Origin: an uncultured Verrucomicrobiae bacterium
Lineage (GTDB): Bacteria > Verrucomicrobiota > Verrucomicrobiia > Chthoniobacterales > JAATET01
Length of the DNA stretch: 64,000 nucleotides
Direction of reading: 5' to 3'
NCBI GenBank assembly: GCA_963719495.1
Contig: CAVRCI010000009.1
Location: forward strand, 1 to 64,000
Shown: in pieces, positions 1-64,000 of the stretch
Numbering within the stretch: position 1 is the stretch's first letter
How the letters are laid out: each line of letters starts with the position of its first letter
Position numbers and translations under genes: made by a program
Notes under the pieces: model-generated
Seen by the model: only the letters and a program-made list of their open reading frames with translations
What the model was told of the DNA's origin: nothing
Databases searched by the model: none

Positions 1-317
1 ATTTTAAGTCCGTTGCGTCTGCCATTTCGCCACGCCGACGCGGGCCCTCGATCAATCCGATCGACTCCGGGTCTTTGATACCGGCAATACCCCCGGCGTC
101 CAATCCGTCTATTGCCCAGCCGACGTCTCGCCGGTCGCATTTCTCCGAAATTTTACGGATCGATCCGGCCATCCGACCCGCCTCGCTCGATTCACCATTT
201 GGCCATTCTCTGAGCCGCGGCGGGCCGCGCAGATTCACTCCATTTCGAGAGTTTTCCGCTGCATCCATCGAAATCACCGGGCCGTAATCACCCTTGCCTT
301 CAGAGGGCAGTTTTCCG

Positions 318-1190
318 ATGTCCCACTCTCTCCTCGCGACCCAGCCGCCTCCCGATTCCGTTCCGGCACCGCCGACCGCGACCCCGCCCCGTCCGGTCAC
401 TCCGCACGCGATCATCGCCCGCGCCCTGGCCGACCTCGTCGTCCTGGCCGAAGCCGAGCCTTCGCTCGGCGATGAATTCCGCCGCCAACTCGATCGAGTT
501 TCGAAGTTGGCCAACGGCCTCGAAGATTATCTGGCAGCCAGCACCACCGAAGAATCCGGCGACCTTGCCGTCCTCGCCGACCGAACCCGCCGCGCCGATT
601 GGGACCAGCTTTTCGCCGACGGCCACACGGGCGCACACCTCGAACAGGAGATGCTCTCCGGCCACATCGAAGGCGCATTCCTCAAGACGCTCATCCGGGC
701 AACGCGGGCCACTCGCGTCCTCGAGATTGGCCTCTTCACCGGCTACTCCGCCCTCGCGATCGCCGAAGCCCTCCCCGACGACGGACGCCTTGTCGCGTGC
801 GAGATCGATCCATTCGTCGCAGGCTTCGCCCGGGAATCGTTCGACACCGCCAAGCACGGGCACAAGATCCGCGTCGATCTCGGACCCGCCGACGTGACCG
901 TCCGTGCCCTCGCCGCAGCGGGCGAGACTTTCGATTTCGTCTTCATCGACGCCAACAAGGACGGCTACCTCGGCTACCTCGACCTGCTGATCGAAGGAGC
1001 GCTGCTGGAACCTGGCGGCCTGATCTGCGTCGACAATACCCTCCTGCAGGGCCAGCCCTACCTCGAGTCGGAATCGACCCCCAACGGCCGAGCCATCGCG
1101 GCTTTCAACGCAGCCCTGGCCAGGGATTCCCGCTTCACCCAGGTCCTCCTTCCCATCCGGGATGGCGTCACCCTCATTCAGCGCGCCTAG
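318..1190 (+). CDS. mysB: SAM-dependent O-methyltransferase of MAA biosynthesis (4-deoxygadusol forming)
   Basis: EMLSGHIEG, VLEIGLFTGYSAL, FVFIDANK and VDNTL motifs of CCoAOMT-like methyltransferases; first gene of the cluster; ATG at 318 preferred over TTG at 294. Confidence 0.9.
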   Translation: MSHSLLATQPPPDSVPAPPTATPPRPVTPHAIIARALADLVVLAEAEPSLGDEFRRQLDRVSKLANGLEDYLAASTTEESGDLAVLADRTRRADWDQLFADGHTGAHLEQEMLSGHIEGAFLKTLIRATRATRVLEIGLFTGYSALAIAEALPDDGRLVACEIDPFVAGFARESFDTAKHGHKIRVDLGPADVTVRALAAAGETFDFVFIDANKDGYLGYLDLLIEGALLEPGGLICVDNTLLQGQPYLESESTPNGRAIAAFNAALARDSRFTQVLLPIRDGVTLIQRA

Positions 1191-2550
1191 GTTCTTCAAC
1201 CGGTCGACTTCGAACCCATCCTCAGTGCTAGCCATCATCAAGAGCGCTCTCACCTTTCTGCTCCTGCTGTTGGTCCTCCCGATCAACGCGGCGGTCGTCG
1301 GCGTCGCGCTACTGGCCGGGCTTTGGAAAAAACGGGGCGCCAAGCCGACTCGAACCAATCGCAAAACGATCCTCGTCAGCGGCGGCAAGATGACGAAGGC
1401 GTTGCAACTGGCCCGCTCGTTCTCAGCCGCCGGCCACCGCGTCATTTTGATCGAAGCGCACAAGTATTGGCTGGTCGGGCACCGCTACTCGAATGCCGTC
1501 GACCGCTTTCACACCGTCCCGACTCCCGGGCAGCCCGGCTACGCCGAAGCGTTGCTGGAGATTGTGAAACGTGAATCGGTGGACGTCTACGTCCCCGTCT
1601 GCAGCCCGGCGGCGAGTGTCCACGACTCCCTCGCGATCCCGACCCTCGCCGAACACTGCGAAATTCTCCACGCGCCGCCCGACCAGATCGAACTCCTCGA
1701 CGACAAGTATCAGTTCGCCAAAGCCGCGGAATCCCTCGGCCTCCTCGCACCGAAGTCGTTTCGCATCACCGATCCGGAGCAAGTGGCGAACTTCGATTTC
1801 ACCAACGAAACGCGCCCCTACATCCTCAAGAGCATTCCCTACGATTCGGTGCGGCGGCTGGACCTCACCCGCCTCCCGGGCGCGACCCGCGAGGCAACCG
1901 CCGACTTTGCCCGGTCCCTGCCGATCTCGGAAACGACGCCCTGGATCCTGCAGGAATTCATTCCTGGCAGGGAATACTGCACGCACGGCACCATGCGGGA
2001 CGGCGAACTGCGCGTTCACTGCTGCTGCGAATCGTCCGCGTTTCAGATCAACTACGAGAACGTCGTCAAACCCGCAATCGAGGATTGGGTGCGACGTTTC
2101 ACCACCGGTCTAAAGCTCACGGGGCAGGCTTCGATGGACTTCATCGAAGCCGACGACGACGGCCGCATCTACGCCATCGAGTGCAACCCCCGCACGCACT
2201 CCGCGATCACGATGTATTACGATCATCCCGATCTCGCCGACGCCTACCTGGGCTCCGAGCCCCTCACCTCACCGCTCCAGCCCCTTCCGTCGAGCCGACC
2301 CACTTATTGGATCTATCACGAAATCCCGCGAGTCGTGTCGGACCTCGTCTCGTTCCGGTCTCCGCTAAGTCGCCTCGAGACCATCGCGCGAGGCCAGGAC
2401 GCCATCTTCGACTGGCGGGATCCACTGCCTTTCCTAATGGTTCACCATTGGCAAATCCCGCTCCTCCTCCTCCGGGACATCCGCGAGCGCCGCGGCTGGA
2501 TCAAGATCGACTTCAACATCGGCAAACTCGTTCAGATCGGAGGCGACTAA
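1162..2550 (+). CDS. mysC: ATP-grasp ligase, mycosporine-glycine synthase
   Basis: N-terminal hydrophobic segment, then SGGKMTKALQLARSF, LDDKYQF, YILKSIPYDSVRRLDL, ECNPRTHSA and C-terminal IDFNIGKLV; true start may be GTG at 1225. Confidence 0.92.
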   Translation: MASPSFSAPRFFNRSTSNPSSVLAIIKSALTFLLLLLVLPINAAVVGVALLAGLWKKRGAKPTRTNRKTILVSGGKMTKALQLARSFSAAGHRVILIEAHKYWLVGHRYSNAVDRFHTVPTPGQPGYAEALLEIVKRESVDVYVPVCSPAASVHDSLAIPTLAEHCEILHAPPDQIELLDDKYQFAKAAESLGLLAPKSFRITDPEQVANFDFTNETRPYILKSIPYDSVRRLDLTRLPGATREATADFARSLPISETTPWILQEFIPGREYCTHGTMRDGELRVHCCCESSAFQINYENVVKPAIEDWVRRFTTGLKLTGQASMDFIEADDDGRIYAIECNPRTHSAITMYYDHPDLADAYLGSEPLTSPLQPLPSSRPTYWIYHEIPRVVSDLVSFRSPLSRLETIARGQDAIFDWRDPLPFLMVHHWQIPLLLLRDIRERRGWIKIDFNIGKLVQIGGD

Positions 2551-2553
2551 GCG

Positions 2554-3591
2554 ATGATCCGCATTCTCCACCTCGTCGGCTCCCCGACTTCCAAGTTTCA
2601 CGTCGACCTCTCCGTCCTTTACGCAAAGGGCTGCATCGAAGCGCTGACGGATCCGGCCCGCTACGAATTCGTCATCGCCTACGTGACGCCGGATGGTCTC
2701 TGGCGCTTTCCGCAATCACTCGATCCCGCCGGAATCGACGAGGTGCCGACCCTTAGCTTTTCCGCCGCGATTGCCGAGATCACCTCGCGCAAAATCGACC
2801 TCGCGATCCCGCAAATGTTCTGCCTCGACGGGATGACGAATTATCGAGCGATTTTCGAGCTCCTCGACATTCCTTATCTGGGAAATCGACCGATGCAAAT
2901 GGCCCTGGCCGCCGACAAATCCAAAACGAAGGCGCTCGTCGCCAGCGCCGGCGTCGCGGTCCCGCGGGGCGAACTCCTGCGAGCGGGTGATCCACCGACC
3001 ATCGGCGCGCCCGCGGTCGTCAAACCCAACACCGCCGATAACTCCGAAGGCATCAGTCTCGTCCAGACTCCCGATCAATTCCCCGAGGCGCTGGCGGCCG
3101 CATTCCGGCATTCCGACAAAGTGCTCGTCGAGGAGTTCATTCCCCTCGGCCGCGAAGTCCGCTGCGGCCTCGTGGAGCGAGGCGATCAATTAGTCTGCCT
3201 GCCACTCGAGGAATACTCCGTCGACCCGGCCACCCGCCCGATTCGAGAATCCGCCCACAAGCTCGGCCGCATCTCCGATTCCGAGCTAACCCTAACCTCC
3301 AAGGACTCGACCGAATCCTGGATCGTCGAAGCCACCGACCCAATCGTCGAATCGGTTTGGAACGCCGCCCGGGCTTCTCACCTTGCCTTGGGGTGCCGCC
3401 ACTACAGCCTATTCGACTTCCGGATCGACCCGGACGGTCGACCCTGGCTACTCGAAGCCGGCCTCTACAACTCCTTCTCTCCCCAAAGCGTCGTCGTCAC
3501 CATGATGAATGCGCAGGGCGTGACCCTAAGCGATTTTTTCGCGGAATCCGTAAGCAAAGCAGTCGACGAATTCGAAAATCGCCCGAATTAA
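2554..3591 (+). CDS. mysD: D-Ala-D-Ala ligase-like MAA ligase (adds the second amino acid)
   Basis: LHLVGS...DLS.LYA, PQMFC, EEFIPLGREVRCG, CRHYSLFDFRIDP, EAGLY.SF; directly follows mysC. Confidence 0.9.
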   Translation: MIRILHLVGSPTSKFHVDLSVLYAKGCIEALTDPARYEFVIAYVTPDGLWRFPQSLDPAGIDEVPTLSFSAAIAEITSRKIDLAIPQMFCLDGMTNYRAIFELLDIPYLGNRPMQMALAADKSKTKALVASAGVAVPRGELLRAGDPPTIGAPAVVKPNTADNSEGISLVQTPDQFPEALAAAFRHSDKVLVEEFIPLGREVRCGLVERGDQLVCLPLEEYSVDPATRPIRESAHKLGRISDSELTLTSKDSTESWIVEATDPIVESVWNAARASHLALGCRHYSLFDFRIDPDGRPWLLEAGLYNSFSPQSVVVTMMNAQGVTLSDFFAESVSKAVDEFENRPN

Positions 3592-3646
3592 AGAGCCGGT
3601 CGCCAGCGCAGCCACGTAACCAACCTCACCAACCCAATTCATCACC

Positions 3647-4300
3647 ATGAAAGCCATCCTCTTTGGATCCATTGGATCTCTCGCCGACACCTCGGAACTT
3701 CAACGCCGCGCTTTCAACGAAGCGTTTCAGAAGCATCACCTCGCTTGGAATTGGGATCAGCCGACCTACGCTAAGCTATTGGCCAAAAGCGGGGGAGAGC
3801 GTCGCATTGCCGAGTACGCGGAATCGCGCAATGAAAGCGTCGACGCCGCCGCGGTTCACGAGGCAAAGTCCGCCCTCTTCCAAGGCTACCTCACCGAGGG
3901 ATGCGCGACCGCACGGCCCGGCGTCAAAGCTGTCATCCAAGCGGCGAAAGCGGACGGCGTCCGGCTGGGCTTCGTCACGACGACAGCTCGTGACAACGTG
4001 GATGGCATCGTCCGAGCCCTCGAAGGCTCGCTCGACGCGGATGACTTCGACCTCATCCTTTCCCGCTCGGACGTTCAGCGGGCAAAGCCCGCCGCCGACG
4101 TCTACGAATTGGCGCTGACCCACCTCTCGCTCGACGCTACCGATTGCGTCGCCATCGAGGACAACGTGGGCGGCGTCGCAGCGGCCGGGGCCGCTGGCAT
4201 CCGCTGCTTCGCATTCCCGAGCGAGAACAACGCCGACCACGACTTCTCGGCTGCGACCGCCACCATCGATCACCTCGATTACGCGCGGCTCAGCCGTTAG
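3647..4300 (+). CDS. HAD-superfamily (CbbY-like) protein with atypical motif I
   Basis: KAILFGSIGSLADTSELQRRAFN, KPAADVY, AIEDN..GV; canonical DxD of motif I absent. Confidence 0.85.
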   Translation: MKAILFGSIGSLADTSELQRRAFNEAFQKHHLAWNWDQPTYAKLLAKSGGERRIAEYAESRNESVDAAAVHEAKSALFQGYLTEGCATARPGVKAVIQAAKADGVRLGFVTTTARDNVDGIVRALEGSLDADDFDLILSRSDVQRAKPAADVYELALTHLSLDATDCVAIEDNVGGVAAAGAAGIRCFAFPSENNADHDFSAATATIDHLDYARLSR

Positions 4301-4317
4301 CTCCGCCAACCCGAAAG

Positions 4318-5118
4318 ATGAAGTTTTCTCCACTCGAACCGTTCGGAGCCGAGGTTCACGGTCTCGACATCCGATCCTTGGACGACTCGACGGTCGAGGC
4401 CCTCGAGCGGGGCCTCGGCGAAAATGGTTTTCTCGTTCTGCGCGAACAAGCCATCGAGGATTCCGACTTCGTCGCCTTCCTCGAGCGCCTCGGGCCGCTT
4501 ACTTTCACGACTGGAGAGACGCCCGTCGAAGGCGCGCCGATGCTGAATCTCGTCACGAACGTCGGACGGACCAAGCCGCCACGCAGCGTCTTTCACACCG
4601 ACACCAGCTACGTCCCCGAGCCTCCGTCCTACACGGCCCTCCGCGTCGTGGTGACTCCGGAATCCGGCGGCGAGACGCTCTTCAGCGATCAATACCGCGC
4701 CTACGAGTCCCTGCCCACCTCGTTCCGGAAGGCGATTGCCGCGACCAAAGTCCGGCACGCGGTAACGGGCCTGCAACTCGACGCCGATCAGCCCAGCGAG
4801 ACGTGGCATCCGCTCGTGCGTCGTCACCCCACGTCCGGTCGTGCGGCGCTCTTTCTCTCGACCCCCGAGCGCTGCGTCGAGCTTTCGGATTCCACTCCGG
4901 AAGAGAGCGCCCGGATCATCGACTTTCTTTTCCGACACTCGATCCGCCCATCGCGGCTCTACCGCCACCAATGGCGAACCGGCGACATTCTCGTCTGGGA
5001 TAACCGCTGCACGATGCACAGCGCCGACCACTCGAACTCCGTCGGCGACCGCGTCCTCCACCGCGGACTGGTGCTCGGAGAGGCCCCGATCCCGGCGCAT
5101 TTTTCCGAAGCTCCATGA
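4318..5118 (+). CDS. TauD/TfdA-family Fe(II)/2-oxoglutarate dioxygenase
   Basis: FHTDTSY (HxD), GGETLF, HPLVRRHP, GDILVWDNRCTMH, R.LHR; ATG at 4318; ATGA overlap with the next gene. Confidence 0.9.
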   Translation: MKFSPLEPFGAEVHGLDIRSLDDSTVEALERGLGENGFLVLREQAIEDSDFVAFLERLGPLTFTTGETPVEGAPMLNLVTNVGRTKPPRSVFHTDTSYVPEPPSYTALRVVVTPESGGETLFSDQYRAYESLPTSFRKAIAATKVRHAVTGLQLDADQPSETWHPLVRRHPTSGRAALFLSTPERCVELSDSTPEESARIIDFLFRHSIRPSRLYRHQWRTGDILVWDNRCTMHSADHSNSVGDRVLHRGLVLGEAPIPAHFSEAP

Positions 5119-6848
5119 ATACCGTCACCGCGATCACCTCATTCCTCGACGCCCCACGCGCCGATACCTCCGAATCCCACGATTGCGCCGTGCGCGTCGG
5201 CGCATTTTTGTCCGATGGTCACTTCAAATCTCTGGTCCTGGCTTTGTCGGAATCCCCCGCGTTTTCCGGCGACTTGGGACGGGAATTCCGTGACGCGAAT
5301 GCGACGCCGGGCCTGTTCGCCTGCCGAAGGCTGCGGGGCGTTCTCAATCTCTCGCTCGGCAGCGCGTTCGCTTTGCTGGCGGAGCTTTTCGAAGCGTTCG
5401 AGGCCCCGGAGAACCACGCCCACGTCAAAAGCTGGCGCCGGCTCTCCGACGAGGTGCAAGGTTCCCCCGACCTCCGCACCATCAAGGTTCTGGACTTTCT
5501 CACCAAGCGTCTGGACGACGCGGCGATCAGCGACCACTACCGCCGCCTGTCGGAGCGCCTGATTCGGGAAAACCCGCACGCGATCTACCAGACGTCCAGC
5601 TACCGCGAGTCAGCCGGTGAGAGTGTCAGCTCGGACGATGGAAAAATCGTCGACGCCGTCATGAGCCAGCAGACGTTCGCCTCGTTTCGGGTCGTCGACC
5701 ATTCGCTCGAGCCCGGTCAGATCATCCTCCGAGACATCTTCCAGCCGCTCGGCCGCTGCATCTGCCTCGTCGACCAGAACGTCGAGCAGCACTACGGCCC
5801 GCGGATCGAGGCCTACTTCGCCCACCACCACATCGAACTCCACAAGCTCGTCTACCGCGCCATGGAGGTCGACAAGGGCATCGGGACGGTGGAGAAAATC
5901 CTCGGCGATTTCCGTTCGCTCGGCGTCTCCCGCAACGAGCCGCCGCTCATCGTCGGCGGCGGCGTCCTCGCGGACACGAGCGGCTTGGCCTGCGCGCTCT
6001 ACCATCGCAACACCCCCTACGTCATGCTTTCGACGTCCATCGTCTCCGGCATCGACGCGGGTCCGTCTCCCCGGACGTGCTGCGACGGATTCGGTTACAA
6101 AAATCTCCTCGGTGCCTACCACCCACCCATTCTCTCGATCACCGACCGCTACTTTTTCAAATCGCTGCGCGAGGGTTGGCTTCGCCACGGGATCGCCGAG
6201 ATCATCAAGATGGCCGTCGTCAAAAACGTGGAACTCTTCGAAGATCTGGAGGCCGCCGGGACCCGCGTCATCGACACCCGCTTCGGCACCATCGATTGCG
6301 AGCCGGGGGACGAAATTAGCGAGCTGTCGCGAAAAATTCTCGCCGGTGCGCTGCGATCCTACATCGAAGCCGAATACGAGAACGCCTACGAAACCCACCA
6401 ATGCCGCCCGCACGCCTACGGGCACACCTGGTCACCGGGGTTCGAGATTCAGGCGGGCCTTCTGCACGGCCACGCCGTCGCCATCGGCATGGGGTTCGGG
6501 GCGTTCGTGAGTCACCGCGTCGGCTGGATCACGGACGAGGCGATGACCCGAATCCTGCGCCTCATCAGCGGATTTGGCCTCAGCCTCTGGCACGACATCC
6601 TTCGCGACCGCGACGTGATGTGGCAGAGCCAGCGCAAGATCGTCCAGAAGCGCGGCCAAAATCTCGTGGCTCCGCTCCCCAGGGGCGGGATTGGCCAGTG
6701 CGGCTACCTGAACGAAATGACCGAAGACGATCTCTACGCCGCGCTCGCCGATTACGAAACAATGTGTGCGACGTTTCCAGGGGAGGGCCGCGGCATCGAA
6801 CCACTCTGCAAGGACGTTGGGCTGGAGGATCCTTCGACGGTCGGGTAG
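5115..6848 (+). CDS. mysA: Sedoheptulose 7-phosphate cyclase (demethyl-4-deoxygadusol synthase) with ~170 aa N-terminal extension
   Basis: DHQS-like fold motifs VGGGVLAD, GIDAG, GIAEIIKMA, AYGHTWSP, LLHGHAV; co-located with mysBCD. Confidence 0.88.
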   Translation: MNTVTAITSFLDAPRADTSESHDCAVRVGAFLSDGHFKSLVLALSESPAFSGDLGREFRDANATPGLFACRRLRGVLNLSLGSAFALLAELFEAFEAPENHAHVKSWRRLSDEVQGSPDLRTIKVLDFLTKRLDDAAISDHYRRLSERLIRENPHAIYQTSSYRESAGESVSSDDGKIVDAVMSQQTFASFRVVDHSLEPGQIILRDIFQPLGRCICLVDQNVEQHYGPRIEAYFAHHHIELHKLVYRAMEVDKGIGTVEKILGDFRSLGVSRNEPPLIVGGGVLADTSGLACALYHRNTPYVMLSTSIVSGIDAGPSPRTCCDGFGYKNLLGAYHPPILSITDRYFFKSLREGWLRHGIAEIIKMAVVKNVELFEDLEAAGTRVIDTRFGTIDCEPGDEISELSRKILAGALRSYIEAEYENAYETHQCRPHAYGHTWSPGFEIQAGLLHGHAVAIGMGFGAFVSHRVGWITDEAMTRILRLISGFGLSLWHDILRDRDVMWQSQRKIVQKRGQNLVAPLPRGGIGQCGYLNEMTEDDLYAALADYETMCATFPGEGRGIEPLCKDVGLEDPSTVG

Positions 6849-6911
6849 GCCCACCGCCGAAATCCGGTCGCACGCTCCCGCTCGCTCTGCTAAGAAGGTC
6901 CCCAACTCAAG

Positions 6912-8282
6912 ATGTTCGAGATCAAAGCCCGGGAAAAAATGGTGGAGCGCGCCCTGCTTGTCGGCTGCTTCGTGGATTCATCCGGCCGCGAGGAGGCCGA
7001 GGATCTGCTCGCCGAGCTCGAAGAACTCGTCCGCACCCTCGGCATCCCCGTCGTCGACCGGATGTGCGTCCACCACCGCGAGTCGCACGCCCGCTACCTG
7101 GTCGGAACCGGCAAGGCCGACGAAATCCACCGCCGCCTCGAAGCCTGCGACGGCGACGTGATTATTTTCGACAACGAGCTCACGCCCGCGCAGCAGCGGA
7201 ATTGGGAGGAGCTTTCCAAGGTCACCGTCGCGGACCGGCAGGAGATCATCCTCGATATCTTCGGAGCCCGCGCCCAGACCCGCGAGGCCCGCATCCAGGT
7301 CGATCTCGCCCGCCTGCAATACTCGCTCCCGCGACTGACCCGCGCCTGGAGTCACCTCGGTCAGCAGGGCGGCGGCATCGGCTCGAAGGGCGAAGGCGAA
7401 AGCCAGCTCGAGCAGGACAAACGCGCCATCGGCGACTCCATCGCCCGCCTCAAACGCGAGTTGAAGACCGTCCGGAGTTCCCGCGCCACCCAGCGCAAGG
7501 ACCGCAAACGCACCCCCGTGCCGAACGCCGCCATCGTCGGCTACACGAACGCCGGCAAATCCTCCCTCCTCCGCCGCCTCACCGGCGCGGAAGTCCTCGT
7601 CGAAAACAAACTCTTCGCGACCCTCGACACCACGACCCGCAAGGTCGAACTGCCCAACAACCGACCGCTCCTCCTCACGGACACGGTCGGCTTCGTTCGC
7701 AAACTCCCCCACCAGCTCGTCGAATCCTTCAACGCCACGATCGAGGAAGCGACGCTCTCCGACTTCCTCGTCCACGTCCTCGACGCCTCGCACCCGAAGG
7801 TCATGGAGTTCTACAACACGACGATGAAAGTCCTCGGCGACTTGAGTGACGAAAACCAACCGATGATCGTCGTCTTCAACAAGATGGATCGGGTGACCGA
7901 TCCCGCGACCCGTAACGTCCTGCGCCGCCATTTCCCCGAAGCCATTTTCATCTCCGTCCACACCGGCGAAGGCATCGACGAACTCACCGACCGCCTGGCT
8001 GGTCTGCTCGCGTCCGAAACGGTCGACGTCGAACTCCAGATCCCTGCCGCCCAGGGCGACCTCGTCGCCCGGCTCTACCGCGAAGGCAGTGTCCACCGGA
8101 TCGACTACGTCGGCGACACGGTCGAAATCTCGGCCACCATCTCCGAACGCGCGCTGAACTCCTACGCACCCTTCGTCCACGTCCGGGAATCCAACGAAGG
8201 CCCGGCAACGCTGCCGGCACAGGCCGCGGAGGCTGGTTCTGGCGACGGGAATCCAGCGAACGCGCCCATTTCCAGAAACTGA
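6912..8282 (+). CDS. hflX: Ribosome-splitting GTPase HflX
   Basis: ILDIFGARAQTREA, GYTNAGKS, LFATLDTT, DTVGF, NKMD. Confidence 0.95.
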   Translation: MFEIKAREKMVERALLVGCFVDSSGREEAEDLLAELEELVRTLGIPVVDRMCVHHRESHARYLVGTGKADEIHRRLEACDGDVIIFDNELTPAQQRNWEELSKVTVADRQEIILDIFGARAQTREARIQVDLARLQYSLPRLTRAWSHLGQQGGGIGSKGEGESQLEQDKRAIGDSIARLKRELKTVRSSRATQRKDRKRTPVPNAAIVGYTNAGKSSLLRRLTGAEVLVENKLFATLDTTTRKVELPNNRPLLLTDTVGFVRKLPHQLVESFNATIEEATLSDFLVHVLDASHPKVMEFYNTTMKVLGDLSDENQPMIVVFNKMDRVTDPATRNVLRRHFPEAIFISVHTGEGIDELTDRLAGLLASETVDVELQIPAAQGDLVARLYREGSVHRIDYVGDTVEISATISERALNSYAPFVHVRESNEGPATLPAQAAEAGSGDGNPANAPISRN

Positions 8283-8284
8283 GT

Positions 8285-9472
8285 TCACGCGGTCGAGCCA
8301 GGTGAGTCCAGTGCGTGTCGCAATCCGCGGACGTCCGCCTCGGAGTGGCCCGCGCTGAAGGTCACCCGCAACCTCGCCGCGCCCCGCGCCACCGTCGGAT
8401 ACCGCACCGCCGGCACCCAGAAACCCGCCGCAAACAGACGCTCGCTCGCGGCCACCGCCGCCCGCTCGTCCCCGATCATCACCGGCACGATCGCGCTCGC
8501 CGCCGCTCCATCGAAATTCCGCACGTTCGTCCACAGCCGCTCCCGCTCAACCTCCAAGTCCCCCCCGTCGAGCAAACGCACCGCCTCCCCCGCCGCCGCC
8601 GCCACGACCGGGGACGGAGCCGTCGAGAAAACAAAACTCCGCGCCCGGTTCACCAGAAAGTCCACCAAGGCCCGGCTCCCCGCCACGTAACCCCCCGCCG
8701 CCCCCAGCGCCTTCCCGAGCGTCCCCATCCGCACCTCGATGCGGTCCGCGACGCCCGCCGCGTCCGCCAACCCTCGCCCCCGCTCCCCGAAAACGCCCAC
8801 CCCGTGCGCCTCGTCGACCACCAGCCACGCCCCGAACCGATCCTTCAATTCGACGATCTCCCGCAGCGGCGCGGTGTCCCCGTCCATGCTGAACACGCTC
8901 TCCGTCAGCACCATCACCCTTGCCCCCGCCCGCTTCTCCCGCGCCCACCGCAAATGGCTTTCCAGTTTTCCCAAGTCGTTGTGGTGAAAAATCCGTAAAG
9001 TCGCCCCACTCATCCGAGCCGCGTCCACCAGACAAGCGTGGCAAAGCTTGTCCAAAATCAGCACGCCATCCGAGCCAGCCAAGGCCGTCACCACCCCCAA
9101 AGCCGTCGCGTAACCCGTCGAGAACGCCAGCGCCGCCTCCGTCCCCTTGAATCCCGCCAACCGCTCCTCCAGCACCGCGTGCGGCCGCAACGTCCCACTG
9201 ATCAACCGCGAAGCCCCCGCCCCCACCCCAAACTCATCGACCGCCGCCAAAGCCGCCTCCCGCAACCGCGCATCCGCCGCCAGTCCGAGGTAATCGTTCG
9301 ACGAAAAATTAACGAGTTCCCGCCCGCCAACCCGAACCACCCGCTCCTGCGGCGAATCCACCACCCGCAAAGTCCGCCGCAACCCCGCGGCCTCGATCTC
9401 CGCCAGCTGGGAAACCAACCAACCATCAAACCCACTCACGCCCCCACCCGCATCCCACCAATCACCATTCAC
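8285..9472 (-). CDS. bioF: 8-amino-7-oxononanoate synthase
   Basis: NFSSNDYLGL, ESVFSMDGD, DEAHG, GTLGKALG, RYPTV; start uncertain. Confidence 0.9.
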   Translation of the reverse strand: MNGDWWDAGGGVSGFDGWLVSQLAEIEAAGLRRTLRVVDSPQERVVRVGGRELVNFSSNDYLGLAADARLREAALAAVDEFGVGAGASRLISGTLRPHAVLEERLAGFKGTEAALAFSTGYATALGVVTALAGSDGVLILDKLCHACLVDAARMSGATLRIFHHNDLGKLESHLRWAREKRAGARVMVLTESVFSMDGDTAPLREIVELKDRFGAWLVVDEAHGVGVFGERGRGLADAAGVADRIEVRMGTLGKALGAAGGYVAGSRALVDFLVNRARSFVFSTAPSPVVAAAAGEAVRLLDGGDLEVERERLWTNVRNFDGAAASAIVPVMIGDERAAVAASERLFAAGFWVPAVRYPTVARGAARLRVTFSAGHSEADVRGLRHALDSPGSTA

Positions 9473-9486
9473 CAGTCACCAATCAC
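9456..9486. repeat. Heptamer tandem repeat (CACCANT)x4 at the pdxJ/bioF junction
   Basis: caccaat caccatt caccagt caccaat cac read directly. Confidence 0.6.
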
Positions 9487-10225
9487 GGGCGTCATCGCCC
9501 ACCATCGCCCTCACCATCTCCACCGTCGCCCGCTGCATCCCCACGACCGTCGCCCGCGCCACGATGGAATGCCCGATATTTAGCTCGGTCAGGCCCGCGA
9601 TGTCCCGAATGCGCGCCACGTTTGAGTAATTGATCCCATGCCCGGCGTTCACGATCAGCCCGCCCGCGAGCGCCAATTCCGTCGCCGCCCGCAACCGAGC
9701 AATCTCCGCCTCCAACATCGCCCCCTCGGCGTTCGCAAACGTCCCGGTGTGCAGCTCGATCGCCTCCGCGCCCAGCCGAATCGCCGCTTCGATTTGAGCC
9801 TGGTCTGGATCGATGAAAAGACTCACCCGCACCCCAATCCCCCGCAACCGCTTGATCGTCTCCGTCACCGCCACCTCGTGAACCACACAATCCAACCCAC
9901 CCTCCGTGGTGACCTCCTCCCGATTCTCCGGCACCAGACACGCGTCATCCGGCTTCACGCGAAGCGCGATCTCCACGATCTCCGGATCGTTCCCCATTTC
10001 AAAATTGAGTTTCGTCGTCACCGCCTCGCGAAGCCGAAAAATATCCCGATCCTGAATGTGCCGCCGGTCCGCCCGCAAATGAGCCGTGATCCCGATCGCC
10101 CCACCCCGCTCGGCGGCAAGAGCCGCCACCACCGGATCCGGCTCCGCGTTAAAAGACTCCGGCATCGCCCGATACCGAGCCTCCCGGATCGTCGCGATGT
10201 GATCGATATTAACGCCGAGCTGCAT
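9476..10225 (-). CDS. pdxJ: Pyridoxine 5'-phosphate synthase
   Basis: LGVNIDHIATIREAR, HLRADRRHI, ELHTG, NAGHG, ELNIGHSI. Confidence 0.97.
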   Translation of the reverse strand: MQLGVNIDHIATIREARYRAMPESFNAEPDPVVAALAAERGGAIGITAHLRADRRHIQDRDIFRLREAVTTKLNFEMGNDPEIVEIALRVKPDDACLVPENREEVTTEGGLDCVVHEVAVTETIKRLRGIGVRVSLFIDPDQAQIEAAIRLGAEAIELHTGTFANAEGAMLEAEIARLRAATELALAGGLIVNAGHGINYSNVARIRDIAGLTELNIGHSIVARATVVGMQRATVEMVRAMVGDDARDW

Positions 10226-10234
10226 GACTATGAA

Positions 10235-10328
10235 TTTATCCGCGGATGTCGCGGATTTCGCAGATATGAAAATTCGAATTCCTGCATCTTCGTATGATCC
10301 GCGCTCTTCGCGAAATCCGCGGTTAAAA
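10235..10328. repeat. Inverted pair of 9-mer-periodic ATCCGCG repeats
   Basis: tttatccgcggatgtcgcggatttcgcagat ... atccgcgctcttcgcgaaatccgcggttaaaa. Confidence 0.75.
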
Positions 10329-10338
10329 AGCGTTTTCC

Positions 10339-11862
10339 TCAGTGCCGGAAGTGCCGCACTCCCGTGAAAACCATCGCGACGCTCCGTTCATCCGCGGCCG
10401 CCGTCACTTCTTCGTCCCGCTTGCTGCCACCCGGCTGAATTGCCGCCGTCGCGCCGGCCTCCGCCGCCGCCACGAGTCCGTCCGAAAACGGAAAGAAGGC
10501 GTCACTGCACACCACGCTCCCCTTGAGCGACAAGCCGGCCTCGCCCGCTTTCCAGACCGCAATGCGTGACGCGTCAACCCGCGACATCTGCCCGGCACCG
10601 ATGCCCAGCGTCCGGCCCTTGCCCGCGTAGACGATCGCGTTCGACTTCACGTGCTTCACAACCTTCCAGCCGAATTCCATGGCCTCCAGTTCGTCCTTCG
10701 TCGGAGGCCGCTTGCTCACGACCTTCTGCTCCAAGCCGTCCGTCTCGGTGGAATCGTGATCCTGAACCAGCATGCCCGCCAACACCGCCCGCACGTCGCG
10801 AGCCCCGGCGTCCGGCGTCTTGAGCAGTTTCATCAGCCGCAGGTTCTTCTTCTTCTGCAGCAACGAGCGCGCGTCCGCTTCGAAGTCCGGCGCGATGATG
10901 ACCTCGCTGAAAATCTCGCCGATCGCCCGCGCCAGCGCGACGTCGACGGGGCGATTGGCGATGATGATCCCGCCAAACGGCGCCTGTTTGTCCGTCGCAA
11001 ACGCCTTCATCCACGCCTCCTTGAGGTCCGGATCGCTCGCGACGCCGCACGGATTCGTGTGCTTGAGAATGGCGACGGTCGGCTTGCTGAATTCCGCGAT
11101 CAATTGCGTCGCCGCCGTGATGTCCAGGATGTTGTTGTAGGAGAGTTCCTTGCCCTGCAGCTTCTCGAAGTGGTCGGCGAACCCGCCGTAGAGCTCCGCT
11201 TCCTGGTGCGGATTCTCGCCGTAGCGCAGCCGTTGCGACAGCGGCAGACTCACCGAATACACCGCGCTGGAAGTGCTCTCGCTCCCGAGGTAATTCGAGA
11301 TCGCCCGGTCGTAGGAGGCCGTCGTGGAGAAGGCCTTGATCGCCAGCCGCTCCCGCGTTTTCAAAGTCGTCGCACCCTCGCTTTCCCGCATCTCCTCCAG
11401 CACCCGTTCGTAGTCCGTCGGATCGGTCACCACCGTGACGGATTGAAAATTCTTCGAAGCACTGCGGATCATCGAGGGTCCGCCGATGTCGATGTTCTCG
11501 ATGGCGTCCGCGAGTGTCGCGTCCGGCTTCGCGATCGTGGCTTCGAAGGGGTAGAGATTCACCACCACCAGGTCGATCGGAGCGATGTCATTCTCCTTCG
11601 CCGTCGCGACGTGCTCGTCGTTCTCACGGAGGTAAAGCAACCCACCATGAACCTTCGGGTGCAGCGTCTTCACGCGGCCGTCCAGGATCTCCGGTGACCC
11701 GGTGAAATTGGAAATTTCGACGACGGTGATCCCGGCGTCCTGCAGGGCCTTCGCCGTCCCGCCAGTCGAGACGATTTCGACGTCGAGGGCCGCGAGTCCC
11801 TTGGCGAAGTCGACCAGTCCGGTCTTGTCGGAAACGGAAATTAACGCTCTCTGAATTTTCAT
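10339..11862 (-). CDS. purH: Bifunctional AICAR transformylase/IMP cyclohydrolase
   Basis: [49 protein letters not shown] at 11862. Confidence 0.97.
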
Positions 11863-11873
11863 AATTAAGAAGG

Positions 11874-11948
11874 GTCCGTGGATTAAGCAGAACGACACAG
11901 ATTGAATTCAGAATAAAAAATCTGCGTCCCTCCGTTTAATCTGCGGAC
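11874..11948. repeat. Degenerate inverted repeat, same family as 10235-10328
   Basis: gtccgtggattaagcagaacgacacagatt ... aatctgcgtccctccgtttaatctgcggac. Confidence 0.65.
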
Positions 11949-11953
11949 AAAAA

Positions 11954-13783
11954 TCAGGCGGCTTCAGCCGCCTCGTGGTGGTGGAACTGGATCTCGTAAA
12001 GTTTGCGGTAAAGGCCCGACTCCTCGAGCAACTGCGCGTGCGTCCCGATCTCGGCGATTCGACCCTGGTCCATGACCACGATCTGGTCGCTCTTCAAAAT
12101 GGTCGACAGCCGGTGCGCGATCGCGATGACCGTCCGCCCCTGCGCCAACCGCTCGAGCGCGGCCTGGATCATCCGCTCGCTCTCCGAGTCCAGCGCACTC
12201 GTCGCCTCGTCGAGCAGCAGGATCGGCGCATTTTTGAGCAGCGCCCGCGCGATTGCCAACCGCTGCTGCTGCCCGCCGCTGAGCAGGCTGCCCTTGTCGC
12301 CGACCACCGTGTCGTAACCGTCCGGCTGCTCCATGATGAAATCATGCGCGAAGGCCAGCTTCGCCGCCGCCTCGATCTCCGCCCGGTTCGCGTCGAGCCG
12401 ACCGTAACGGATGTTTTCGTAGACCGTGTCGTGGAAGAGAAAGCTCTCCTGAGTGACGATCCCAACGTTTTCGCGCAACGACTGCTGCTTGATCTGCCGC
12501 AGATCCATCCCGTCCAGCCGGATCGCGCCCGATTGCGGGTCGTAGAAGCGCAGCAACAAATTCAGCACCGTGCTCTTCCCCGCGCCACTCGCGCCGACCA
12601 GCGCGTAACGTTGGTGCGCCGGAATCTTCAGCGAAAGACCCGCCACCGCCGGCTTGCCCACGCCATACGTGAACCCGACGTTGTCGAATTCAATCGCGCC
12701 CTCCGACCGTTTGATCACCAGCGCGTCCGGCGCGTCCTTCACGCTCGCCGTCTGCTCCATCAGCTCGAAAATATTCGTCGCCGACGCCAGACACTTTTGC
12801 ATCAGCATCGGGATCCGGCTCAGCCGCTTGACCGGTTCATACAGCAGAAAAATACCCGCCATCAGCGCCACGAATTTCGTCGCGCTCAGCCCGCCAAAAT
12901 ACACGTAGCAAAGTGCGAGCACCACCCCGAGCGCCGACACCGCCTCGATCATCGGCTGCACGATCTCGATACTCTTGCGCACCTTCATGCTCGTCCGGCA
13001 CTGCAGGTCGCTCGAAACGTCGAACTGCCCGCTCTGATGATCCTCCCGCGCGAAGGATTTGATGATCCGGATCCCCGCGAACGACTCCTGTAGGATCACG
13101 GCCATCTGCCCGGCCTCGTTCTCCTCGGCCTTGCCCGCGGTGCGAACTTTTTTCCCGTAGATCGCCACCGGGATGATGCAGATCGGGAAGAGGAACAACG
13201 TCGTGAGGCTGAACTTCCAATCCATCCACACGAGCACGCACACGCCCGTGATCACCGCGATCGGATCCTTGAAAATATCTCCCGCGATGGAGACGAGCGC
13301 GTTCTGCGCCATCCGCGTGTCGTTGAGCACCCGCGAGATGAGCTTCCCGGACTTCGCCCGATTGAAAAAATCCAGCGACTGCGACATCAGGTGCGCGAAG
13401 AGCTTCGCCCGCATGTCGCGCAGGATCCGCAGACTCACCCACGCCATGCAGTAACTATTGAGATACGACAGCACACTCCGCGTGATCATCACGAGCGGGA
13501 TGAGCGCCACGATCCAGAGGAATTCGTCGATCTTGACCCCCGCCTCATCGCCACCGGAACTCAGCACGTCGCTCTGCGACATCCCGGGTGCCACGTTATC
13601 CAAGACGTATTTCGCGATCAGCGGCAGCAACCCGCTGATCACACCGAAGGCCATGCCGAACGCCAGCCCCATGATGAACCGGGCCTTGTAGGGCTTGAGA
13701 TAGCCCGCCAGCGTGAAATACGGCTTCCAAAGCTGGCGAACCAACTGCGGAAACGGGATCTTCTTTTTCTTCGGGTCAGCCAA
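11954..13783 (-). CDS. ABC exporter, fused TMD-NBD, MsbA-like
   Basis: N-terminal TM helices; GASGAGKS, LSGGQQQR, LLLDEATSALD, IAHRLST. Confidence 0.9.
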   Translation of the reverse strand: MADPKKKKIPFPQLVRQLWKPYFTLAGYLKPYKARFIMGLAFGMAFGVISGLLPLIAKYVLDNVAPGMSQSDVLSSGGDEAGVKIDEFLWIVALIPLVMITRSVLSYLNSYCMAWVSLRILRDMRAKLFAHLMSQSLDFFNRAKSGKLISRVLNDTRMAQNALVSIAGDIFKDPIAVITGVCVLVWMDWKFSLTTLFLFPICIIPVAIYGKKVRTAGKAEENEAGQMAVILQESFAGIRIIKSFAREDHQSGQFDVSSDLQCRTSMKVRKSIEIVQPMIEAVSALGVVLALCYVYFGGLSATKFVALMAGIFLLYEPVKRLSRIPMLMQKCLASATNIFELMEQTASVKDAPDALVIKRSEGAIEFDNVGFTYGVGKPAVAGLSLKIPAHQRYALVGASGAGKSTVLNLLLRFYDPQSGAIRLDGMDLRQIKQQSLRENVGIVTQESFLFHDTVYENIRYGRLDANRAEIEAAAKLAFAHDFIMEQPDGYDTVVGDKGSLLSGGQQQRLAIARALLKNAPILLLDEATSALDSESERMIQAALERLAQGRTVIAIAHRLSTILKSDQIVVMDQGRIAEIGTHAQLLEESGLYRKLYEIQFHHHEAAEAA

Positions 13784-13795
13784 GGTCGGGTGAGT

Positions 13796-14923
13796 TCAAG
13801 GCAGGACGCCCGGTTGGAAAAGCCCAAAATACCACCGCACCGCCGCCGGCCCCACCGCCAACCACAACACCGCCCCCAGCGCCAGATACGGCCCATAGGG
13901 AATCTTCGACCCCGCCTTCCCGCCGGACAGCAACAGCGCGCCACCGCCCACCACCGCCCCCACGATCGACGAAGCGAAGATCGTGAAGATCACCGCCTGC
14001 CACCCGAGAAACGCCCCGATGCACGCGATGAATTTCACGTCGCCGAATCCCATCGCCTCCCGCGGGATCACCACCGCCGTCGCCGTCCCGGTGAGCGACC
14101 GCACGTCCTCGATCGCCACCTCCCGGCCACCCGCGACGACCTTGTTGTAATAGAGTCGCACTTCGCCTTTCCCGCCCCAGCGGGACACTTTTTGACTTTC
14201 CGACTGTGGACCTTCGACCCATTCCAGCTCCGCGCCAGCGCACTCCATCACCACCGCGTCGGATTCCCTCGAAAAAATTTCCTCCCAAAGCGTGCGATCC
14301 GCCCCCAGCTCGAACTCCGGATTCTCCCCGTCGACGTGCAGCCGAAAACCCTCCGCCGGCTCCAGCGCGTGCCGCGTCCGGCCAAACGCCTTCTTCCCCA
14401 GCTCGACCACCGCCCACAGCAACCCATACCCCAAAGCCGCCGCGCCCAGCGACCAGGCCAGCCCCTGCCACCACCCGTCCACCCCCATCATCACTGGCAG
14501 CGCTGTGCTGAGCACAACCCCCGCCACCGTCCCGCCGATCGTGATCTCATCGGGAATAATGAAAAAATCGAAGTCGATGAACGTCGCCGTGATGAGAAGC
14601 GCGACAAACACCCAATAAACCGGAGCCAGCGGCAGCCCAAACCCCACCCAGACCGCCCAAAACGCCAACCCGGTGAGCAGCTCCACCCCGAAGTAACGCA
14701 CCGAAAAGCTCGCCCCACACTTCGCGCACTTCCCCCGCAGCATCACCCAACTGATGAGCGGCAAATTGAGATACCACGGAATCAGCGTGTCGCACGAAGT
14801 GCAGAAAGACCGTTTCGGATTCGAAAGCGAAATCCCCCGCGGCATCCGGTAAATACAAGCATTCAGAAACGACCCCACAATCGCCCCCAAAACAAAAGCA
14901 AACCCAGCCAGCACCGCCGTCAT
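13796..14923 (-). CDS. pilD: Prepilin peptidase (A24 family) with internal soluble insertion
   Basis: GSFLNACIYRMP, two CxxC pairs, IDFD..IIPD, MGFGDVK, IPYGPYL. Confidence 0.88.
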   Translation of the reverse strand: MTAVLAGFAFVLGAIVGSFLNACIYRMPRGISLSNPKRSFCTSCDTLIPWYLNLPLISWVMLRGKCAKCGASFSVRYFGVELLTGLAFWAVWVGFGLPLAPVYWVFVALLITATFIDFDFFIIPDEITIGGTVAGVVLSTALPVMMGVDGWWQGLAWSLGAAALGYGLLWAVVELGKKAFGRTRHALEPAEGFRLHVDGENPEFELGADRTLWEEIFSRESDAVVMECAGAELEWVEGPQSESQKVSRWGGKGEVRLYYNKVVAGGREVAIEDVRSLTGTATAVVIPREAMGFGDVKFIACIGAFLGWQAVIFTIFASSIVGAVVGGGALLLSGGKAGSKIPYGPYLALGAVLWLAVGPAAVRWYFGLFQPGVLP

Positions 14924-14929
14924 CTCACT

Positions 14930-14978
14930 TCAAGGAGCGGCGATTTGCAATCGCCGGACCAACCCAACGGCGAAGCCG
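14930..14978 (+). repeat. REP-like palindrome, TCAA-GGAG family, copy 1
   Basis: tcaaggagcggcgatttgcaatcgccg followed by small hairpin cggc-gaa-gccg. Confidence 0.8.
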
Positions 14979-14989
14979 CAAACTCACAC

Positions 14990-15553
14990 TCACCGCGGCA
15001 ACTTCGCGTCCACCATCTCACAAATCACGTGAAGCAAAAATTTCTGCGCCTCCTGAATCCGAGCCGTCTCGTCCCCCGCCACCACGATCTCGAGTTCCGC
15101 CGCGCCCTTCGTGAATCCCCCCGTCCGTCCCAGCAGCGCAATGGTCGTCATCTCGTGCCGCCGAGCCTCCTCGACCGCATCCAGCAAATTCCGCGATTTC
15201 CCGCTGGTCGAAATCACCACCAACACGTCGCCCTTTTTCCCAAAAGCCTGCACCTGACGGGCGAACACGTCCTGAAACTCATAGTCGTTGCCAACCGCCG
15301 TCATCATCCCACCGTCCACCGCGAGCGCCATCGCCGGATAGCCCTTCCGGTCCTCCTTGAAGCGAACGACGAACTCCGTCGCGATGTGCGCCGCGTCCGC
15401 CGCGCTCCCGCCATTCCCGCACAGCATCAATTTGCCGCCGTTCAACAACGACCGCTCGATCAGTCCCGCCGCCTCGACAATTTTTCCCTCCAGCGCCTCG
15501 GTTGCTTGAAAGGTCTCGATCGCCGCCGCGAGTGAAGTCTTGAAATGCGTCAT
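14990..15553 (-). CDS. gmhA: Phosphoheptose (sedoheptulose 7-phosphate) isomerase
   Basis: CGNGGSAADAAHIATE, GNDY.F..VFARQ, STSG.S.N, TARIQE. Confidence 0.92.
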   Translation of the reverse strand: MTHFKTSLAAAIETFQATEALEGKIVEAAGLIERSLLNGGKLMLCGNGGSAADAAHIATEFVVRFKEDRKGYPAMALAVDGGMMTAVGNDYEFQDVFARQVQAFGKKGDVLVVISTSGKSRNLLDAVEEARRHEMTTIALLGRTGGFTKGAAELEIVVAGDETARIQEAQKFLLHVICEMVDAKLPR

Positions 15554-16086
15554 GATGCGGTCGCGTCGGTGGTTTCGTTGAATTCGCCGGAGCGGAAAGC
15601 CATCCGCGGATCCTCGTCGAGCATCCGATCCAGTTCGGGCCAGGCCTCGTCGTCCTCCTCCGGCTGAAACACGTGCAGATACACCTTCGCCGCCACGGCC
15701 GGGTTCTTCGCGAACAATTCATCCACCGCACCCGCGAGCTTCGCCGCGTCCGGTTGCGGCGGGATCTCTTCCAGGATCCCCTCCTGATGCTCCAACCCGC
15801 AATTTTCCAAAAAGTCCGTGATCATCTTCCGCTGCAGCCCCAGCAGCCAATTCTGCAACAGCTCCAGCCCCACGTCCTCGTTGCGCTTCATCGCCAGCAC
15901 CGAGCGCATCCACTCGTGCCGGTCCGGACGCGGCTTCTTCTCCAAAAAAACCGGACGCAACCGCCGCCGCGTGGCCGTCACCTGCATCGCGGCCTTGTAG
16001 GCATCGCGGTTTCCCGCCGAGATCTCCTCGAAGATCTCGTGCGATTCGGCGGGGGTCAGTTTGGAAAAAATATCGTTCGCGGTCAC
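15550..16086 (-). CDS. Conserved hypothetical protein
   Basis: Coherent protein-like sequence from GTG 16086 (TANDIFSKL...); overlaps the gmhA start (ATGA). Confidence 0.7.
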   Translation of the reverse strand: MTANDIFSKLTPAESHEIFEEISAGNRDAYKAAMQVTATRRRLRPVFLEKKPRPDRHEWMRSVLAMKRNEDVGLELLQNWLLGLQRKMITDFLENCGLEHQEGILEEIPPQPDAAKLAGAVDELFAKNPAVAAKVYLHVFQPEEDDEAWPELDRMLDEDPRMAFRSGEFNETTDATAS

Positions 16087-16337
16087 GGGCAGGGAGAGGT
16101 GGAATCCGCGCGGTCGAGCCGCGCCGGGGTCGACCCATATCCGAAAACCAAGCCCGCGAGTCAAGAGTTCAAGCGCCGACTCATCCTGGAGGGCGAGGCT
16201 CCCGTCGAGCCACCCCGGCACCAGACCGAACGGAACCCACGCCACCCGCCGCATCGGCACCGCGCCCGGACCTCCCACATTCCACCCGACCCAAAATCCA
16301 TTCGCCAACACCGCGCAAACGGGTTTTGATCCCGCCG

Positions 16338-16850
16338 ATGAAGTCGAAAGCCGCCGCGTTGCTCTCCTGCCTGCTCCTCGCGGCCTGCGCCACCCAACCC
16401 CAACGCCCCGTTTTCCTGGAGCGCGCAAACGTCCTCCCGCTCGATCTCAACGACAACTTCGAGTTCCGCAAGCAGCAGCTCTTCTTCAACGACCCGCGCA
16501 ACTACGTCGCCACCACCAGCGAGACGATCGAGCTCCTGCGCCGCCGCCTGAACTACGGTGCCATCACCCCGCGCGACATCGACGACATCACCGGGCACTT
16601 CTACTCGTTCTTCTGGCGCACCCGTGAGCTCGCCGACGTCACCGTCCGGTTCGAATACCGCCAGGCCGGCCTCAACAACTACGTCCTCGCCCAGGAACTC
16701 TACTACCCCGAGGCCCGCGGCTCCTTCCAATCCGACTTCCAGGTGACCGGCGACGAATACCTCGAGAATGGCAAAGTCAGCGCCTGGCGCGTCCTCCTCA
16801 TCGTCGACGGCCGCATCGTCGCCTTCTCGCAGTCGTTCATGTGGAAATAG
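16338..16850 (+). CDS. Hypothetical lipoprotein
   Basis: Signal peptide with LAAC lipobox; C-ending codon bias. Confidence 0.75.
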   Translation: MKSKAAALLSCLLLAACATQPQRPVFLERANVLPLDLNDNFEFRKQQLFFNDPRNYVATTSETIELLRRRLNYGAITPRDIDDITGHFYSFFWRTRELADVTVRFEYRQAGLNNYVLAQELYYPEARGSFQSDFQVTGDEYLENGKVSAWRVLLIVDGRIVAFSQSFMWK

Positions 16851-16887
16851 CAGCGGCGCGCCGGCACCCTGCTCGCACCTCGGCAAA

Positions 16888-16909
16888 GTAGCGCAAGCTT
16901 CCAGCTTGC
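16888..16909 (+). repeat. GTAG-type REP palindrome
   Basis: gtag-c-gcaagct-tcc-agcttgc. Confidence 0.65.
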
Positions 16910-16998
16910 CCGAATCGGCCATCGCGGTCGGATGCCACCCGCGCACCCCCACCCAAGGTTGACAGCACCCCCACTTTGGCCGTAGCTCTTTTCAAACA

Positions 16999-17523
16999 GT
17001 GACGCAGAAATCCACGGTTCGAGCCGGTCATTTCGACCAAACGGTATGGGTCAAAGTGGACGGGAGAGGCACCTTTCAGATCAGCGCGGGTCTCAAGGAA
17101 TACACCCGCCGCATGGTCGTCCGCGGCTTCCGCCAATTTGTCATCGACCTCGGCAACTGCGAGCTCATGGACTCGACCTTCATGGGCACCATGGCCGGGA
17201 TCGCCCTCCGCCTCCGCGAGCTCGGCAGCGGCAGTCTCACCGTTCTCAACGCCAACGCGCGCAACTCGTCGCTCCTCGAGAATCTCGGCCTCGACCACCT
17301 CTTCGCCCCCTCACTCCCACCCGGCGTCGCCGAGCGCATGACCGCGGCCTCCGCCGACGAAGTCCTCCCGCCCGGCCCCATCCCGGGAGCCGAGGACGAG
17401 CGCTCGACGATGATCACCGCCCACGAGACCCTCGTGAAAGTCAGCCCGGCCAACGAAGCGAAATTCCGGGACGTCATCGAACTTCTCAAGCAGGAGCCCG
17501 ACCGGGACTCGTCGGAGTCCTAG
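16999..17523 (+). CDS. STAS-domain anti-sigma factor antagonist
   Basis: VIDLGNCELMDSTFMG phosphoacceptor motif, L.NLGL. Confidence 0.85.
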   Translation: MTQKSTVRAGHFDQTVWVKVDGRGTFQISAGLKEYTRRMVVRGFRQFVIDLGNCELMDSTFMGTMAGIALRLRELGSGSLTVLNANARNSSLLENLGLDHLFAPSLPPGVAERMTAASADEVLPPGPIPGAEDERSTMITAHETLVKVSPANEAKFRDVIELLKQEPDRDSSES

Positions 17524-17581
17524 ACCCGCCATCCCGCGAGACGCTCCCAGCCCGCGTTCCCGCCGCCCAGCCATCCGCGCC

Positions 17582-19009
17582 ATGACCCTCCTCTTCGCGG
17601 TCCTTTTCGTCGTCACGCTCACGGCGCTCATCATCGTCCTCCGCCGCAGCACGACCCGGATCGCCGCCTCCGACAAAGCCCGCTCCGACATCGCCGACGA
17701 GGAGGACCGCGTCTTCGAGTTCCTCCACGGCCTCGGCGAAGCCTTCTCCGAGGGCGTGCGCTCCCCCGACCTCCACCGCCTCATCGTCGAAAGCGCCGCC
17801 CGCATCCTCAACTCCCACGGCGGAGCCCTCTACCTCGTCGACCGCAACGACGCCGCCCTCGTCCCGGCCTTTATTTCGAACGCCTGCCCTCCGCTCGTCG
17901 AGGTCCCCATCCACGTCATCGAACAGGGCAACTCCCTTCCGATCGCCATCGACAGCTACGTCAAGCTCCACGCCGTCCCCCCGGGTGAGGGCCTGCTCGG
18001 CGAAACCTGGGAAAATGGCCAACCCCGCCTCGTCCAGGACGCCGATTTTCCCGCCAACGCCAACCGCCCCAAGTCCCTCCAACTCCACAGCGCCCTCGTC
18101 GCCCCCCTCGTCTACCGCCGCAAAGTCCTCGGACTCCTCGCCGTCGCCAATGGCCCCATGAGCCAGCCCTTCGCCGAGTCCGATCTCAAGCTCTTCCACA
18201 CCATCTGCGAGCAATCCGCCTTCGCCCTCTACAACGAAATCGTCTACAGCGACGCTGGCGAAAAGAAACGCCTCGACCACGATCTCGCCGTCGCCCGCGA
18301 GATCCAAGCCGTCCTCCTCCCCTCCGACCCGCCCCCCATCCCCGGCTACGAGGTGAGCGCCATCAACATTCCCGCCCGCCACGTCAGCGGCGACTACTTC
18401 GACTACCTCGTCGTCGACGAACACCTCACCGGCGTCGCCATCGCCGACGTCTCCGGCAAAGGCATCCCCGCCTCCCTCATCATGGCCATGGGCCGCAGCG
18501 TCATCCGCAGCCAGGCCCCCGGCCAGACCTCCGCCGTCGACCTGCTGCGCCGGGTCAACCGCCAGCTCTACCCCGACATCAAGGAGGACATGTTCATCAG
18601 CATGCTCTACCTCATTCTCGACGGCCAGAGCGACTCCGTCCGCCTCGGCCGCGCCGGCCACGACGCCCCCTACCTCCGCCGCGCCGCCACCGGCGACATC
18701 GAGACCATCAACCCCAAAGGCATGGCCCTCGGCATTGACAGCGGGGAAGTCTTCGATAGGGTTTGCGCCGATTTCGAATTCCGGATGCACCCCGGCGACT
18801 GCCTCCTCCTCTACACCGACGGAGCCACCGAGGCGCTCGACCAGGATGGCAACGAATTCGGGATCACCCGGATGCTCCAAGGCCTCGACGAAGGGGCCGC
18901 CACGAACGCCGCCGGGATCGTCCGGGCCATCACCGACGACCTGAAAAAATTCGTCGGCAGCTACCCGCAACACGACGACATCACCCTCATCGCGATCCGA
19001 AAATTATGA
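17582..19009 (+). CDS. RsbU/SpoIIE-family PP2C phosphatase with N-terminal TM and GAF domain
   Basis: AREIQ..LLP, VSGDYFDY, IADVSGKG, RAGH, YTDG..EA, HDDITL. Confidence 0.92.
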   Translation: MTLLFAVLFVVTLTALIIVLRRSTTRIAASDKARSDIADEEDRVFEFLHGLGEAFSEGVRSPDLHRLIVESAARILNSHGGALYLVDRNDAALVPAFISNACPPLVEVPIHVIEQGNSLPIAIDSYVKLHAVPPGEGLLGETWENGQPRLVQDADFPANANRPKSLQLHSALVAPLVYRRKVLGLLAVANGPMSQPFAESDLKLFHTICEQSAFALYNEIVYSDAGEKKRLDHDLAVAREIQAVLLPSDPPPIPGYEVSAINIPARHVSGDYFDYLVVDEHLTGVAIADVSGKGIPASLIMAMGRSVIRSQAPGQTSAVDLLRRVNRQLYPDIKEDMFISMLYLILDGQSDSVRLGRAGHDAPYLRRAATGDIETINPKGMALGIDSGEVFDRVCADFEFRMHPGDCLLLYTDGATEALDQDGNEFGITRMLQGLDEGAATNAAGIVRAITDDLKKFVGSYPQHDDITLIAIRKL

Positions 19010-19587
19010 CCGAATCATCCACCGAATTCGACGAGACTCCCGTCTCCGAATCATCCGCCGACGCCACCACCACGCCCGACGCCCCCGTCGACGCCACCCG
19101 GCCCGAGGCCGCCCCCGACCCCGCCGCCGAGATCGCCAAATACCGCGACCTCAGCCTCCGCTCGCAGGCCGAACTCGATAATTTCCGCAAACGCGCCGCC
19201 CGCGACCGCGAGGACTCCGTTCGCTACGCCAACACCTCGCTCCTCGACCGCCTCCTCCCCATTCTCGACAACTTCGAACTCGGCCTCGACGCCGCCAGCA
19301 AAGCCACCGACGCCTCCGGCATCCTCCAGGGCATGTCCATGGTCCGCAAACAGCTCCAGGACTTCCTGCAACAAAGCGGCGTCGAAACCGTCGACGCCGA
19401 AGGCCAGAAGTTCGACCCCAACATCCACGACGCCCTCGGCGAGGAAGCCACCACCGAAGTCCCCGAAGGCACCGTCTTCCGCCAGCTCCGCAAGGGTTAC
19501 AAACTCCGCGACCGCCTCCTCCGCCCCGCCACCGTCATCGTCGCCAAAGCCCCCTCCGACGCCGCCGCCCCTGCCGACGACGCCTAA
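19006..19587 (+). CDS. grpE: Nucleotide exchange factor GrpE
   Basis: AELDNFRKR, LLPILDNFE, FDPNIHDA, KGYKL.DRLLRPA.V; ATG at 19006. Confidence 0.95.
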   Translation: MTESSTEFDETPVSESSADATTTPDAPVDATRPEAAPDPAAEIAKYRDLSLRSQAELDNFRKRAARDREDSVRYANTSLLDRLLPILDNFELGLDAASKATDASGILQGMSMVRKQLQDFLQQSGVETVDAEGQKFDPNIHDALGEEATTEVPEGTVFRQLRKGYKLRDRLLRPATVIVAKAPSDAAAPADDA

Positions 19588-20760
19588 ATGACGACCAAAC
19601 GCGACTACTACGAAATCCTCAGCGTCACCCGCGACGCCGACGGCACCACCATCAAGAAGAGCTACCGCAAGCTCGCCGTCCAGTATCACCCGGACAAAAA
19701 CCCCGGCGATTCCACCGCCGAAGACCGCTTCAAGGAACTCGGCGAAGCCTACGAAATCCTCATGGACGGCGAAAAGCGCGCCGCCTACGACCGCTACGGC
19801 CACCAAGCCTTCGGCCAGGGCGGCGGCGGTGGCGGCGGACGCGGCGCGACCGCCGGTCACGACCCCTTCGACATCTTCCGCGAAGTCTTCGGCGCCAACG
19901 GCGGCGGGGGCGGCGGCGGAGGCGGCATCTTCGACCAATTCTTCGGCGGAGGCGGTGGCGGAGGAGCCGCCGACTCCAGCGGACGCCAACGCGGGGCCGA
20001 CCTCCGCTACGACCTCCAGATCGACCTCGAGGAAGCCGCCACCGGCGTCGAAAAGGAAATCGAGATCCGCAAGCTCACCAAGTGCGACCCCTGCTCCGGC
20101 AGCGGCGCGCAGAAGGGATCTTCCTCCGTCACCTGCTCCACCTGCCGCGGCCGCGGCCAGGTCGTCGTCTCCCGCGGTTTCTTCCAGGTTGCTCAAACCT
20201 GCCCCACCTGCAGCGGCAGCGGCAGCGTCATCGAGCGCCCCTGCAAAACCTGCGACGGTGACGGTCGGACCGAGCAAAAGAGCCGAATCAAACTCAAGAT
20301 CCCCGCCGGCATCGAGCACGGCTCCCGCCTCCGCTCCAGCGGCAACGGCGAAGCCGGCCTCCGCGGCGGAGCAGCCGGCGACCTCTACGTCGTCATCCAC
20401 GTCCAGGAGAGCGACATCTTCGAGCGCGAAGGGAGCGACCTCCACACCGACGTCCCCGTCCCCTTCACCACCGCCGCCCTCGGCGGCGAAATCCGAGTCC
20501 CCACCCTCGAGGGAGCCGTCAACCTCAAGATCCCCGCCGGCACCCAGGGCGGAGCCACCTTCAAGATCAAAGGCCAGGGCATGCCCATCCTCCATTCCTC
20601 GGCCAAAGGCGACCTCTACACCGAAGTGAAGGTCGAAGTCCCCCAAAAGCTCAACGGAGAGCAGCGCAAGAAGCTCGAAGAGTTCGCCGACCTCTGCGGA
20701 GACCACAACACCCCCCTCCACAAAGGCTTCACCGAAAAGCTAAAAAGCCTCTTCTCGTAG
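19588..20760 (+). CDS. dnaJ: Chaperone DnaJ
   Basis: J domain with HPD, G/F-rich region, four CxxCxGxG repeats. Confidence 0.97.
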   Translation: MTTKRDYYEILSVTRDADGTTIKKSYRKLAVQYHPDKNPGDSTAEDRFKELGEAYEILMDGEKRAAYDRYGHQAFGQGGGGGGGRGATAGHDPFDIFREVFGANGGGGGGGGGIFDQFFGGGGGGGAADSSGRQRGADLRYDLQIDLEEAATGVEKEIEIRKLTKCDPCSGSGAQKGSSSVTCSTCRGRGQVVVSRGFFQVAQTCPTCSGSGSVIERPCKTCDGDGRTEQKSRIKLKIPAGIEHGSRLRSSGNGEAGLRGGAAGDLYVVIHVQESDIFEREGSDLHTDVPVPFTTAALGGEIRVPTLEGAVNLKIPAGTQGGATFKIKGQGMPILHSSAKGDLYTEVKVEVPQKLNGEQRKKLEEFADLCGDHNTPLHKGFTEKLKSLFS

Positions 20761-20773
20761 AGAAGAGTCCCGG

Positions 20774-20819
20774 GGAGAACAGGCTTCCAGCCTGTCGTGC
20801 CGGGCTTCCAGCCCGGCAC
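20774..20819 (+). repeat. Double REP-like hairpin with TTCCA loops
   Basis: ggag-a-acaggc-ttcca-gcctgt then gtgccgggc-ttcca-gcccggcac, between convergent genes. Confidence 0.7.
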
Positions 20820-20850
20820 CTCGTAACCAAGCGCGCAGCGCCACTCCCCC

Positions 20851-21258
20851 TCACCCAAACGCCACCACCCCAAAAACAACCACATACCCCACCCAAACCG
20901 CGGTAAAAAACCAGTGCATCGCGGTCTCGAACCGCTTCCCCCGCCAAAGCGCGGAATCGTAAAAAAACCACTGCGCCACCAACCGGCAGAACCAGAAAAA
21001 CGCCAGCCCCCCGGCCACCATCCGCCCCAATTCCGACCGCTCCAGCAAAGCCCCCGGAGCCAGCGCGCAAAGCGCCCCCACGAGCACCAGAAACAGGCAG
21101 AGAAAAAAGCAGTGCGCGTAAAAAATCTGCCGATTCAGCAAAGAAACCCGCGCCATCTCCTCCCGCCACCGAAACCGCTTCGGAAAGAAAACGTGAGCCC
21201 CCGCAAGTCCAATCAGGCTCACCCCCACCACCCTCACCAGGACCTCCAGCCAGCTCAC
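20851..21258 (-). CDS. Hypothetical membrane protein (~4 TM)
   Basis: Hydrophobic ORF (HVFFPKRFRW, RL.AQWFFY); GTG start overlaps the upstream stop. Confidence 0.7.
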   Translation of the reverse strand: MSWLEVLVRVVGVSLIGLAGAHVFFPKRFRWREEMARVSLLNRQIFYAHCFFLCLFLVLVGALCALAPGALLERSELGRMVAGGLAFFWFCRLVAQWFFYDSALWRGKRFETAMHWFFTAVWVGYVVVFGVVAFG

Positions 21259-22010
21259 CGCGCCTCCCAGGCAAACACGCGCACCAGCGGAGTCACCACC
21301 CCCTCGTCCACCAACTCCCATCCCACGCCCGCCGCCGACTCCAACCAAGCCGCCCGCGAATGGAAGTGGAGAAAACCCGGCCCGTAAGCCACAAGGTTCG
21401 CCGCGTCCCGCAAGTGTTCCACCACCACGAGCCGCCCCCCCACCGCGCAAACCCGCCGCGCCTCCGCGAACATCCGCCGCCGCTCCGCCAACGTCCGAAC
21501 CTCGTGCGCCGCCAAAAACATCATCACCAAATCCGCCGCCCCGTCACCGACCGGCCACCCATCCAACTCCACCGAGACCGTTCCGGTGCCAATCGGATAA
21601 GCCCGCCGAGCCCGGGCAATCGAAGGCTCCGGATTCCGCACCGGATCGTAAAAATCCAGCACCGTCAGTTCCACCCCCGGATAAAGCTCCCGCAGCGCCG
21701 CGCTCGATTCATCGAACCCCGCGTGAACGTTCACAATCCGCCGAGGCACAGTGGGGACGAACCGCCCCAGCCACGTCCACCGGTAAAGCGGCGACCAATC
21801 GTAAACCCAGTGCGAAGCCGCCAAAGACGCGGCAACCGAGAACCCCGCACCCCCAACCCCCAATCCAACCAAACCCCGCACCCACCGAGGCAACCCCGGC
21901 AAACGAGCCACGACCCCACCCGCCACAAAAGCCAACCCAGCCCCCGCGAACATTGGCCAATTGAACCGAACGATGTTTCCCACCCCCTCGAATCGCCCCC
22001 GCGTTCTCAA
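21255..22010 (-). CDS. Class I SAM-dependent methyltransferase with N-terminal TM segments
   Basis: VNVHAGFDE, LAAHEVR, VVEHLRD; TTG at 22010 preceded by GGAGG. Confidence 0.75.
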   Translation of the reverse strand: MRTRGRFEGVGNIVRFNWPMFAGAGLAFVAGGVVARLPGLPRWVRGLVGLGVGGAGFSVAASLAASHWVYDWSPLYRWTWLGRFVPTVPRRIVNVHAGFDESSAALRELYPGVELTVLDFYDPVRNPEPSIARARRAYPIGTGTVSVELDGWPVGDGAADLVMMFLAAHEVRTLAERRRMFAEARRVCAVGGRLVVVEHLRDAANLVAYGPGFLHFHSRAAWLESAAGVGWELVDEGVVTPLVRVFAWEAR

Positions 22011-22080
22011 AATCCCTCCCCAACTTGTCGCGTCGGTCTGTGACCGTCGCTGACTAAACTCACAAGACTTCCGCCAATTT

Positions 22081-22842
22081 TCACCGCCGCCCCCCAAGCA
22101 GACTCACCACCGGCAACAACCCAACCGCAAAAACCGGCAACACCACCCCAAACTCCGGTCCAACCGCCAAAGCCGCCAACAACCAGCACCCCACCAGAAT
22201 CGCCGCCGGAACCAACCGATCCACCCGACCACCCCGCCAAAACGGCACCGATCCCACCAGCATTACGGGCAGAATCCCCCACCACCAATCCTCCACCACC
22301 TTCCGCTCCACCACCGTCCCCGCATCCACTCCCCGCAGCCCACACTCCACGATCCGTCCCCGGAAAAGCCCATCCAATTTCGGCGAAATCAACCCCTGCT
22401 CCGCCCGCATCTTGTCGACCATCAGATCCCCAAACTCGATCGTCGCCACCGCCCCAAAGGCGGACCCAAGATCCGCCGGAACCTTCTCCCCAGCGCCTCC
22501 AAAAACGACCGGAAACGCGATCCCCGCCAGCTTCGATTCCAGCAAAGCCTCGTTCGCCCCACCGACCACCGGATCCATAAAAACCACCGCCAGCGGCTCA
22601 AATCCCTCGATCGCCCGCAGCAAAAGCGCCGCGTCCAGCGGCTCGATTTCCTCGACGTCCGCCGCCGAATCGATCTCCACCCGCGTCACACCCCCAACCT
22701 CCGCCCGCACCCCCAACCATTCCCGATAAACCACCGAAGCCCCCCCCAGCCGCCCGGTCACCTCCGCAAAAGTCACCCCCCCAGCCAAAGCCACCAAAAC
22801 CACCGCCCACCCAATCCGCGTCCGCATACCCATCACCATCAC
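22081..22842 (-). CDS. Hypothetical membrane protein
   Basis: N-terminal and three C-terminal hydrophobic segments; in the minus-strand gene run. Confidence 0.55.
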   Translation of the reverse strand: MMVMGMRTRIGWAVVLVALAGGVTFAEVTGRLGGASVVYREWLGVRAEVGGVTRVEIDSAADVEEIEPLDAALLLRAIEGFEPLAVVFMDPVVGGANEALLESKLAGIAFPVVFGGAGEKVPADLGSAFGAVATIEFGDLMVDKMRAEQGLISPKLDGLFRGRIVECGLRGVDAGTVVERKVVEDWWWGILPVMLVGSVPFWRGGRVDRLVPAAILVGCWLLAALAVGPEFGVVLPVFAVGLLPVVSLLGGRR

Positions 22843-22850
22843 CCGTATCT

Positions 22851-22891
22851 ATCCGCGTAATCCGCGTAATCCGCGTAATCCGCGGTTAAAA
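22851..22891 (+). repeat. (ATCCGCGTA)x3 + ATCCGCGGTTAAAA solo arm
   Basis: Read directly; matches 27387-27417 and 10297-10328. Confidence 0.8.
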
Positions 22892-22901
22892 AAATCACCG
22901 C

Positions 22902-24563
22902 TCACCGGTCGAGCAACTCCTCCGCGTGCGCCAAAGCCGCCTCCCCGGTCCGGCTCCCCAGCATCCTCGCAATCTCATCCTTCCGCCCCCACCCGTCCAC
23001 GCGCTCGAGCCCCGAGATCGTCCGCCCCCCAACCACCGACTTCGCCACCACAAAATGTGACCCCGCCGCCGCCGCCACCTGCGGCAGATGAGTGATGCAA
23101 AGAACCTGACGCGATCCGCCGATCTCCGCCATCTTCCCGGCCACCGCGTGCGCCACCTCGCCACCGACGTTCGCGTCGATTTCGTCGAAGACCAGGACCG
23201 GCACCTCGTCCTGTGCCGCCAGCGAAGTCTTCAGCGCCAACATCACCCGGGAAATCTCCCCACTCGAAGCGATCGCCCGCAACGCCTGCGCTGGCTCGCC
23301 CGGATTCGGCGCAAAAACGAACTCCACCGTCTCCAACCCATCCGCCCCCGGCTCGTCCACCGCGTCCAATCGCACCTCGAAACCCGCCTTGAGAAAACCA
23401 AGATCCCGCAGATGCCGCCGCACCTCTGCCGCCAACTTCGGCGCCGCCTTCCCGCGCAGCTTCGATAATTTCCGTCCCGCCACCAACGTCGCCTCCCGAG
23501 CCGCCGCGATGTCCGCCCCCAGATTCGCCCGCCGCTCCGACCGCCCCCGCAACTCCGCCAACCGCCCGCGCGACTCCTCGCCAAACGCGATCACCTCCGC
23601 CACCGAACGCCCGTATTTCCGCTTCAGCATCTCGATCAAATCCAACCGAGCCTCCACCGCCGCGAGACTCGCCGGATCCGAGTCGATCCGCTCCCCGTAA
23701 TTCGAGAAATCCCTCGCCAAATCCCCCACCTCCTCCGCCAACGCCGTCACCCGTCCCGCCAATCCCTCCGCACCCGCCGCGTCCAGCTTCGCCATCTCCC
23801 GAGCCAAGCGCCCCACCTCGATCAGCCCATTTTCCAAGGAATCCTCCGCCCCCACCAACCCATGAGCCGCCTCCGCCGCCAGCACCGTCAACCGCTCCGC
23901 GTTCCCCCCGGCCATCTGCTTCGCCGCCAGCGGCGCCTCCTCCCCCTCCACCAACTCCGCCGCGTCGATCTCCCCCACCTGATGATTCAGCAGATCGATC
24001 TCCCGCTCCACGGCTTGCACCCCCGCCTCGCTCTCCGCCTGCTCCGCCACCAGCCCCAACCACCCCCGCCGCGCCTCCCGATACGTCGCCGCCACCGCCA
24101 CCGAACCCGCGAAAGCATCCACCAACCGAGTCTGCGCCTCCCGCGAAAACAAAGACTGATGATCGTGCGGCCCGTGAAGATCCACCAAACGATCCCCGAT
24201 CTCCCGCAGTAGAGCCAAAGTGCAAGGCGAGCCGTTGACAAACTGCCGCCCCGCCCCCGCCGCCACGATCACTCGTTTGAGGAGAAGCTGCCCCTCCTCA
24301 CAACCCTCCACTCCCGCATCCTCCAGCAACCCCGGCACCGCCGAACCGTCCGGAAGGTCCACGATCGCCTCCACCACGCACTCCTTCGCCCCCGTCCGGA
24401 TCGCCCCCTTATCCGCCCGCTCTCCCAGAAGAAGCTTGAGCCCCCCAATGAGAATCGACTTCCCCGCCCCCGTCTCCCCCGTAATCGCGACAAACCCCGC
24501 CGGAACCTCCCATTCCAAGGCCTCCACCAGCGCAAAATTCCGAATCCGAAGCGAAGCCAACAT
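22902..24563 (-). CDS. recN: DNA repair protein RecN
   Basis: LRIRNFALVE, TGETGAGKS, DLHGPHDHQ, ASSGEISRVML, VFDEID, ITHLPQVAA; ATG at 24563. Confidence 0.95.
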   Translation of the reverse strand: MLASLRIRNFALVEALEWEVPAGFVAITGETGAGKSILIGGLKLLLGERADKGAIRTGAKECVVEAIVDLPDGSAVPGLLEDAGVEGCEEGQLLLKRVIVAAGAGRQFVNGSPCTLALLREIGDRLVDLHGPHDHQSLFSREAQTRLVDAFAGSVAVAATYREARRGWLGLVAEQAESEAGVQAVEREIDLLNHQVGEIDAAELVEGEEAPLAAKQMAGGNAERLTVLAAEAAHGLVGAEDSLENGLIEVGRLAREMAKLDAAGAEGLAGRVTALAEEVGDLARDFSNYGERIDSDPASLAAVEARLDLIEMLKRKYGRSVAEVIAFGEESRGRLAELRGRSERRANLGADIAAAREATLVAGRKLSKLRGKAAPKLAAEVRRHLRDLGFLKAGFEVRLDAVDEPGADGLETVEFVFAPNPGEPAQALRAIASSGEISRVMLALKTSLAAQDEVPVLVFDEIDANVGGEVAHAVAGKMAEIGGSRQVLCITHLPQVAAAAGSHFVVAKSVVGGRTISGLERVDGWGRKDEIARMLGSRTGEAALAHAEELLDR

Positions 24564-24762
24564 GAAAAACCGAACCGCAAAGATTCCATAGCCAGCGAGA
24601 AATGTCGAAACATCACCCGACCCTTGACCTAAGAGCGTCGTAACCTCCACTTCTACCCAGCATCCCCCGTAGTGGTCGACGTAAGGAGACCTCGCCGGCA
24701 ACCCGCGCCAGCGGGAGCCGCCCGCATCCCCATTCGCGTCAATTCGCGTGTTTAGCGGGCCC

Positions 24763-26415
24763 TCACCGAAACACCTCCGGCACAAAATCCATGTCACTCG
24801 CCTCCGCCACCGCCAACCGGATCTGCGCCTCCAGCACCTCCACCGGCACCGGATGCTGATACCCCACCAGGCACCGCTTCACCGCCGCCACCGGCGACAA
24901 CCCCTCCAGCTTCGCAGTCCGATAAATCTTCACCGCCAACGCATCCGCCGCCCCCGGCGTCAGCAACCCCGGCAGCAACGGCTCGATCTCCGCGAAATCC
25001 TCGTCCGAAATCTCCACCTCCCGCCGCCGACACAGCGCCGCCAGCAGATCGAACGCCTCCCGCGCCGTCGTCGTTGGAAAAATCGGCACCTTCACGTCGA
25101 TCCGTCCCGGTCGCTTGAGATCCACCTCCACCAAATCCGGCCGACTCGTCGCCAGCACCCACACGACCTTCCCCCGGTTCGCCGGATTGCTCATCTCCGT
25201 CGCAAACATCGAATAAATCCGCCCCGACAATCCCCCATCGTTCCCCCCGGCGTCGCGCCGCCCCAGCACCTGATCCGCCTCGTCGACAAAAACAAAACAC
25301 CGCCCCAGCGCCTGCAACAGCCGGAAAATTTTCTCCAGATTCCCCTCCGTGCTCCCCACCCACTTGTCGCGAAAGTTTTTCAGCTTCACCACCGGCACCC
25401 CCGCCTCGCCCGCCAGACATTCCACCAGATACGTTTTCCCCGTCCCCACCGGCCCGCAGACCAAATACCCCATCGGCAGCGCCCGTAAATCATTCGCCCG
25501 CCAAAGCGCGAAATCCTGCCTAAGCACCTCCTTCAGCTTAGGCTGACCGTGCACGTCGTCCAGAGTCCGCGTCGGCTCGATGAACTCGATCAGCCCATCG
25601 CATTCCCGCTCCACGATCTCCCGCCGCATCGCCACCAGATCCCGGCTCCCCAGTGCCTTCCCCGCGTGTTCCCACCGCCGCAACCGACTTTCGATCGCGT
25701 TGAAAGACGCCCCCCGCAACTGCGTCCCCAGCCCCTCCCAATTCCCCGCGAACTCCGCCATCGCCACCGGATAAGTCGGGGCCAGAAACTCCAAGGCCGC
25801 CGCCAATTCCGCCGGTTCCGGCAACGGCACCTTCACCGTCACCGCCGCCGGATTGTTCACCAGCAGCGGATGCAAATCGTTGAGATTCTCCGCCAACAAA
25901 AACGTCGCCAGCGCGTGCGAAGTCAGCCGCGCGTCATTGCTCCACTCCCGCATCAACAGCGCAATCGCGCTCAAATCATAATTCAGCGCCCCCGGCACCG
26001 CCGGAGCCACCAAACTCGCCGCCCCCACCACCAGCGCCACCTGCGGAGCCGGCCGCCCCATCGCCGTCAGGTTCGAGCAATAGCGAAAGTAATGGGTCAG
26101 CGTCTCCACCGCCGCCCGCGGAGCCTTCGGCAAAGTCGGCGCCTCCGCCATCGGCGGCCACTTAGCAAACTCGTCCCCACCTCGCTCCACCCGAATCCCG
26201 TTCCCCAGATCGTAGCTAAGGATGACGTCGAACTTAGGCAACAGAATCGAAAGAAAGAAATCCCGCAGACTCCCCAGAGCCGGCGACCGCCCCGCCCCGA
26301 GAAAAAACCGATCATGAATGTTCCCATACAGAACAAACTGCGAAGCCGCCCCACTCTCGTAAGAAGCCGCAACCTCCAAAGCCCAAGGAGGTAAAGCTGC
26401 CTTCAAAACCGGCAA
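24763..26415 (-). CDS. Classical AAA+ ATPase
   Basis: Walker A GPVGTGKT, pore loop KWVG, Walker B VFVDEAD, SRH ATSRPD...LKRPGRID; start uncertain (TTG). Confidence 0.9.
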   Translation of the reverse strand: MPVLKAALPPWALEVAASYESGAASQFVLYGNIHDRFFLGAGRSPALGSLRDFFLSILLPKFDVILSYDLGNGIRVERGGDEFAKWPPMAEAPTLPKAPRAAVETLTHYFRYCSNLTAMGRPAPQVALVVGAASLVAPAVPGALNYDLSAIALLMREWSNDARLTSHALATFLLAENLNDLHPLLVNNPAAVTVKVPLPEPAELAAALEFLAPTYPVAMAEFAGNWEGLGTQLRGASFNAIESRLRRWEHAGKALGSRDLVAMRREIVERECDGLIEFIEPTRTLDDVHGQPKLKEVLRQDFALWRANDLRALPMGYLVCGPVGTGKTYLVECLAGEAGVPVVKLKNFRDKWVGSTEGNLEKIFRLLQALGRCFVFVDEADQVLGRRDAGGNDGGLSGRIYSMFATEMSNPANRGKVVWVLATSRPDLVEVDLKRPGRIDVKVPIFPTTTAREAFDLLAALCRRREVEISDEDFAEIEPLLPGLLTPGAADALAVKIYRTAKLEGLSPVAAVKRCLVGYQHPVPVEVLEAQIRLAVAEASDMDFVPEVFR

Positions 26416-26460
26416 AGCGAAGCGAGCATTTCAGAAGGCAATGCGAAGCGAGCCTTCGTC

Positions 26461-26513
26461 TCAAGGAGCGGCGATTTGCAATCGCCGAACCAACCAAAAT
26501 CCGCGCAGCGGAT
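26461..26513 (+). repeat. REP-like palindrome, TCAA-GGAG family, copy 2
   Basis: Core identical to the copy at 14930; followed by hairpin atccgc-gca-gcggat. Confidence 0.8.
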
Positions 26514-26527
26514 CAAACCGCTCACCC

Positions 26528-27298
26528 TCACTGCGCCAAAGAATCCGGCCCCATCGACTTCGTCCCCTCCGCCGCCTTCGCGCCCCCATCACCATCACCC
26601 GCAACCCCACCCTCAGCCTCCATCGCAATCCCCTCCGCCGCCGCAAAATCCGCCAGAGCCAGATCCGCCAACGCCGTCTGCTCCGCCTCCTTCATCTGAA
26701 TCTCCGGCGTCATCACGCTATCCCGAGCCACCCGCGCCCGGCCCGAAGCCTTCTCCCGCTCCTCCTCCACCATCGAATGCAGCCGATCCAGCGTGTCACC
26801 CGACCCGCCCAACTGCCCGATCATCCCCGAAGCCATCTCCGTCAGCTCCGCCTGCGCCTTCTTCATCTTGAGATCATTCAGCCCGAACTTCAGCGCCTCG
26901 ATCTTCGACCGCGCCTCCTTGATCGACACATCCCGCGCCCGCATCAGCTCCTGGTAAGTCTTCTCCGCCTCCTCCGCCTGCGTCCGATTCTCCGCCAGCT
27001 CCCGAGTGATCGTCTGCAACCGCAACGCATTCTGCGCCGCCAGCTCCCGGTTCCCCGCCCGCAGCAGCGCCGTCGTCCGAGCCCGCAGCTCCCGCTCCTC
27101 CGTCTCCAGCTTCTTCACCTGCGAGATCAATCGCTCACAAAGCCCCGCGTGCGCCGCCAACCCCTCGTTATACCGCGACACCTGCGCCCGCAGATTCTCC
27201 TTCTCCACCTCCAGCAGCGCCTCCGGACTCATCTTCTCGAGCCCCCCGATGAAAAGACTGAGAAAACCTCTGACGATATTGCTGAGCCGTCTGAACAT
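26528..27298 (-). CDS. PspA/IM30 (bacterial ESCRT-III) family protein
   Basis: N-terminal amphipathic MFRRLSNIVRG, P..LLE, long coiled coil, LRAGNRELA. Confidence 0.82.
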   Translation of the reverse strand: MFRRLSNIVRGFLSLFIGGLEKMSPEALLEVEKENLRAQVSRYNEGLAAHAGLCERLISQVKKLETEERELRARTTALLRAGNRELAAQNALRLQTITRELAENRTQAEEAEKTYQELMRARDVSIKEARSKIEALKFGLNDLKMKKAQAELTEMASGMIGQLGGSGDTLDRLHSMVEEEREKASGRARVARDSVMTPEIQMKEAEQTALADLALADFAAAEGIAMEAEGGVAGDGDGGAKAAEGTKSMGPDSLAQ

Positions 27299-27386
27299 AA
27301 GCCCTTATCCGCGCAAACCAGGAAGCCATCAAGCCAAACCACCGCGAAGGTGAACACAAGGGGACCGCAATACCCACCACTCACCC

Positions 27387-27417
27387 ATCTGCGTAATCCG
27401 CGTAATCCGCGGTTAAA
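27387..27417 (+). repeat. 9-mer ATC(C/T)GCGTA repeat, solo arm
   Basis: atctgcgta atccgcgta atccgcggttaaa. Confidence 0.75.
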
Positions 27418-27437
27418 GATCACCTCACCAACGGCGG

Positions 27438-30020
27438 TCACCGCCACTCGTGCTTCGGATACCGCCGCTTCAGCTGCTCCTTCAAAGCCGGGTAACTCTC
27501 CCGCCAAAAGTTCGCCAAGTCCGTGGTCACCTGCACGGGCCGAAAGTTCGGTGCCAGCACCTGAATCGTGCAAGCCACCGTCCCGCCCCCGACCTTCAGA
27601 GCCGACGTCACCCCGTAGAGATCCTGAATCCGGGCCGCCACCACCGGAGCCGTCCCCTCCGCGTAGGTCACCTTTGCCTTGCGCCCACCCGGCAACTCGA
27701 TCCGCTCCGGCACCCACTTGTCGACCAACCCCGATTGCGCCGCCGTCAACCACCCCCGCACCCCCGGCTTCACCGCCCGGTCCTTGATCTCCCGGTAGCT
27801 CGTCGCCCCCGAACAAATCTCCGCGATGAGAATCTCCCGGTCCGCCTCCGCGATCCGCTCCACCCCGCAATCCGGCCGCCACGTCGCCAGGCAGTTGATC
27901 CGCACGATCAGCTGCTCCACCTCGTCGTCCCACTGCTTGAGCACCAGATTCCCCCGAAAAACCTCCGCCGCCAGACACGCCGAAGCCGCCGCCGACGGCC
28001 CCGCGTCCCGGTCGCGGCTCTCCAACGCCAGATCCCGAAAAACCTTCACCGACCGCTCGACCACCCGCCTCTGCGAAGCATCGAAAATCATTTCCGTCCG
28101 CTCCGAAAAATCCCCCGGAAACATCTCCCGCAACCAATCCTCCTCGATCTCCGTCACCAAATTGAGCGCCACGTTCGCTTCCCCCGCCCGCCCCTCGATC
28201 TCGTCGATCGACCCGACCACCACCAGCCGCCCGTCCCGCGCCACGCAATCCCGCCCCAGCATCCCCCGCCGCCCGTGCGTCAGATCGTAAACCGCCGTCC
28301 CCGCCCCGCGCCTCACCCCCACCTGATCCGCAAACCCCGCCAACACGCACCGCGCCACCGCATCCCCACCCCACTTCTCCCCAATCCCCAAACTTCGATG
28401 CGGCCGCATCGAAGTTTGGGGATCCACCCTGATGTCGGTTCGCCCACCCTCGACGCGGGCGATCTGCGAAAACTGCTCCGCCAGCTTCGCCACCTGCCGC
28501 GCCGTCTCCGCGTGCACCCCCAGCGCCCGGCAATCCTCCATCCGATACCGCCGGTCCCGCGCCCACTCGAACGCCCGGATCAAAATTACGAAATCCGACC
28601 CGGCCTGACCCCAGGCCTCCTCCCGAGCCTCCGCCGTCCGTTTATCCACCCGCATCAGCAAATTCCGCGACTGCGTCAGCGCCGCAATGAGAGCCGCCTC
28701 CCGCCCGCAACCCCACTCCGCCGCCGCGAGAAACATCCGCCCGTAGCGAGGGTGCATCGGAAACGACACCATTCGCCGCCCCACCTCCGTGATCACCCCA
28801 TCCGCCGCCACCGCGCCCAAATCGCGAAGAAGCCGCTCCGCCCGCTCCACCGCCACCGGATCCGGCGCGTCCAGCCAGCGAAAATTCGCCAACTCCACCA
28901 CCCCCGCCGCCTTCAGCCCCAGCACGACCTCTGTCAGGTCCATCCGCTTGATCTCCGGCTCGTCCCGCAACGCCCGCGACCGGTTCGACGCCTCCGTCCA
29001 CAGCCGCACGCACCGCCCCGGCCCCGTCCGGCCCGCCCGCCCCGCCCGCTGATCCGCCGAAGCCAAACTGATCGGTTCCACGTAAAGCGTGTTGATCCCC
29101 CGCGGCCCGTCGAACCGAGCCTTCCGCGCCAGACCCGAATCCACCACCAACGTCACCCCCGCGATCGTCAACGAAGTCTCCGCCACGTTCGTCGCCACGA
29201 TTACCCGCCGCTCCGCCCCGTCCCCCACCGCGCCCCCCCCAGCGCCGACCGCCACGTCCTGCTGGTCCGCCGTCAATTCCCCGTGCAGCGGCAGCACCGG
29301 AACCCCGCCCCCCAACCGCCGCCGCACCGCCTCGATCGTCCGGCGAATCTCATACGCCCCCGGCATGAAAACCAACGCGTGCCCCGCCGACCGCGGGAAT
29401 TCCGCCGCCACCGCCTCCGCCGCCGCGTCCCAGACCTCCCCCGCCGCCGCCCGCCGCGCGTAATCGATCTCCACCGGAAACGTCCGCCCCGCCGACTCCA
29501 GCACCCGGCACGGCGCGAGGTAATCCGCGACCGCCGCCCCGTCCAGCGTCGCCGACATCACCACGATCCGCAGATCCGGCCGCACCGATTCCTGCAAATC
29601 CAGCGCCCGAGCCAACGAAATGTCACCGAAGAGATGCCGCTCGTGAAACTCGTCGAACACCACCGCCGCCACCCCGTTCAGATAGGGGTCCCCCTGCATT
29701 CGCCGCAGCAAGATCCCCTCCGTCACGTAAAGAATCCGCGTCTCCGCCCCCGACCGATTCTCGAGCCGAATCTGATACCCCACCTCGCCCCCCAGCGCCC
29801 CACCACGCTCCGACGCCACCCGGCTCGCCAGCATCCGGGCCGCCAACCTCCTCGGCTGCAAAACAATCACTTGCCCCGCCGCGTCGCCCGGCGCGTCCAC
29901 CAACATCTGCGGCACCTGCGTCGACTTCCCCGACCCCGTCGGCGCTTGCAGCACCACCCGGTTGCACTCCGCCACCGCCGCCAGCAGCTCCCCCCGCACC
30001 TCGAAAATCGGTAAATCCAT
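27438..30020 (-). CDS. hrpB: ATP-dependent RNA helicase HrpB
   Basis: PTGSGKST, DEFHER, MSAT, TNVAETSLTI, QRAGRAGR, C-terminal RYPKHEW; ATG at 30020. Confidence 0.95.
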   Translation of the reverse strand: MDLPIFEVRGELLAAVAECNRVVLQAPTGSGKSTQVPQMLVDAPGDAAGQVIVLQPRRLAARMLASRVASERGGALGGEVGYQIRLENRSGAETRILYVTEGILLRRMQGDPYLNGVAAVVFDEFHERHLFGDISLARALDLQESVRPDLRIVVMSATLDGAAVADYLAPCRVLESAGRTFPVEIDYARRAAAGEVWDAAAEAVAAEFPRSAGHALVFMPGAYEIRRTIEAVRRRLGGGVPVLPLHGELTADQQDVAVGAGGGAVGDGAERRVIVATNVAETSLTIAGVTLVVDSGLARKARFDGPRGINTLYVEPISLASADQRAGRAGRTGPGRCVRLWTEASNRSRALRDEPEIKRMDLTEVVLGLKAAGVVELANFRWLDAPDPVAVERAERLLRDLGAVAADGVITEVGRRMVSFPMHPRYGRMFLAAAEWGCGREAALIAALTQSRNLLMRVDKRTAEAREEAWGQAGSDFVILIRAFEWARDRRYRMEDCRALGVHAETARQVAKLAEQFSQIARVEGGRTDIRVDPQTSMRPHRSLGIGEKWGGDAVARCVLAGFADQVGVRRGAGTAVYDLTHGRRGMLGRDCVARDGRLVVVGSIDEIEGRAGEANVALNLVTEIEEDWLREMFPGDFSERTEMIFDASQRRVVERSVKVFRDLALESRDRDAGPSAAASACLAAEVFRGNLVLKQWDDEVEQLIVRINCLATWRPDCGVERIAEADREILIAEICSGATSYREIKDRAVKPGVRGWLTAAQSGLVDKWVPERIELPGGRKAKVTYAEGTAPVVAARIQDLYGVTSALKVGGGTVACTIQVLAPNFRPVQVTTDLANFWRESYPALKEQLKRRYPKHEWR
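28384..28423. repeat. Perfect 40-bp palindrome inside hrpB
   Basis: atccccaaacttcgatgcgg|ccgcatcgaagtttggggat. Confidence 0.9.
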
Positions 30021-30093
30021 CGACGAAATTACCCACCCGCCCACGAAAACTGAACACTAGAAACTCGCGAAACATTCCCGTAGAGTGCCGCCG

Positions 30094-30957
30094 ATGACCG
30101 CCCGTCCGCTCCTCGCCGCCGCGATTCTCTCGATTCCGTTCGTCGGCCTTCGCGCCCAGGACGACCCGGCGCCGCCCCCAGCCCCCACCCCGACCCCCGA
30201 ACTCGTCGAGATCCACCCTGTCCTCACCGAAGACGACCTCGCCGCCGCCGTCGAAATCGAGAACCTCTCCATCCCCACCCCCGGCGAATTCTTCGCCGCC
30301 ATCAACAAAATCGACCGCCCGAACTGGTCGCAACTCGACCGCCCCGGCCCCCTCGCCGCCACCACCAGCCGCGCCCGCCTCTCCCTCAACGTCGGAGCCC
30401 GCGTCGCCGACGGCTTCATCGCCGTCGAAGCCCAGGACGGTCAACAGGTCAAGAACACCGGCAAGGACATCATCGACCTCGCCCGCGGCCTCGGCGTCTC
30501 CGAGACCATCATCGCCCGCGGCAATTCCATCGGCGACTTCGCCGACAACAACGAATGGACCGCCCTCAAGGAGGAACTCGAAGCCACCGAAAACGAAGTC
30601 AAACTCCAGATGGAGGCCCAAAAAGACGAACCCCTCATCATCCTCGTCACCGTCGGAGCGTGGATTCGCGGCATGCAGGCCGCCAGCGAAGTCATCGGCA
30701 CCAACTACTCCCCCCTCGCCGCCGAACTCCTCCGCCAGCCCGCCATCGTCGCCTACCTCGACCAGCGCCTCGGCGCGCTCCCCGAACGCATGCGCGGCGA
30801 CGATCTCATCCAGCAAATCGACGCCGGCATTCTCAATATCGGGAAAATCACCGACCTCCCCCCCGACGAGACCCTCACCGAGAAAGACGTCGCCGCCGTC
30901 CGCGCCACCACCACCACCCTCGTGAACGCCATCAACGAAGCCGCACCGGAATCCTAA
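30094..30957 (+). CDS. Hypothetical exported protein
   Basis: Signal peptide, Pro/Thr linker, helical body; first of a translationally coupled run. Confidence 0.75.
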   Translation: MTARPLLAAAILSIPFVGLRAQDDPAPPPAPTPTPELVEIHPVLTEDDLAAAVEIENLSIPTPGEFFAAINKIDRPNWSQLDRPGPLAATTSRARLSLNVGARVADGFIAVEAQDGQQVKNTGKDIIDLARGLGVSETIIARGNSIGDFADNNEWTALKEELEATENEVKLQMEAQKDEPLIILVTVGAWIRGMQAASEVIGTNYSPLAAELLRQPAIVAYLDQRLGALPERMRGDDLIQQIDAGILNIGKITDLPPDETLTEKDVAAVRATTTTLVNAINEAAPES

Positions 30958-31454
30958 TGAGCCGCCTTCTCCCCTTCCTGCTCGGCCCGCTCCTCGCCAC
31001 CGCCGCCCTAGCGGCCGACGAGACCCCCGCGCCCACCGCCACCCCGACGCCCGGCGCCACCGCCGCCCCCACCCCGCCGCCCGACGTCGACGGCTCCCAG
31101 GCCGCCGCCCGCCGTGGCGCGATCGACCTCGCCGCCGCCTTCTCCAACGACGGCTACAAAATCCGCGACGGCTTCTGGTTCGCCTCCATCGAACCCGACA
31201 AACCCGCCGTCCTCAAAGTCAACCTCTTCGCCGGCAACGAATACTGGTTCTGCGCAAACGTCGTCCCACCCGGCCGCACCCTCACCGTCACCGTCACCGA
31301 CTCCGAAGGCTTCGCCGTCGACCAGCAGGACTACACCGACGAGACCCGCACCGCCGCCGGCGTCGAGCCGAACGTCAGCGGAGAATATTACATCCAGGTC
31401 GCCCTCACCGAAGGCGACAAAAGCGAATTCTGCCTCCTCTACACCTACAAATGA
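30957..31454 (+). CDS. Hypothetical exported protein (probable beta-sandwich)
   Basis: ATG overlaps the upstream TAA; signal peptide and PT-rich linker. Confidence 0.7.
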   Translation: MSRLLPFLLGPLLATAALAADETPAPTATPTPGATAAPTPPPDVDGSQAAARRGAIDLAAAFSNDGYKIRDGFWFASIEPDKPAVLKVNLFAGNEYWFCANVVPPGRTLTVTVTDSEGFAVDQQDYTDETRTAAGVEPNVSGEYYIQVALTEGDKSEFCLLYTYK

Positions 31455-31921
31455 CCACCGCCGAACCGATCACCATCGAGAAGCTGGGCGGCGATAACGT
31501 CCGCCACTTCTCCGTCTTCCTCGACAACAAAGTCGGGGCCCTCCTCGAGATCGTCAAACTCCTCGAGCACCACAACGTCATCGTCCTCGCCCTCAGCATT
31601 CAGGACTCCGCCGAGAGCAGCATCTGCCGCTTCGTCGTCAGCGACCCCCCGCTCGTCGAAGAACTTTTCGAGATGAACGACATCGCCCACAGCATCAGCG
31701 AGATCATCGTCACCGAGCTCAAGGAAGGCGCCGCCGACCTCGCCCGCGTCCTCGCCTCCCTCCTCAAAGCCGAAGTGAACATCCATTTCAGCTACCCCCT
31801 CATGATCCGCCCCCGCGGCAAGGCCGCTCTCGCCCTCCACGTCGACGACGTCGAGTGCGCCTCCTCCGTCCTCCGCGGCGACGGCTTCCCGACTCTCAAC
31901 CAATCCGACCTCTCCCGATGA
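31451..31921 (+). CDS. Tandem ACT-domain protein
   Basis: FSVFLDNKVGAL and LARVL..L..AEVNI..SY. Confidence 0.8.
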   Translation: MTTAEPITIEKLGGDNVRHFSVFLDNKVGALLEIVKLLEHHNVIVLALSIQDSAESSICRFVVSDPPLVEELFEMNDIAHSISEIIVTELKEGAADLARVLASLLKAEVNIHFSYPLMIRPRGKAALALHVDDVECASSVLRGDGFPTLNQSDLSR

Positions 31922-32574
31922 AAATCCCGACCCTCCTCGCCACCCTCACGCTCACCCTTTCAAGCGCCTTCGCCGGCCTCGAAATCGTGCAAAAAGTCGA
32001 AAACGCCGGACCGACCCCGATCAGCATGCAAATGACGATCCAAGTCGAAGGCGACCGAGCCCGCATCGACGTCGGCGACCAGATGTCCACCCTCATGGGC
32101 GGCGAGACCGAGGATATCACCACCCTCATGCACGCCCAAAAAATGGCCATGACCATCCCAGCCGCCGCGATGGAAGCCATGAAGGCCAAGCTGAAAGACT
32201 CCTCCCCCGAAGCGGACGAGAAACCCGACATCAAACCTACCGGCGCAAAGAAAGAGATCAGCGGCTTCGCCTGCGAGGAATACACCGGCACCGTCGCCGG
32301 CATGCAAGCCACCTACTGGCTCACCAACGACCTCCCCAACCAGAAGGAAGTCGTCGCCCAGCTCAGCGCCCTCTCCGGCGACACCGATCCCTTCAAAGGA
32401 ATCTTCGACAACTCCGACTTCCCCGGCTTCCCGATCCAAACGGAGGTCGACTCCCCCCAAGCTGGAAAGAGCACCGTAACGGTCGAATCCGTCACCGAAA
32501 AAGAAATTCCAGCCACCGCCTTCGAAGTCCCGTCCGACTACAAATCCGCCGCCATGCCCACCATGGGCCAATGA
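31918..32574 (+). CDS. Exported DUF4412-like protein
   Basis: Signal peptide; TG.KKEISGFACEEY, YW, GFP, FEVPSDY. Confidence 0.7.
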   Translation: MKIPTLLATLTLTLSSAFAGLEIVQKVENAGPTPISMQMTIQVEGDRARIDVGDQMSTLMGGETEDITTLMHAQKMAMTIPAAAMEAMKAKLKDSSPEADEKPDIKPTGAKKEISGFACEEYTGTVAGMQATYWLTNDLPNQKEVVAQLSALSGDTDPFKGIFDNSDFPGFPIQTEVDSPQAGKSTVTVESVTEKEIPATAFEVPSDYKSAAMPTMGQ

Positions 32575-32575
32575 T

Positions 32576-32688
32576 TCAAGGAGCGGCGGCTTCCAGCCGC
32601 CGAAGTCCAGCAAATCTGGCAAAGCCAGAGATCCGAAACTCAAGGAACGGCGCTTTCCAATCGCCGCACCAACCCAACGCCGAAGGCG
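32576..32688 (+). repeat. Two further TCAA-GGA(G/A) REP-like palindromes
   Basis: tcaaggagcggcggcttccagccgccg and tcaaggaacggcgctttccaatcgccg...cgcc-gaa-ggcg. Confidence 0.75.
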
Positions 32689-32719
32689 CACTCTTTCCCA
32701 CCCCGCGCAAACAACCCCC

Positions 32720-35700
32720 ATGCGCCCCCCAGCCGCCCCCCGAGCCGCAGCGGCCCTCTTCACTCTCTTCGCCCTCTTCACCCTTACCACCCTCACCCCG
32801 GCCCACGCCGACCTCACCCCCGACGAGCGACGCCAGTCCGCCCGCTACGCCGAGATCCTCCAGAGCGACCCGGCGCACGTCGTGGCGCGTCAGCGACTCT
32901 GGGCTCTCCACGCAACCGCCGGCGACACCGCCACCCTCCTCGACGACTACGCCACCCGTTCCGCGGAGTCCCTCCCCGCCGCCCTCACCCACGCCTACCT
33001 CCTCCTCGAAAGCGGTGACCCCACCAGCGCTCTCACCGCCCTCGACGCCACGGCCACCACCTTCCCCGAGGACCCCACCCCTCTCCTCGCCAAAGCCGAA
33101 ATCCTCGCCGCGCAAAGCGAAGACCCCATCCCCACCCTCGTAGCCGCTCTCGCCCTCGCGCCAGAAAACCCCGACATCGCCGACCGTCTCACCCGAGCCC
33201 GCCTCGCCGCCGGCGACCCAACCAGCCTCCTCGCCGACGCCCCCAACGACCCCGCCCTCCGCCGCGAACTCGCCGACCAGCTCCTCGCCGCCAATCGTCC
33301 CGACGAAGCCCGCCCGCACCTCGAATGGCTCGCCGCCAAAGGCAACCCCACCCAGCGCGTCGACGCCCTTCGCACCCTCTCCGACGTCGCCGAGCAGAAG
33401 GGCGACCTCCCCGCCGCCATCGAATTCGCCGACCAAGCCGCCAACCGCCTCGGCCCCACCCACTGGCTCCGCCCCGACCTCGAGACCCGCGTCACCAACC
33501 TCCGCGCCCGATCCGGCACCCTCGAAGCCCGCCGCGATCGTCTGTGGGACACCACGCTCAAATCCCCCGGCGACTGGCGGGCCTGGCGCGAAATTGCGAG
33601 AATCGAAAGCGTCCTCGGCAACCCTGCCGCGCAGGTTGCGGCTCTCGAAAGCGCCGTCGCCGCCGCTCCGAGCGACGATTCACTGCGCTACGAACTCATC
33701 CGCGCCGAAGCCGATTTCGGTGACCTCGATCTGGCCTACACCCTCGTAGGAAAGCTCATCGCCCAACGACCCAACGACCCCGAGCCCATCTTTCTTCGCG
33801 CCGACCTCGACGTCCGCGCCGGCCGCCTCGCCGCCGCCCGGTCCAGCGTCGACGCCCTCGTCGCGGCCAATCCTTCCCTCCGCCCCCGCGCCATCGCCTT
33901 CTTCGAATCCACCCGTCTCGACGAAGCCGCCACCGCCCTCCGCGCCCAGGCCGCCGCCGACGGCGATCCCGAGGCCAGTCTCGCCCTCGCCAATTCCCAC
34001 CTCGAATCCAGCGATCTCCCCGCCGCCATCGCGGCGCTCACCGCCGCCAAACTCGACGCCGACACCAACCTTCGCGCCGCCGCCCTCCTCCGCTCCCACG
34101 ACCACGTCGCCGCCACCATCCCATTCCTCGAAGCCGCCCGCCTCCAGGCCCCCGACCACCTCGAGCCCGTCCAACAACTCGCCGCCGCCCTCGTTGCCAC
34201 CGACCAGACCGAAAGCGCCGTTGCCGTCCTCGAAGCCGCCCTCGCAACCCAGCCCGACAAAGCCGCGACCCTCGACCGCCAAATTTACGATTCCCTCGCC
34301 GCCACACCCGACCAACTGACCGCGCACCTCGAAACCATCCAGTCCGATCCCGAACGCTTCGCCCGCTGGCAACTCTGGAGCGGAGACGCCGAACCTCCCG
34401 ACCCCAACGAATCCCGCCCCATCGTCCCCGACGCCGAGACCCTCGACGAACTCGCCACCGCCGCCCGCGAAGCCCCCGCCTCCGTCGAGGCCCTCACCAA
34501 CCTCGCCGCCGCCCGCCAGTCCGCCAGCGACTACTACGGCGCGCTCGAACCCTGGACCGAAGCCTTCGCCCGCGCCCCCGCCAACGACCGCACCGACCTG
34601 CTGCCCCCCATCCTCGCCGCCACCGCCCGCCTCCAACTCCCCGACCGCGGCCTCGGCTTCCTCGTCGACTACGCCCGCTCCCGCCCCGGCGAGGCCGACC
34701 GCATCACCGCCTGGGCGGACGCCGTCACCTTCGCGGAAAAAAACGCCAACCTCGATCTCCTCGAATCCGAACTCGCCACCTCCCCCGACGAATACCCGAC
34801 CGCCGTCGCCCGCGCCGCCATCCAATCCGCCCGCGGCGACGACCCAGCCGCCTTCCGCACCCTCGAATCCTCCGCCCGCCTCGCCGCCGATCCCGCCGCC
34901 GCCCGCGACCGCACCCTCGCCGCCGCCGCCCGCACCGGCGAGGACGCCGCCGTCATTCGCTCAGCCGCCCGAGTCACCGCCGAGTCCAACGCCTTCTCCG
35001 ACTGGCGAGCCGCCGCCACCGCCCTCGAAGCCGTCGGAGCCGCCGACACCGCCGGAGCCACCTGGCGCGCCATCCACCGCAAATTCAACCGCGACCCCGA
35101 CGCCCTCACTGCCGTCGCCGCCTACGCCGACCGCACTGGCGAAGCCGAAACCCGCGCCACCGCGCTCTACGCCGCCGCCGAACTCGATCCCCGCGACCCC
35201 GTCCGCCTCGCCGAAGCCGCCGCCCTCGCCGAAACCCGCGGCGACCGCGACCGAGCCATCGACTTCTACTACCAGATCCTCGCCGCCACCCACCCCCTCG
35301 AGCCCGACCCCGCCCGCTTCCCCGGCTTCGACGAAGTCTCCGCCGAAGTCACCAACGCCGCCCACTCCCTCGCCATGCGCGCCATCGGCGGACTCGCCGA
35401 CGTCGCGAGCGTGGCAACCGTCCGATCCACCGCCGACCGCTCCACCGCGGTGGCCACGGCTGCCGCCCGCCTCGCCGCCATCCGAGCCCTCGCCCACCTC
35501 TCTACCGGTGGCTCGACCCGCGAAGAATGGCTGGCCTGGTGCGCGCAAGCCACCCCCTTCGAGGCGGCGTGGGGGTTCTACAGCGCCGACGAGTTCGCCC
35601 CCGCCCACGCCGCCCTCCTCACTCTACTCGCCACCACCCCCGACCCCGCGCCCGTCGAGCGCGCCCTCATCTGGAACGCCCTCCGCCGCTCCTCCTTCGA

Positions 35701-38431
35701 AACCCTCCGCGCCTGGATCAATTCCGACCCCACCGTCCGCCGCCGCCGCACCGAACTTCTCTTCCTCGGCCTCAGCCGCCTCCTGGGGGCCCACGCCGCC
35801 GACCCAACCCCCGCCCAAATCGAAACCCTCTTTCCCAAAAACACGTCATCGGCTTCCACTCGCTCGCCAAAGAATCCTCAACGCCCGCCCTCCCCAAAAT
35901 CCCCAAACTCCGATGCGGCCGCACCAAAGTTTGGGGACGGATCCGATTCCTCACTCCCTTCGTGCGCTGTCACCAACGTCGAACGCTGGCGAGCAGCCTG
36001 GCTCTTCGCCTCCCACGCCAAGCTCACGACCGCCCTCCAGCTAGGCGAAAATTCCGGCGATTTCCCCAACGACCAACAGCTCGCCGAGACCCAGCTCGCC
36101 TCCTGGCACCTCCTCCTCGGCGATCGCGACGCCGCCCTCGCCGACCTAGCCCTCACCGCCGACCTACCCGCCGACCGACTCGACGCCCCCGCGATCACCG
36201 CCCTCCGCATGCGCTGGCTCCTCATGACCCCGCCCGAGCGCGCCGCTCTGGCCAAATCGATCTCCCCCGATGCCTTCGCCAGCCAAGCTCTCATCGCCGC
36301 CCTTTCCAACGATACCGAAGGGATCTCAAAAGCGGCGATCCGCCTCGTCGATTCATGGAAACAAAAGAGCGGCGGCAGCCAGGGCAGCACCCCCATTTCG
36401 AGTTTCGTCCGGAGCGGAGTCTCCCAGCTCCACCCGTGGAACCTCCCCGCCCTCGCTCTCGCGATCTGCGAAGCCGCCGCCGACTCCGAAGCGCTGGTCG
36501 CTAGTCAATCCAACGACGGCCGCGCCTGGCGCACCGAACTCGCCGCCCTCACCGCCGCCTCCCGCCTCATGCTCGCCGCACCGCGCGAGACCGCCTTCGT
36601 CGTCGACGACCTCGACACCCGCAACTTCGATTTCCAAACCTGGGCCACCCTCGCCCGCACCCTCGACACCAACGGCTACACCGCCGCCGCGATCGCCGTC
36701 CGCGACGAACTCCTCTCCCGCTTTCCCAACGAACCCGCCACCCTCAACGAGCGGGCCACCTCCGCCGCCGCCGCGGATGACCTCCCGCTTCAGGCCGACC
36801 TCCTCGAACGCAACCTCGCCTCCGGCCGCCTCGGCTCGAACTTCCCCGCCATCGTCGACCAAACCGAGCAACTCGCCACCCTCCGCTTCAAGCTCCACGA
36901 TCCCGCCGCGGCCCTCCCGTTCATCGATCGCGTTCTCGCCCTCGCACCCGCCGATCCCCGACTCGTTGACCTGAAAGATCGCGCGCTCGCCAATCTCGGG
37001 CGCACCGACGAACGCCGCGAATTCTGGAACCGCCAGATCGAATTCGATCCCGCCACCGGTGGCCTCGGGCGGGCTCGTTTTCTCGTCGAAATCGGCGAAG
37101 CCGCCCCAGCCATCACGTCCCTCCGCCGCCTCCTCGCCACCCGCCCGCCGAACACCGCCGAGGTCCGCACCCTCCTCTTCCAAACCGAAGCCCGCCACGG
37201 CGACCGCGCCGCCGCCATCGCCGAGCTCGAGCGCCTCGCCGCCACCGACCAATGGGAAGCCGTCGGCCAGCTCGCCCCCGCCATCGCCGAGTCCGGCGAC
37301 CCAGCCCCGGTCGCAAAGATTCTTCGCCAAGGCCTCCGTGCCGCCTCGAATCCCCGGGTCCGTTTCGCCTGCGGGCGCATTCTTTTCCATCTCCCCGGGC
37401 CGCCCCCCAGCATCGCCGAGGCCCAACACGATCTCGATCAAATGCGCCACGCCGCCGAAGCCGACCTCGAACTCATTCCGAAACTCTATGAAACTGGATC
37501 CGAATTCGCGGCCCGGTCCCCCGCCAACACCGAATGGTTCCTCGACCAAATGCGAGCCGAATGGCAAGACGGCGACGGCTCCCGACTCGCCGCTGAGCAG
37601 CTCATCGTCCGCAATCCTCCCAGTCTCGACGTCCTTCTCGATCAATACCTCGTCCCCCGGCACTACGACGCGGTGGCCTGGGCCACGATCGCCGACCAGC
37701 TCGCGACGAGCGCCCATCCCGCCGCCGCGGCCCGCGTTTTTCACGAACTGGCCAACCGCGCTCCCGACCAACCCGGCTTCATCTTCCGCGAAGCCACCCA
37801 ACTTTGGCTCGCGGGCGAACGCTCCGCCGCCATCGCCCGCGTCGAGCCGTGGCTCGCGATCCGCGAATTCGATCCCAGCCTCCAGCGACAGGCCGCCGAC
37901 TTCTTCCGCGACATCGGTCGGCCCACCCGGGCGATCGAACTCTACGCCGAAATCGTTGCCGAAGACGTCGCCGTCCGTCACTCCGACGCCTGGATCGAGC
38001 TCGCCAAACTCCAGCAAAACTCCGGTCGCCTCGACGCCGCCAAACTTTTTCTCCTCACCGCTTTTCAGAACCCAAACAACCGGGATTGGCCCGCCGCCGA
38101 AGCTTTCCTCGCAGCCCGCGGCGATCTCACGTCGCTCGACCCCGAAGTCAACGAATTCCACCTCCGCGCCGACGACTGGCGGCAGGTCCGACTGGCCATC
38201 GCCCAGCGCCTCGTCGACCAAGGCAGCTACCAACGAGCGCTTACCTGGATAAGTCCAGCCATCCTCCCCAACGAATCCGCCGCCACCCTCCTCATGCGGA
38301 TCGCCAAGCGCGGCGACCTCCGCGACGAAGTCACCACCTTCTGGCAAACCGCTATCGCCCAACTCCCCGAAAGCGCCGACCTAAAAACCCAGCACGCCAC
38401 CTACGAGGCGTCCGCGGCAAAGCCGCGCTGA
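32720..38431 (+). CDS. Giant exported TPR-like repeat protein (1903 aa)
   Basis: Signal peptide ending AHA; repeated Ala/Leu-rich helical units ending in P-x-D/N. Confidence 0.8.
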   Translation: MRPPAAPRAAAALFTLFALFTLTTLTPAHADLTPDERRQSARYAEILQSDPAHVVARQRLWALHATAGDTATLLDDYATRSAESLPAALTHAYLLLESGDPTSALTALDATATTFPEDPTPLLAKAEILAAQSEDPIPTLVAALALAPENPDIADRLTRARLAAGDPTSLLADAPNDPALRRELADQLLAANRPDEARPHLEWLAAKGNPTQRVDALRTLSDVAEQKGDLPAAIEFADQAANRLGPTHWLRPDLETRVTNLRARSGTLEARRDRLWDTTLKSPGDWRAWREIARIESVLGNPAAQVAALESAVAAAPSDDSLRYELIRAEADFGDLDLAYTLVGKLIAQRPNDPEPIFLRADLDVRAGRLAAARSSVDALVAANPSLRPRAIAFFESTRLDEAATALRAQAAADGDPEASLALANSHLESSDLPAAIAALTAAKLDADTNLRAAALLRSHDHVAATIPFLEAARLQAPDHLEPVQQLAAALVATDQTESAVAVLEAALATQPDKAATLDRQIYDSLAATPDQLTAHLETIQSDPERFARWQLWSGDAEPPDPNESRPIVPDAETLDELATAAREAPASVEALTNLAAARQSASDYYGALEPWTEAFARAPANDRTDLLPPILAATARLQLPDRGLGFLVDYARSRPGEADRITAWADAVTFAEKNANLDLLESELATSPDEYPTAVARAAIQSARGDDPAAFRTLESSARLAADPAAARDRTLAAAARTGEDAAVIRSAARVTAESNAFSDWRAAATALEAVGAADTAGATWRAIHRKFNRDPDALTAVAAYADRTGEAETRATALYAAAELDPRDPVRLAEAAALAETRGDRDRAIDFYYQILAATHPLEPDPARFPGFDEVSAEVTNAAHSLAMRAIGGLADVASVATVRSTADRSTAVATAAARLAAIRALAHLSTGGSTREEWLAWCAQATPFEAAWGFYSADEFAPAHAALLTLLATTPDPAPVERALIWNALRRSSFETLRAWINSDPTVRRRRTELLFLGLSRLLGAHAADPTPAQIETLFPKNTSSASTRSPKNPQRPPSPKSPNSDAAAPKFGDGSDSSLPSCAVTNVERWRAAWLFASHAKLTTALQLGENSGDFPNDQQLAETQLASWHLLLGDRDAALADLALTADLPADRLDAPAITALRMRWLLMTPPERAALAKSISPDAFASQALIAALSNDTEGISKAAIRLVDSWKQKSGGSQGSTPISSFVRSGVSQLHPWNLPALALAICEAAADSEALVASQSNDGRAWRTELAALTAASRLMLAAPRETAFVVDDLDTRNFDFQTWATLARTLDTNGYTAAAIAVRDELLSRFPNEPATLNERATSAAAADDLPLQADLLERNLASGRLGSNFPAIVDQTEQLATLRFKLHDPAAALPFIDRVLALAPADPRLVDLKDRALANLGRTDERREFWNRQIEFDPATGGLGRARFLVEIGEAAPAITSLRRLLATRPPNTAEVRTLLFQTEARHGDRAAAIAELERLAATDQWEAVGQLAPAIAESGDPAPVAKILRQGLRAASNPRVRFACGRILFHLPGPPPSIAEAQHDLDQMRHAAEADLELIPKLYETGSEFAARSPANTEWFLDQMRAEWQDGDGSRLAAEQLIVRNPPSLDVLLDQYLVPRHYDAVAWATIADQLATSAHPAAAARVFHELANRAPDQPGFIFREATQLWLAGERSAAIARVEPWLAIREFDPSLQRQAADFFRDIGRPTRAIELYAEIVAEDVAVRHSDAWIELAKLQQNSGRLDAAKLFLLTAFQNPNNRDWPAAEAFLAARGDLTSLDPEVNEFHLRADDWRQVRLAIAQRLVDQGSYQRALTWISPAILPNESAATLLMRIAKRGDLRDEVTTFWQTAIAQLPESADLKTQHATYEASAAKPR
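35899..35938. repeat. Second, imperfect copy of the 40-bp palindrome, inside the TPR gene
   Basis: atccccaaactccgatgcggccgcaccaaagtttggggac; 36/40 identical to 28384-28423. Confidence 0.85.
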
Positions 38432-38537
38432 ATCCTGCAGCCGGTTTCGCCGGGCGAGCCGTCAAGTCGGACGTGATCAACCCACCGGACACCGGGTCTC
38501 CTCGCGTCGACCGCCACACCGCGACGAGACAGCTCCC

Positions 38538-39290
38538 TCACGGAATCACCAGCACCTGACCGACCTGCAGATTCACGCCCCCATTCAGCGCATTGTGATT
38601 CGCATCCGCGATGTCCTTCCAACGCTGCGCGTCATCGTAAAACCGACGCGCCAGGGAGGCCAACGTATCGCCCTTCCGCACCGTATAACGCTGAGTCTCC
38701 GACCCGATCCGCTTCTCCGCGGCCGCCGTCCTGGGGTTCGTCGAATAACCCTTTTTGTCGCGAGCGGGCGCCGCCTTCTCCACGACCGCTTTCGGCTTCT
38801 TCTTCTCGGCTTTCAGTTCGTCTTCCAATCGCTCGATCGTTTTCTTCAATTCCGTGGACTCCTCCGCAAGCTCGAGGTTCGCGTTCTTGATCCGAGCCGC
38901 CTCCCGCTTCGTCATGAGCCCGCTGTCCGCCGCCCGGGTCGCGATCACCAATTCGATTCGCTCGATGTATCCTTCGACCTCGGCCTTGAGAGCGTTCGAC
39001 TCGGTCATCTTGAGGTAGCGCCGGTAGTGGTGCAGAGCCGACACGGGATCCTTCAGCTTGTCGTCGTAGATGAGCGCGAGTTTGTAGTGGATGTCCGCCG
39101 TCTTCGGCGTCCCGTCGAGAGCCGCCTCATACATCCAAACCGCCCGCGGAAAATCCCCCTCCTGCACCGCGGCCCGCGCCTGCTCCTCGGTCCCCGCCCG
39201 CGTTGGCATCTCGAAATCATCGCAAGCCACCAATCCGAGACATCCCACCAAAACCAAACCCCGAATCCCCGTCATCACATCCGTCGACAT
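38538..39290 (-). CDS. Lipoprotein with TPR, coiled coil and C-terminal LysM domain
   Basis: LVAC lipobox; YTVRKGDTLASLARRFY...LQVGQVLVIP; start uncertain. Confidence 0.85.
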   Translation of the reverse strand: MSTDVMTGIRGLVLVGCLGLVACDDFEMPTRAGTEEQARAAVQEGDFPRAVWMYEAALDGTPKTADIHYKLALIYDDKLKDPVSALHHYRRYLKMTESNALKAEVEGYIERIELVIATRAADSGLMTKREAARIKNANLELAEESTELKKTIERLEDELKAEKKKPKAVVEKAAPARDKKGYSTNPRTAAAEKRIGSETQRYTVRKGDTLASLARRFYDDAQRWKDIADANHNALNGGVNLQVGQVLVIP

Positions 39291-39357
39291 CCCCCACACC
39301 TAGCGACCCCATCCCCGGCTCGCCAATCAAACAACGTGAATTCATTCTCCCGTCGCC

Positions 39358-39693
39358 ATGCTCAACGCCTATCTCCTCCTCGCGCTCGCCATCGTGGCCG
39401 AAGTCGTCGCCACGTCGTTTCTTCCCATCACAGCCCATTTTACACGACCGCTCCCGAGCCTCGTGGTCCTGATCGGTTACGCCACCGCCTTTTACTGCCT
39501 CACCCACATCCTCGACCGCATTCCCATCGGGATCACCTACGCCATCTGGTCCGGGCTGGGGATCGTGCTGCTGGCAGTCGTCGGAATCGTTGTCTACGGG
39601 CAGAAGCCCGACCTACCCGCGGTCGTAGGAATCACTCTCATTCTGGCAGGAGTCATCACGATCAACGCGTTCTCAAAAATGACGCCGCACTGA
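39358..39693 (+). CDS. SMR-family small multidrug efflux transporter
   Basis: AIVAEVVAT (conserved Glu), PIGITYAIWSGLG, four TM segments. Confidence 0.9.
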   Translation: MLNAYLLLALAIVAEVVATSFLPITAHFTRPLPSLVVLIGYATAFYCLTHILDRIPIGITYAIWSGLGIVLLAVVGIVVYGQKPDLPAVVGITLILAGVITINAFSKMTPH

Positions 39694-39743
39694 AATAATG
39701 AGCGCGTCGTCGAAGCGATTGAGGGGCAAAGCCGCCCCCACCC

Positions 39744-40001
39744 GTCATTCTGAACGTAGTGAAGAGCAGCCGACCGCCTTCCACGTCTTCCTATTCACCA
39801 AGAAGGCAATCTCTGGCTTAAACCAAATCTCACGATTGACCTGACCATTGCTGTAGCGGCGGTCTGTGACCGCCGCCGTCGTCTTGAGCAGCGTCAACTT
39901 CCGGGGCGCAAGATCTGCGGCGGTCACAGACCGCCGCTACATTTTCCGATCACCCTCCGAATACAAAATGCCAGGGATGTTTCGCTCCGCTGCCAATGAC
40001 A
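39744..40001. repeat. Degenerate GTCATT...AATGAC inverted element enclosing a REP pair
   Basis: gtcattctgaacgtagtgaa ... ttcgctccgctgccaatgac. Confidence 0.45.
39852..39941. repeat. REPIN-like inverted pair of GTAG REPs
   Basis: tgtagcggcggtctgtgaccgccgc ... gcggcggtcacagaccgccgctaca; degenerate solo copy at 22026-22050. Confidence 0.85.
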
Positions 40002-40056
40002 CGGGTTGTTTTGAACAGAGCACCAGCGGCTGGGAGCACCGGAGCTTGGGAAGGCT

Positions 40057-40197
40057 CGGGGCAGACGCCATCGGCTCTGCGATGGTGCCCGAAGGGCGAG
40101 ACGCTTGGGAAAGCGCGAGTCCACCCGCGGGGCAGACTGCATTGGCCCTGCGACGCGGCCCGAAGGGCGAGACGAGCGGGAGCGAGCGAGTCAACCG
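40057..40197 (+). repeat. Tandem duplication of a ~71-bp multi-hairpin unit
   Basis: Both units: cggggcagac-hairpin-gcccgaagggcgagacg-hairpin-cgagtc. Confidence 0.75.
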
Positions 40198-40444
40198 AAC
40201 GAAGAGAACGAAGGGAAATACGGATACAAATTCGGCTTTGAACAGAAGGCCGCAAAGGCCGCAAAGACTTGGCAGAATGGGCCTCGCCGCCGTTGACCGA
40301 GTCATCCCCGCTTCTCGACGCGCTTGCGGGTTAGTGGTCCTCAACACGGCAGGTTCTAAAGCGATCGCCCGATCACACCCATCGGCGTCCCTTCCCCTCA
40401 GCCGTCAATCTTCCGGACCGCCACGACAACCCGCGGCCATCCCC

Positions 40445-40903
40445 TCACCGCCGATTAAACCCGGCCATCGTCCGATCCGCTTCCCGCTTCGCCTCCCGGC
40501 TCTTCAGCGCGGCCCGTTTGTCGACCGCGTGCTTCCCTTTCCCGACGCCAATCTCGACTTTCACCCTCCCCTGCTTCCAATACATCTTCAGCGGCACCAA
40601 CGTCCGTCCGCTCACGTTCGCCTCACCGAAAAGCTGGTCGATCTCCCGCTTGTGCAGCAGCAGCTTCCGTTTCCGTTTCGGCTCGTGCTGCTCCGCGCTC
40701 GCCTGCGCGTACGGCTGGATGTCGGCGTCGCAGAGGAAGATCTCGCCGTTGTCGATTCGCGCGTAGGCCCCGCGCAGGTTCACGTGACCCGCGCGAATGG
40801 ATTTGACCTCGGTGCCCCTCAACTCAATCCCAGCCTCGAGTTTCTCCTCGATGTGGAATTCGTGATAGGCCTTCCGATTAGTGGTGATTTCGGACGATGC
40901 CAT
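40445..40903 (-). CDS. smpB: SsrA-binding protein
   Basis: NRKAYHEF, EAGIELRGTEVKSIR, RKLLLHKREI, GKGK...DKR. Confidence 0.96.
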   Translation of the reverse strand: MASSEITTNRKAYHEFHIEEKLEAGIELRGTEVKSIRAGHVNLRGAYARIDNGEIFLCDADIQPYAQASAEQHEPKRKRKLLLHKREIDQLFGEANVSGRTLVPLKMYWKQGRVKVEIGVGKGKHAVDKRAALKSREAKREADRTMAGFNRR

Positions 40904-40931
40904 CGGCCCGCCCAACGTCCCAACGGGACGT

Positions 40932-41141
40932 CTAGCCCTCCAGGTCGACCGGCTCGCGGGTGACGAGCTTTCCGGCCATGATTTCCGCCATCGCCGTGTC
41001 GGCGAAGGTCATCCGCGGCTCGACCTCGACGTGCGGGCGCACCCCGCTGCTGAGCTGCCGGACGCGCCGGGAGATCAGATTGATGAGAATTTGCTTATCC
41101 TCGATGACCTCGTTGGCCTGGTGCAAAAGTGCGTAATTCAT
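40932..41141 (-). CDS. rpoZ: RNA polymerase omega subunit
   Basis: 69 aa; LINLISRRVRQL..G..P.V and AMAEI.AGK. Confidence 0.8.
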   Translation of the reverse strand: MNYALLHQANEVIEDKQILINLISRRVRQLSSGVRPHVEVEPRMTFADTAMAEIMAGKLVTREPVDLEG

Positions 41142-41189
41142 GGCTGGTAAATCCTGACTGCGAGCCGCACGCGGCCCATGGTGAAAAAA

Positions 41190-41819
41190 TTAAGCGTCAC
41201 TCTCTTCGCCGTCGGTCTCACCCGGCAGGCTTTCGCCGACGAGGTAACGCACGAAGCGGCGAATGATGATGTTCTCGCCGAGCTCGGCGATTTTTTGGTT
41301 CACGACATCCTTCACCGTGATGTCCGGGTTCTTGATGAACGCCTGCTCGAGGAGACAAATCGTGCTGTAGAATTTGTCGACTTTGCCGTCGACGATCTTC
41401 TCGACGATGTTCGCCGGCTTGTCCTTCATCTGCGCCGCGTAGATCTCGCGCTCGTTGGCCACGACGGTCGCATCCACCTGCTCACGGCTGACCACGGTCG
41501 GTTGGGAGGCCGCGATGTGAAGCGTGATGTCTTTGACAAATTCCTTGAAGACGTCCGTCTTGGCGACGAAGTCGGTTTCGCAGTTCACTTCGACGAGCAC
41601 ACCAACCTTGCCTTGAAGGTGAATGTAGGAAGCGACAACGCCTTCCTTCGCGGAGCGGCCCGCCTTTTTGCCGGCGCTGGCCATTCCCTTCTTACGGAGG
41701 ACCTTTTCGGCTTGTTCGAGATCGCCGCTGGTCTCTTCGAGAGCGCGTTTGCAATCCATCATTCCCGCGTTGGTTTTTTCGCGGAGGGCTTTAACTAGTG
41801 CTGAGGTGACTTCGGCCAT
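41190..41819 (-). CDS. tsf: Elongation factor Ts (short form)
   Basis: VKALREKTNAGMMDCK, EVNCETDFVAK, LGENIIIRRFVR; ATG at 41819. Confidence 0.96.
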   Translation of the reverse strand: MAEVTSALVKALREKTNAGMMDCKRALEETSGDLEQAEKVLRKKGMASAGKKAGRSAKEGVVASYIHLQGKVGVLVEVNCETDFVAKTDVFKEFVKDITLHIAASQPTVVSREQVDATVVANEREIYAAQMKDKPANIVEKIVDGKVDKFYSTICLLEQAFIKNPDITVKDVVNQKIAELGENIIIRRFVRYLVGESLPGETDGEESDA

Positions 41820-41820
41820 T

Positions 41821-41948
41821 GGGAGAGTTTTAAGTTTGTAAGAATTAAGAATTAAGTGGGTGAGCGGGCGTTCGGCGGAATCAAGTCTGTAAAATCGGAG
41901 CAACAAGCTCCGACTTAATCCTTAAAACTTAATTCTCAAAACTCCCCC
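41821..41948. repeat. AT-rich inverted heptamer-periodic element filling the rpsB-tsf spacer
   Basis: gagttttaagtttgtaagaattaagaattaagt ... acttaatccttaaaacttaattctcaaaactc. Confidence 0.7.
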
Positions 41949-42701
41949 CTACTCGGCGACGGCTGCGAGATCGACTTCGGTCTTAGCCTTCATGCCACGG
42001 CCGCTCATCATGGCGTCGACGAGCTTCTGTAGGATCACGCGGATCGAACGGATGGCGTCGTCGTTGCCGGCGATCGGGTATTCAACGCGTTCGGGGTCGC
42101 AATTCGTGTCAACGATGGCGACGATCGGCACCTTGAGACGGTTCGCTTCGGCGACGGCGATCTCTTCCTTGTTCGTGTCGATCACGATGAGGGCGTCGGG
42201 AAGTTTCTCCATCGTGAGGAGTCCTTCGAGATTTTTGTGGAGGCGCTCCCACTCGCGGTGGAGGGCGGACGCTTCCTTCTTGTTCATCCGCGAATAGGTC
42301 GGGGATTTCTCGATGTCCTGAATGACGCGATAACGCGCGACGCTCTTGCGAATCGTCTGGAGATTCGTGAGCGTTCCGCCGAGCCAGCGCTGGTTCACGA
42401 AGAGCTGACCGCTGGCCTGCGCCGCTTCGCGAACCGCTTCCTGCGCCTGCTTTTTGCAGCCGACGAAGAGCACTTTGCCACCGCCCTTGACGAGGTCGTG
42501 GAGGTATTTTGTTGCGGACTCGAGCTGGTCGACCGTCTTGCTGAGGTCGATGATGTAAATGCTGTTTTTCTCCTGAAAGATGAAATCCTTCATCTTCGGG
42601 TTCCAGCGTTTCGTTTGGTGGCCGTAATGCACCCCGGCCTCGAGGAGTTCTGTCATCATTTCCATTTTGGATGAGAGGTCTGCTTTGTCGTCGGTAGTCA
42701 T
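41949..42701 (-). CDS. rpsB: 30S ribosomal protein S2
   Basis: LLEAGVHYGHQTKRWNPKM, RWLGGTLTN, VDTNCDP, GNDDAIRS; start may be at 42665. Confidence 0.97.
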   Translation of the reverse strand: MTTDDKADLSSKMEMMTELLEAGVHYGHQTKRWNPKMKDFIFQEKNSIYIIDLSKTVDQLESATKYLHDLVKGGGKVLFVGCKKQAQEAVREAAQASGQLFVNQRWLGGTLTNLQTIRKSVARYRVIQDIEKSPTYSRMNKKEASALHREWERLHKNLEGLLTMEKLPDALIVIDTNKEEIAVAEANRLKVPIVAIVDTNCDPERVEYPIAGNDDAIRSIRVILQKLVDAMMSGRGMKAKTEVDLAAVAE

Positions 42702-42722
42702 GCCAGTTGGTTCGTGGTTAGC

Positions 42723-46844
<4,122 letters not shown>

Positions 46845-46873
46845 AGGTGTCGAGTTGAGGTCCAGGTGATGGA

Positions 46874-50671
<3,798 letters not shown>

Positions 50672-50888
50672 GGGTCGGAGATACAGGGTGTTGGCTAGTG
50701 CCTTGAAGGGGGACCTTAGTTGGAGTGACTAGGAGTCGCAGTCAGTCGAGACGACAAAAAGCCCGCGTGGTGAATTTCTTCACTTTGCGGGAGCTTGATC
50801 GAGAATGGCTGCGGCGCGTAATCGCTGACTTGGGACCTTGGGCAAAAGGGTGATCGTTAGAGTTAGAGCCGGACCACGCGAGTCGCAA

Positions 50889-50915
50889 CAAAAAACTTGC
50901 CAAAAGCAAATTTTT
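50889..50915 (-). terminator. Putative terminator/attenuator between rplL and rpoB
   Basis: Minus strand aaaaatttgc-ttttg-gcaagtttttt; weak A/U-rich stem with T tract. Confidence 0.35.
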
Positions 50916-50946
50916 CGAAGACCCGCGCGGCTCCCCGGCGGGAAGG

Positions 50947-51327
50947 TTACTTGATTTCGACCTTGGCGCCGGCTGCTTCGATCTTCTTCTTGATCTCTTC
51001 AGCTTCTTCCTTGGTGACACCCTCTTTGAGGGCCTTGGGAGCGCTCTCGACGAGGGCCTTCGCTTCCGCGAGACCGAGGCCGGCCACGTTGGCGCGCACT
51101 TCCTTGATGACGGCGATCTTGTTCGCGCCGGTTTCGGTGAGGATCACGTCGAAGGAGGTTTTCTCTTCAACGGCCTCGGCGGCGGCTCCGCCACCACCAG
51201 CCGCGGCGACCGCAACGGGAGCTGCGGCGCTGACGCCCCACTTTTCTTCGAGTGCCTTCACGAGGTCAGCGATTTCCAGAACGGTGAGTCCGCTGAGCTT
51301 GTCTACGATTTCGGTATTATCTGCCAT
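50947..51327 (-). CDS. rplL: 50S ribosomal protein L7/L12
   Basis: [29 protein letters not shown]. Confidence 0.98.
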
Positions 51328-51468
51328 GGTATTTTTGTTGGTATCGTCGCCATCCGAAGCTTCGGAGGAATTAAGGCCGGCCGCTGCCGGTCCGACGAGG
51401 AACCTTTGAGGTTGGTTTGGGTATCCGCGGGGTTCGGCGTGAGCCTTGGCCGCGAAAGTGTTTTGCGG

Positions 51469-51993
51469 TTAGGCGGCGACGGCTCCTTCGGCGTCGGCCT
51501 TGGCTTGGAGAACGCGGGCCAGGCTGGCACCGGGTTCGTTGAGAGTGCGCACGAGTTGCGTCGCGGGCTGCAGGAGCAGGCCGAGGAGCTGGGCTTGGAG
51601 CGTCTCCTTCGAAGGGAGATCGGCCAACGCGACGAGTTGGTCTGGGGTGAGCGGAGCGTTGTCAAGGACGCCGGCCTTGAGGGTCGGCTTCTTGAATTCC
51701 TTCGCGAAAGTCTTGAGGACCTTCGCAGCAGCGCAAATGTCGACGTCGCCGGTGACGATCGCGTTCTGTCCGGTGAGGGACGTGGCGAGGTCGGGCATGC
51801 CGAGCTCGCGGGAGGCGATCTTGACGAAGCTGTTTTTGACGACGTTGATCTGGGCACCGCTGCCGTGGAGGCGGGTGCGGAGCTCCGCGAAATTCGGCAC
51901 CGTCATGCCGGTGTAATCGGCGACGATGAGGTAGGGCGAACCCTTGAAGCGGGCGCTGAGATCTTCGACGATCGTGGTTTTTTCCGGGCGCAT
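51469..51993 (-). CDS. rplJ: 50S ribosomal protein L10
   Basis: MRPEK, DYTGMTV, VVKN, LADLPSKE; ATG at 51993. Confidence 0.95.
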   Translation of the reverse strand: MRPEKTTIVEDLSARFKGSPYLIVADYTGMTVPNFAELRTRLHGSGAQINVVKNSFVKIASRELGMPDLATSLTGQNAIVTGDVDICAAAKVLKTFAKEFKKPTLKAGVLDNAPLTPDQLVALADLPSKETLQAQLLGLLLQPATQLVRTLNEPGASLARVLQAKADAEGAVAA

Positions 51994-52012
51994 GGTAAGT
52001 CGTGGTTCGAAG

Positions 52013-52714
<702 letters not shown>

Positions 52715-52777
52715 TTTTAGGAGCAGTGCGAACGTCCGGCGGGTGCCAGACTCCTGCGAGGTTGAGTGAAAAGTGAC

Positions 52778-53212
52778 TTAGACTTCGACGCCTTCGACTT
52801 CGATGCCCATCTGGCGGGCGGTGCCGCAGAGGGTGCGGAAAGCGGCTTCGTCGTCGGCGGTGTTCATGTCCTGCTTCTTGATTTTGACGACGTCCATGAC
52901 CTGCTGCTTGGTCAGCTTCGCGACCTTGAGTTTGTTCGGCTCCTTGGACCCGGCAGCGATGTTCGCGGCCTTCTTGAGGAGAATGCCGGCGGGCGGCTGC
53001 TTGGTGATGAAGGTGAAGCTCTTGTCCTTGAAGACGGTGATGACGACCGGAAGGATGTCGCCCGCCTGTTTCTGCGTGGCGGCGTTGAATTCCTTACAGA
53101 ACGCCATGATGTTGACGCCCTGCTGACCGAGGGCCGGGCCGACGGGAGGCGCGGGATTTGCGGATCCGGCGGGGATCTGAAGTTTGATGAATGCGACGAT
53201 TTCTTTGGCCAT
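52778..53212 (-). CDS. rplK: 50S ribosomal protein L11
   Basis: [29 protein letters not shown]. Confidence 0.98.
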
Positions 53213-53256
53213 GACTCGAAAAGGGTTCGCGCTGCGGGCAGCGGAAAAGGGTCGAG

Positions 53257-53285
53257 AAGGTCTAGAGGTTCCCCGTGACGGTCAA
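53257..53285 (-). promoter_or_regulatory. Possible sigma70 promoter of the rplK operon
   Basis: Minus-strand TTGACC at 53285-53280 followed by TAGACCTT; spacing and -10 match are weak. Confidence 0.3.
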
Positions 53286-53566
53286 GGCTTTTTGTAAAAA
53301 TCTTCGTGAATATGCGAACTTTTGCCCGAAGGCAGTCTCTGATCACGATGGCAATCGAGTTGATCGGTCGTTGCCCCAGAACAAGCAGCTCGACGACAGC
53401 TCACCGAAATGGTCAGCCGGACGCCGTCAAACACCAGACCGCCATGTCGCCGATAGCCGCCATTCCTTTTCTGATCGCGACTCGACGGTCCAAGCCTGAA
53501 GAGCACAGAACCGGTACAAACGAACCAAATGTGTCAATATGAAGACCCCCTTCCGACCCTTTTTCG

Positions 53567-54078
53567 ATCCCAACCTGCTGGCGTGTCTGATCCAGCACCG
53601 GCCCCTGCTCGATGTGAAGCTCCAGAAACGCGTGAATCGAACTCGGCTCGCGCCGCGCATCGAGCGAGTCCGTGGGCTCGGATCCCCGCTCGCGCATCGC
53701 GTTCGCCAACTTTACCCCGCCTAAATCCATCGCGCCAAGCAGCCGGTCCGGCGTCAGCCGCCCGGTGAACGCCTCACTCCCCAACATTCCGCCGAATCGC
53801 CCCTCCTCGTCGCTGAACGAAATCACCTCGATCTGATGCGCTAAACGCACGTCCGCCTCGATCATTACCCGCGCCACCTCCAACCCACAGAGCACGCCCA
53901 GCGTCCCGTGCCCCCCCGCACGGAACGGAATCGGTGTGCGATCCGATGATCACCGCCGGCTCCGTCTGGTGCGGCGGCCAGTGCCCGATCACGTTCGCCG
54001 CCCCGTCGATCCGCACCGCCATCCCCATCCCCCGCATCTGCTCCAGCAACCAATACCGCGCCGCGAAGTCGGACTCGG
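53567..54078 (-). pseudogene. Fragment of an M20-family Zn amidohydrolase (allantoate amidohydrolase/N-carbamoylase-like)
   Basis: GSHTDSVP.GG, frameshift near the G7 run (~53910), DEEGRF, FLELHIEQGPVL; N-terminus cut at the repeat array, C-terminal half missing. Confidence 0.85.
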
Positions 54079-54162
54079 GCGATGGGGTCAGCGATGGGGT
54101 CAGCGATGGGGTCAGGCGATGGGGTCAAGCGATGGGGTCAAGCGATGGGGTCAGGGTTCAAA
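54079..54162 (+). repeat. Left array: (GCGATGGGGTCA)x6 ending in GGGGTCAGGGTTCAAA
   Basis: Six units counted, separated by 0-1 nt. Confidence 0.92.
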
Positions 54163-55206
54163 ATTCAAATTTGATCTCATCCACTCTTCCCCGGTCTCCG
54201 GCAAAGGCTTTCTCGCAATCCCGGAGTTCCACTTGCGGAGCCCTTGGCTCACGTTGGCGGCGCTTTTCATCGAGAGATTCGTCGCCAGCCAGCCATTCGA
54301 GACCGTCGTGCGACGGCGGATCACCGCGGCGATAGCCAGCTTTCTCGAGTCGGACCCATTGAGCGCAAACAAGTCGTCCGGGTGAAGTTTGCACCGCTCC
54401 AATCCCTCCTGAAGCAATCGCTCCGCTTCTCCCAGATGGTGCGCTTTCTGCTCCGAAGCGAAATTGTATGCAGTCGAGCGAGGTTTGGCGATGGAGCCTT
54501 TTCCGAGCAATAGCAGATTTTCTGCGAACGCCTGCGTTCCCCAATACCAGCCGCGTTGCAAATTGCTCATTCGGGCATCGACCTCGGCATCGATTACCGG
54601 GATGCCGCATCGGGTCGCCTCCTCAGCAACCGCTCGACGGTCAAGACGTTCGACCATCCCCCGCCGACCTTCTACCGTGTCCGCATAACCGAAGAGGCTC
54701 AATGCCTCCGCGCACGCCATCCACCTTGGCCGCCGTTCGGGCAAGACCGCGTAGGCACTCGCGAGACTACTCCACGGGTAGTCACTCACACTTTCTTGAC
54801 ATTCGGGTGACACCAACCCTGCGCGGACCGGATTAAGGTGGATGTAATCGACCAGCGATTCGTAATAAAAACCAGTCCGCCCATCGATGATGATCGCCTT
54901 GTAACGGTCCCCAAAGAGCCGTCCCCATCCGCGATGCCGGACGTTGAATCGGCGCGTGTAGGTGTTCTGCAGCCACTTCATTCCGTCAACGAGGTTGGCC
55001 TCCGGCGTCTGCACAAACACGTGATAGTGATTGCTCATCAGCACCCACGCATGAATTCGCCAGCCCGTCATCCCACACACCTCGCCAAGGGTTCGTAAAA
55101 ATGTCTCCCGGTCTTCGTCATCCACAAAAATCCAATCCCGCCGATTCCCTCGCGCCATCACGTGGTAAAACGCGCCACAATACTCAATGCGAATGCTTCG
55201 TGCCAT
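54151..55206 (-). CDS. REP-associated (RAYT-like) Y1 HUH transposase with C-terminal helical extension
   Basis: YHVMARGNRR, VLMSNHYH (HUH), LFGDRYKA, YIHLNPVRAG, YPWSS; stop codon lies inside the left inverted repeat. Confidence 0.92.
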   Translation of the reverse strand: MARSIRIEYCGAFYHVMARGNRRDWIFVDDEDRETFLRTLGEVCGMTGWRIHAWVLMSNHYHVFVQTPEANLVDGMKWLQNTYTRRFNVRHRGWGRLFGDRYKAIIIDGRTGFYYESLVDYIHLNPVRAGLVSPECQESVSDYPWSSLASAYAVLPERRPRWMACAEALSLFGYADTVEGRRGMVERLDRRAVAEEATRCGIPVIDAEVDARMSNLQRGWYWGTQAFAENLLLLGKGSIAKPRSTAYNFASEQKAHHLGEAERLLQEGLERCKLHPDDLFALNGSDSRKLAIAAVIRRRTTVSNGWLATNLSMKSAANVSQGLRKWNSGIARKPLPETGEEWMRSNLNFEP

Positions 55207-55236
55207 AACCTCCATTCGCCCTCAACCTTCGCATCC

Positions 55237-55459
55237 TGTCAAGATTTGAACCCTGACCCCCTAATTGATTGTCATGACCCCCTGATGACCCCCTGATTGT
55301 CAAGATTTGAACCCTGACCCCCTAATGTGACCCTGATTGTCAAGATTTGAACCCTGACCCCCTAATGTGACCCCCTAATGAGATTTGAACCCTGACCCCC
55401 TAATCTGACCCCCTAATCTAATGACCCCTGACCCCCTAATGACCCCCCTGATCTGACCC
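55237..55459 (+). repeat. Right array: four AGATTTGAACCCTGACCCC copies plus many TGACCC(CC) units
   Basis: Copies at 55242, 55303, 55343 and 55381; exact 40-bp tandem duplication 55291-55370. Confidence 0.92.
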
Positions 55460-55869
55460 AGAGGGTAAGCCAGCTTCTTCATGTAAAAGGCCGGAATATC
55501 GTCACCCTCATCCGTCCGCAAGGCCGCCGCGATGCAACTCAGAGAATTCGGTATTCCCTTGCTCGCATTCGTCGTTCCGTCGACCGGATCCAGTGCGATC
55601 TCAAACCTTGGAGCCTCTTCCCGCCACGTCCCCACCTTTTCACCGACAAACAAACCCGGCGCCTCGTCCTTGATACCCTCGCCAATCACGATTTCGCCGC
55701 GCATGTCCATCAGGTCGAACATTCCGCGAATCGCGTCGCACGCGGCCAAATCCGCCGCTTCCTTCTCGCCCTTCCCGAGCCATGCCAGCGTGTTCAGAGC
55801 AGCGATCTCGGTCGCGCGGAGAAAATGCAGCTCGATCTGTCTCTCAGTGTCAGGAGCAGTTTGCGTCAT
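55460..55869 (-). pseudogene. glpX: Truncated class II fructose-1,6-bisphosphatase
   Basis: RATE.AA, GKGEKEAAD.AA, VIGEG.KDEAPGL, DPVDGT, YMKKL; frame then runs into the repeat array after ~136 aa. Confidence 0.88.
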
Positions 55870-55922
55870 CTTGGGTGCAGAGGGAATCCGATTGGGGTTT
55901 GATCATTCGCGCCGGAGCAATT

Positions 55923-57170
55923 TTACCGGGCACTGAGCACGCTGTGTTCATATTTCTTCACCTCGTCGAGCCAATCGATCCCCACCGGCACGTCCCTCCG
56001 CCGACAATGCTCGTCCCACACCGCCCCGAGCGGTAGCGTCTTGCATTCTTCGAGCACGCCCAACCGTGACGTGAAGTCACCTTCCAGCTCCAATTTGCGC
56101 AGCCGATCCGTTGGCTCGAGCAAAGCCGCGAGCAGGCACTTTAGAGTGTTTCGCGTGCCGATCACCCACGCCGCGATTCGATTGATGCTGGCGTCGAAAA
56201 AATCCAGACCAACGTGCGTCCGATCCAGAAACTCTCCCCGCACCAACTCTTCGGCGATCGCCCGCGTTGCGTCGTCCATCAACACCACGTGATCGCTGTC
56301 CCAACGGACCCCGCGACTGACGTGAAGCAGGAGTTCGGGAACAAACTGCAGCACCGAGGAAATCTTGTCGGCCAAACTCTCCGTCGGATGGAAATGCCCC
56401 GCATCGAGACAGAGAAGCTTCTGCCGCGTCACGGCATACCCCATGTAAAACTCGTGCGAGCCGACGACATACGACTCCGATCCGATTCCGAAGAGCTTGC
56501 ACTCCACCGCGTCCAGATTGTGCGCTGGATCGATCTCCTCGGCAAACACCTCATCAAGCGCCTGCTCCAGCCGCGCCCTTGGAGCCTTCCGGTCAATTGG
56601 CAGATCTTTGTAGCCATCTGGTATCCACACGTTCGTCACCGCCGGCGACCCCAACTGCCGCCCGATCTCCGCCGCAATCCGGCGACACACGATCCCGTGC
56701 TCGATCCAGAATTTCCGCACTCCGTCGTCAGCACTGCTCAGCGTAAACCCATCAGCCGCAAACGGATGCGAGAAATAGCTCGGATTGAAATCCATCCCCA
56801 TCTCCCGCTCTTTCAACCAATCAATCCAGCTCTGGAATTGCTCCACCGTGTATTCGTTGCGCTCGATCTTCTTTCCATCCAAGTCCGCGTAGCTCGCATG
56901 CAGATTCAGCCGGTGCTTCCCGGGGATCAACGCCAGAGCCTGATCGAGGTCCGCCCGCAGTTCCGCCAAATTCCGCGCCTTCCCGGGGTAATTTCCCGTC
57001 ACCTGAATGCCGCCGGAAAGTTCGCCATCCGGTCGTTCCGCCCCCGCCACGTCATCCCCCTGCCAGCAATGCAGCGAAATTGGGATGGATGCCAGCCGCT
57101 TGAGGGCTCGCTCGGTGTCGACGCCGAGCGTGGCGTATTGTTCTTTTGCGATCTGGTAGGGAGAAGTCAT
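55923..57170 (-). CDS. rhaA: L-rhamnose isomerase
   Basis: [51 protein letters not shown]. Confidence 0.96.
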
Positions 57171-57303
57171 GAGATAAGGATCTGGAGGTTTCGGTTCACT
57201 GTGACGTCAACGCCACGATTCTCCTCGCAGCCTAGCGGTCTCCGCGCCGTTGGGAATTGGACAAACGCCCTTTTCCATATAAAAATCGCCCAAGCTTTCG
57301 GTC

Positions 57304-58185
57304 GTGCGCAATTCCTCCATTTACCTCCCCCTCGTTCCCGAACGACTGGTGTGGGGACTCGCCGTAATGTCGACCGGCTACACCCGCACTCCGCCGCACT
57401 CCCCTTACCCCTCCCCCACCCTGCGCCACCCCGACGACCACATGTTCACCTGGGAGCGAGGCCGCACCCTTGACGCCTTTCAGTGCCTCACCATCCACCG
57501 CGGGGCGGGCTGGTTCGAATCCCGCGAGACCGGCCGTCTTCGAGTCACCGAGGGCTCCGCCATTCTGCTGTTTCCCGCAGTTTGGCACCGCTACAAACCC
57601 GACCGCGAAACCGGATGGACCGAGACCTGGATCGAATTCGCCGGCCCCGTCCCCAACGAACTTCGTCGCACCGACACACTCGATCCCAGCCACGCGATTT
57701 ACCCGAGAGCACTTAGCCCGGAACTCCTCTACCTCACCCGCAGCGCCATCGAATTCTCGCAGAATCAACCGCCTGGATTCGCCGGCCAGCTCGCCGCGAC
57801 CACCCTCCAAATTCTCGCCGCGCTCGTCGCCTCGCGAGAGCGGATCCGGCAGCCTCCCAGCCACGTTCAAAAGATCGTTCAGCGGGCAAAGACTCTCCTC
57901 CTCGAACGCTTCGACGAAGCCCACCGCATCCGCGATGTCGCCCGCGAACTTGGCATCGCGGAATCCCACTTCCGCCGCATCTTCAAGAAATCCACCGGCC
58001 TCTCGCCCAAGGAATACGTCCTCGATCTCCGACTCCGCGAAGTCCGAATCCTCCTTCAAGGGTCCGCCCTGACCATCGGAGAAATCGCCGACCGCACGGG
58101 CTACAACTCCGCCTACCACCTCTCGGCGGAATTCAAAAAACGCACCGGGATCTCGCCTTCGGCGTGGCGACAGAATCGGCGGTAA
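57304..58185 (+). CDS. AraC-family transcriptional regulator, divergent from rhaA
   Basis: Cupin-like N-terminus (FP.VWHRY.P) and double HTH (FKKSTGLSP, FKKRTGISP). Confidence 0.9.
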   Translation: MRNSSIYLPLVPERLVWGLAVMSTGYTRTPPHSPYPSPTLRHPDDHMFTWERGRTLDAFQCLTIHRGAGWFESRETGRLRVTEGSAILLFPAVWHRYKPDRETGWTETWIEFAGPVPNELRRTDTLDPSHAIYPRALSPELLYLTRSAIEFSQNQPPGFAGQLAATTLQILAALVASRERIRQPPSHVQKIVQRAKTLLLERFDEAHRIRDVARELGIAESHFRRIFKKSTGLSPKEYVLDLRLREVRILLQGSALTIGEIADRTGYNSAYHLSAEFKKRTGISPSAWRQNRR

Positions 58186-58557
58186 TCTCGTCCCGGGCAT
58201 CTCTCAGCCTTTCATTCGATCGTTTTGCAAATAGGCCGAATAAACAACGCACACCATCCGTGTGTCGTTCCGATTCGACCCGAGATCTTCACGCGAAAGT
58301 TACTTTTCGCGCACAATTCTTACGTCTTTGTTGATTTCAATGAATTTTTGTCGGCTTGAGAGTATCATATCCCGATATGAATCGTTTCCGTCACGAAACT
58401 CAACCCACGCCAAGTTCATGAACTCAGCCTCTTCTCAATACGATCAACAACAGATCGCAAGCTCCCATCCGATGGTCACCATCGCTATCTTCAGCGCGGT
58501 TCTGGCCGTCCTCATTGGTGCGAGGGGAATTGGGGATTGAGGGATTGGGGTCAGTGG

Positions 58558-58709
58558 GGGATTGGGGTCAGGGATTGGGGTCAGTGTGCAAAAAGCAAAT
58601 CGCTTCCGCAGTTGAGTCAGTCACGACCGCGGATCGAGGTTCGAGTCATCGGCGCTAACTTTTCACTTTTCTTTTTTGCACACTGACCCCAATCCCTGAC
58701 CCCAATCCC
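58558..58709. mobile_element. MITE-like element with perfect 37-bp inverted arms built from GGGATTGGGGTCA units
   Basis: 58558-58594 is the exact reverse complement of 58673-58709; extra units at 58530-58557. Confidence 0.82.
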
Positions 58710-58781
58710 ACCAGAATGAGAACTGCTGCCGAAAAACCCGGCGGGTTGCGCTTTGCGGCCGATGTGTATAAAACTTAACAG

Positions 58782-59339
58782 ATGTCCTTCCTACGCAACC
58801 TATCGATCGGCCTCATCCTCTCCATCACCGCCAGCGGCCCCGCCGCGGCCCAGCTCATCTTCACCGTCGACACCGCTGCGAAGAAATTTTATTTCTCGGG
58901 ATCTGACACGGGGAATCCGGGCTTCGACGGCGTCGGGGGACGCCTGACCTGGGAATCGTCTCCGAGCTCGGGATCGCAAACTTCATTTGCAATCCAAAGT
59001 GCCCTCACGTCCTCCGGGGCGGTGGGTTTGGCTGACCTGAAGATCTCAGACAACGGCCAAGTGCTCATCGACCTCGACCTCAACTCGACCGCCACGCTGA
59101 CCATCACTCCAACGCCGTCCGTCCGCTTCGACTACACAAGCCTTCCAGCCAATCAATTGAACCTACTCGAGAGTTTCGCCATCACCGGGACTCCGATCAA
59201 TCTCACGCTCGGCACCGGCTTTTCCGACTTTCAAGTCGCCGCCGTGCCCGAGCCCCGATTCGTCGGTGTGCTCGCAATTGTCGGCATCCTCAGTTTGGTG
59301 CTTGTCCGGCGACGTCCCCGATCATTCGCGGTTCGGTGA
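58782..59339 (+). CDS. PEP-CTERM sorting-domain protein
   Basis: Signal peptide, Ser/Thr-rich body, VPEP + TM + RRR. Confidence 0.88.
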   Translation: MSFLRNLSIGLILSITASGPAAAQLIFTVDTAAKKFYFSGSDTGNPGFDGVGGRLTWESSPSSGSQTSFAIQSALTSSGAVGLADLKISDNGQVLIDLDLNSTATLTITPTPSVRFDYTSLPANQLNLLESFAITGTPINLTLGTGFSDFQVAAVPEPRFVGVLAIVGILSLVLVRRRPRSFAVR

Positions 59340-59406
59340 CTTGAAAGAGCGTCGTCGTACTCGCTCCGCTTCAACCGTGCTTGGGGTTCTCGGCCCCCAC
59401 GTCAGC

Positions 59407-59832
59407 TCAATCGTCAGCAGGCGCGACCGCGGCGCTCCCGTTAAATCGGTAGAGAATGAGCGGAGTCCTGTCGGACGTTCGGACCAAACGTTCGACGAAT
59501 CTGACCTCCTTACGGTCGCCCAGATCGAGGACCCTGATCTTCATCTTGAGATCCACACCACTGAGCGGGATGGTCTTCTCGACGGTGATCGGACCCCGCC
59601 GCGCCCGGTATTTGGCGCTCAACGAGGATTCGTTGCCCAATAACGCGAGCAGACCGTCGATTTTGACGCGCCCGTTCTTGCGAAAATCCAGAGTCGGACG
59701 GGACCGATTGGTCTCTCCCCCAACGTCAAGTTCCCGGATCAACCGCATCCTCGATTCCCGACCGTCCCGCTTCGACCGAATGCACATCCGTCCGCTTCCC
59801 GGGTGAAAGACACTTAAGATCTTCGCGGTCAC
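59407..59832 (-). CDS. Hypothetical protein or remnant
   Basis: ORF fills the gap; no recognisable motif. Confidence 0.3.
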   Translation of the reverse strand: MTAKILSVFHPGSGRMCIRSKRDGRESRMRLIRELDVGGETNRSRPTLDFRKNGRVKIDGLLALLGNESSLSAKYRARRGPITVEKTIPLSGVDLKMKIRVLDLGDRKEVRFVERLVRTSDRTPLILYRFNGSAAVAPADD

Positions 59833-60046
59833 ATCGCCGTCGTGAATTCCATCCAGCGAATTTCAATCGGTGTCATTTTGATTCCGCCGGTCGGGCATCG
59901 CAGCCAGCGTAAGCGCGAGGATTCCCATCAGGAGGAACTTTCCGTTCGCCATTACATCATTGGAACACGCTTTAATCGGTGCGCACAGAATCCCGGAAAA
60001 TATCGAGCTAGCGAGTGACCCGGCTTAAGCGCGGAGACCTGACGGC

Positions 60047-61072
60047 TTATTCGGTCACGGCGTTCGCTTCCGGGCTGAGCGAATCCGCTGCTTGAGTCGG
60101 TTCCGCCGGAGCCTCCCCGCTCACCCAACGATCGATCAGGGGCAGCGAGAACGCGAGCATGCAGCTCACCGCCAAGCCGATGATCGCCTTGATCGCGTCT
60201 CGGCCACAGGAGGCGTAGGCTTTCTTCATCTTCCGGTGCTTCAACCCATACGTCAGCGCAAACTCCCGTCCCGCCAGCAGCCCGAGGAACACCCACGTCG
60301 TGCTCATCGGAATCGCGCTCATTTCCTTGAAGACAAACAGAATGATGCCGTATTGAAAATCGATGATCGTCGCCGACCGGATGTCCCCGACGTTCGTCTT
60401 CGAGCTCACGATCTTTTGAATGGCCCCGCCTCGCTTGTAGAAGATCCAAGCGTGCAGGACATACATTACCAGCAGGGAGGCAATGAACTCGGCGACCCCT
60501 AACCGCCGCGGCAGAAACACGAAGATGTTCGCCAGGTCCTGGATCAACCACTGACTCCACAGAAAACCGGTGGCGCACCATTGCAGGACGGTCCAGTAGC
60601 CGGCAGCCGGTTGATCCGCGGTCTGCAGAAACCGCCGCTCCAGCCTCACGATCACAAACCGGGCGATCAGAAACGCAGCTAAAAACGCCACCCCGTAACC
60701 CGAGATGCTCTTCATGAGCATTGCCTCGAGGTTGGCGGGCGCAAACACCGTCAGCACCAAAAACGTCGTGCTCACCGGCACTCCGAATCGGGTGAGGATT
60801 AAGATGAACAACGGCGGGATGACCTGCACCCACGTGATCCCACCCTCCGGGAGCGGAAATTTCGCCAGACGCCCGAACGACACGTCTCCGTCCCCCGTGA
60901 CCCACCCGTAGATAAAGACCGCCGTGAGAATCCCGCACGCAAAGAGCCAAAGCACCCACCACGGGCGCTTCGCGTTCGACGAGAGGAAAGTGCCGAGCGT
61001 TTGGATCGCGTCGTTCGCAACGATCGAGTAGGCCGCCAGCAGGAAGCCGATGATCATGAAACTCTCGGTCAT
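60047..61072 (-). CDS. Multi-pass membrane protein, PiT (phosphate/sulfate permease)-like
   Basis: Internally duplicated motifs ANDAIQ/QDLANI and GVPVSTT/IPMSTT; start at 61072 or 61132. Confidence 0.65.
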   Translation of the reverse strand: MTESFMIIGFLLAAYSIVANDAIQTLGTFLSSNAKRPWWVLWLFACGILTAVFIYGWVTGDGDVSFGRLAKFPLPEGGITWVQVIPPLFILILTRFGVPVSTTFLVLTVFAPANLEAMLMKSISGYGVAFLAAFLIARFVIVRLERRFLQTADQPAAGYWTVLQWCATGFLWSQWLIQDLANIFVFLPRRLGVAEFIASLLVMYVLHAWIFYKRGGAIQKIVSSKTNVGDIRSATIIDFQYGIILFVFKEMSAIPMSTTWVFLGLLAGREFALTYGLKHRKMKKAYASCGRDAIKAIIGLAVSCMLAFSLPLIDRWVSGEAPAEPTQAADSLSPEANAVTE

Positions 61073-61206
61073 GGAAAATCGGGGAGATTCCCCGGGGGCG
61101 CGAGGCGTGACAGGCCCGTCCAAGGAGGTCAAATCGCGAAGCGGATTGTGACGAAATCGTCACCTTTCGACGGCGAGACCGCCGCCGGACACCACGGGCC
61201 CGGCGA

Positions 61207-61977
61207 TCACAAAATCGTGCCCTTCAGAATCGCGATCGCGATCGAGAAGTAGATGATCAAGCCGCCCACGTCGGCCAGCGTTGCGACGAACGGAGCCGAC
61301 GACGTCGCCGGGTCCGTCCGGCAGGCGCGCAGCAGGAGCGGCAGGATACTTCCCAGTAGCGATCCGCACAGCACGACCGCGACCGTGCTCAGGCCAATCG
61401 TCCAGGCGATGCCCCACCAGTAGTCGCCGTAACCCCGATTGATCACCGCGATTCGCGCGAAGGCGACGCAGCCCAGCACCAGACCGAGGATGGCCCCGAC
61501 GACCAACTCCCGCCCCACGACCCGCCACCAATCCAAGAGCCGCACCTCGCCCATCGCCATCGCCCGGATGAGCAACGTCGACGCCTGGGACCCGGCGTTT
61601 CCTCCGCTCGAAATGATCATGGGAATGAAAAGCGCCAGCACCAGCGCCCGCTCGAGCTGTTCGTCGAAGTAATCCAGCACGGTGGCCGTGAACATTTGAC
61701 CAATCATCAGAACGACGAGCCACCCCAGCCGCCGCCCCACCACCTGCCGATACGGCATCACGAGGAAGGCCTCCCGAGGATTTCCCGCCGGGCATTCGCA
61801 CTCGGCGAGCGCGCGCAGCACCCGCGACCGGGCCGGCTCGTCGATCTCCAGAACGTTCGCGGCAGCGTCGATCGCGGAGACTTCCGCCAACTGCGTGGCG
61901 GCACCCTCCCAATCCTCATTTTTGACGGCCGCTCGGAACGCTTTCGCGTCACGGGCCTTGATTGTTTCCGCTTTCAT
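61207..61977 (-). CDS. mgtE: MgtE-family Mg2+ transporter lacking the CBS pair (in-frame shortened)
   Basis: RLGWL, SSGGNAGSQA, DPATSSAPFVATLADVGG; only ~70 aa precede the TM domain. Confidence 0.75.
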   Translation of the reverse strand: MKAETIKARDAKAFRAAVKNEDWEGAATQLAEVSAIDAAANVLEIDEPARSRVLRALAECECPAGNPREAFLVMPYRQVVGRRLGWLVVLMIGQMFTATVLDYFDEQLERALVLALFIPMIISSGGNAGSQASTLLIRAMAMGEVRLLDWWRVVGRELVVGAILGLVLGCVAFARIAVINRGYGDYWWGIAWTIGLSTVAVVLCGSLLGSILPLLLRACRTDPATSSAPFVATLADVGGLIIYFSIAIAILKGTIL

Positions 61978-62159
61978 TGCCTCGAGACAGGATTCCGATC
62001 TTCTCACCTGCACGCCGCGACCCGGATCGGCAAGCATTCTCGGTCTCGCCGGGTAGGATCCGACTTCAGCCAACCCGGCCAAAGGCGAAGGGGTCGGTCT
62101 GTGCATTGCGAAGGGGTCGCGAAGGTCGGTCCGTGCATTGGTTCAGCGATCAGACGATC

Positions 62160-62930
62160 ATGACACCCAAAAATATCGTCTTGATCCACGCCATGTTTCA
62201 AAACTCGCTGAGCGGGATCGCATGGGTTCACTTTGTCGAGGCGCGCGGGTATTCCTGCACGGTCCCGGATTGGCCGCTTCACGCGGGTGAGCCGAAGGCG
62301 TTGCGCGCGAAGCCGTCGGAGGAACTCGGCGATTCGTCGCTCGACGAAATCCTCGTCGTCATGGACGCCGTCGTGCGAGCCCAGCCGGAGCCACCAATCC
62401 TCGTCGGGCATTCCGTCGACGGTCCGATCGTGCAAATCCTCGCCGCCCGCGGCATCGGGTCGATGGTGGTGTTGATCGATGGGGGCACCCCTTATGGAAT
62501 GATGACACTCGACTGGGAGTTCCTCAAAAACAGCGCACTCATCGGCAATTCGCTCAAGGGCAACGAGCCGTTCTTCACGGATTTCGACTTGTTCAAAGCG
62601 GGGTTCTGTAACGCGATGACGGAGGCGGAAGCGTAATCGGCGTTCGACCGAACGGCGACTCAAGACAGCCGGAACGTGCTGCACGACCGCATGGGCGACA
62701 GTGGCAAGGTCGACGTCGACAAGCCCGGCGTGCCGCTTCTCCACTCGGCGGGAGCGAGGACGCAATCACTCCCGCGGCGTTGAGCAAGAAGGGGGGCGAA
62801 GCCCTATGCCGACGAGGATCGGGTGTCGGATTTCAATGAATTCGATGACCGGTGTCACTCCATCTGCGGTCAGCCGGACTGGGAGGAAGTCGCGACCTAC
62901 CTCGCGGATTGGATCGAGCGTCAAGGCACC
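62160..62930 (+). pseudogene. Degraded alpha/beta hydrolase
   Basis: IVLIH, GHSVDG (altered nucleophile elbow), in-frame TAA at 62634, later frameshift, tail H.ICGQPDWEEVA. Confidence 0.8.
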
Positions 62931-62989
62931 GGGCCGCTGCGACGGGCGCGCCGACCACCGGGCGTCCGAGGAGGGGCGGGGCGGGACTG

Positions 62990-64000
62990 CTAAAATTTCC
63001 AGAAGATCGGTATCAACCATGTCGCCATGCCCCAGAGCATGAGGTTGAGCGGGATGCCGACCTTCGGGAAGTCCGAGAATTTGTAGCCGCCCGCGCCGAA
63101 GACGTAGGTGTTCGTCTGGTAGCCGATCGGGGAGCAGAAGCTGGCGCTCGCGCCAAACATGACCGCCACGATGAACGGGCGGGCGTCGACGTCCATGCTG
63201 GCGGCGATGCCGATCACGATCGGCGTCATGAGGATGGCGACGGCGTTGTTCGTCACGAGCTCCGTCAGGATGGAGGCCATGAGATAGATCGCAGCGAGGA
63301 CCACCACGGGGCCGAAGCCCGACAGTCCGGTCGCGACGGTCTCGGCGATCAATTTCGCCCCGCCCGTCGTCTCCATCGCCTTGCCGAGGCCGAGCATTCC
63401 CACGATCAGGAAGAGAATCTTCCACTCGACCGAGGCGTAGGCCTCCCGCGGGTCGAGGCATCCGGCGAAGACAACGATCACCGCCGCCGCGAGTGCCGCC
63501 GAGACGATCGGGATGATTTCGAAGGCCGACAACGCCATCACCAGAATGATCGCGATGATCGCGATCGGGGCCTTCTTCCGGCGAAACGGCTTCTCGGTCG
63601 TCTCGTTCAGGCTCAGGAAATCGTCCTCCTCGCGCAGACGAGCAATGTTCTCGGTCGGTCCTTCGAAGATGACCGTGTCGCCGAAAGCCATCGGGATGTC
63701 CTGAAAATTCTCGAACAAGTTCTGCCCCCGCCGGTGCAACGCCGCCGCCGCCACGCCGTAACGGCGCCGCAACTTCATCGCGCGGATCGTCTGCCCGATG
63801 AACCGCGAGTCCGGCCCAATGATCGCCTCCACGAGCTGCAGCGACCGCGACGCCGTCCCGACCTCCGGCTCGTTGTCATCGTCGAACGCCAGCCCCTGCG
63901 TCTCCTGAATCGCCGCGATCCCGCGGGCGTGCGCCTTGAAGACGAGCACGTCCCCCGCCTCCACGACAAGCCGGTCGATCGCGACGTCCGACACCCGCCG
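62990..64000 (-). CDS. SLC13/TrkA-C-domain permease (5' end outside the window)
   Basis: TrkA-C-like segment, TELVTNNAVA, ASASFCSPIGYQTNTYV, GGYKFSDF. Confidence 0.9.
   Translation of the reverse strand, partial: RRVSDVAIDRLVVEAGDVLVFKAHARGIAAIQETQGLAFDDDNEPEVGTASRSLQLVEAIIGPDSRFIGQTIRAMKLRRRYGVAAAALHRRGQNLFENFQDIPMAFGDTVIFEGPTENIARLREEDDFLSLNETTEKPFRRKKAPIAIIAIILVMALSAFEIIPIVSAALAAAVIVVFAGCLDPREAYASVEWKILFLIVGMLGLGKAMETTGGAKLIAETVATGLSGFGPVVVLAAIYLMASILTELVTNNAVAILMTPIVIGIAASMDVDARPFIVAVMFGASASFCSPIGYQTNTYVFGAGGYKFSDFPKVGIPLNLMLWGMATWLIPIFWKF

Follow-up and report, generated by a model that had tools for sequence, protein, structure and literature searches.

The DNA analyzed here (the window) covers the first 64,000 nucleotides of contig C9 of the host genome, G000. 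Six genes lie 317 nt from the start of the contig, in the order mysB-mysC-mysD-HAD-TauD-mysA. All are intact ORFs on the + strand without internal stops, co-oriented and tightly spaced as a sequence-only reading of this DNA had described them, and family and ortholog matches upheld the identities it had given them. The genes are the following: mysB (318..1190), an O-methyltransferase of 290 aa (PF01596, E = 4e-45); mysC (1162..2550), an ATP-grasp ligase of 462 aa as called; mysD (2554..3591), a D-Ala-D-Ala-ligase-like protein of 345 aa; a CbbY-like HAD-fold protein (3647..4300); a TauD/TfdA Fe(II)/2-oxoglutarate dioxygenase (4318..5118; PF02668, E = 2.7e-56); and mysA (5115..6848), a long-form sedoheptulose 7-phosphate (SH7P) cyclase of the DDGS type, 577 aa long. 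mysB and mysC overlap by 29 nt; 3 nt separate mysC from mysD, 55 nt mysD from HAD and 17 nt HAD from TauD, which is joined to mysA by an ATGA overlap. The host core gene hflX (6912..8282, + strand, TIGR03156 above cut-off) begins 63 nt after mysA and is not a member of the cluster; rpoB and rpoC lie about 36-44 kb downstream, also on C9. A clustered SH7P cyclase, O-methyltransferase and MysC-type ATP-grasp make this a mysABCD-type MAA cluster, and HAD and TauD/TfdA genes inside it place it among the HAD+TauD clusters of GATOR-GC. An Rfam scan of the whole window gave no match.

Compared with canonical mysABCD (Nostoc punctiforme type; Nostoc HK-01 plasmid cluster), MysB, MysC and MysD are 53, 60 (over 463 columns) and 54% identical to their HK-01 counterparts. 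Canonical clusters differ in having a short MysA, placed first, and neither HAD nor TauD. MysC scores 451 bits against PRK06849 (NCBIfam, cut-off 406), and the true mysC start may be slightly later than called. MysD is only 29% identical to the host's own housekeeping ddl product, a distinct ligase encoded apart from the cluster on contig C1. Its omega-loop residues, mapped by a published primer sequence, are L247 and S255, the L-S pattern of the shinorine-preferring class (PMC11983340), a rule derived from cyanobacterial enzymes that may not carry over to the host MysD. The host enzyme deviates by T248/S249 in place of A/A, common to all three Chthoniobacterales MysD, and by N306 in place of C.

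MysA has its best match, in sequence and in fold, in the DDGS Ava_3858 (PDB 5TPR; E = 1.6e-76; Z = 44.3 vs 38.9 for EEVS). The two proteins share the cyclase fold and two fingerprints, E420 and A434 of MysA being equivalent to E254 and A268 of DDGS (Leu and Asp in EEVS), the only fingerprints for which a review names confirmation by mutagenesis. Both are found in 15/15 cluster-borne long MysA and in 60/60 DUF6492-linked long forms, and the metal, NAD and phosphate residues are retained. The third fingerprint (Thr347 in DDGS, His360 in EEVS) is K512 in MysA: this position is K in 75/75 long forms and T in 8/8 short forms, and T is also the residue of canonical clusters. R320 (K in the short form) and an SPR motif are further long-form-specific features. 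Judging from these residues, we filed MysA as a DDGS-like long subfamily and not as canonical DDGS. The long form carries a helical N-terminal extension of about 150 aa, which had no Pfam match and no atlas match; a single-sequence model of it was unusable (pLDDT 41), and the matches of a whole-protein fold search were all filled by the cyclase domain, none being informative on the extension.

The gene order had first been taken as non-canonical. It turns out to be the rule for the long form, mysA being placed after mysD in 12/12 clustered loci; the metagenomic short-MysA loci retrieved, in contrast, start HAD-mysA-mysB. Most often (60 of 82 loci) the long cyclase is paired with DUF6492 in a two-gene operon, and 26 of the 34 cyanobacterial genomes tested that carry it yielded no mysC, so that its DDGS function in that setting is putative. 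In all eight that have both long cyclase and mysC, mysA is absent from the 12-kb stretch around mysB-mysC, so that the long form probably acts there as MysA in trans. A paper on Ap3858 of A. halophytica reportedly tested a long form.

CbbY-type HAD phosphatases need the D-x-D of motif I as nucleophile and acid/base. In the HAD-fold protein FGSIG replaces FDVDG, both catalytic aspartates are missing, and the canonical phospho-aspartate mechanism is therefore impossible. Motifs II-IV (TTT, KP and ED) are kept, as in CbbY (PDB 4UAR/4UAT/4UAV), its best PDB match and closest solved relative (E = 3e-39): T111-113, K147 and E171 occur in 120/120 homologues and D172 in 117/120. F-G-S-I is likewise invariant (120/120). 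Conservation of the HAD is strong overall: GSI, SE and EDN do not vary. The protein is a probable pseudo-phosphatase. The proposal of two accessory enzymes is thus not supported for the aspartate-less HAD; TauD keeps its iron triad.

TauD has the HxD...H iron triad and the 2OG-binding Arg (H93, D95, H234, R249). All 15 cluster homologues have H93-x-D95, and each of the 13 that extend over position 249 has R249; the distal H234, in a DNRCTMH motif, was aligned to PDB dioxygenases. Cluster TauDs form a group of their own (50-72% mutual identity vs about 33% to other TauD). Pfam assigns the oxygenase to TauD only, a family different from that of MysH, the phytanoyl-CoA dioxygenase type shown to give palythines (PMC10510106). 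The TauD-type MysI of Nostoc UHCC 0926, proposed as palythine maker by Arsin 2023 (PMC10510106), is also an Fe/2OG oxygenase in an MAA context. A plasmid search for a MysI counterpart gave only TauD of ~33% identity among the matches listed (12 of 236). TauD has a putative MysI-like role; that such enzymes act on MAAs has so far been a matter of proposals or unpublished work.

By RpoB, the closest named relatives of the host are Chthoniobacterales (89-90%), and no reaction-centre gene was found in the six genomes of the genus. On these markers the host is a non-photosynthetic member of the Chthoniobacterales (Verrucomicrobiota), in keeping with the PVC heterotroph first suspected. The host genome contains a transketolase and a GmhA-like gene (below cut-off), which agree with an SH7P pool. 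The same cluster adjoins hflX in two of five congeners (G001 and G003; proteins 58-78% identical), while a third, G004, has a cluster-free site before hflX, so the cluster is dispensable. dN/dS is 0.16-0.30 for all six genes, although the TauD gene of G003 is frameshifted in its assembly. Cluster gene trees mostly agree with the host tree, and GC3 is 0.74-0.82 vs 0.78-0.86 for core genes. A chimera at the mysA-hflX junction, which the sequence-only reading had raised as a risk, is unlikely given the same site in two congeners, the empty site in G004 and the purifying dN/dS. The read-continuity check it had proposed gave no bridge: public run pieces on window positions 1-12000 are short, and none of the 24 listed (444 more) spans mysA-hflX. 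Identical pieces come from one sediment-metagenome run (one study, possibly the source) and are not independent support. No RNA run matched the same positions among the matches listed.

Upstream of the cluster, about 30 nt before mysB, lies a promoter-like motif, TGCATCCA-N14-CCGTAAT (260..288, + strand). G000, G001 and G003 share both boxes, and the distance between them, without any change although the DNA around them has diverged, and this is the sole strict match in the 4.5-Mb genome. The motif is like TGATCC-N16-CGTA (PMC5507510) and, as a sequence, resembles an ECF-sigma promoter. Control by RpoE-ChrR was considered and rejected since no ChrR was found in G000. No copy of the motif was found before the photolyase gene or in the fasciclin region, and a sigma-70 scan returned 0 sites. 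At the very start of the contig (1..37, no strand assigned) is an att-like repeat that reproduces, in reverse, the 5' half of tRNA-Leu(TAA); we assigned this repeat to a neighbouring integrative element and not to the cluster. It is 100% identical to C8:9938-9902 of G000, next to an integrase-like gene, and has 4 mismatches to the tRNA-Leu at C8:10070-10152. Repeat and integrase-like gene lie upstream of the cluster in G003, and also in G000 if C8 joins C9, a join inferred from synteny. The element was rejected as vehicle of the cluster: its integrase DNA is 91% identical where the cluster reaches about 72%, and both features are lacking in G001. It was taken as a later insertion for these reasons.

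Taken together, we consider it likely (probability of about 0.7) that the locus is a functional, horizontally acquired HAD+TauD-type MAA operon, carried by a subclade of one Chthoniobacterales genus and leading through shinorine to palythine-type products. Long-form MysA would convert sedoheptulose 7-phosphate to demethyl-4-deoxygadusol, MysB would methylate it to 4-deoxygadusol, MysC would add glycine to give mycosporine-glycine, and MysD a second amino acid, probably mostly serine, to give shinorine. TauD may then hydroxylate shinorine, with loss of one amino-acid arm, yielding palythine-serine or palythine. The HAD-fold protein most likely assists the cyclase by binding sugar phosphates, with no catalysis of its own. 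The final MAA could screen out UV or act as an antioxidant, its synthesis being probably driven by a stress-type (ECF-like) promoter. Genes, motifs, synteny, phylogeny and selection come from the present analysis and the MysA-D steps from literature on other organisms; product identity, the TauD step, the HAD role and regulation are what we infer. By analogy, palythine-type MAAs trimmed from shinorine are the most likely products: a Rhodococcus operon of the HAD+TauD type gave shinorine, palythine and palythine-serine when expressed (unpublished, cited in PMC12235509). The variant compound first envisaged is not supported; the likely products are known MAAs, and the chemistry is probably known already.

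That an MAA is made, but an undescribed one, is rather unlikely. The long MysA with its K512, R320 and SPR motif, the altered MysD loop shared by three Chthoniobacterales, or a non-canonical activity of the strongly conserved HAD (e.g. group transfer via the invariant Ser) could each lead there; against this, MysA retains the two mutagenesis-validated DDGS residues, MysD fits a known class, and the Rhodococcus operon reportedly reaches known MAAs with the same accessory genes. It is less probable still that the pathway ends at a disubstituted MAA (shinorine, porphyra-334 or mycosporine-2-glycine), TauD and HAD being passengers or turnover factors: the Halieaceae loci as well as L066, L118 and L124 have no TauD, and that of G003 is frameshifted, but TauD is coupled to mysA, under purifying selection and of a cluster-specific group. 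An artefact of assembly or of binning, or a relic in decay, which the contig-start position beside the att-like repeat and mobile DNA and the lack of a public contig spanning mysA-hflX among the matches listed might suggest, is very improbable, being largely refuted by independent synteny in two more genomes and opposed by the empty site of G004, the gene trees and GC3.

The palythine-type operon favoured here belongs to a known gene-set type, and its novelty lies mainly in the host phylum and a traceable origin. The architecture had been thought uncharacterised; the six-gene set was already catalogued by GATOR-GC (Cediel-Becerra et al. 2025, PMC12235509 / PMC11888242), with the same six families (DHQS-like cyclase, O-MT, ATP-grasp, D-Ala ligase, HAD, TauD) and Table S6 rows for Pseudonocardia alni, Rhodococcus fascians, Caulobacter and Bradyrhizobium (PMC12235509). 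Here the cyclase is long and last. Among 131 rows of the table no Verrucomicrobiota name was recognised (two names are coded), nor did the papers searched report an MAA cluster in this phylum, to which such clusters are now extended; the wider idea of a new producer group holds less well, as Planctomycetota, also of PVC, are already listed (PMC12235509). The cluster search first suggested found a mys cluster in 0/400 sampled Verrucomicrobiota genomes, so in this sample it is rare. We did not count a MysC-like match in G592 (31%), whose 4-kb locus contains no further mys gene, and a cyclase in G052 (28%) was without mys neighbours. The locus records how the cluster was gained once, at a defined site ahead of hflX, was then passed on vertically under selection, and was cleanly lost from one relative. 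This compact operon also bears on TauD/MysI palythine formation, on the role of an aspartate-less HAD and on the cyclase that 'mysA-less' clusters lack (a question raised in PMC10666671), for which long-form MysA is a candidate.

In the MysA tree, also suggested at the outset, heterotroph clusters nest among cyanobacteria; a FastTree tree puts the heterotroph clade outside them, which makes the direction of donation sensitive to the model and the root chosen. A wider scheme, which we regard as rather unlikely, makes long-MysA clusters a distinct, mobile sub-lineage born in cyanobacteria, where a mysA-less mysBCD-HAD-TauD operon gained a cyclase normally paired with DUF6492; the clusters would later have reached Verrucomicrobiota, Acidobacteriota and Pseudomonadota. 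In this scheme the helical domain and the aspartate-less HAD would together handle substrate as one module or catalyse a non-canonical reaction, and an undescribed MAA would result from the variant MysD loop of the Chthoniobacterales. The GATOR-GC paper reports no HAD/TauD in Cyanobacteriota, yet both are present in four unannotated Phormidesmis-type MAG loci (L001, L010, L016 and L077) with the same order B-C-D-HAD-TauD-A, L010 being cut at a contig end and HAD/TauD partial in L001. Their long MysA are 60-63% identical to that of the host and branch at the base of the clade holding it, but their hosts are phototrophic. Photolyase is present in all six genomes of the host genus.

The sequence-only reading described six co-oriented genes in the order mysB-mysC-mysD-HAD-TauD-mysA, and ORF inspection confirmed them as intact. 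All lie on the + strand, with domains assigned from Pfam/NCBIfam: mysB (318-1190; O-methyltransferase), mysC (1162-2550; ATP-grasp, with NCBIfam PRK06849 above cut-off), mysD (2554-3591; Ddl-like), the HAD gene (3647-4300; HAD), the TauD gene (4318-5118; TauD) and mysA (5115-6848; DHQS-like). The gene hflX starts 63 nt past the end of mysA. MysB, MysC and MysD are 53%, 60% and 54% identical to their counterparts in the annotated mycosporine-like amino acid (MAA) cluster of the Nostoc HK-01 plasmid, and the host's own aroB and ddl are encoded elsewhere in the genome, apart from the cluster. Crude dN/dS is 0.16-0.30 for all six genes. The cluster is a real MAA operon under selection, of known type.

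In the described pathway, MysA and MysB convert sedoheptulose 7-phosphate (SH7P) to 4-deoxygadusol, MysC adds glycine and MysD a second amino acid (PMC10666671). The two SH7P cyclase types DDGS and EEVS are reported to differ at Glu254, Ala268 and Thr347 (PMC10666671). At these positions our MysA carries E420 and A434, the two mutagenesis-confirmed ones, both DDGS-type, and K512, which is neither; by both sequence and fold it matches the Anabaena DDGS 5TPR best, better than EEVS. Transketolase is encoded by the host. A GmhA-like SH7P isomerase (14990-15553, - strand), below curated cut-offs, may compete with MysA for its substrate. MysD product preference is reportedly tied to two omega-loop residues (PMC11983340); these are L/S, the shinorine class, in this genome and both cluster-bearing congeners, with non-standard neighbouring residues. 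TauD keeps H93-x-D95, H234 and R249. A TauD-type enzyme of Nostoc UHCC 0926, MysI, has been proposed for palythine formation (PMC10510106), and a Rhodococcus HAD+TauD operon, whose expression GATOR-GC cites as unpublished, is said to give shinorine, palythine and palythine-serine (PMC12235509). The products are probably already known compounds.

The HAD protein resembles CbbY most closely, with FGSIG in place of that protein's FDVDG. Among the best 120 of 1095 homologues G-S-I is invariant, and motifs II-IV are kept. Eighteen metagenome HAD loci contained 14 true matches, 12 of them beside mys genes (11 directly upstream of mysA) and two at contig ends or in fragments. Such a protein may perform unconventional catalysis; we give slightly better than even odds to its helping the cyclase by binding sugar phosphate without hydrolysing it.

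The gene set has been described before: for Actinomycetota, Pseudomonadota and Bacillota, GATOR-GC (2025) reports HAD and TauD as conserved parts of MAA clusters, and it also counts Planctomycetota and Armatimonadota among phyla with MAA clusters (PMC11888242, PMC12235509). Table S6 of PMC12235509 (131 rows) contains no recognised Verrucomicrobiota name, and the openly available literature on MAA with Verrucomicrobia or Chthoniobacter gave no paper, or ones that look unrelated from their listing, in keeping with the suggestion of a new producer lineage. What is new is the host phylum of a known operon type, with a well-resolved local history.

The genome (4.5 Mb, 98.6% complete, 2.8% contamination; the window starts its contig C9) was expected to be that of a PVC heterotroph; a non-photosynthetic PVC host is supported. 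The nearest named RpoB relatives, taken with the RpoB of the cluster's own contig and not from a tree with named references, are Chthoniobacterales (89-90%) and Terrimicrobiaceae/Spartobacteria (85%). Photosynthetic reaction-centre genes occur in none of the six genomes of the genus and photolyase in all six; microbial rhodopsin occurs only in the cluster-bearing congener G003 (C1:112626-113240).

Following the suggestion to look for the cluster in related genomes, MysC was found in none of 400 others drawn from the whole phylum; among 400 of the order it was present only in the congeners G001 and G003, apart from one 31% match without mys neighbours. In a set of 400 from the class, three other genomes encode a long cyclase, with neither mysB nor mysC detected, and these three cyclases form a separate clade in the tree of long forms. 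Because MysC is nearly absent from these samples and the class cyclases stand apart, the cluster is a local acquisition and not a PVC trait.

The whole set of six recurs in unchanged order, immediately before hflX, in two of five congeners, G001 and G003 (protein identity 58-78%), TauD being frameshifted in the G003 assembly. In G004 the site is empty within a long contig, the upstream genes of G001 being joined straight to hflX; these genes, in both genomes, are photolyase-related (PF04244; L089:9135-10757) and an HTH-cupin regulator. That mysA-hflX is a chimeric junction is unlikely given the same arrangement in G001 and G003 and the empty site in G004; among the public contigs listed, none spans it. 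G002 and G005 have different genes before hflX, and mysC was not found in either (G005 is 79% complete). A seven-gene tree, (G000,(G001,G003,G004)100)100, where G000 is the genome under study, places the cluster-less G004 inside the carriers. A single gain in the ancestor of these four, followed by loss in G004, accounts for this most simply. At synonymous sites the cluster genes have diverged (pS 0.50-0.68) to an extent close to that of hflX (0.46-0.49), and their GC3 is close to that of core genes. The contig opens (1-37) in an att-like repeat that copies the 5' half of tRNA-Leu(TAA). In the same genome, low-GC DNA in C8:1-13000 (L132) holds tRNA-Leu(TAA) and a second att-like copy, together with an integrase-like gene, an IS4 transposase, an AAA ATPase and a HipA-like gene; an integrase 91% identical to this integrase-like gene lies upstream of the G003 cluster.

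At 577 aa, MysA is of a long form, and its helical extension of ~150 residues is modelled with confidence. In the best 80 of 239 long-cyclase loci, mysC/D is nearby in 12, and mysA follows mysD in all 12. Phormidesmis-type cyanobacteria have exactly our gene order in L016 and L077 and, with partial HAD/TauD, in L001; L010 is cut by a contig end. In L001, one Phormidesmis MAG, adjoining halves (HAD 3-129, TauD 114-258) at 9053-9885 suggest an internal deletion. Rearranged versions occur in Granulicella, Sphingomonas, Polaromonas and Halieaceae. When 36 long forms (21 of them non-cluster rows picked from 70) were placed in a careful tree, 14 of 15 cluster-borne MysA grouped in one clade (100/98), in which four cyanobacterial sequences branch first and ten heterotroph sequences are nested (100/98), including the three from Chthoniobacterales (100/99); a 93-row tree repeats this nesting. 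A FastTree run that took distant short forms as its root did not nest the heterotrophs, and the MysB/C/D trees, which hold the three congeners together, do not fix their sister group; a cyanobacterial source is therefore likely, though short of proven.

Most often the long cyclase forms a two-gene unit with a DUF6492 gene (60 of 82 loci; seen at L013:9743-12505 and L174), and none of these loci overlaps the 12 clustered ones. This pair, cyclase first, occurs chiefly in cyanobacteria for which mysC was not found, also in other Verrucomicrobiota; no DUF6492-type gene was found in our genome, and the openly available literature gave no paper on the family. Of 34 cyanobacterial genomes tested, 26 are without mysC; all eight with it (L176-L183) have no mysA in the 12-kb stretch around mysB-mysC(-mysD) and a long cyclase elsewhere, and their MysD, where present, is divergent (39-40% to ours). 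These sequence comparisons suggest that the long form serves 'mysA-less' clusters in trans; mysA would then be last in our cluster because the long form was appended to it.

About 30 nt before mysB, all three carriers have TGCATCCA-N14-CCGTAAT, unique in our genome, a candidate promoter. It resembles the published RpoE/ChrR consensus TGATCC-N16-CGTA (PMC5507510), and Halieaceae clusters (Halioglobus, Haliea) have an RpoE/ChrR-like TGATCC-N17-CGTA upstream of mysB (L063:6489, L075:532, L079:6489). The genome has 12 sigma-70/ECF-type matches above cut-off; ChrR was not found in it. Also in this genome, TGATCC-N16-CGTG precedes a photolyase-related gene (PF04244; C8:15803-17341) and is not conserved in G001. 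Elsewhere in the window, a 1903-aa TPR-rich ORF with no family above cut-off lies in a high-GC stretch (32720-38431, + strand), and between 7000 and 39000 GC skew is very strongly negative (down to -0.48) and AT skew positive over ~30 kb.
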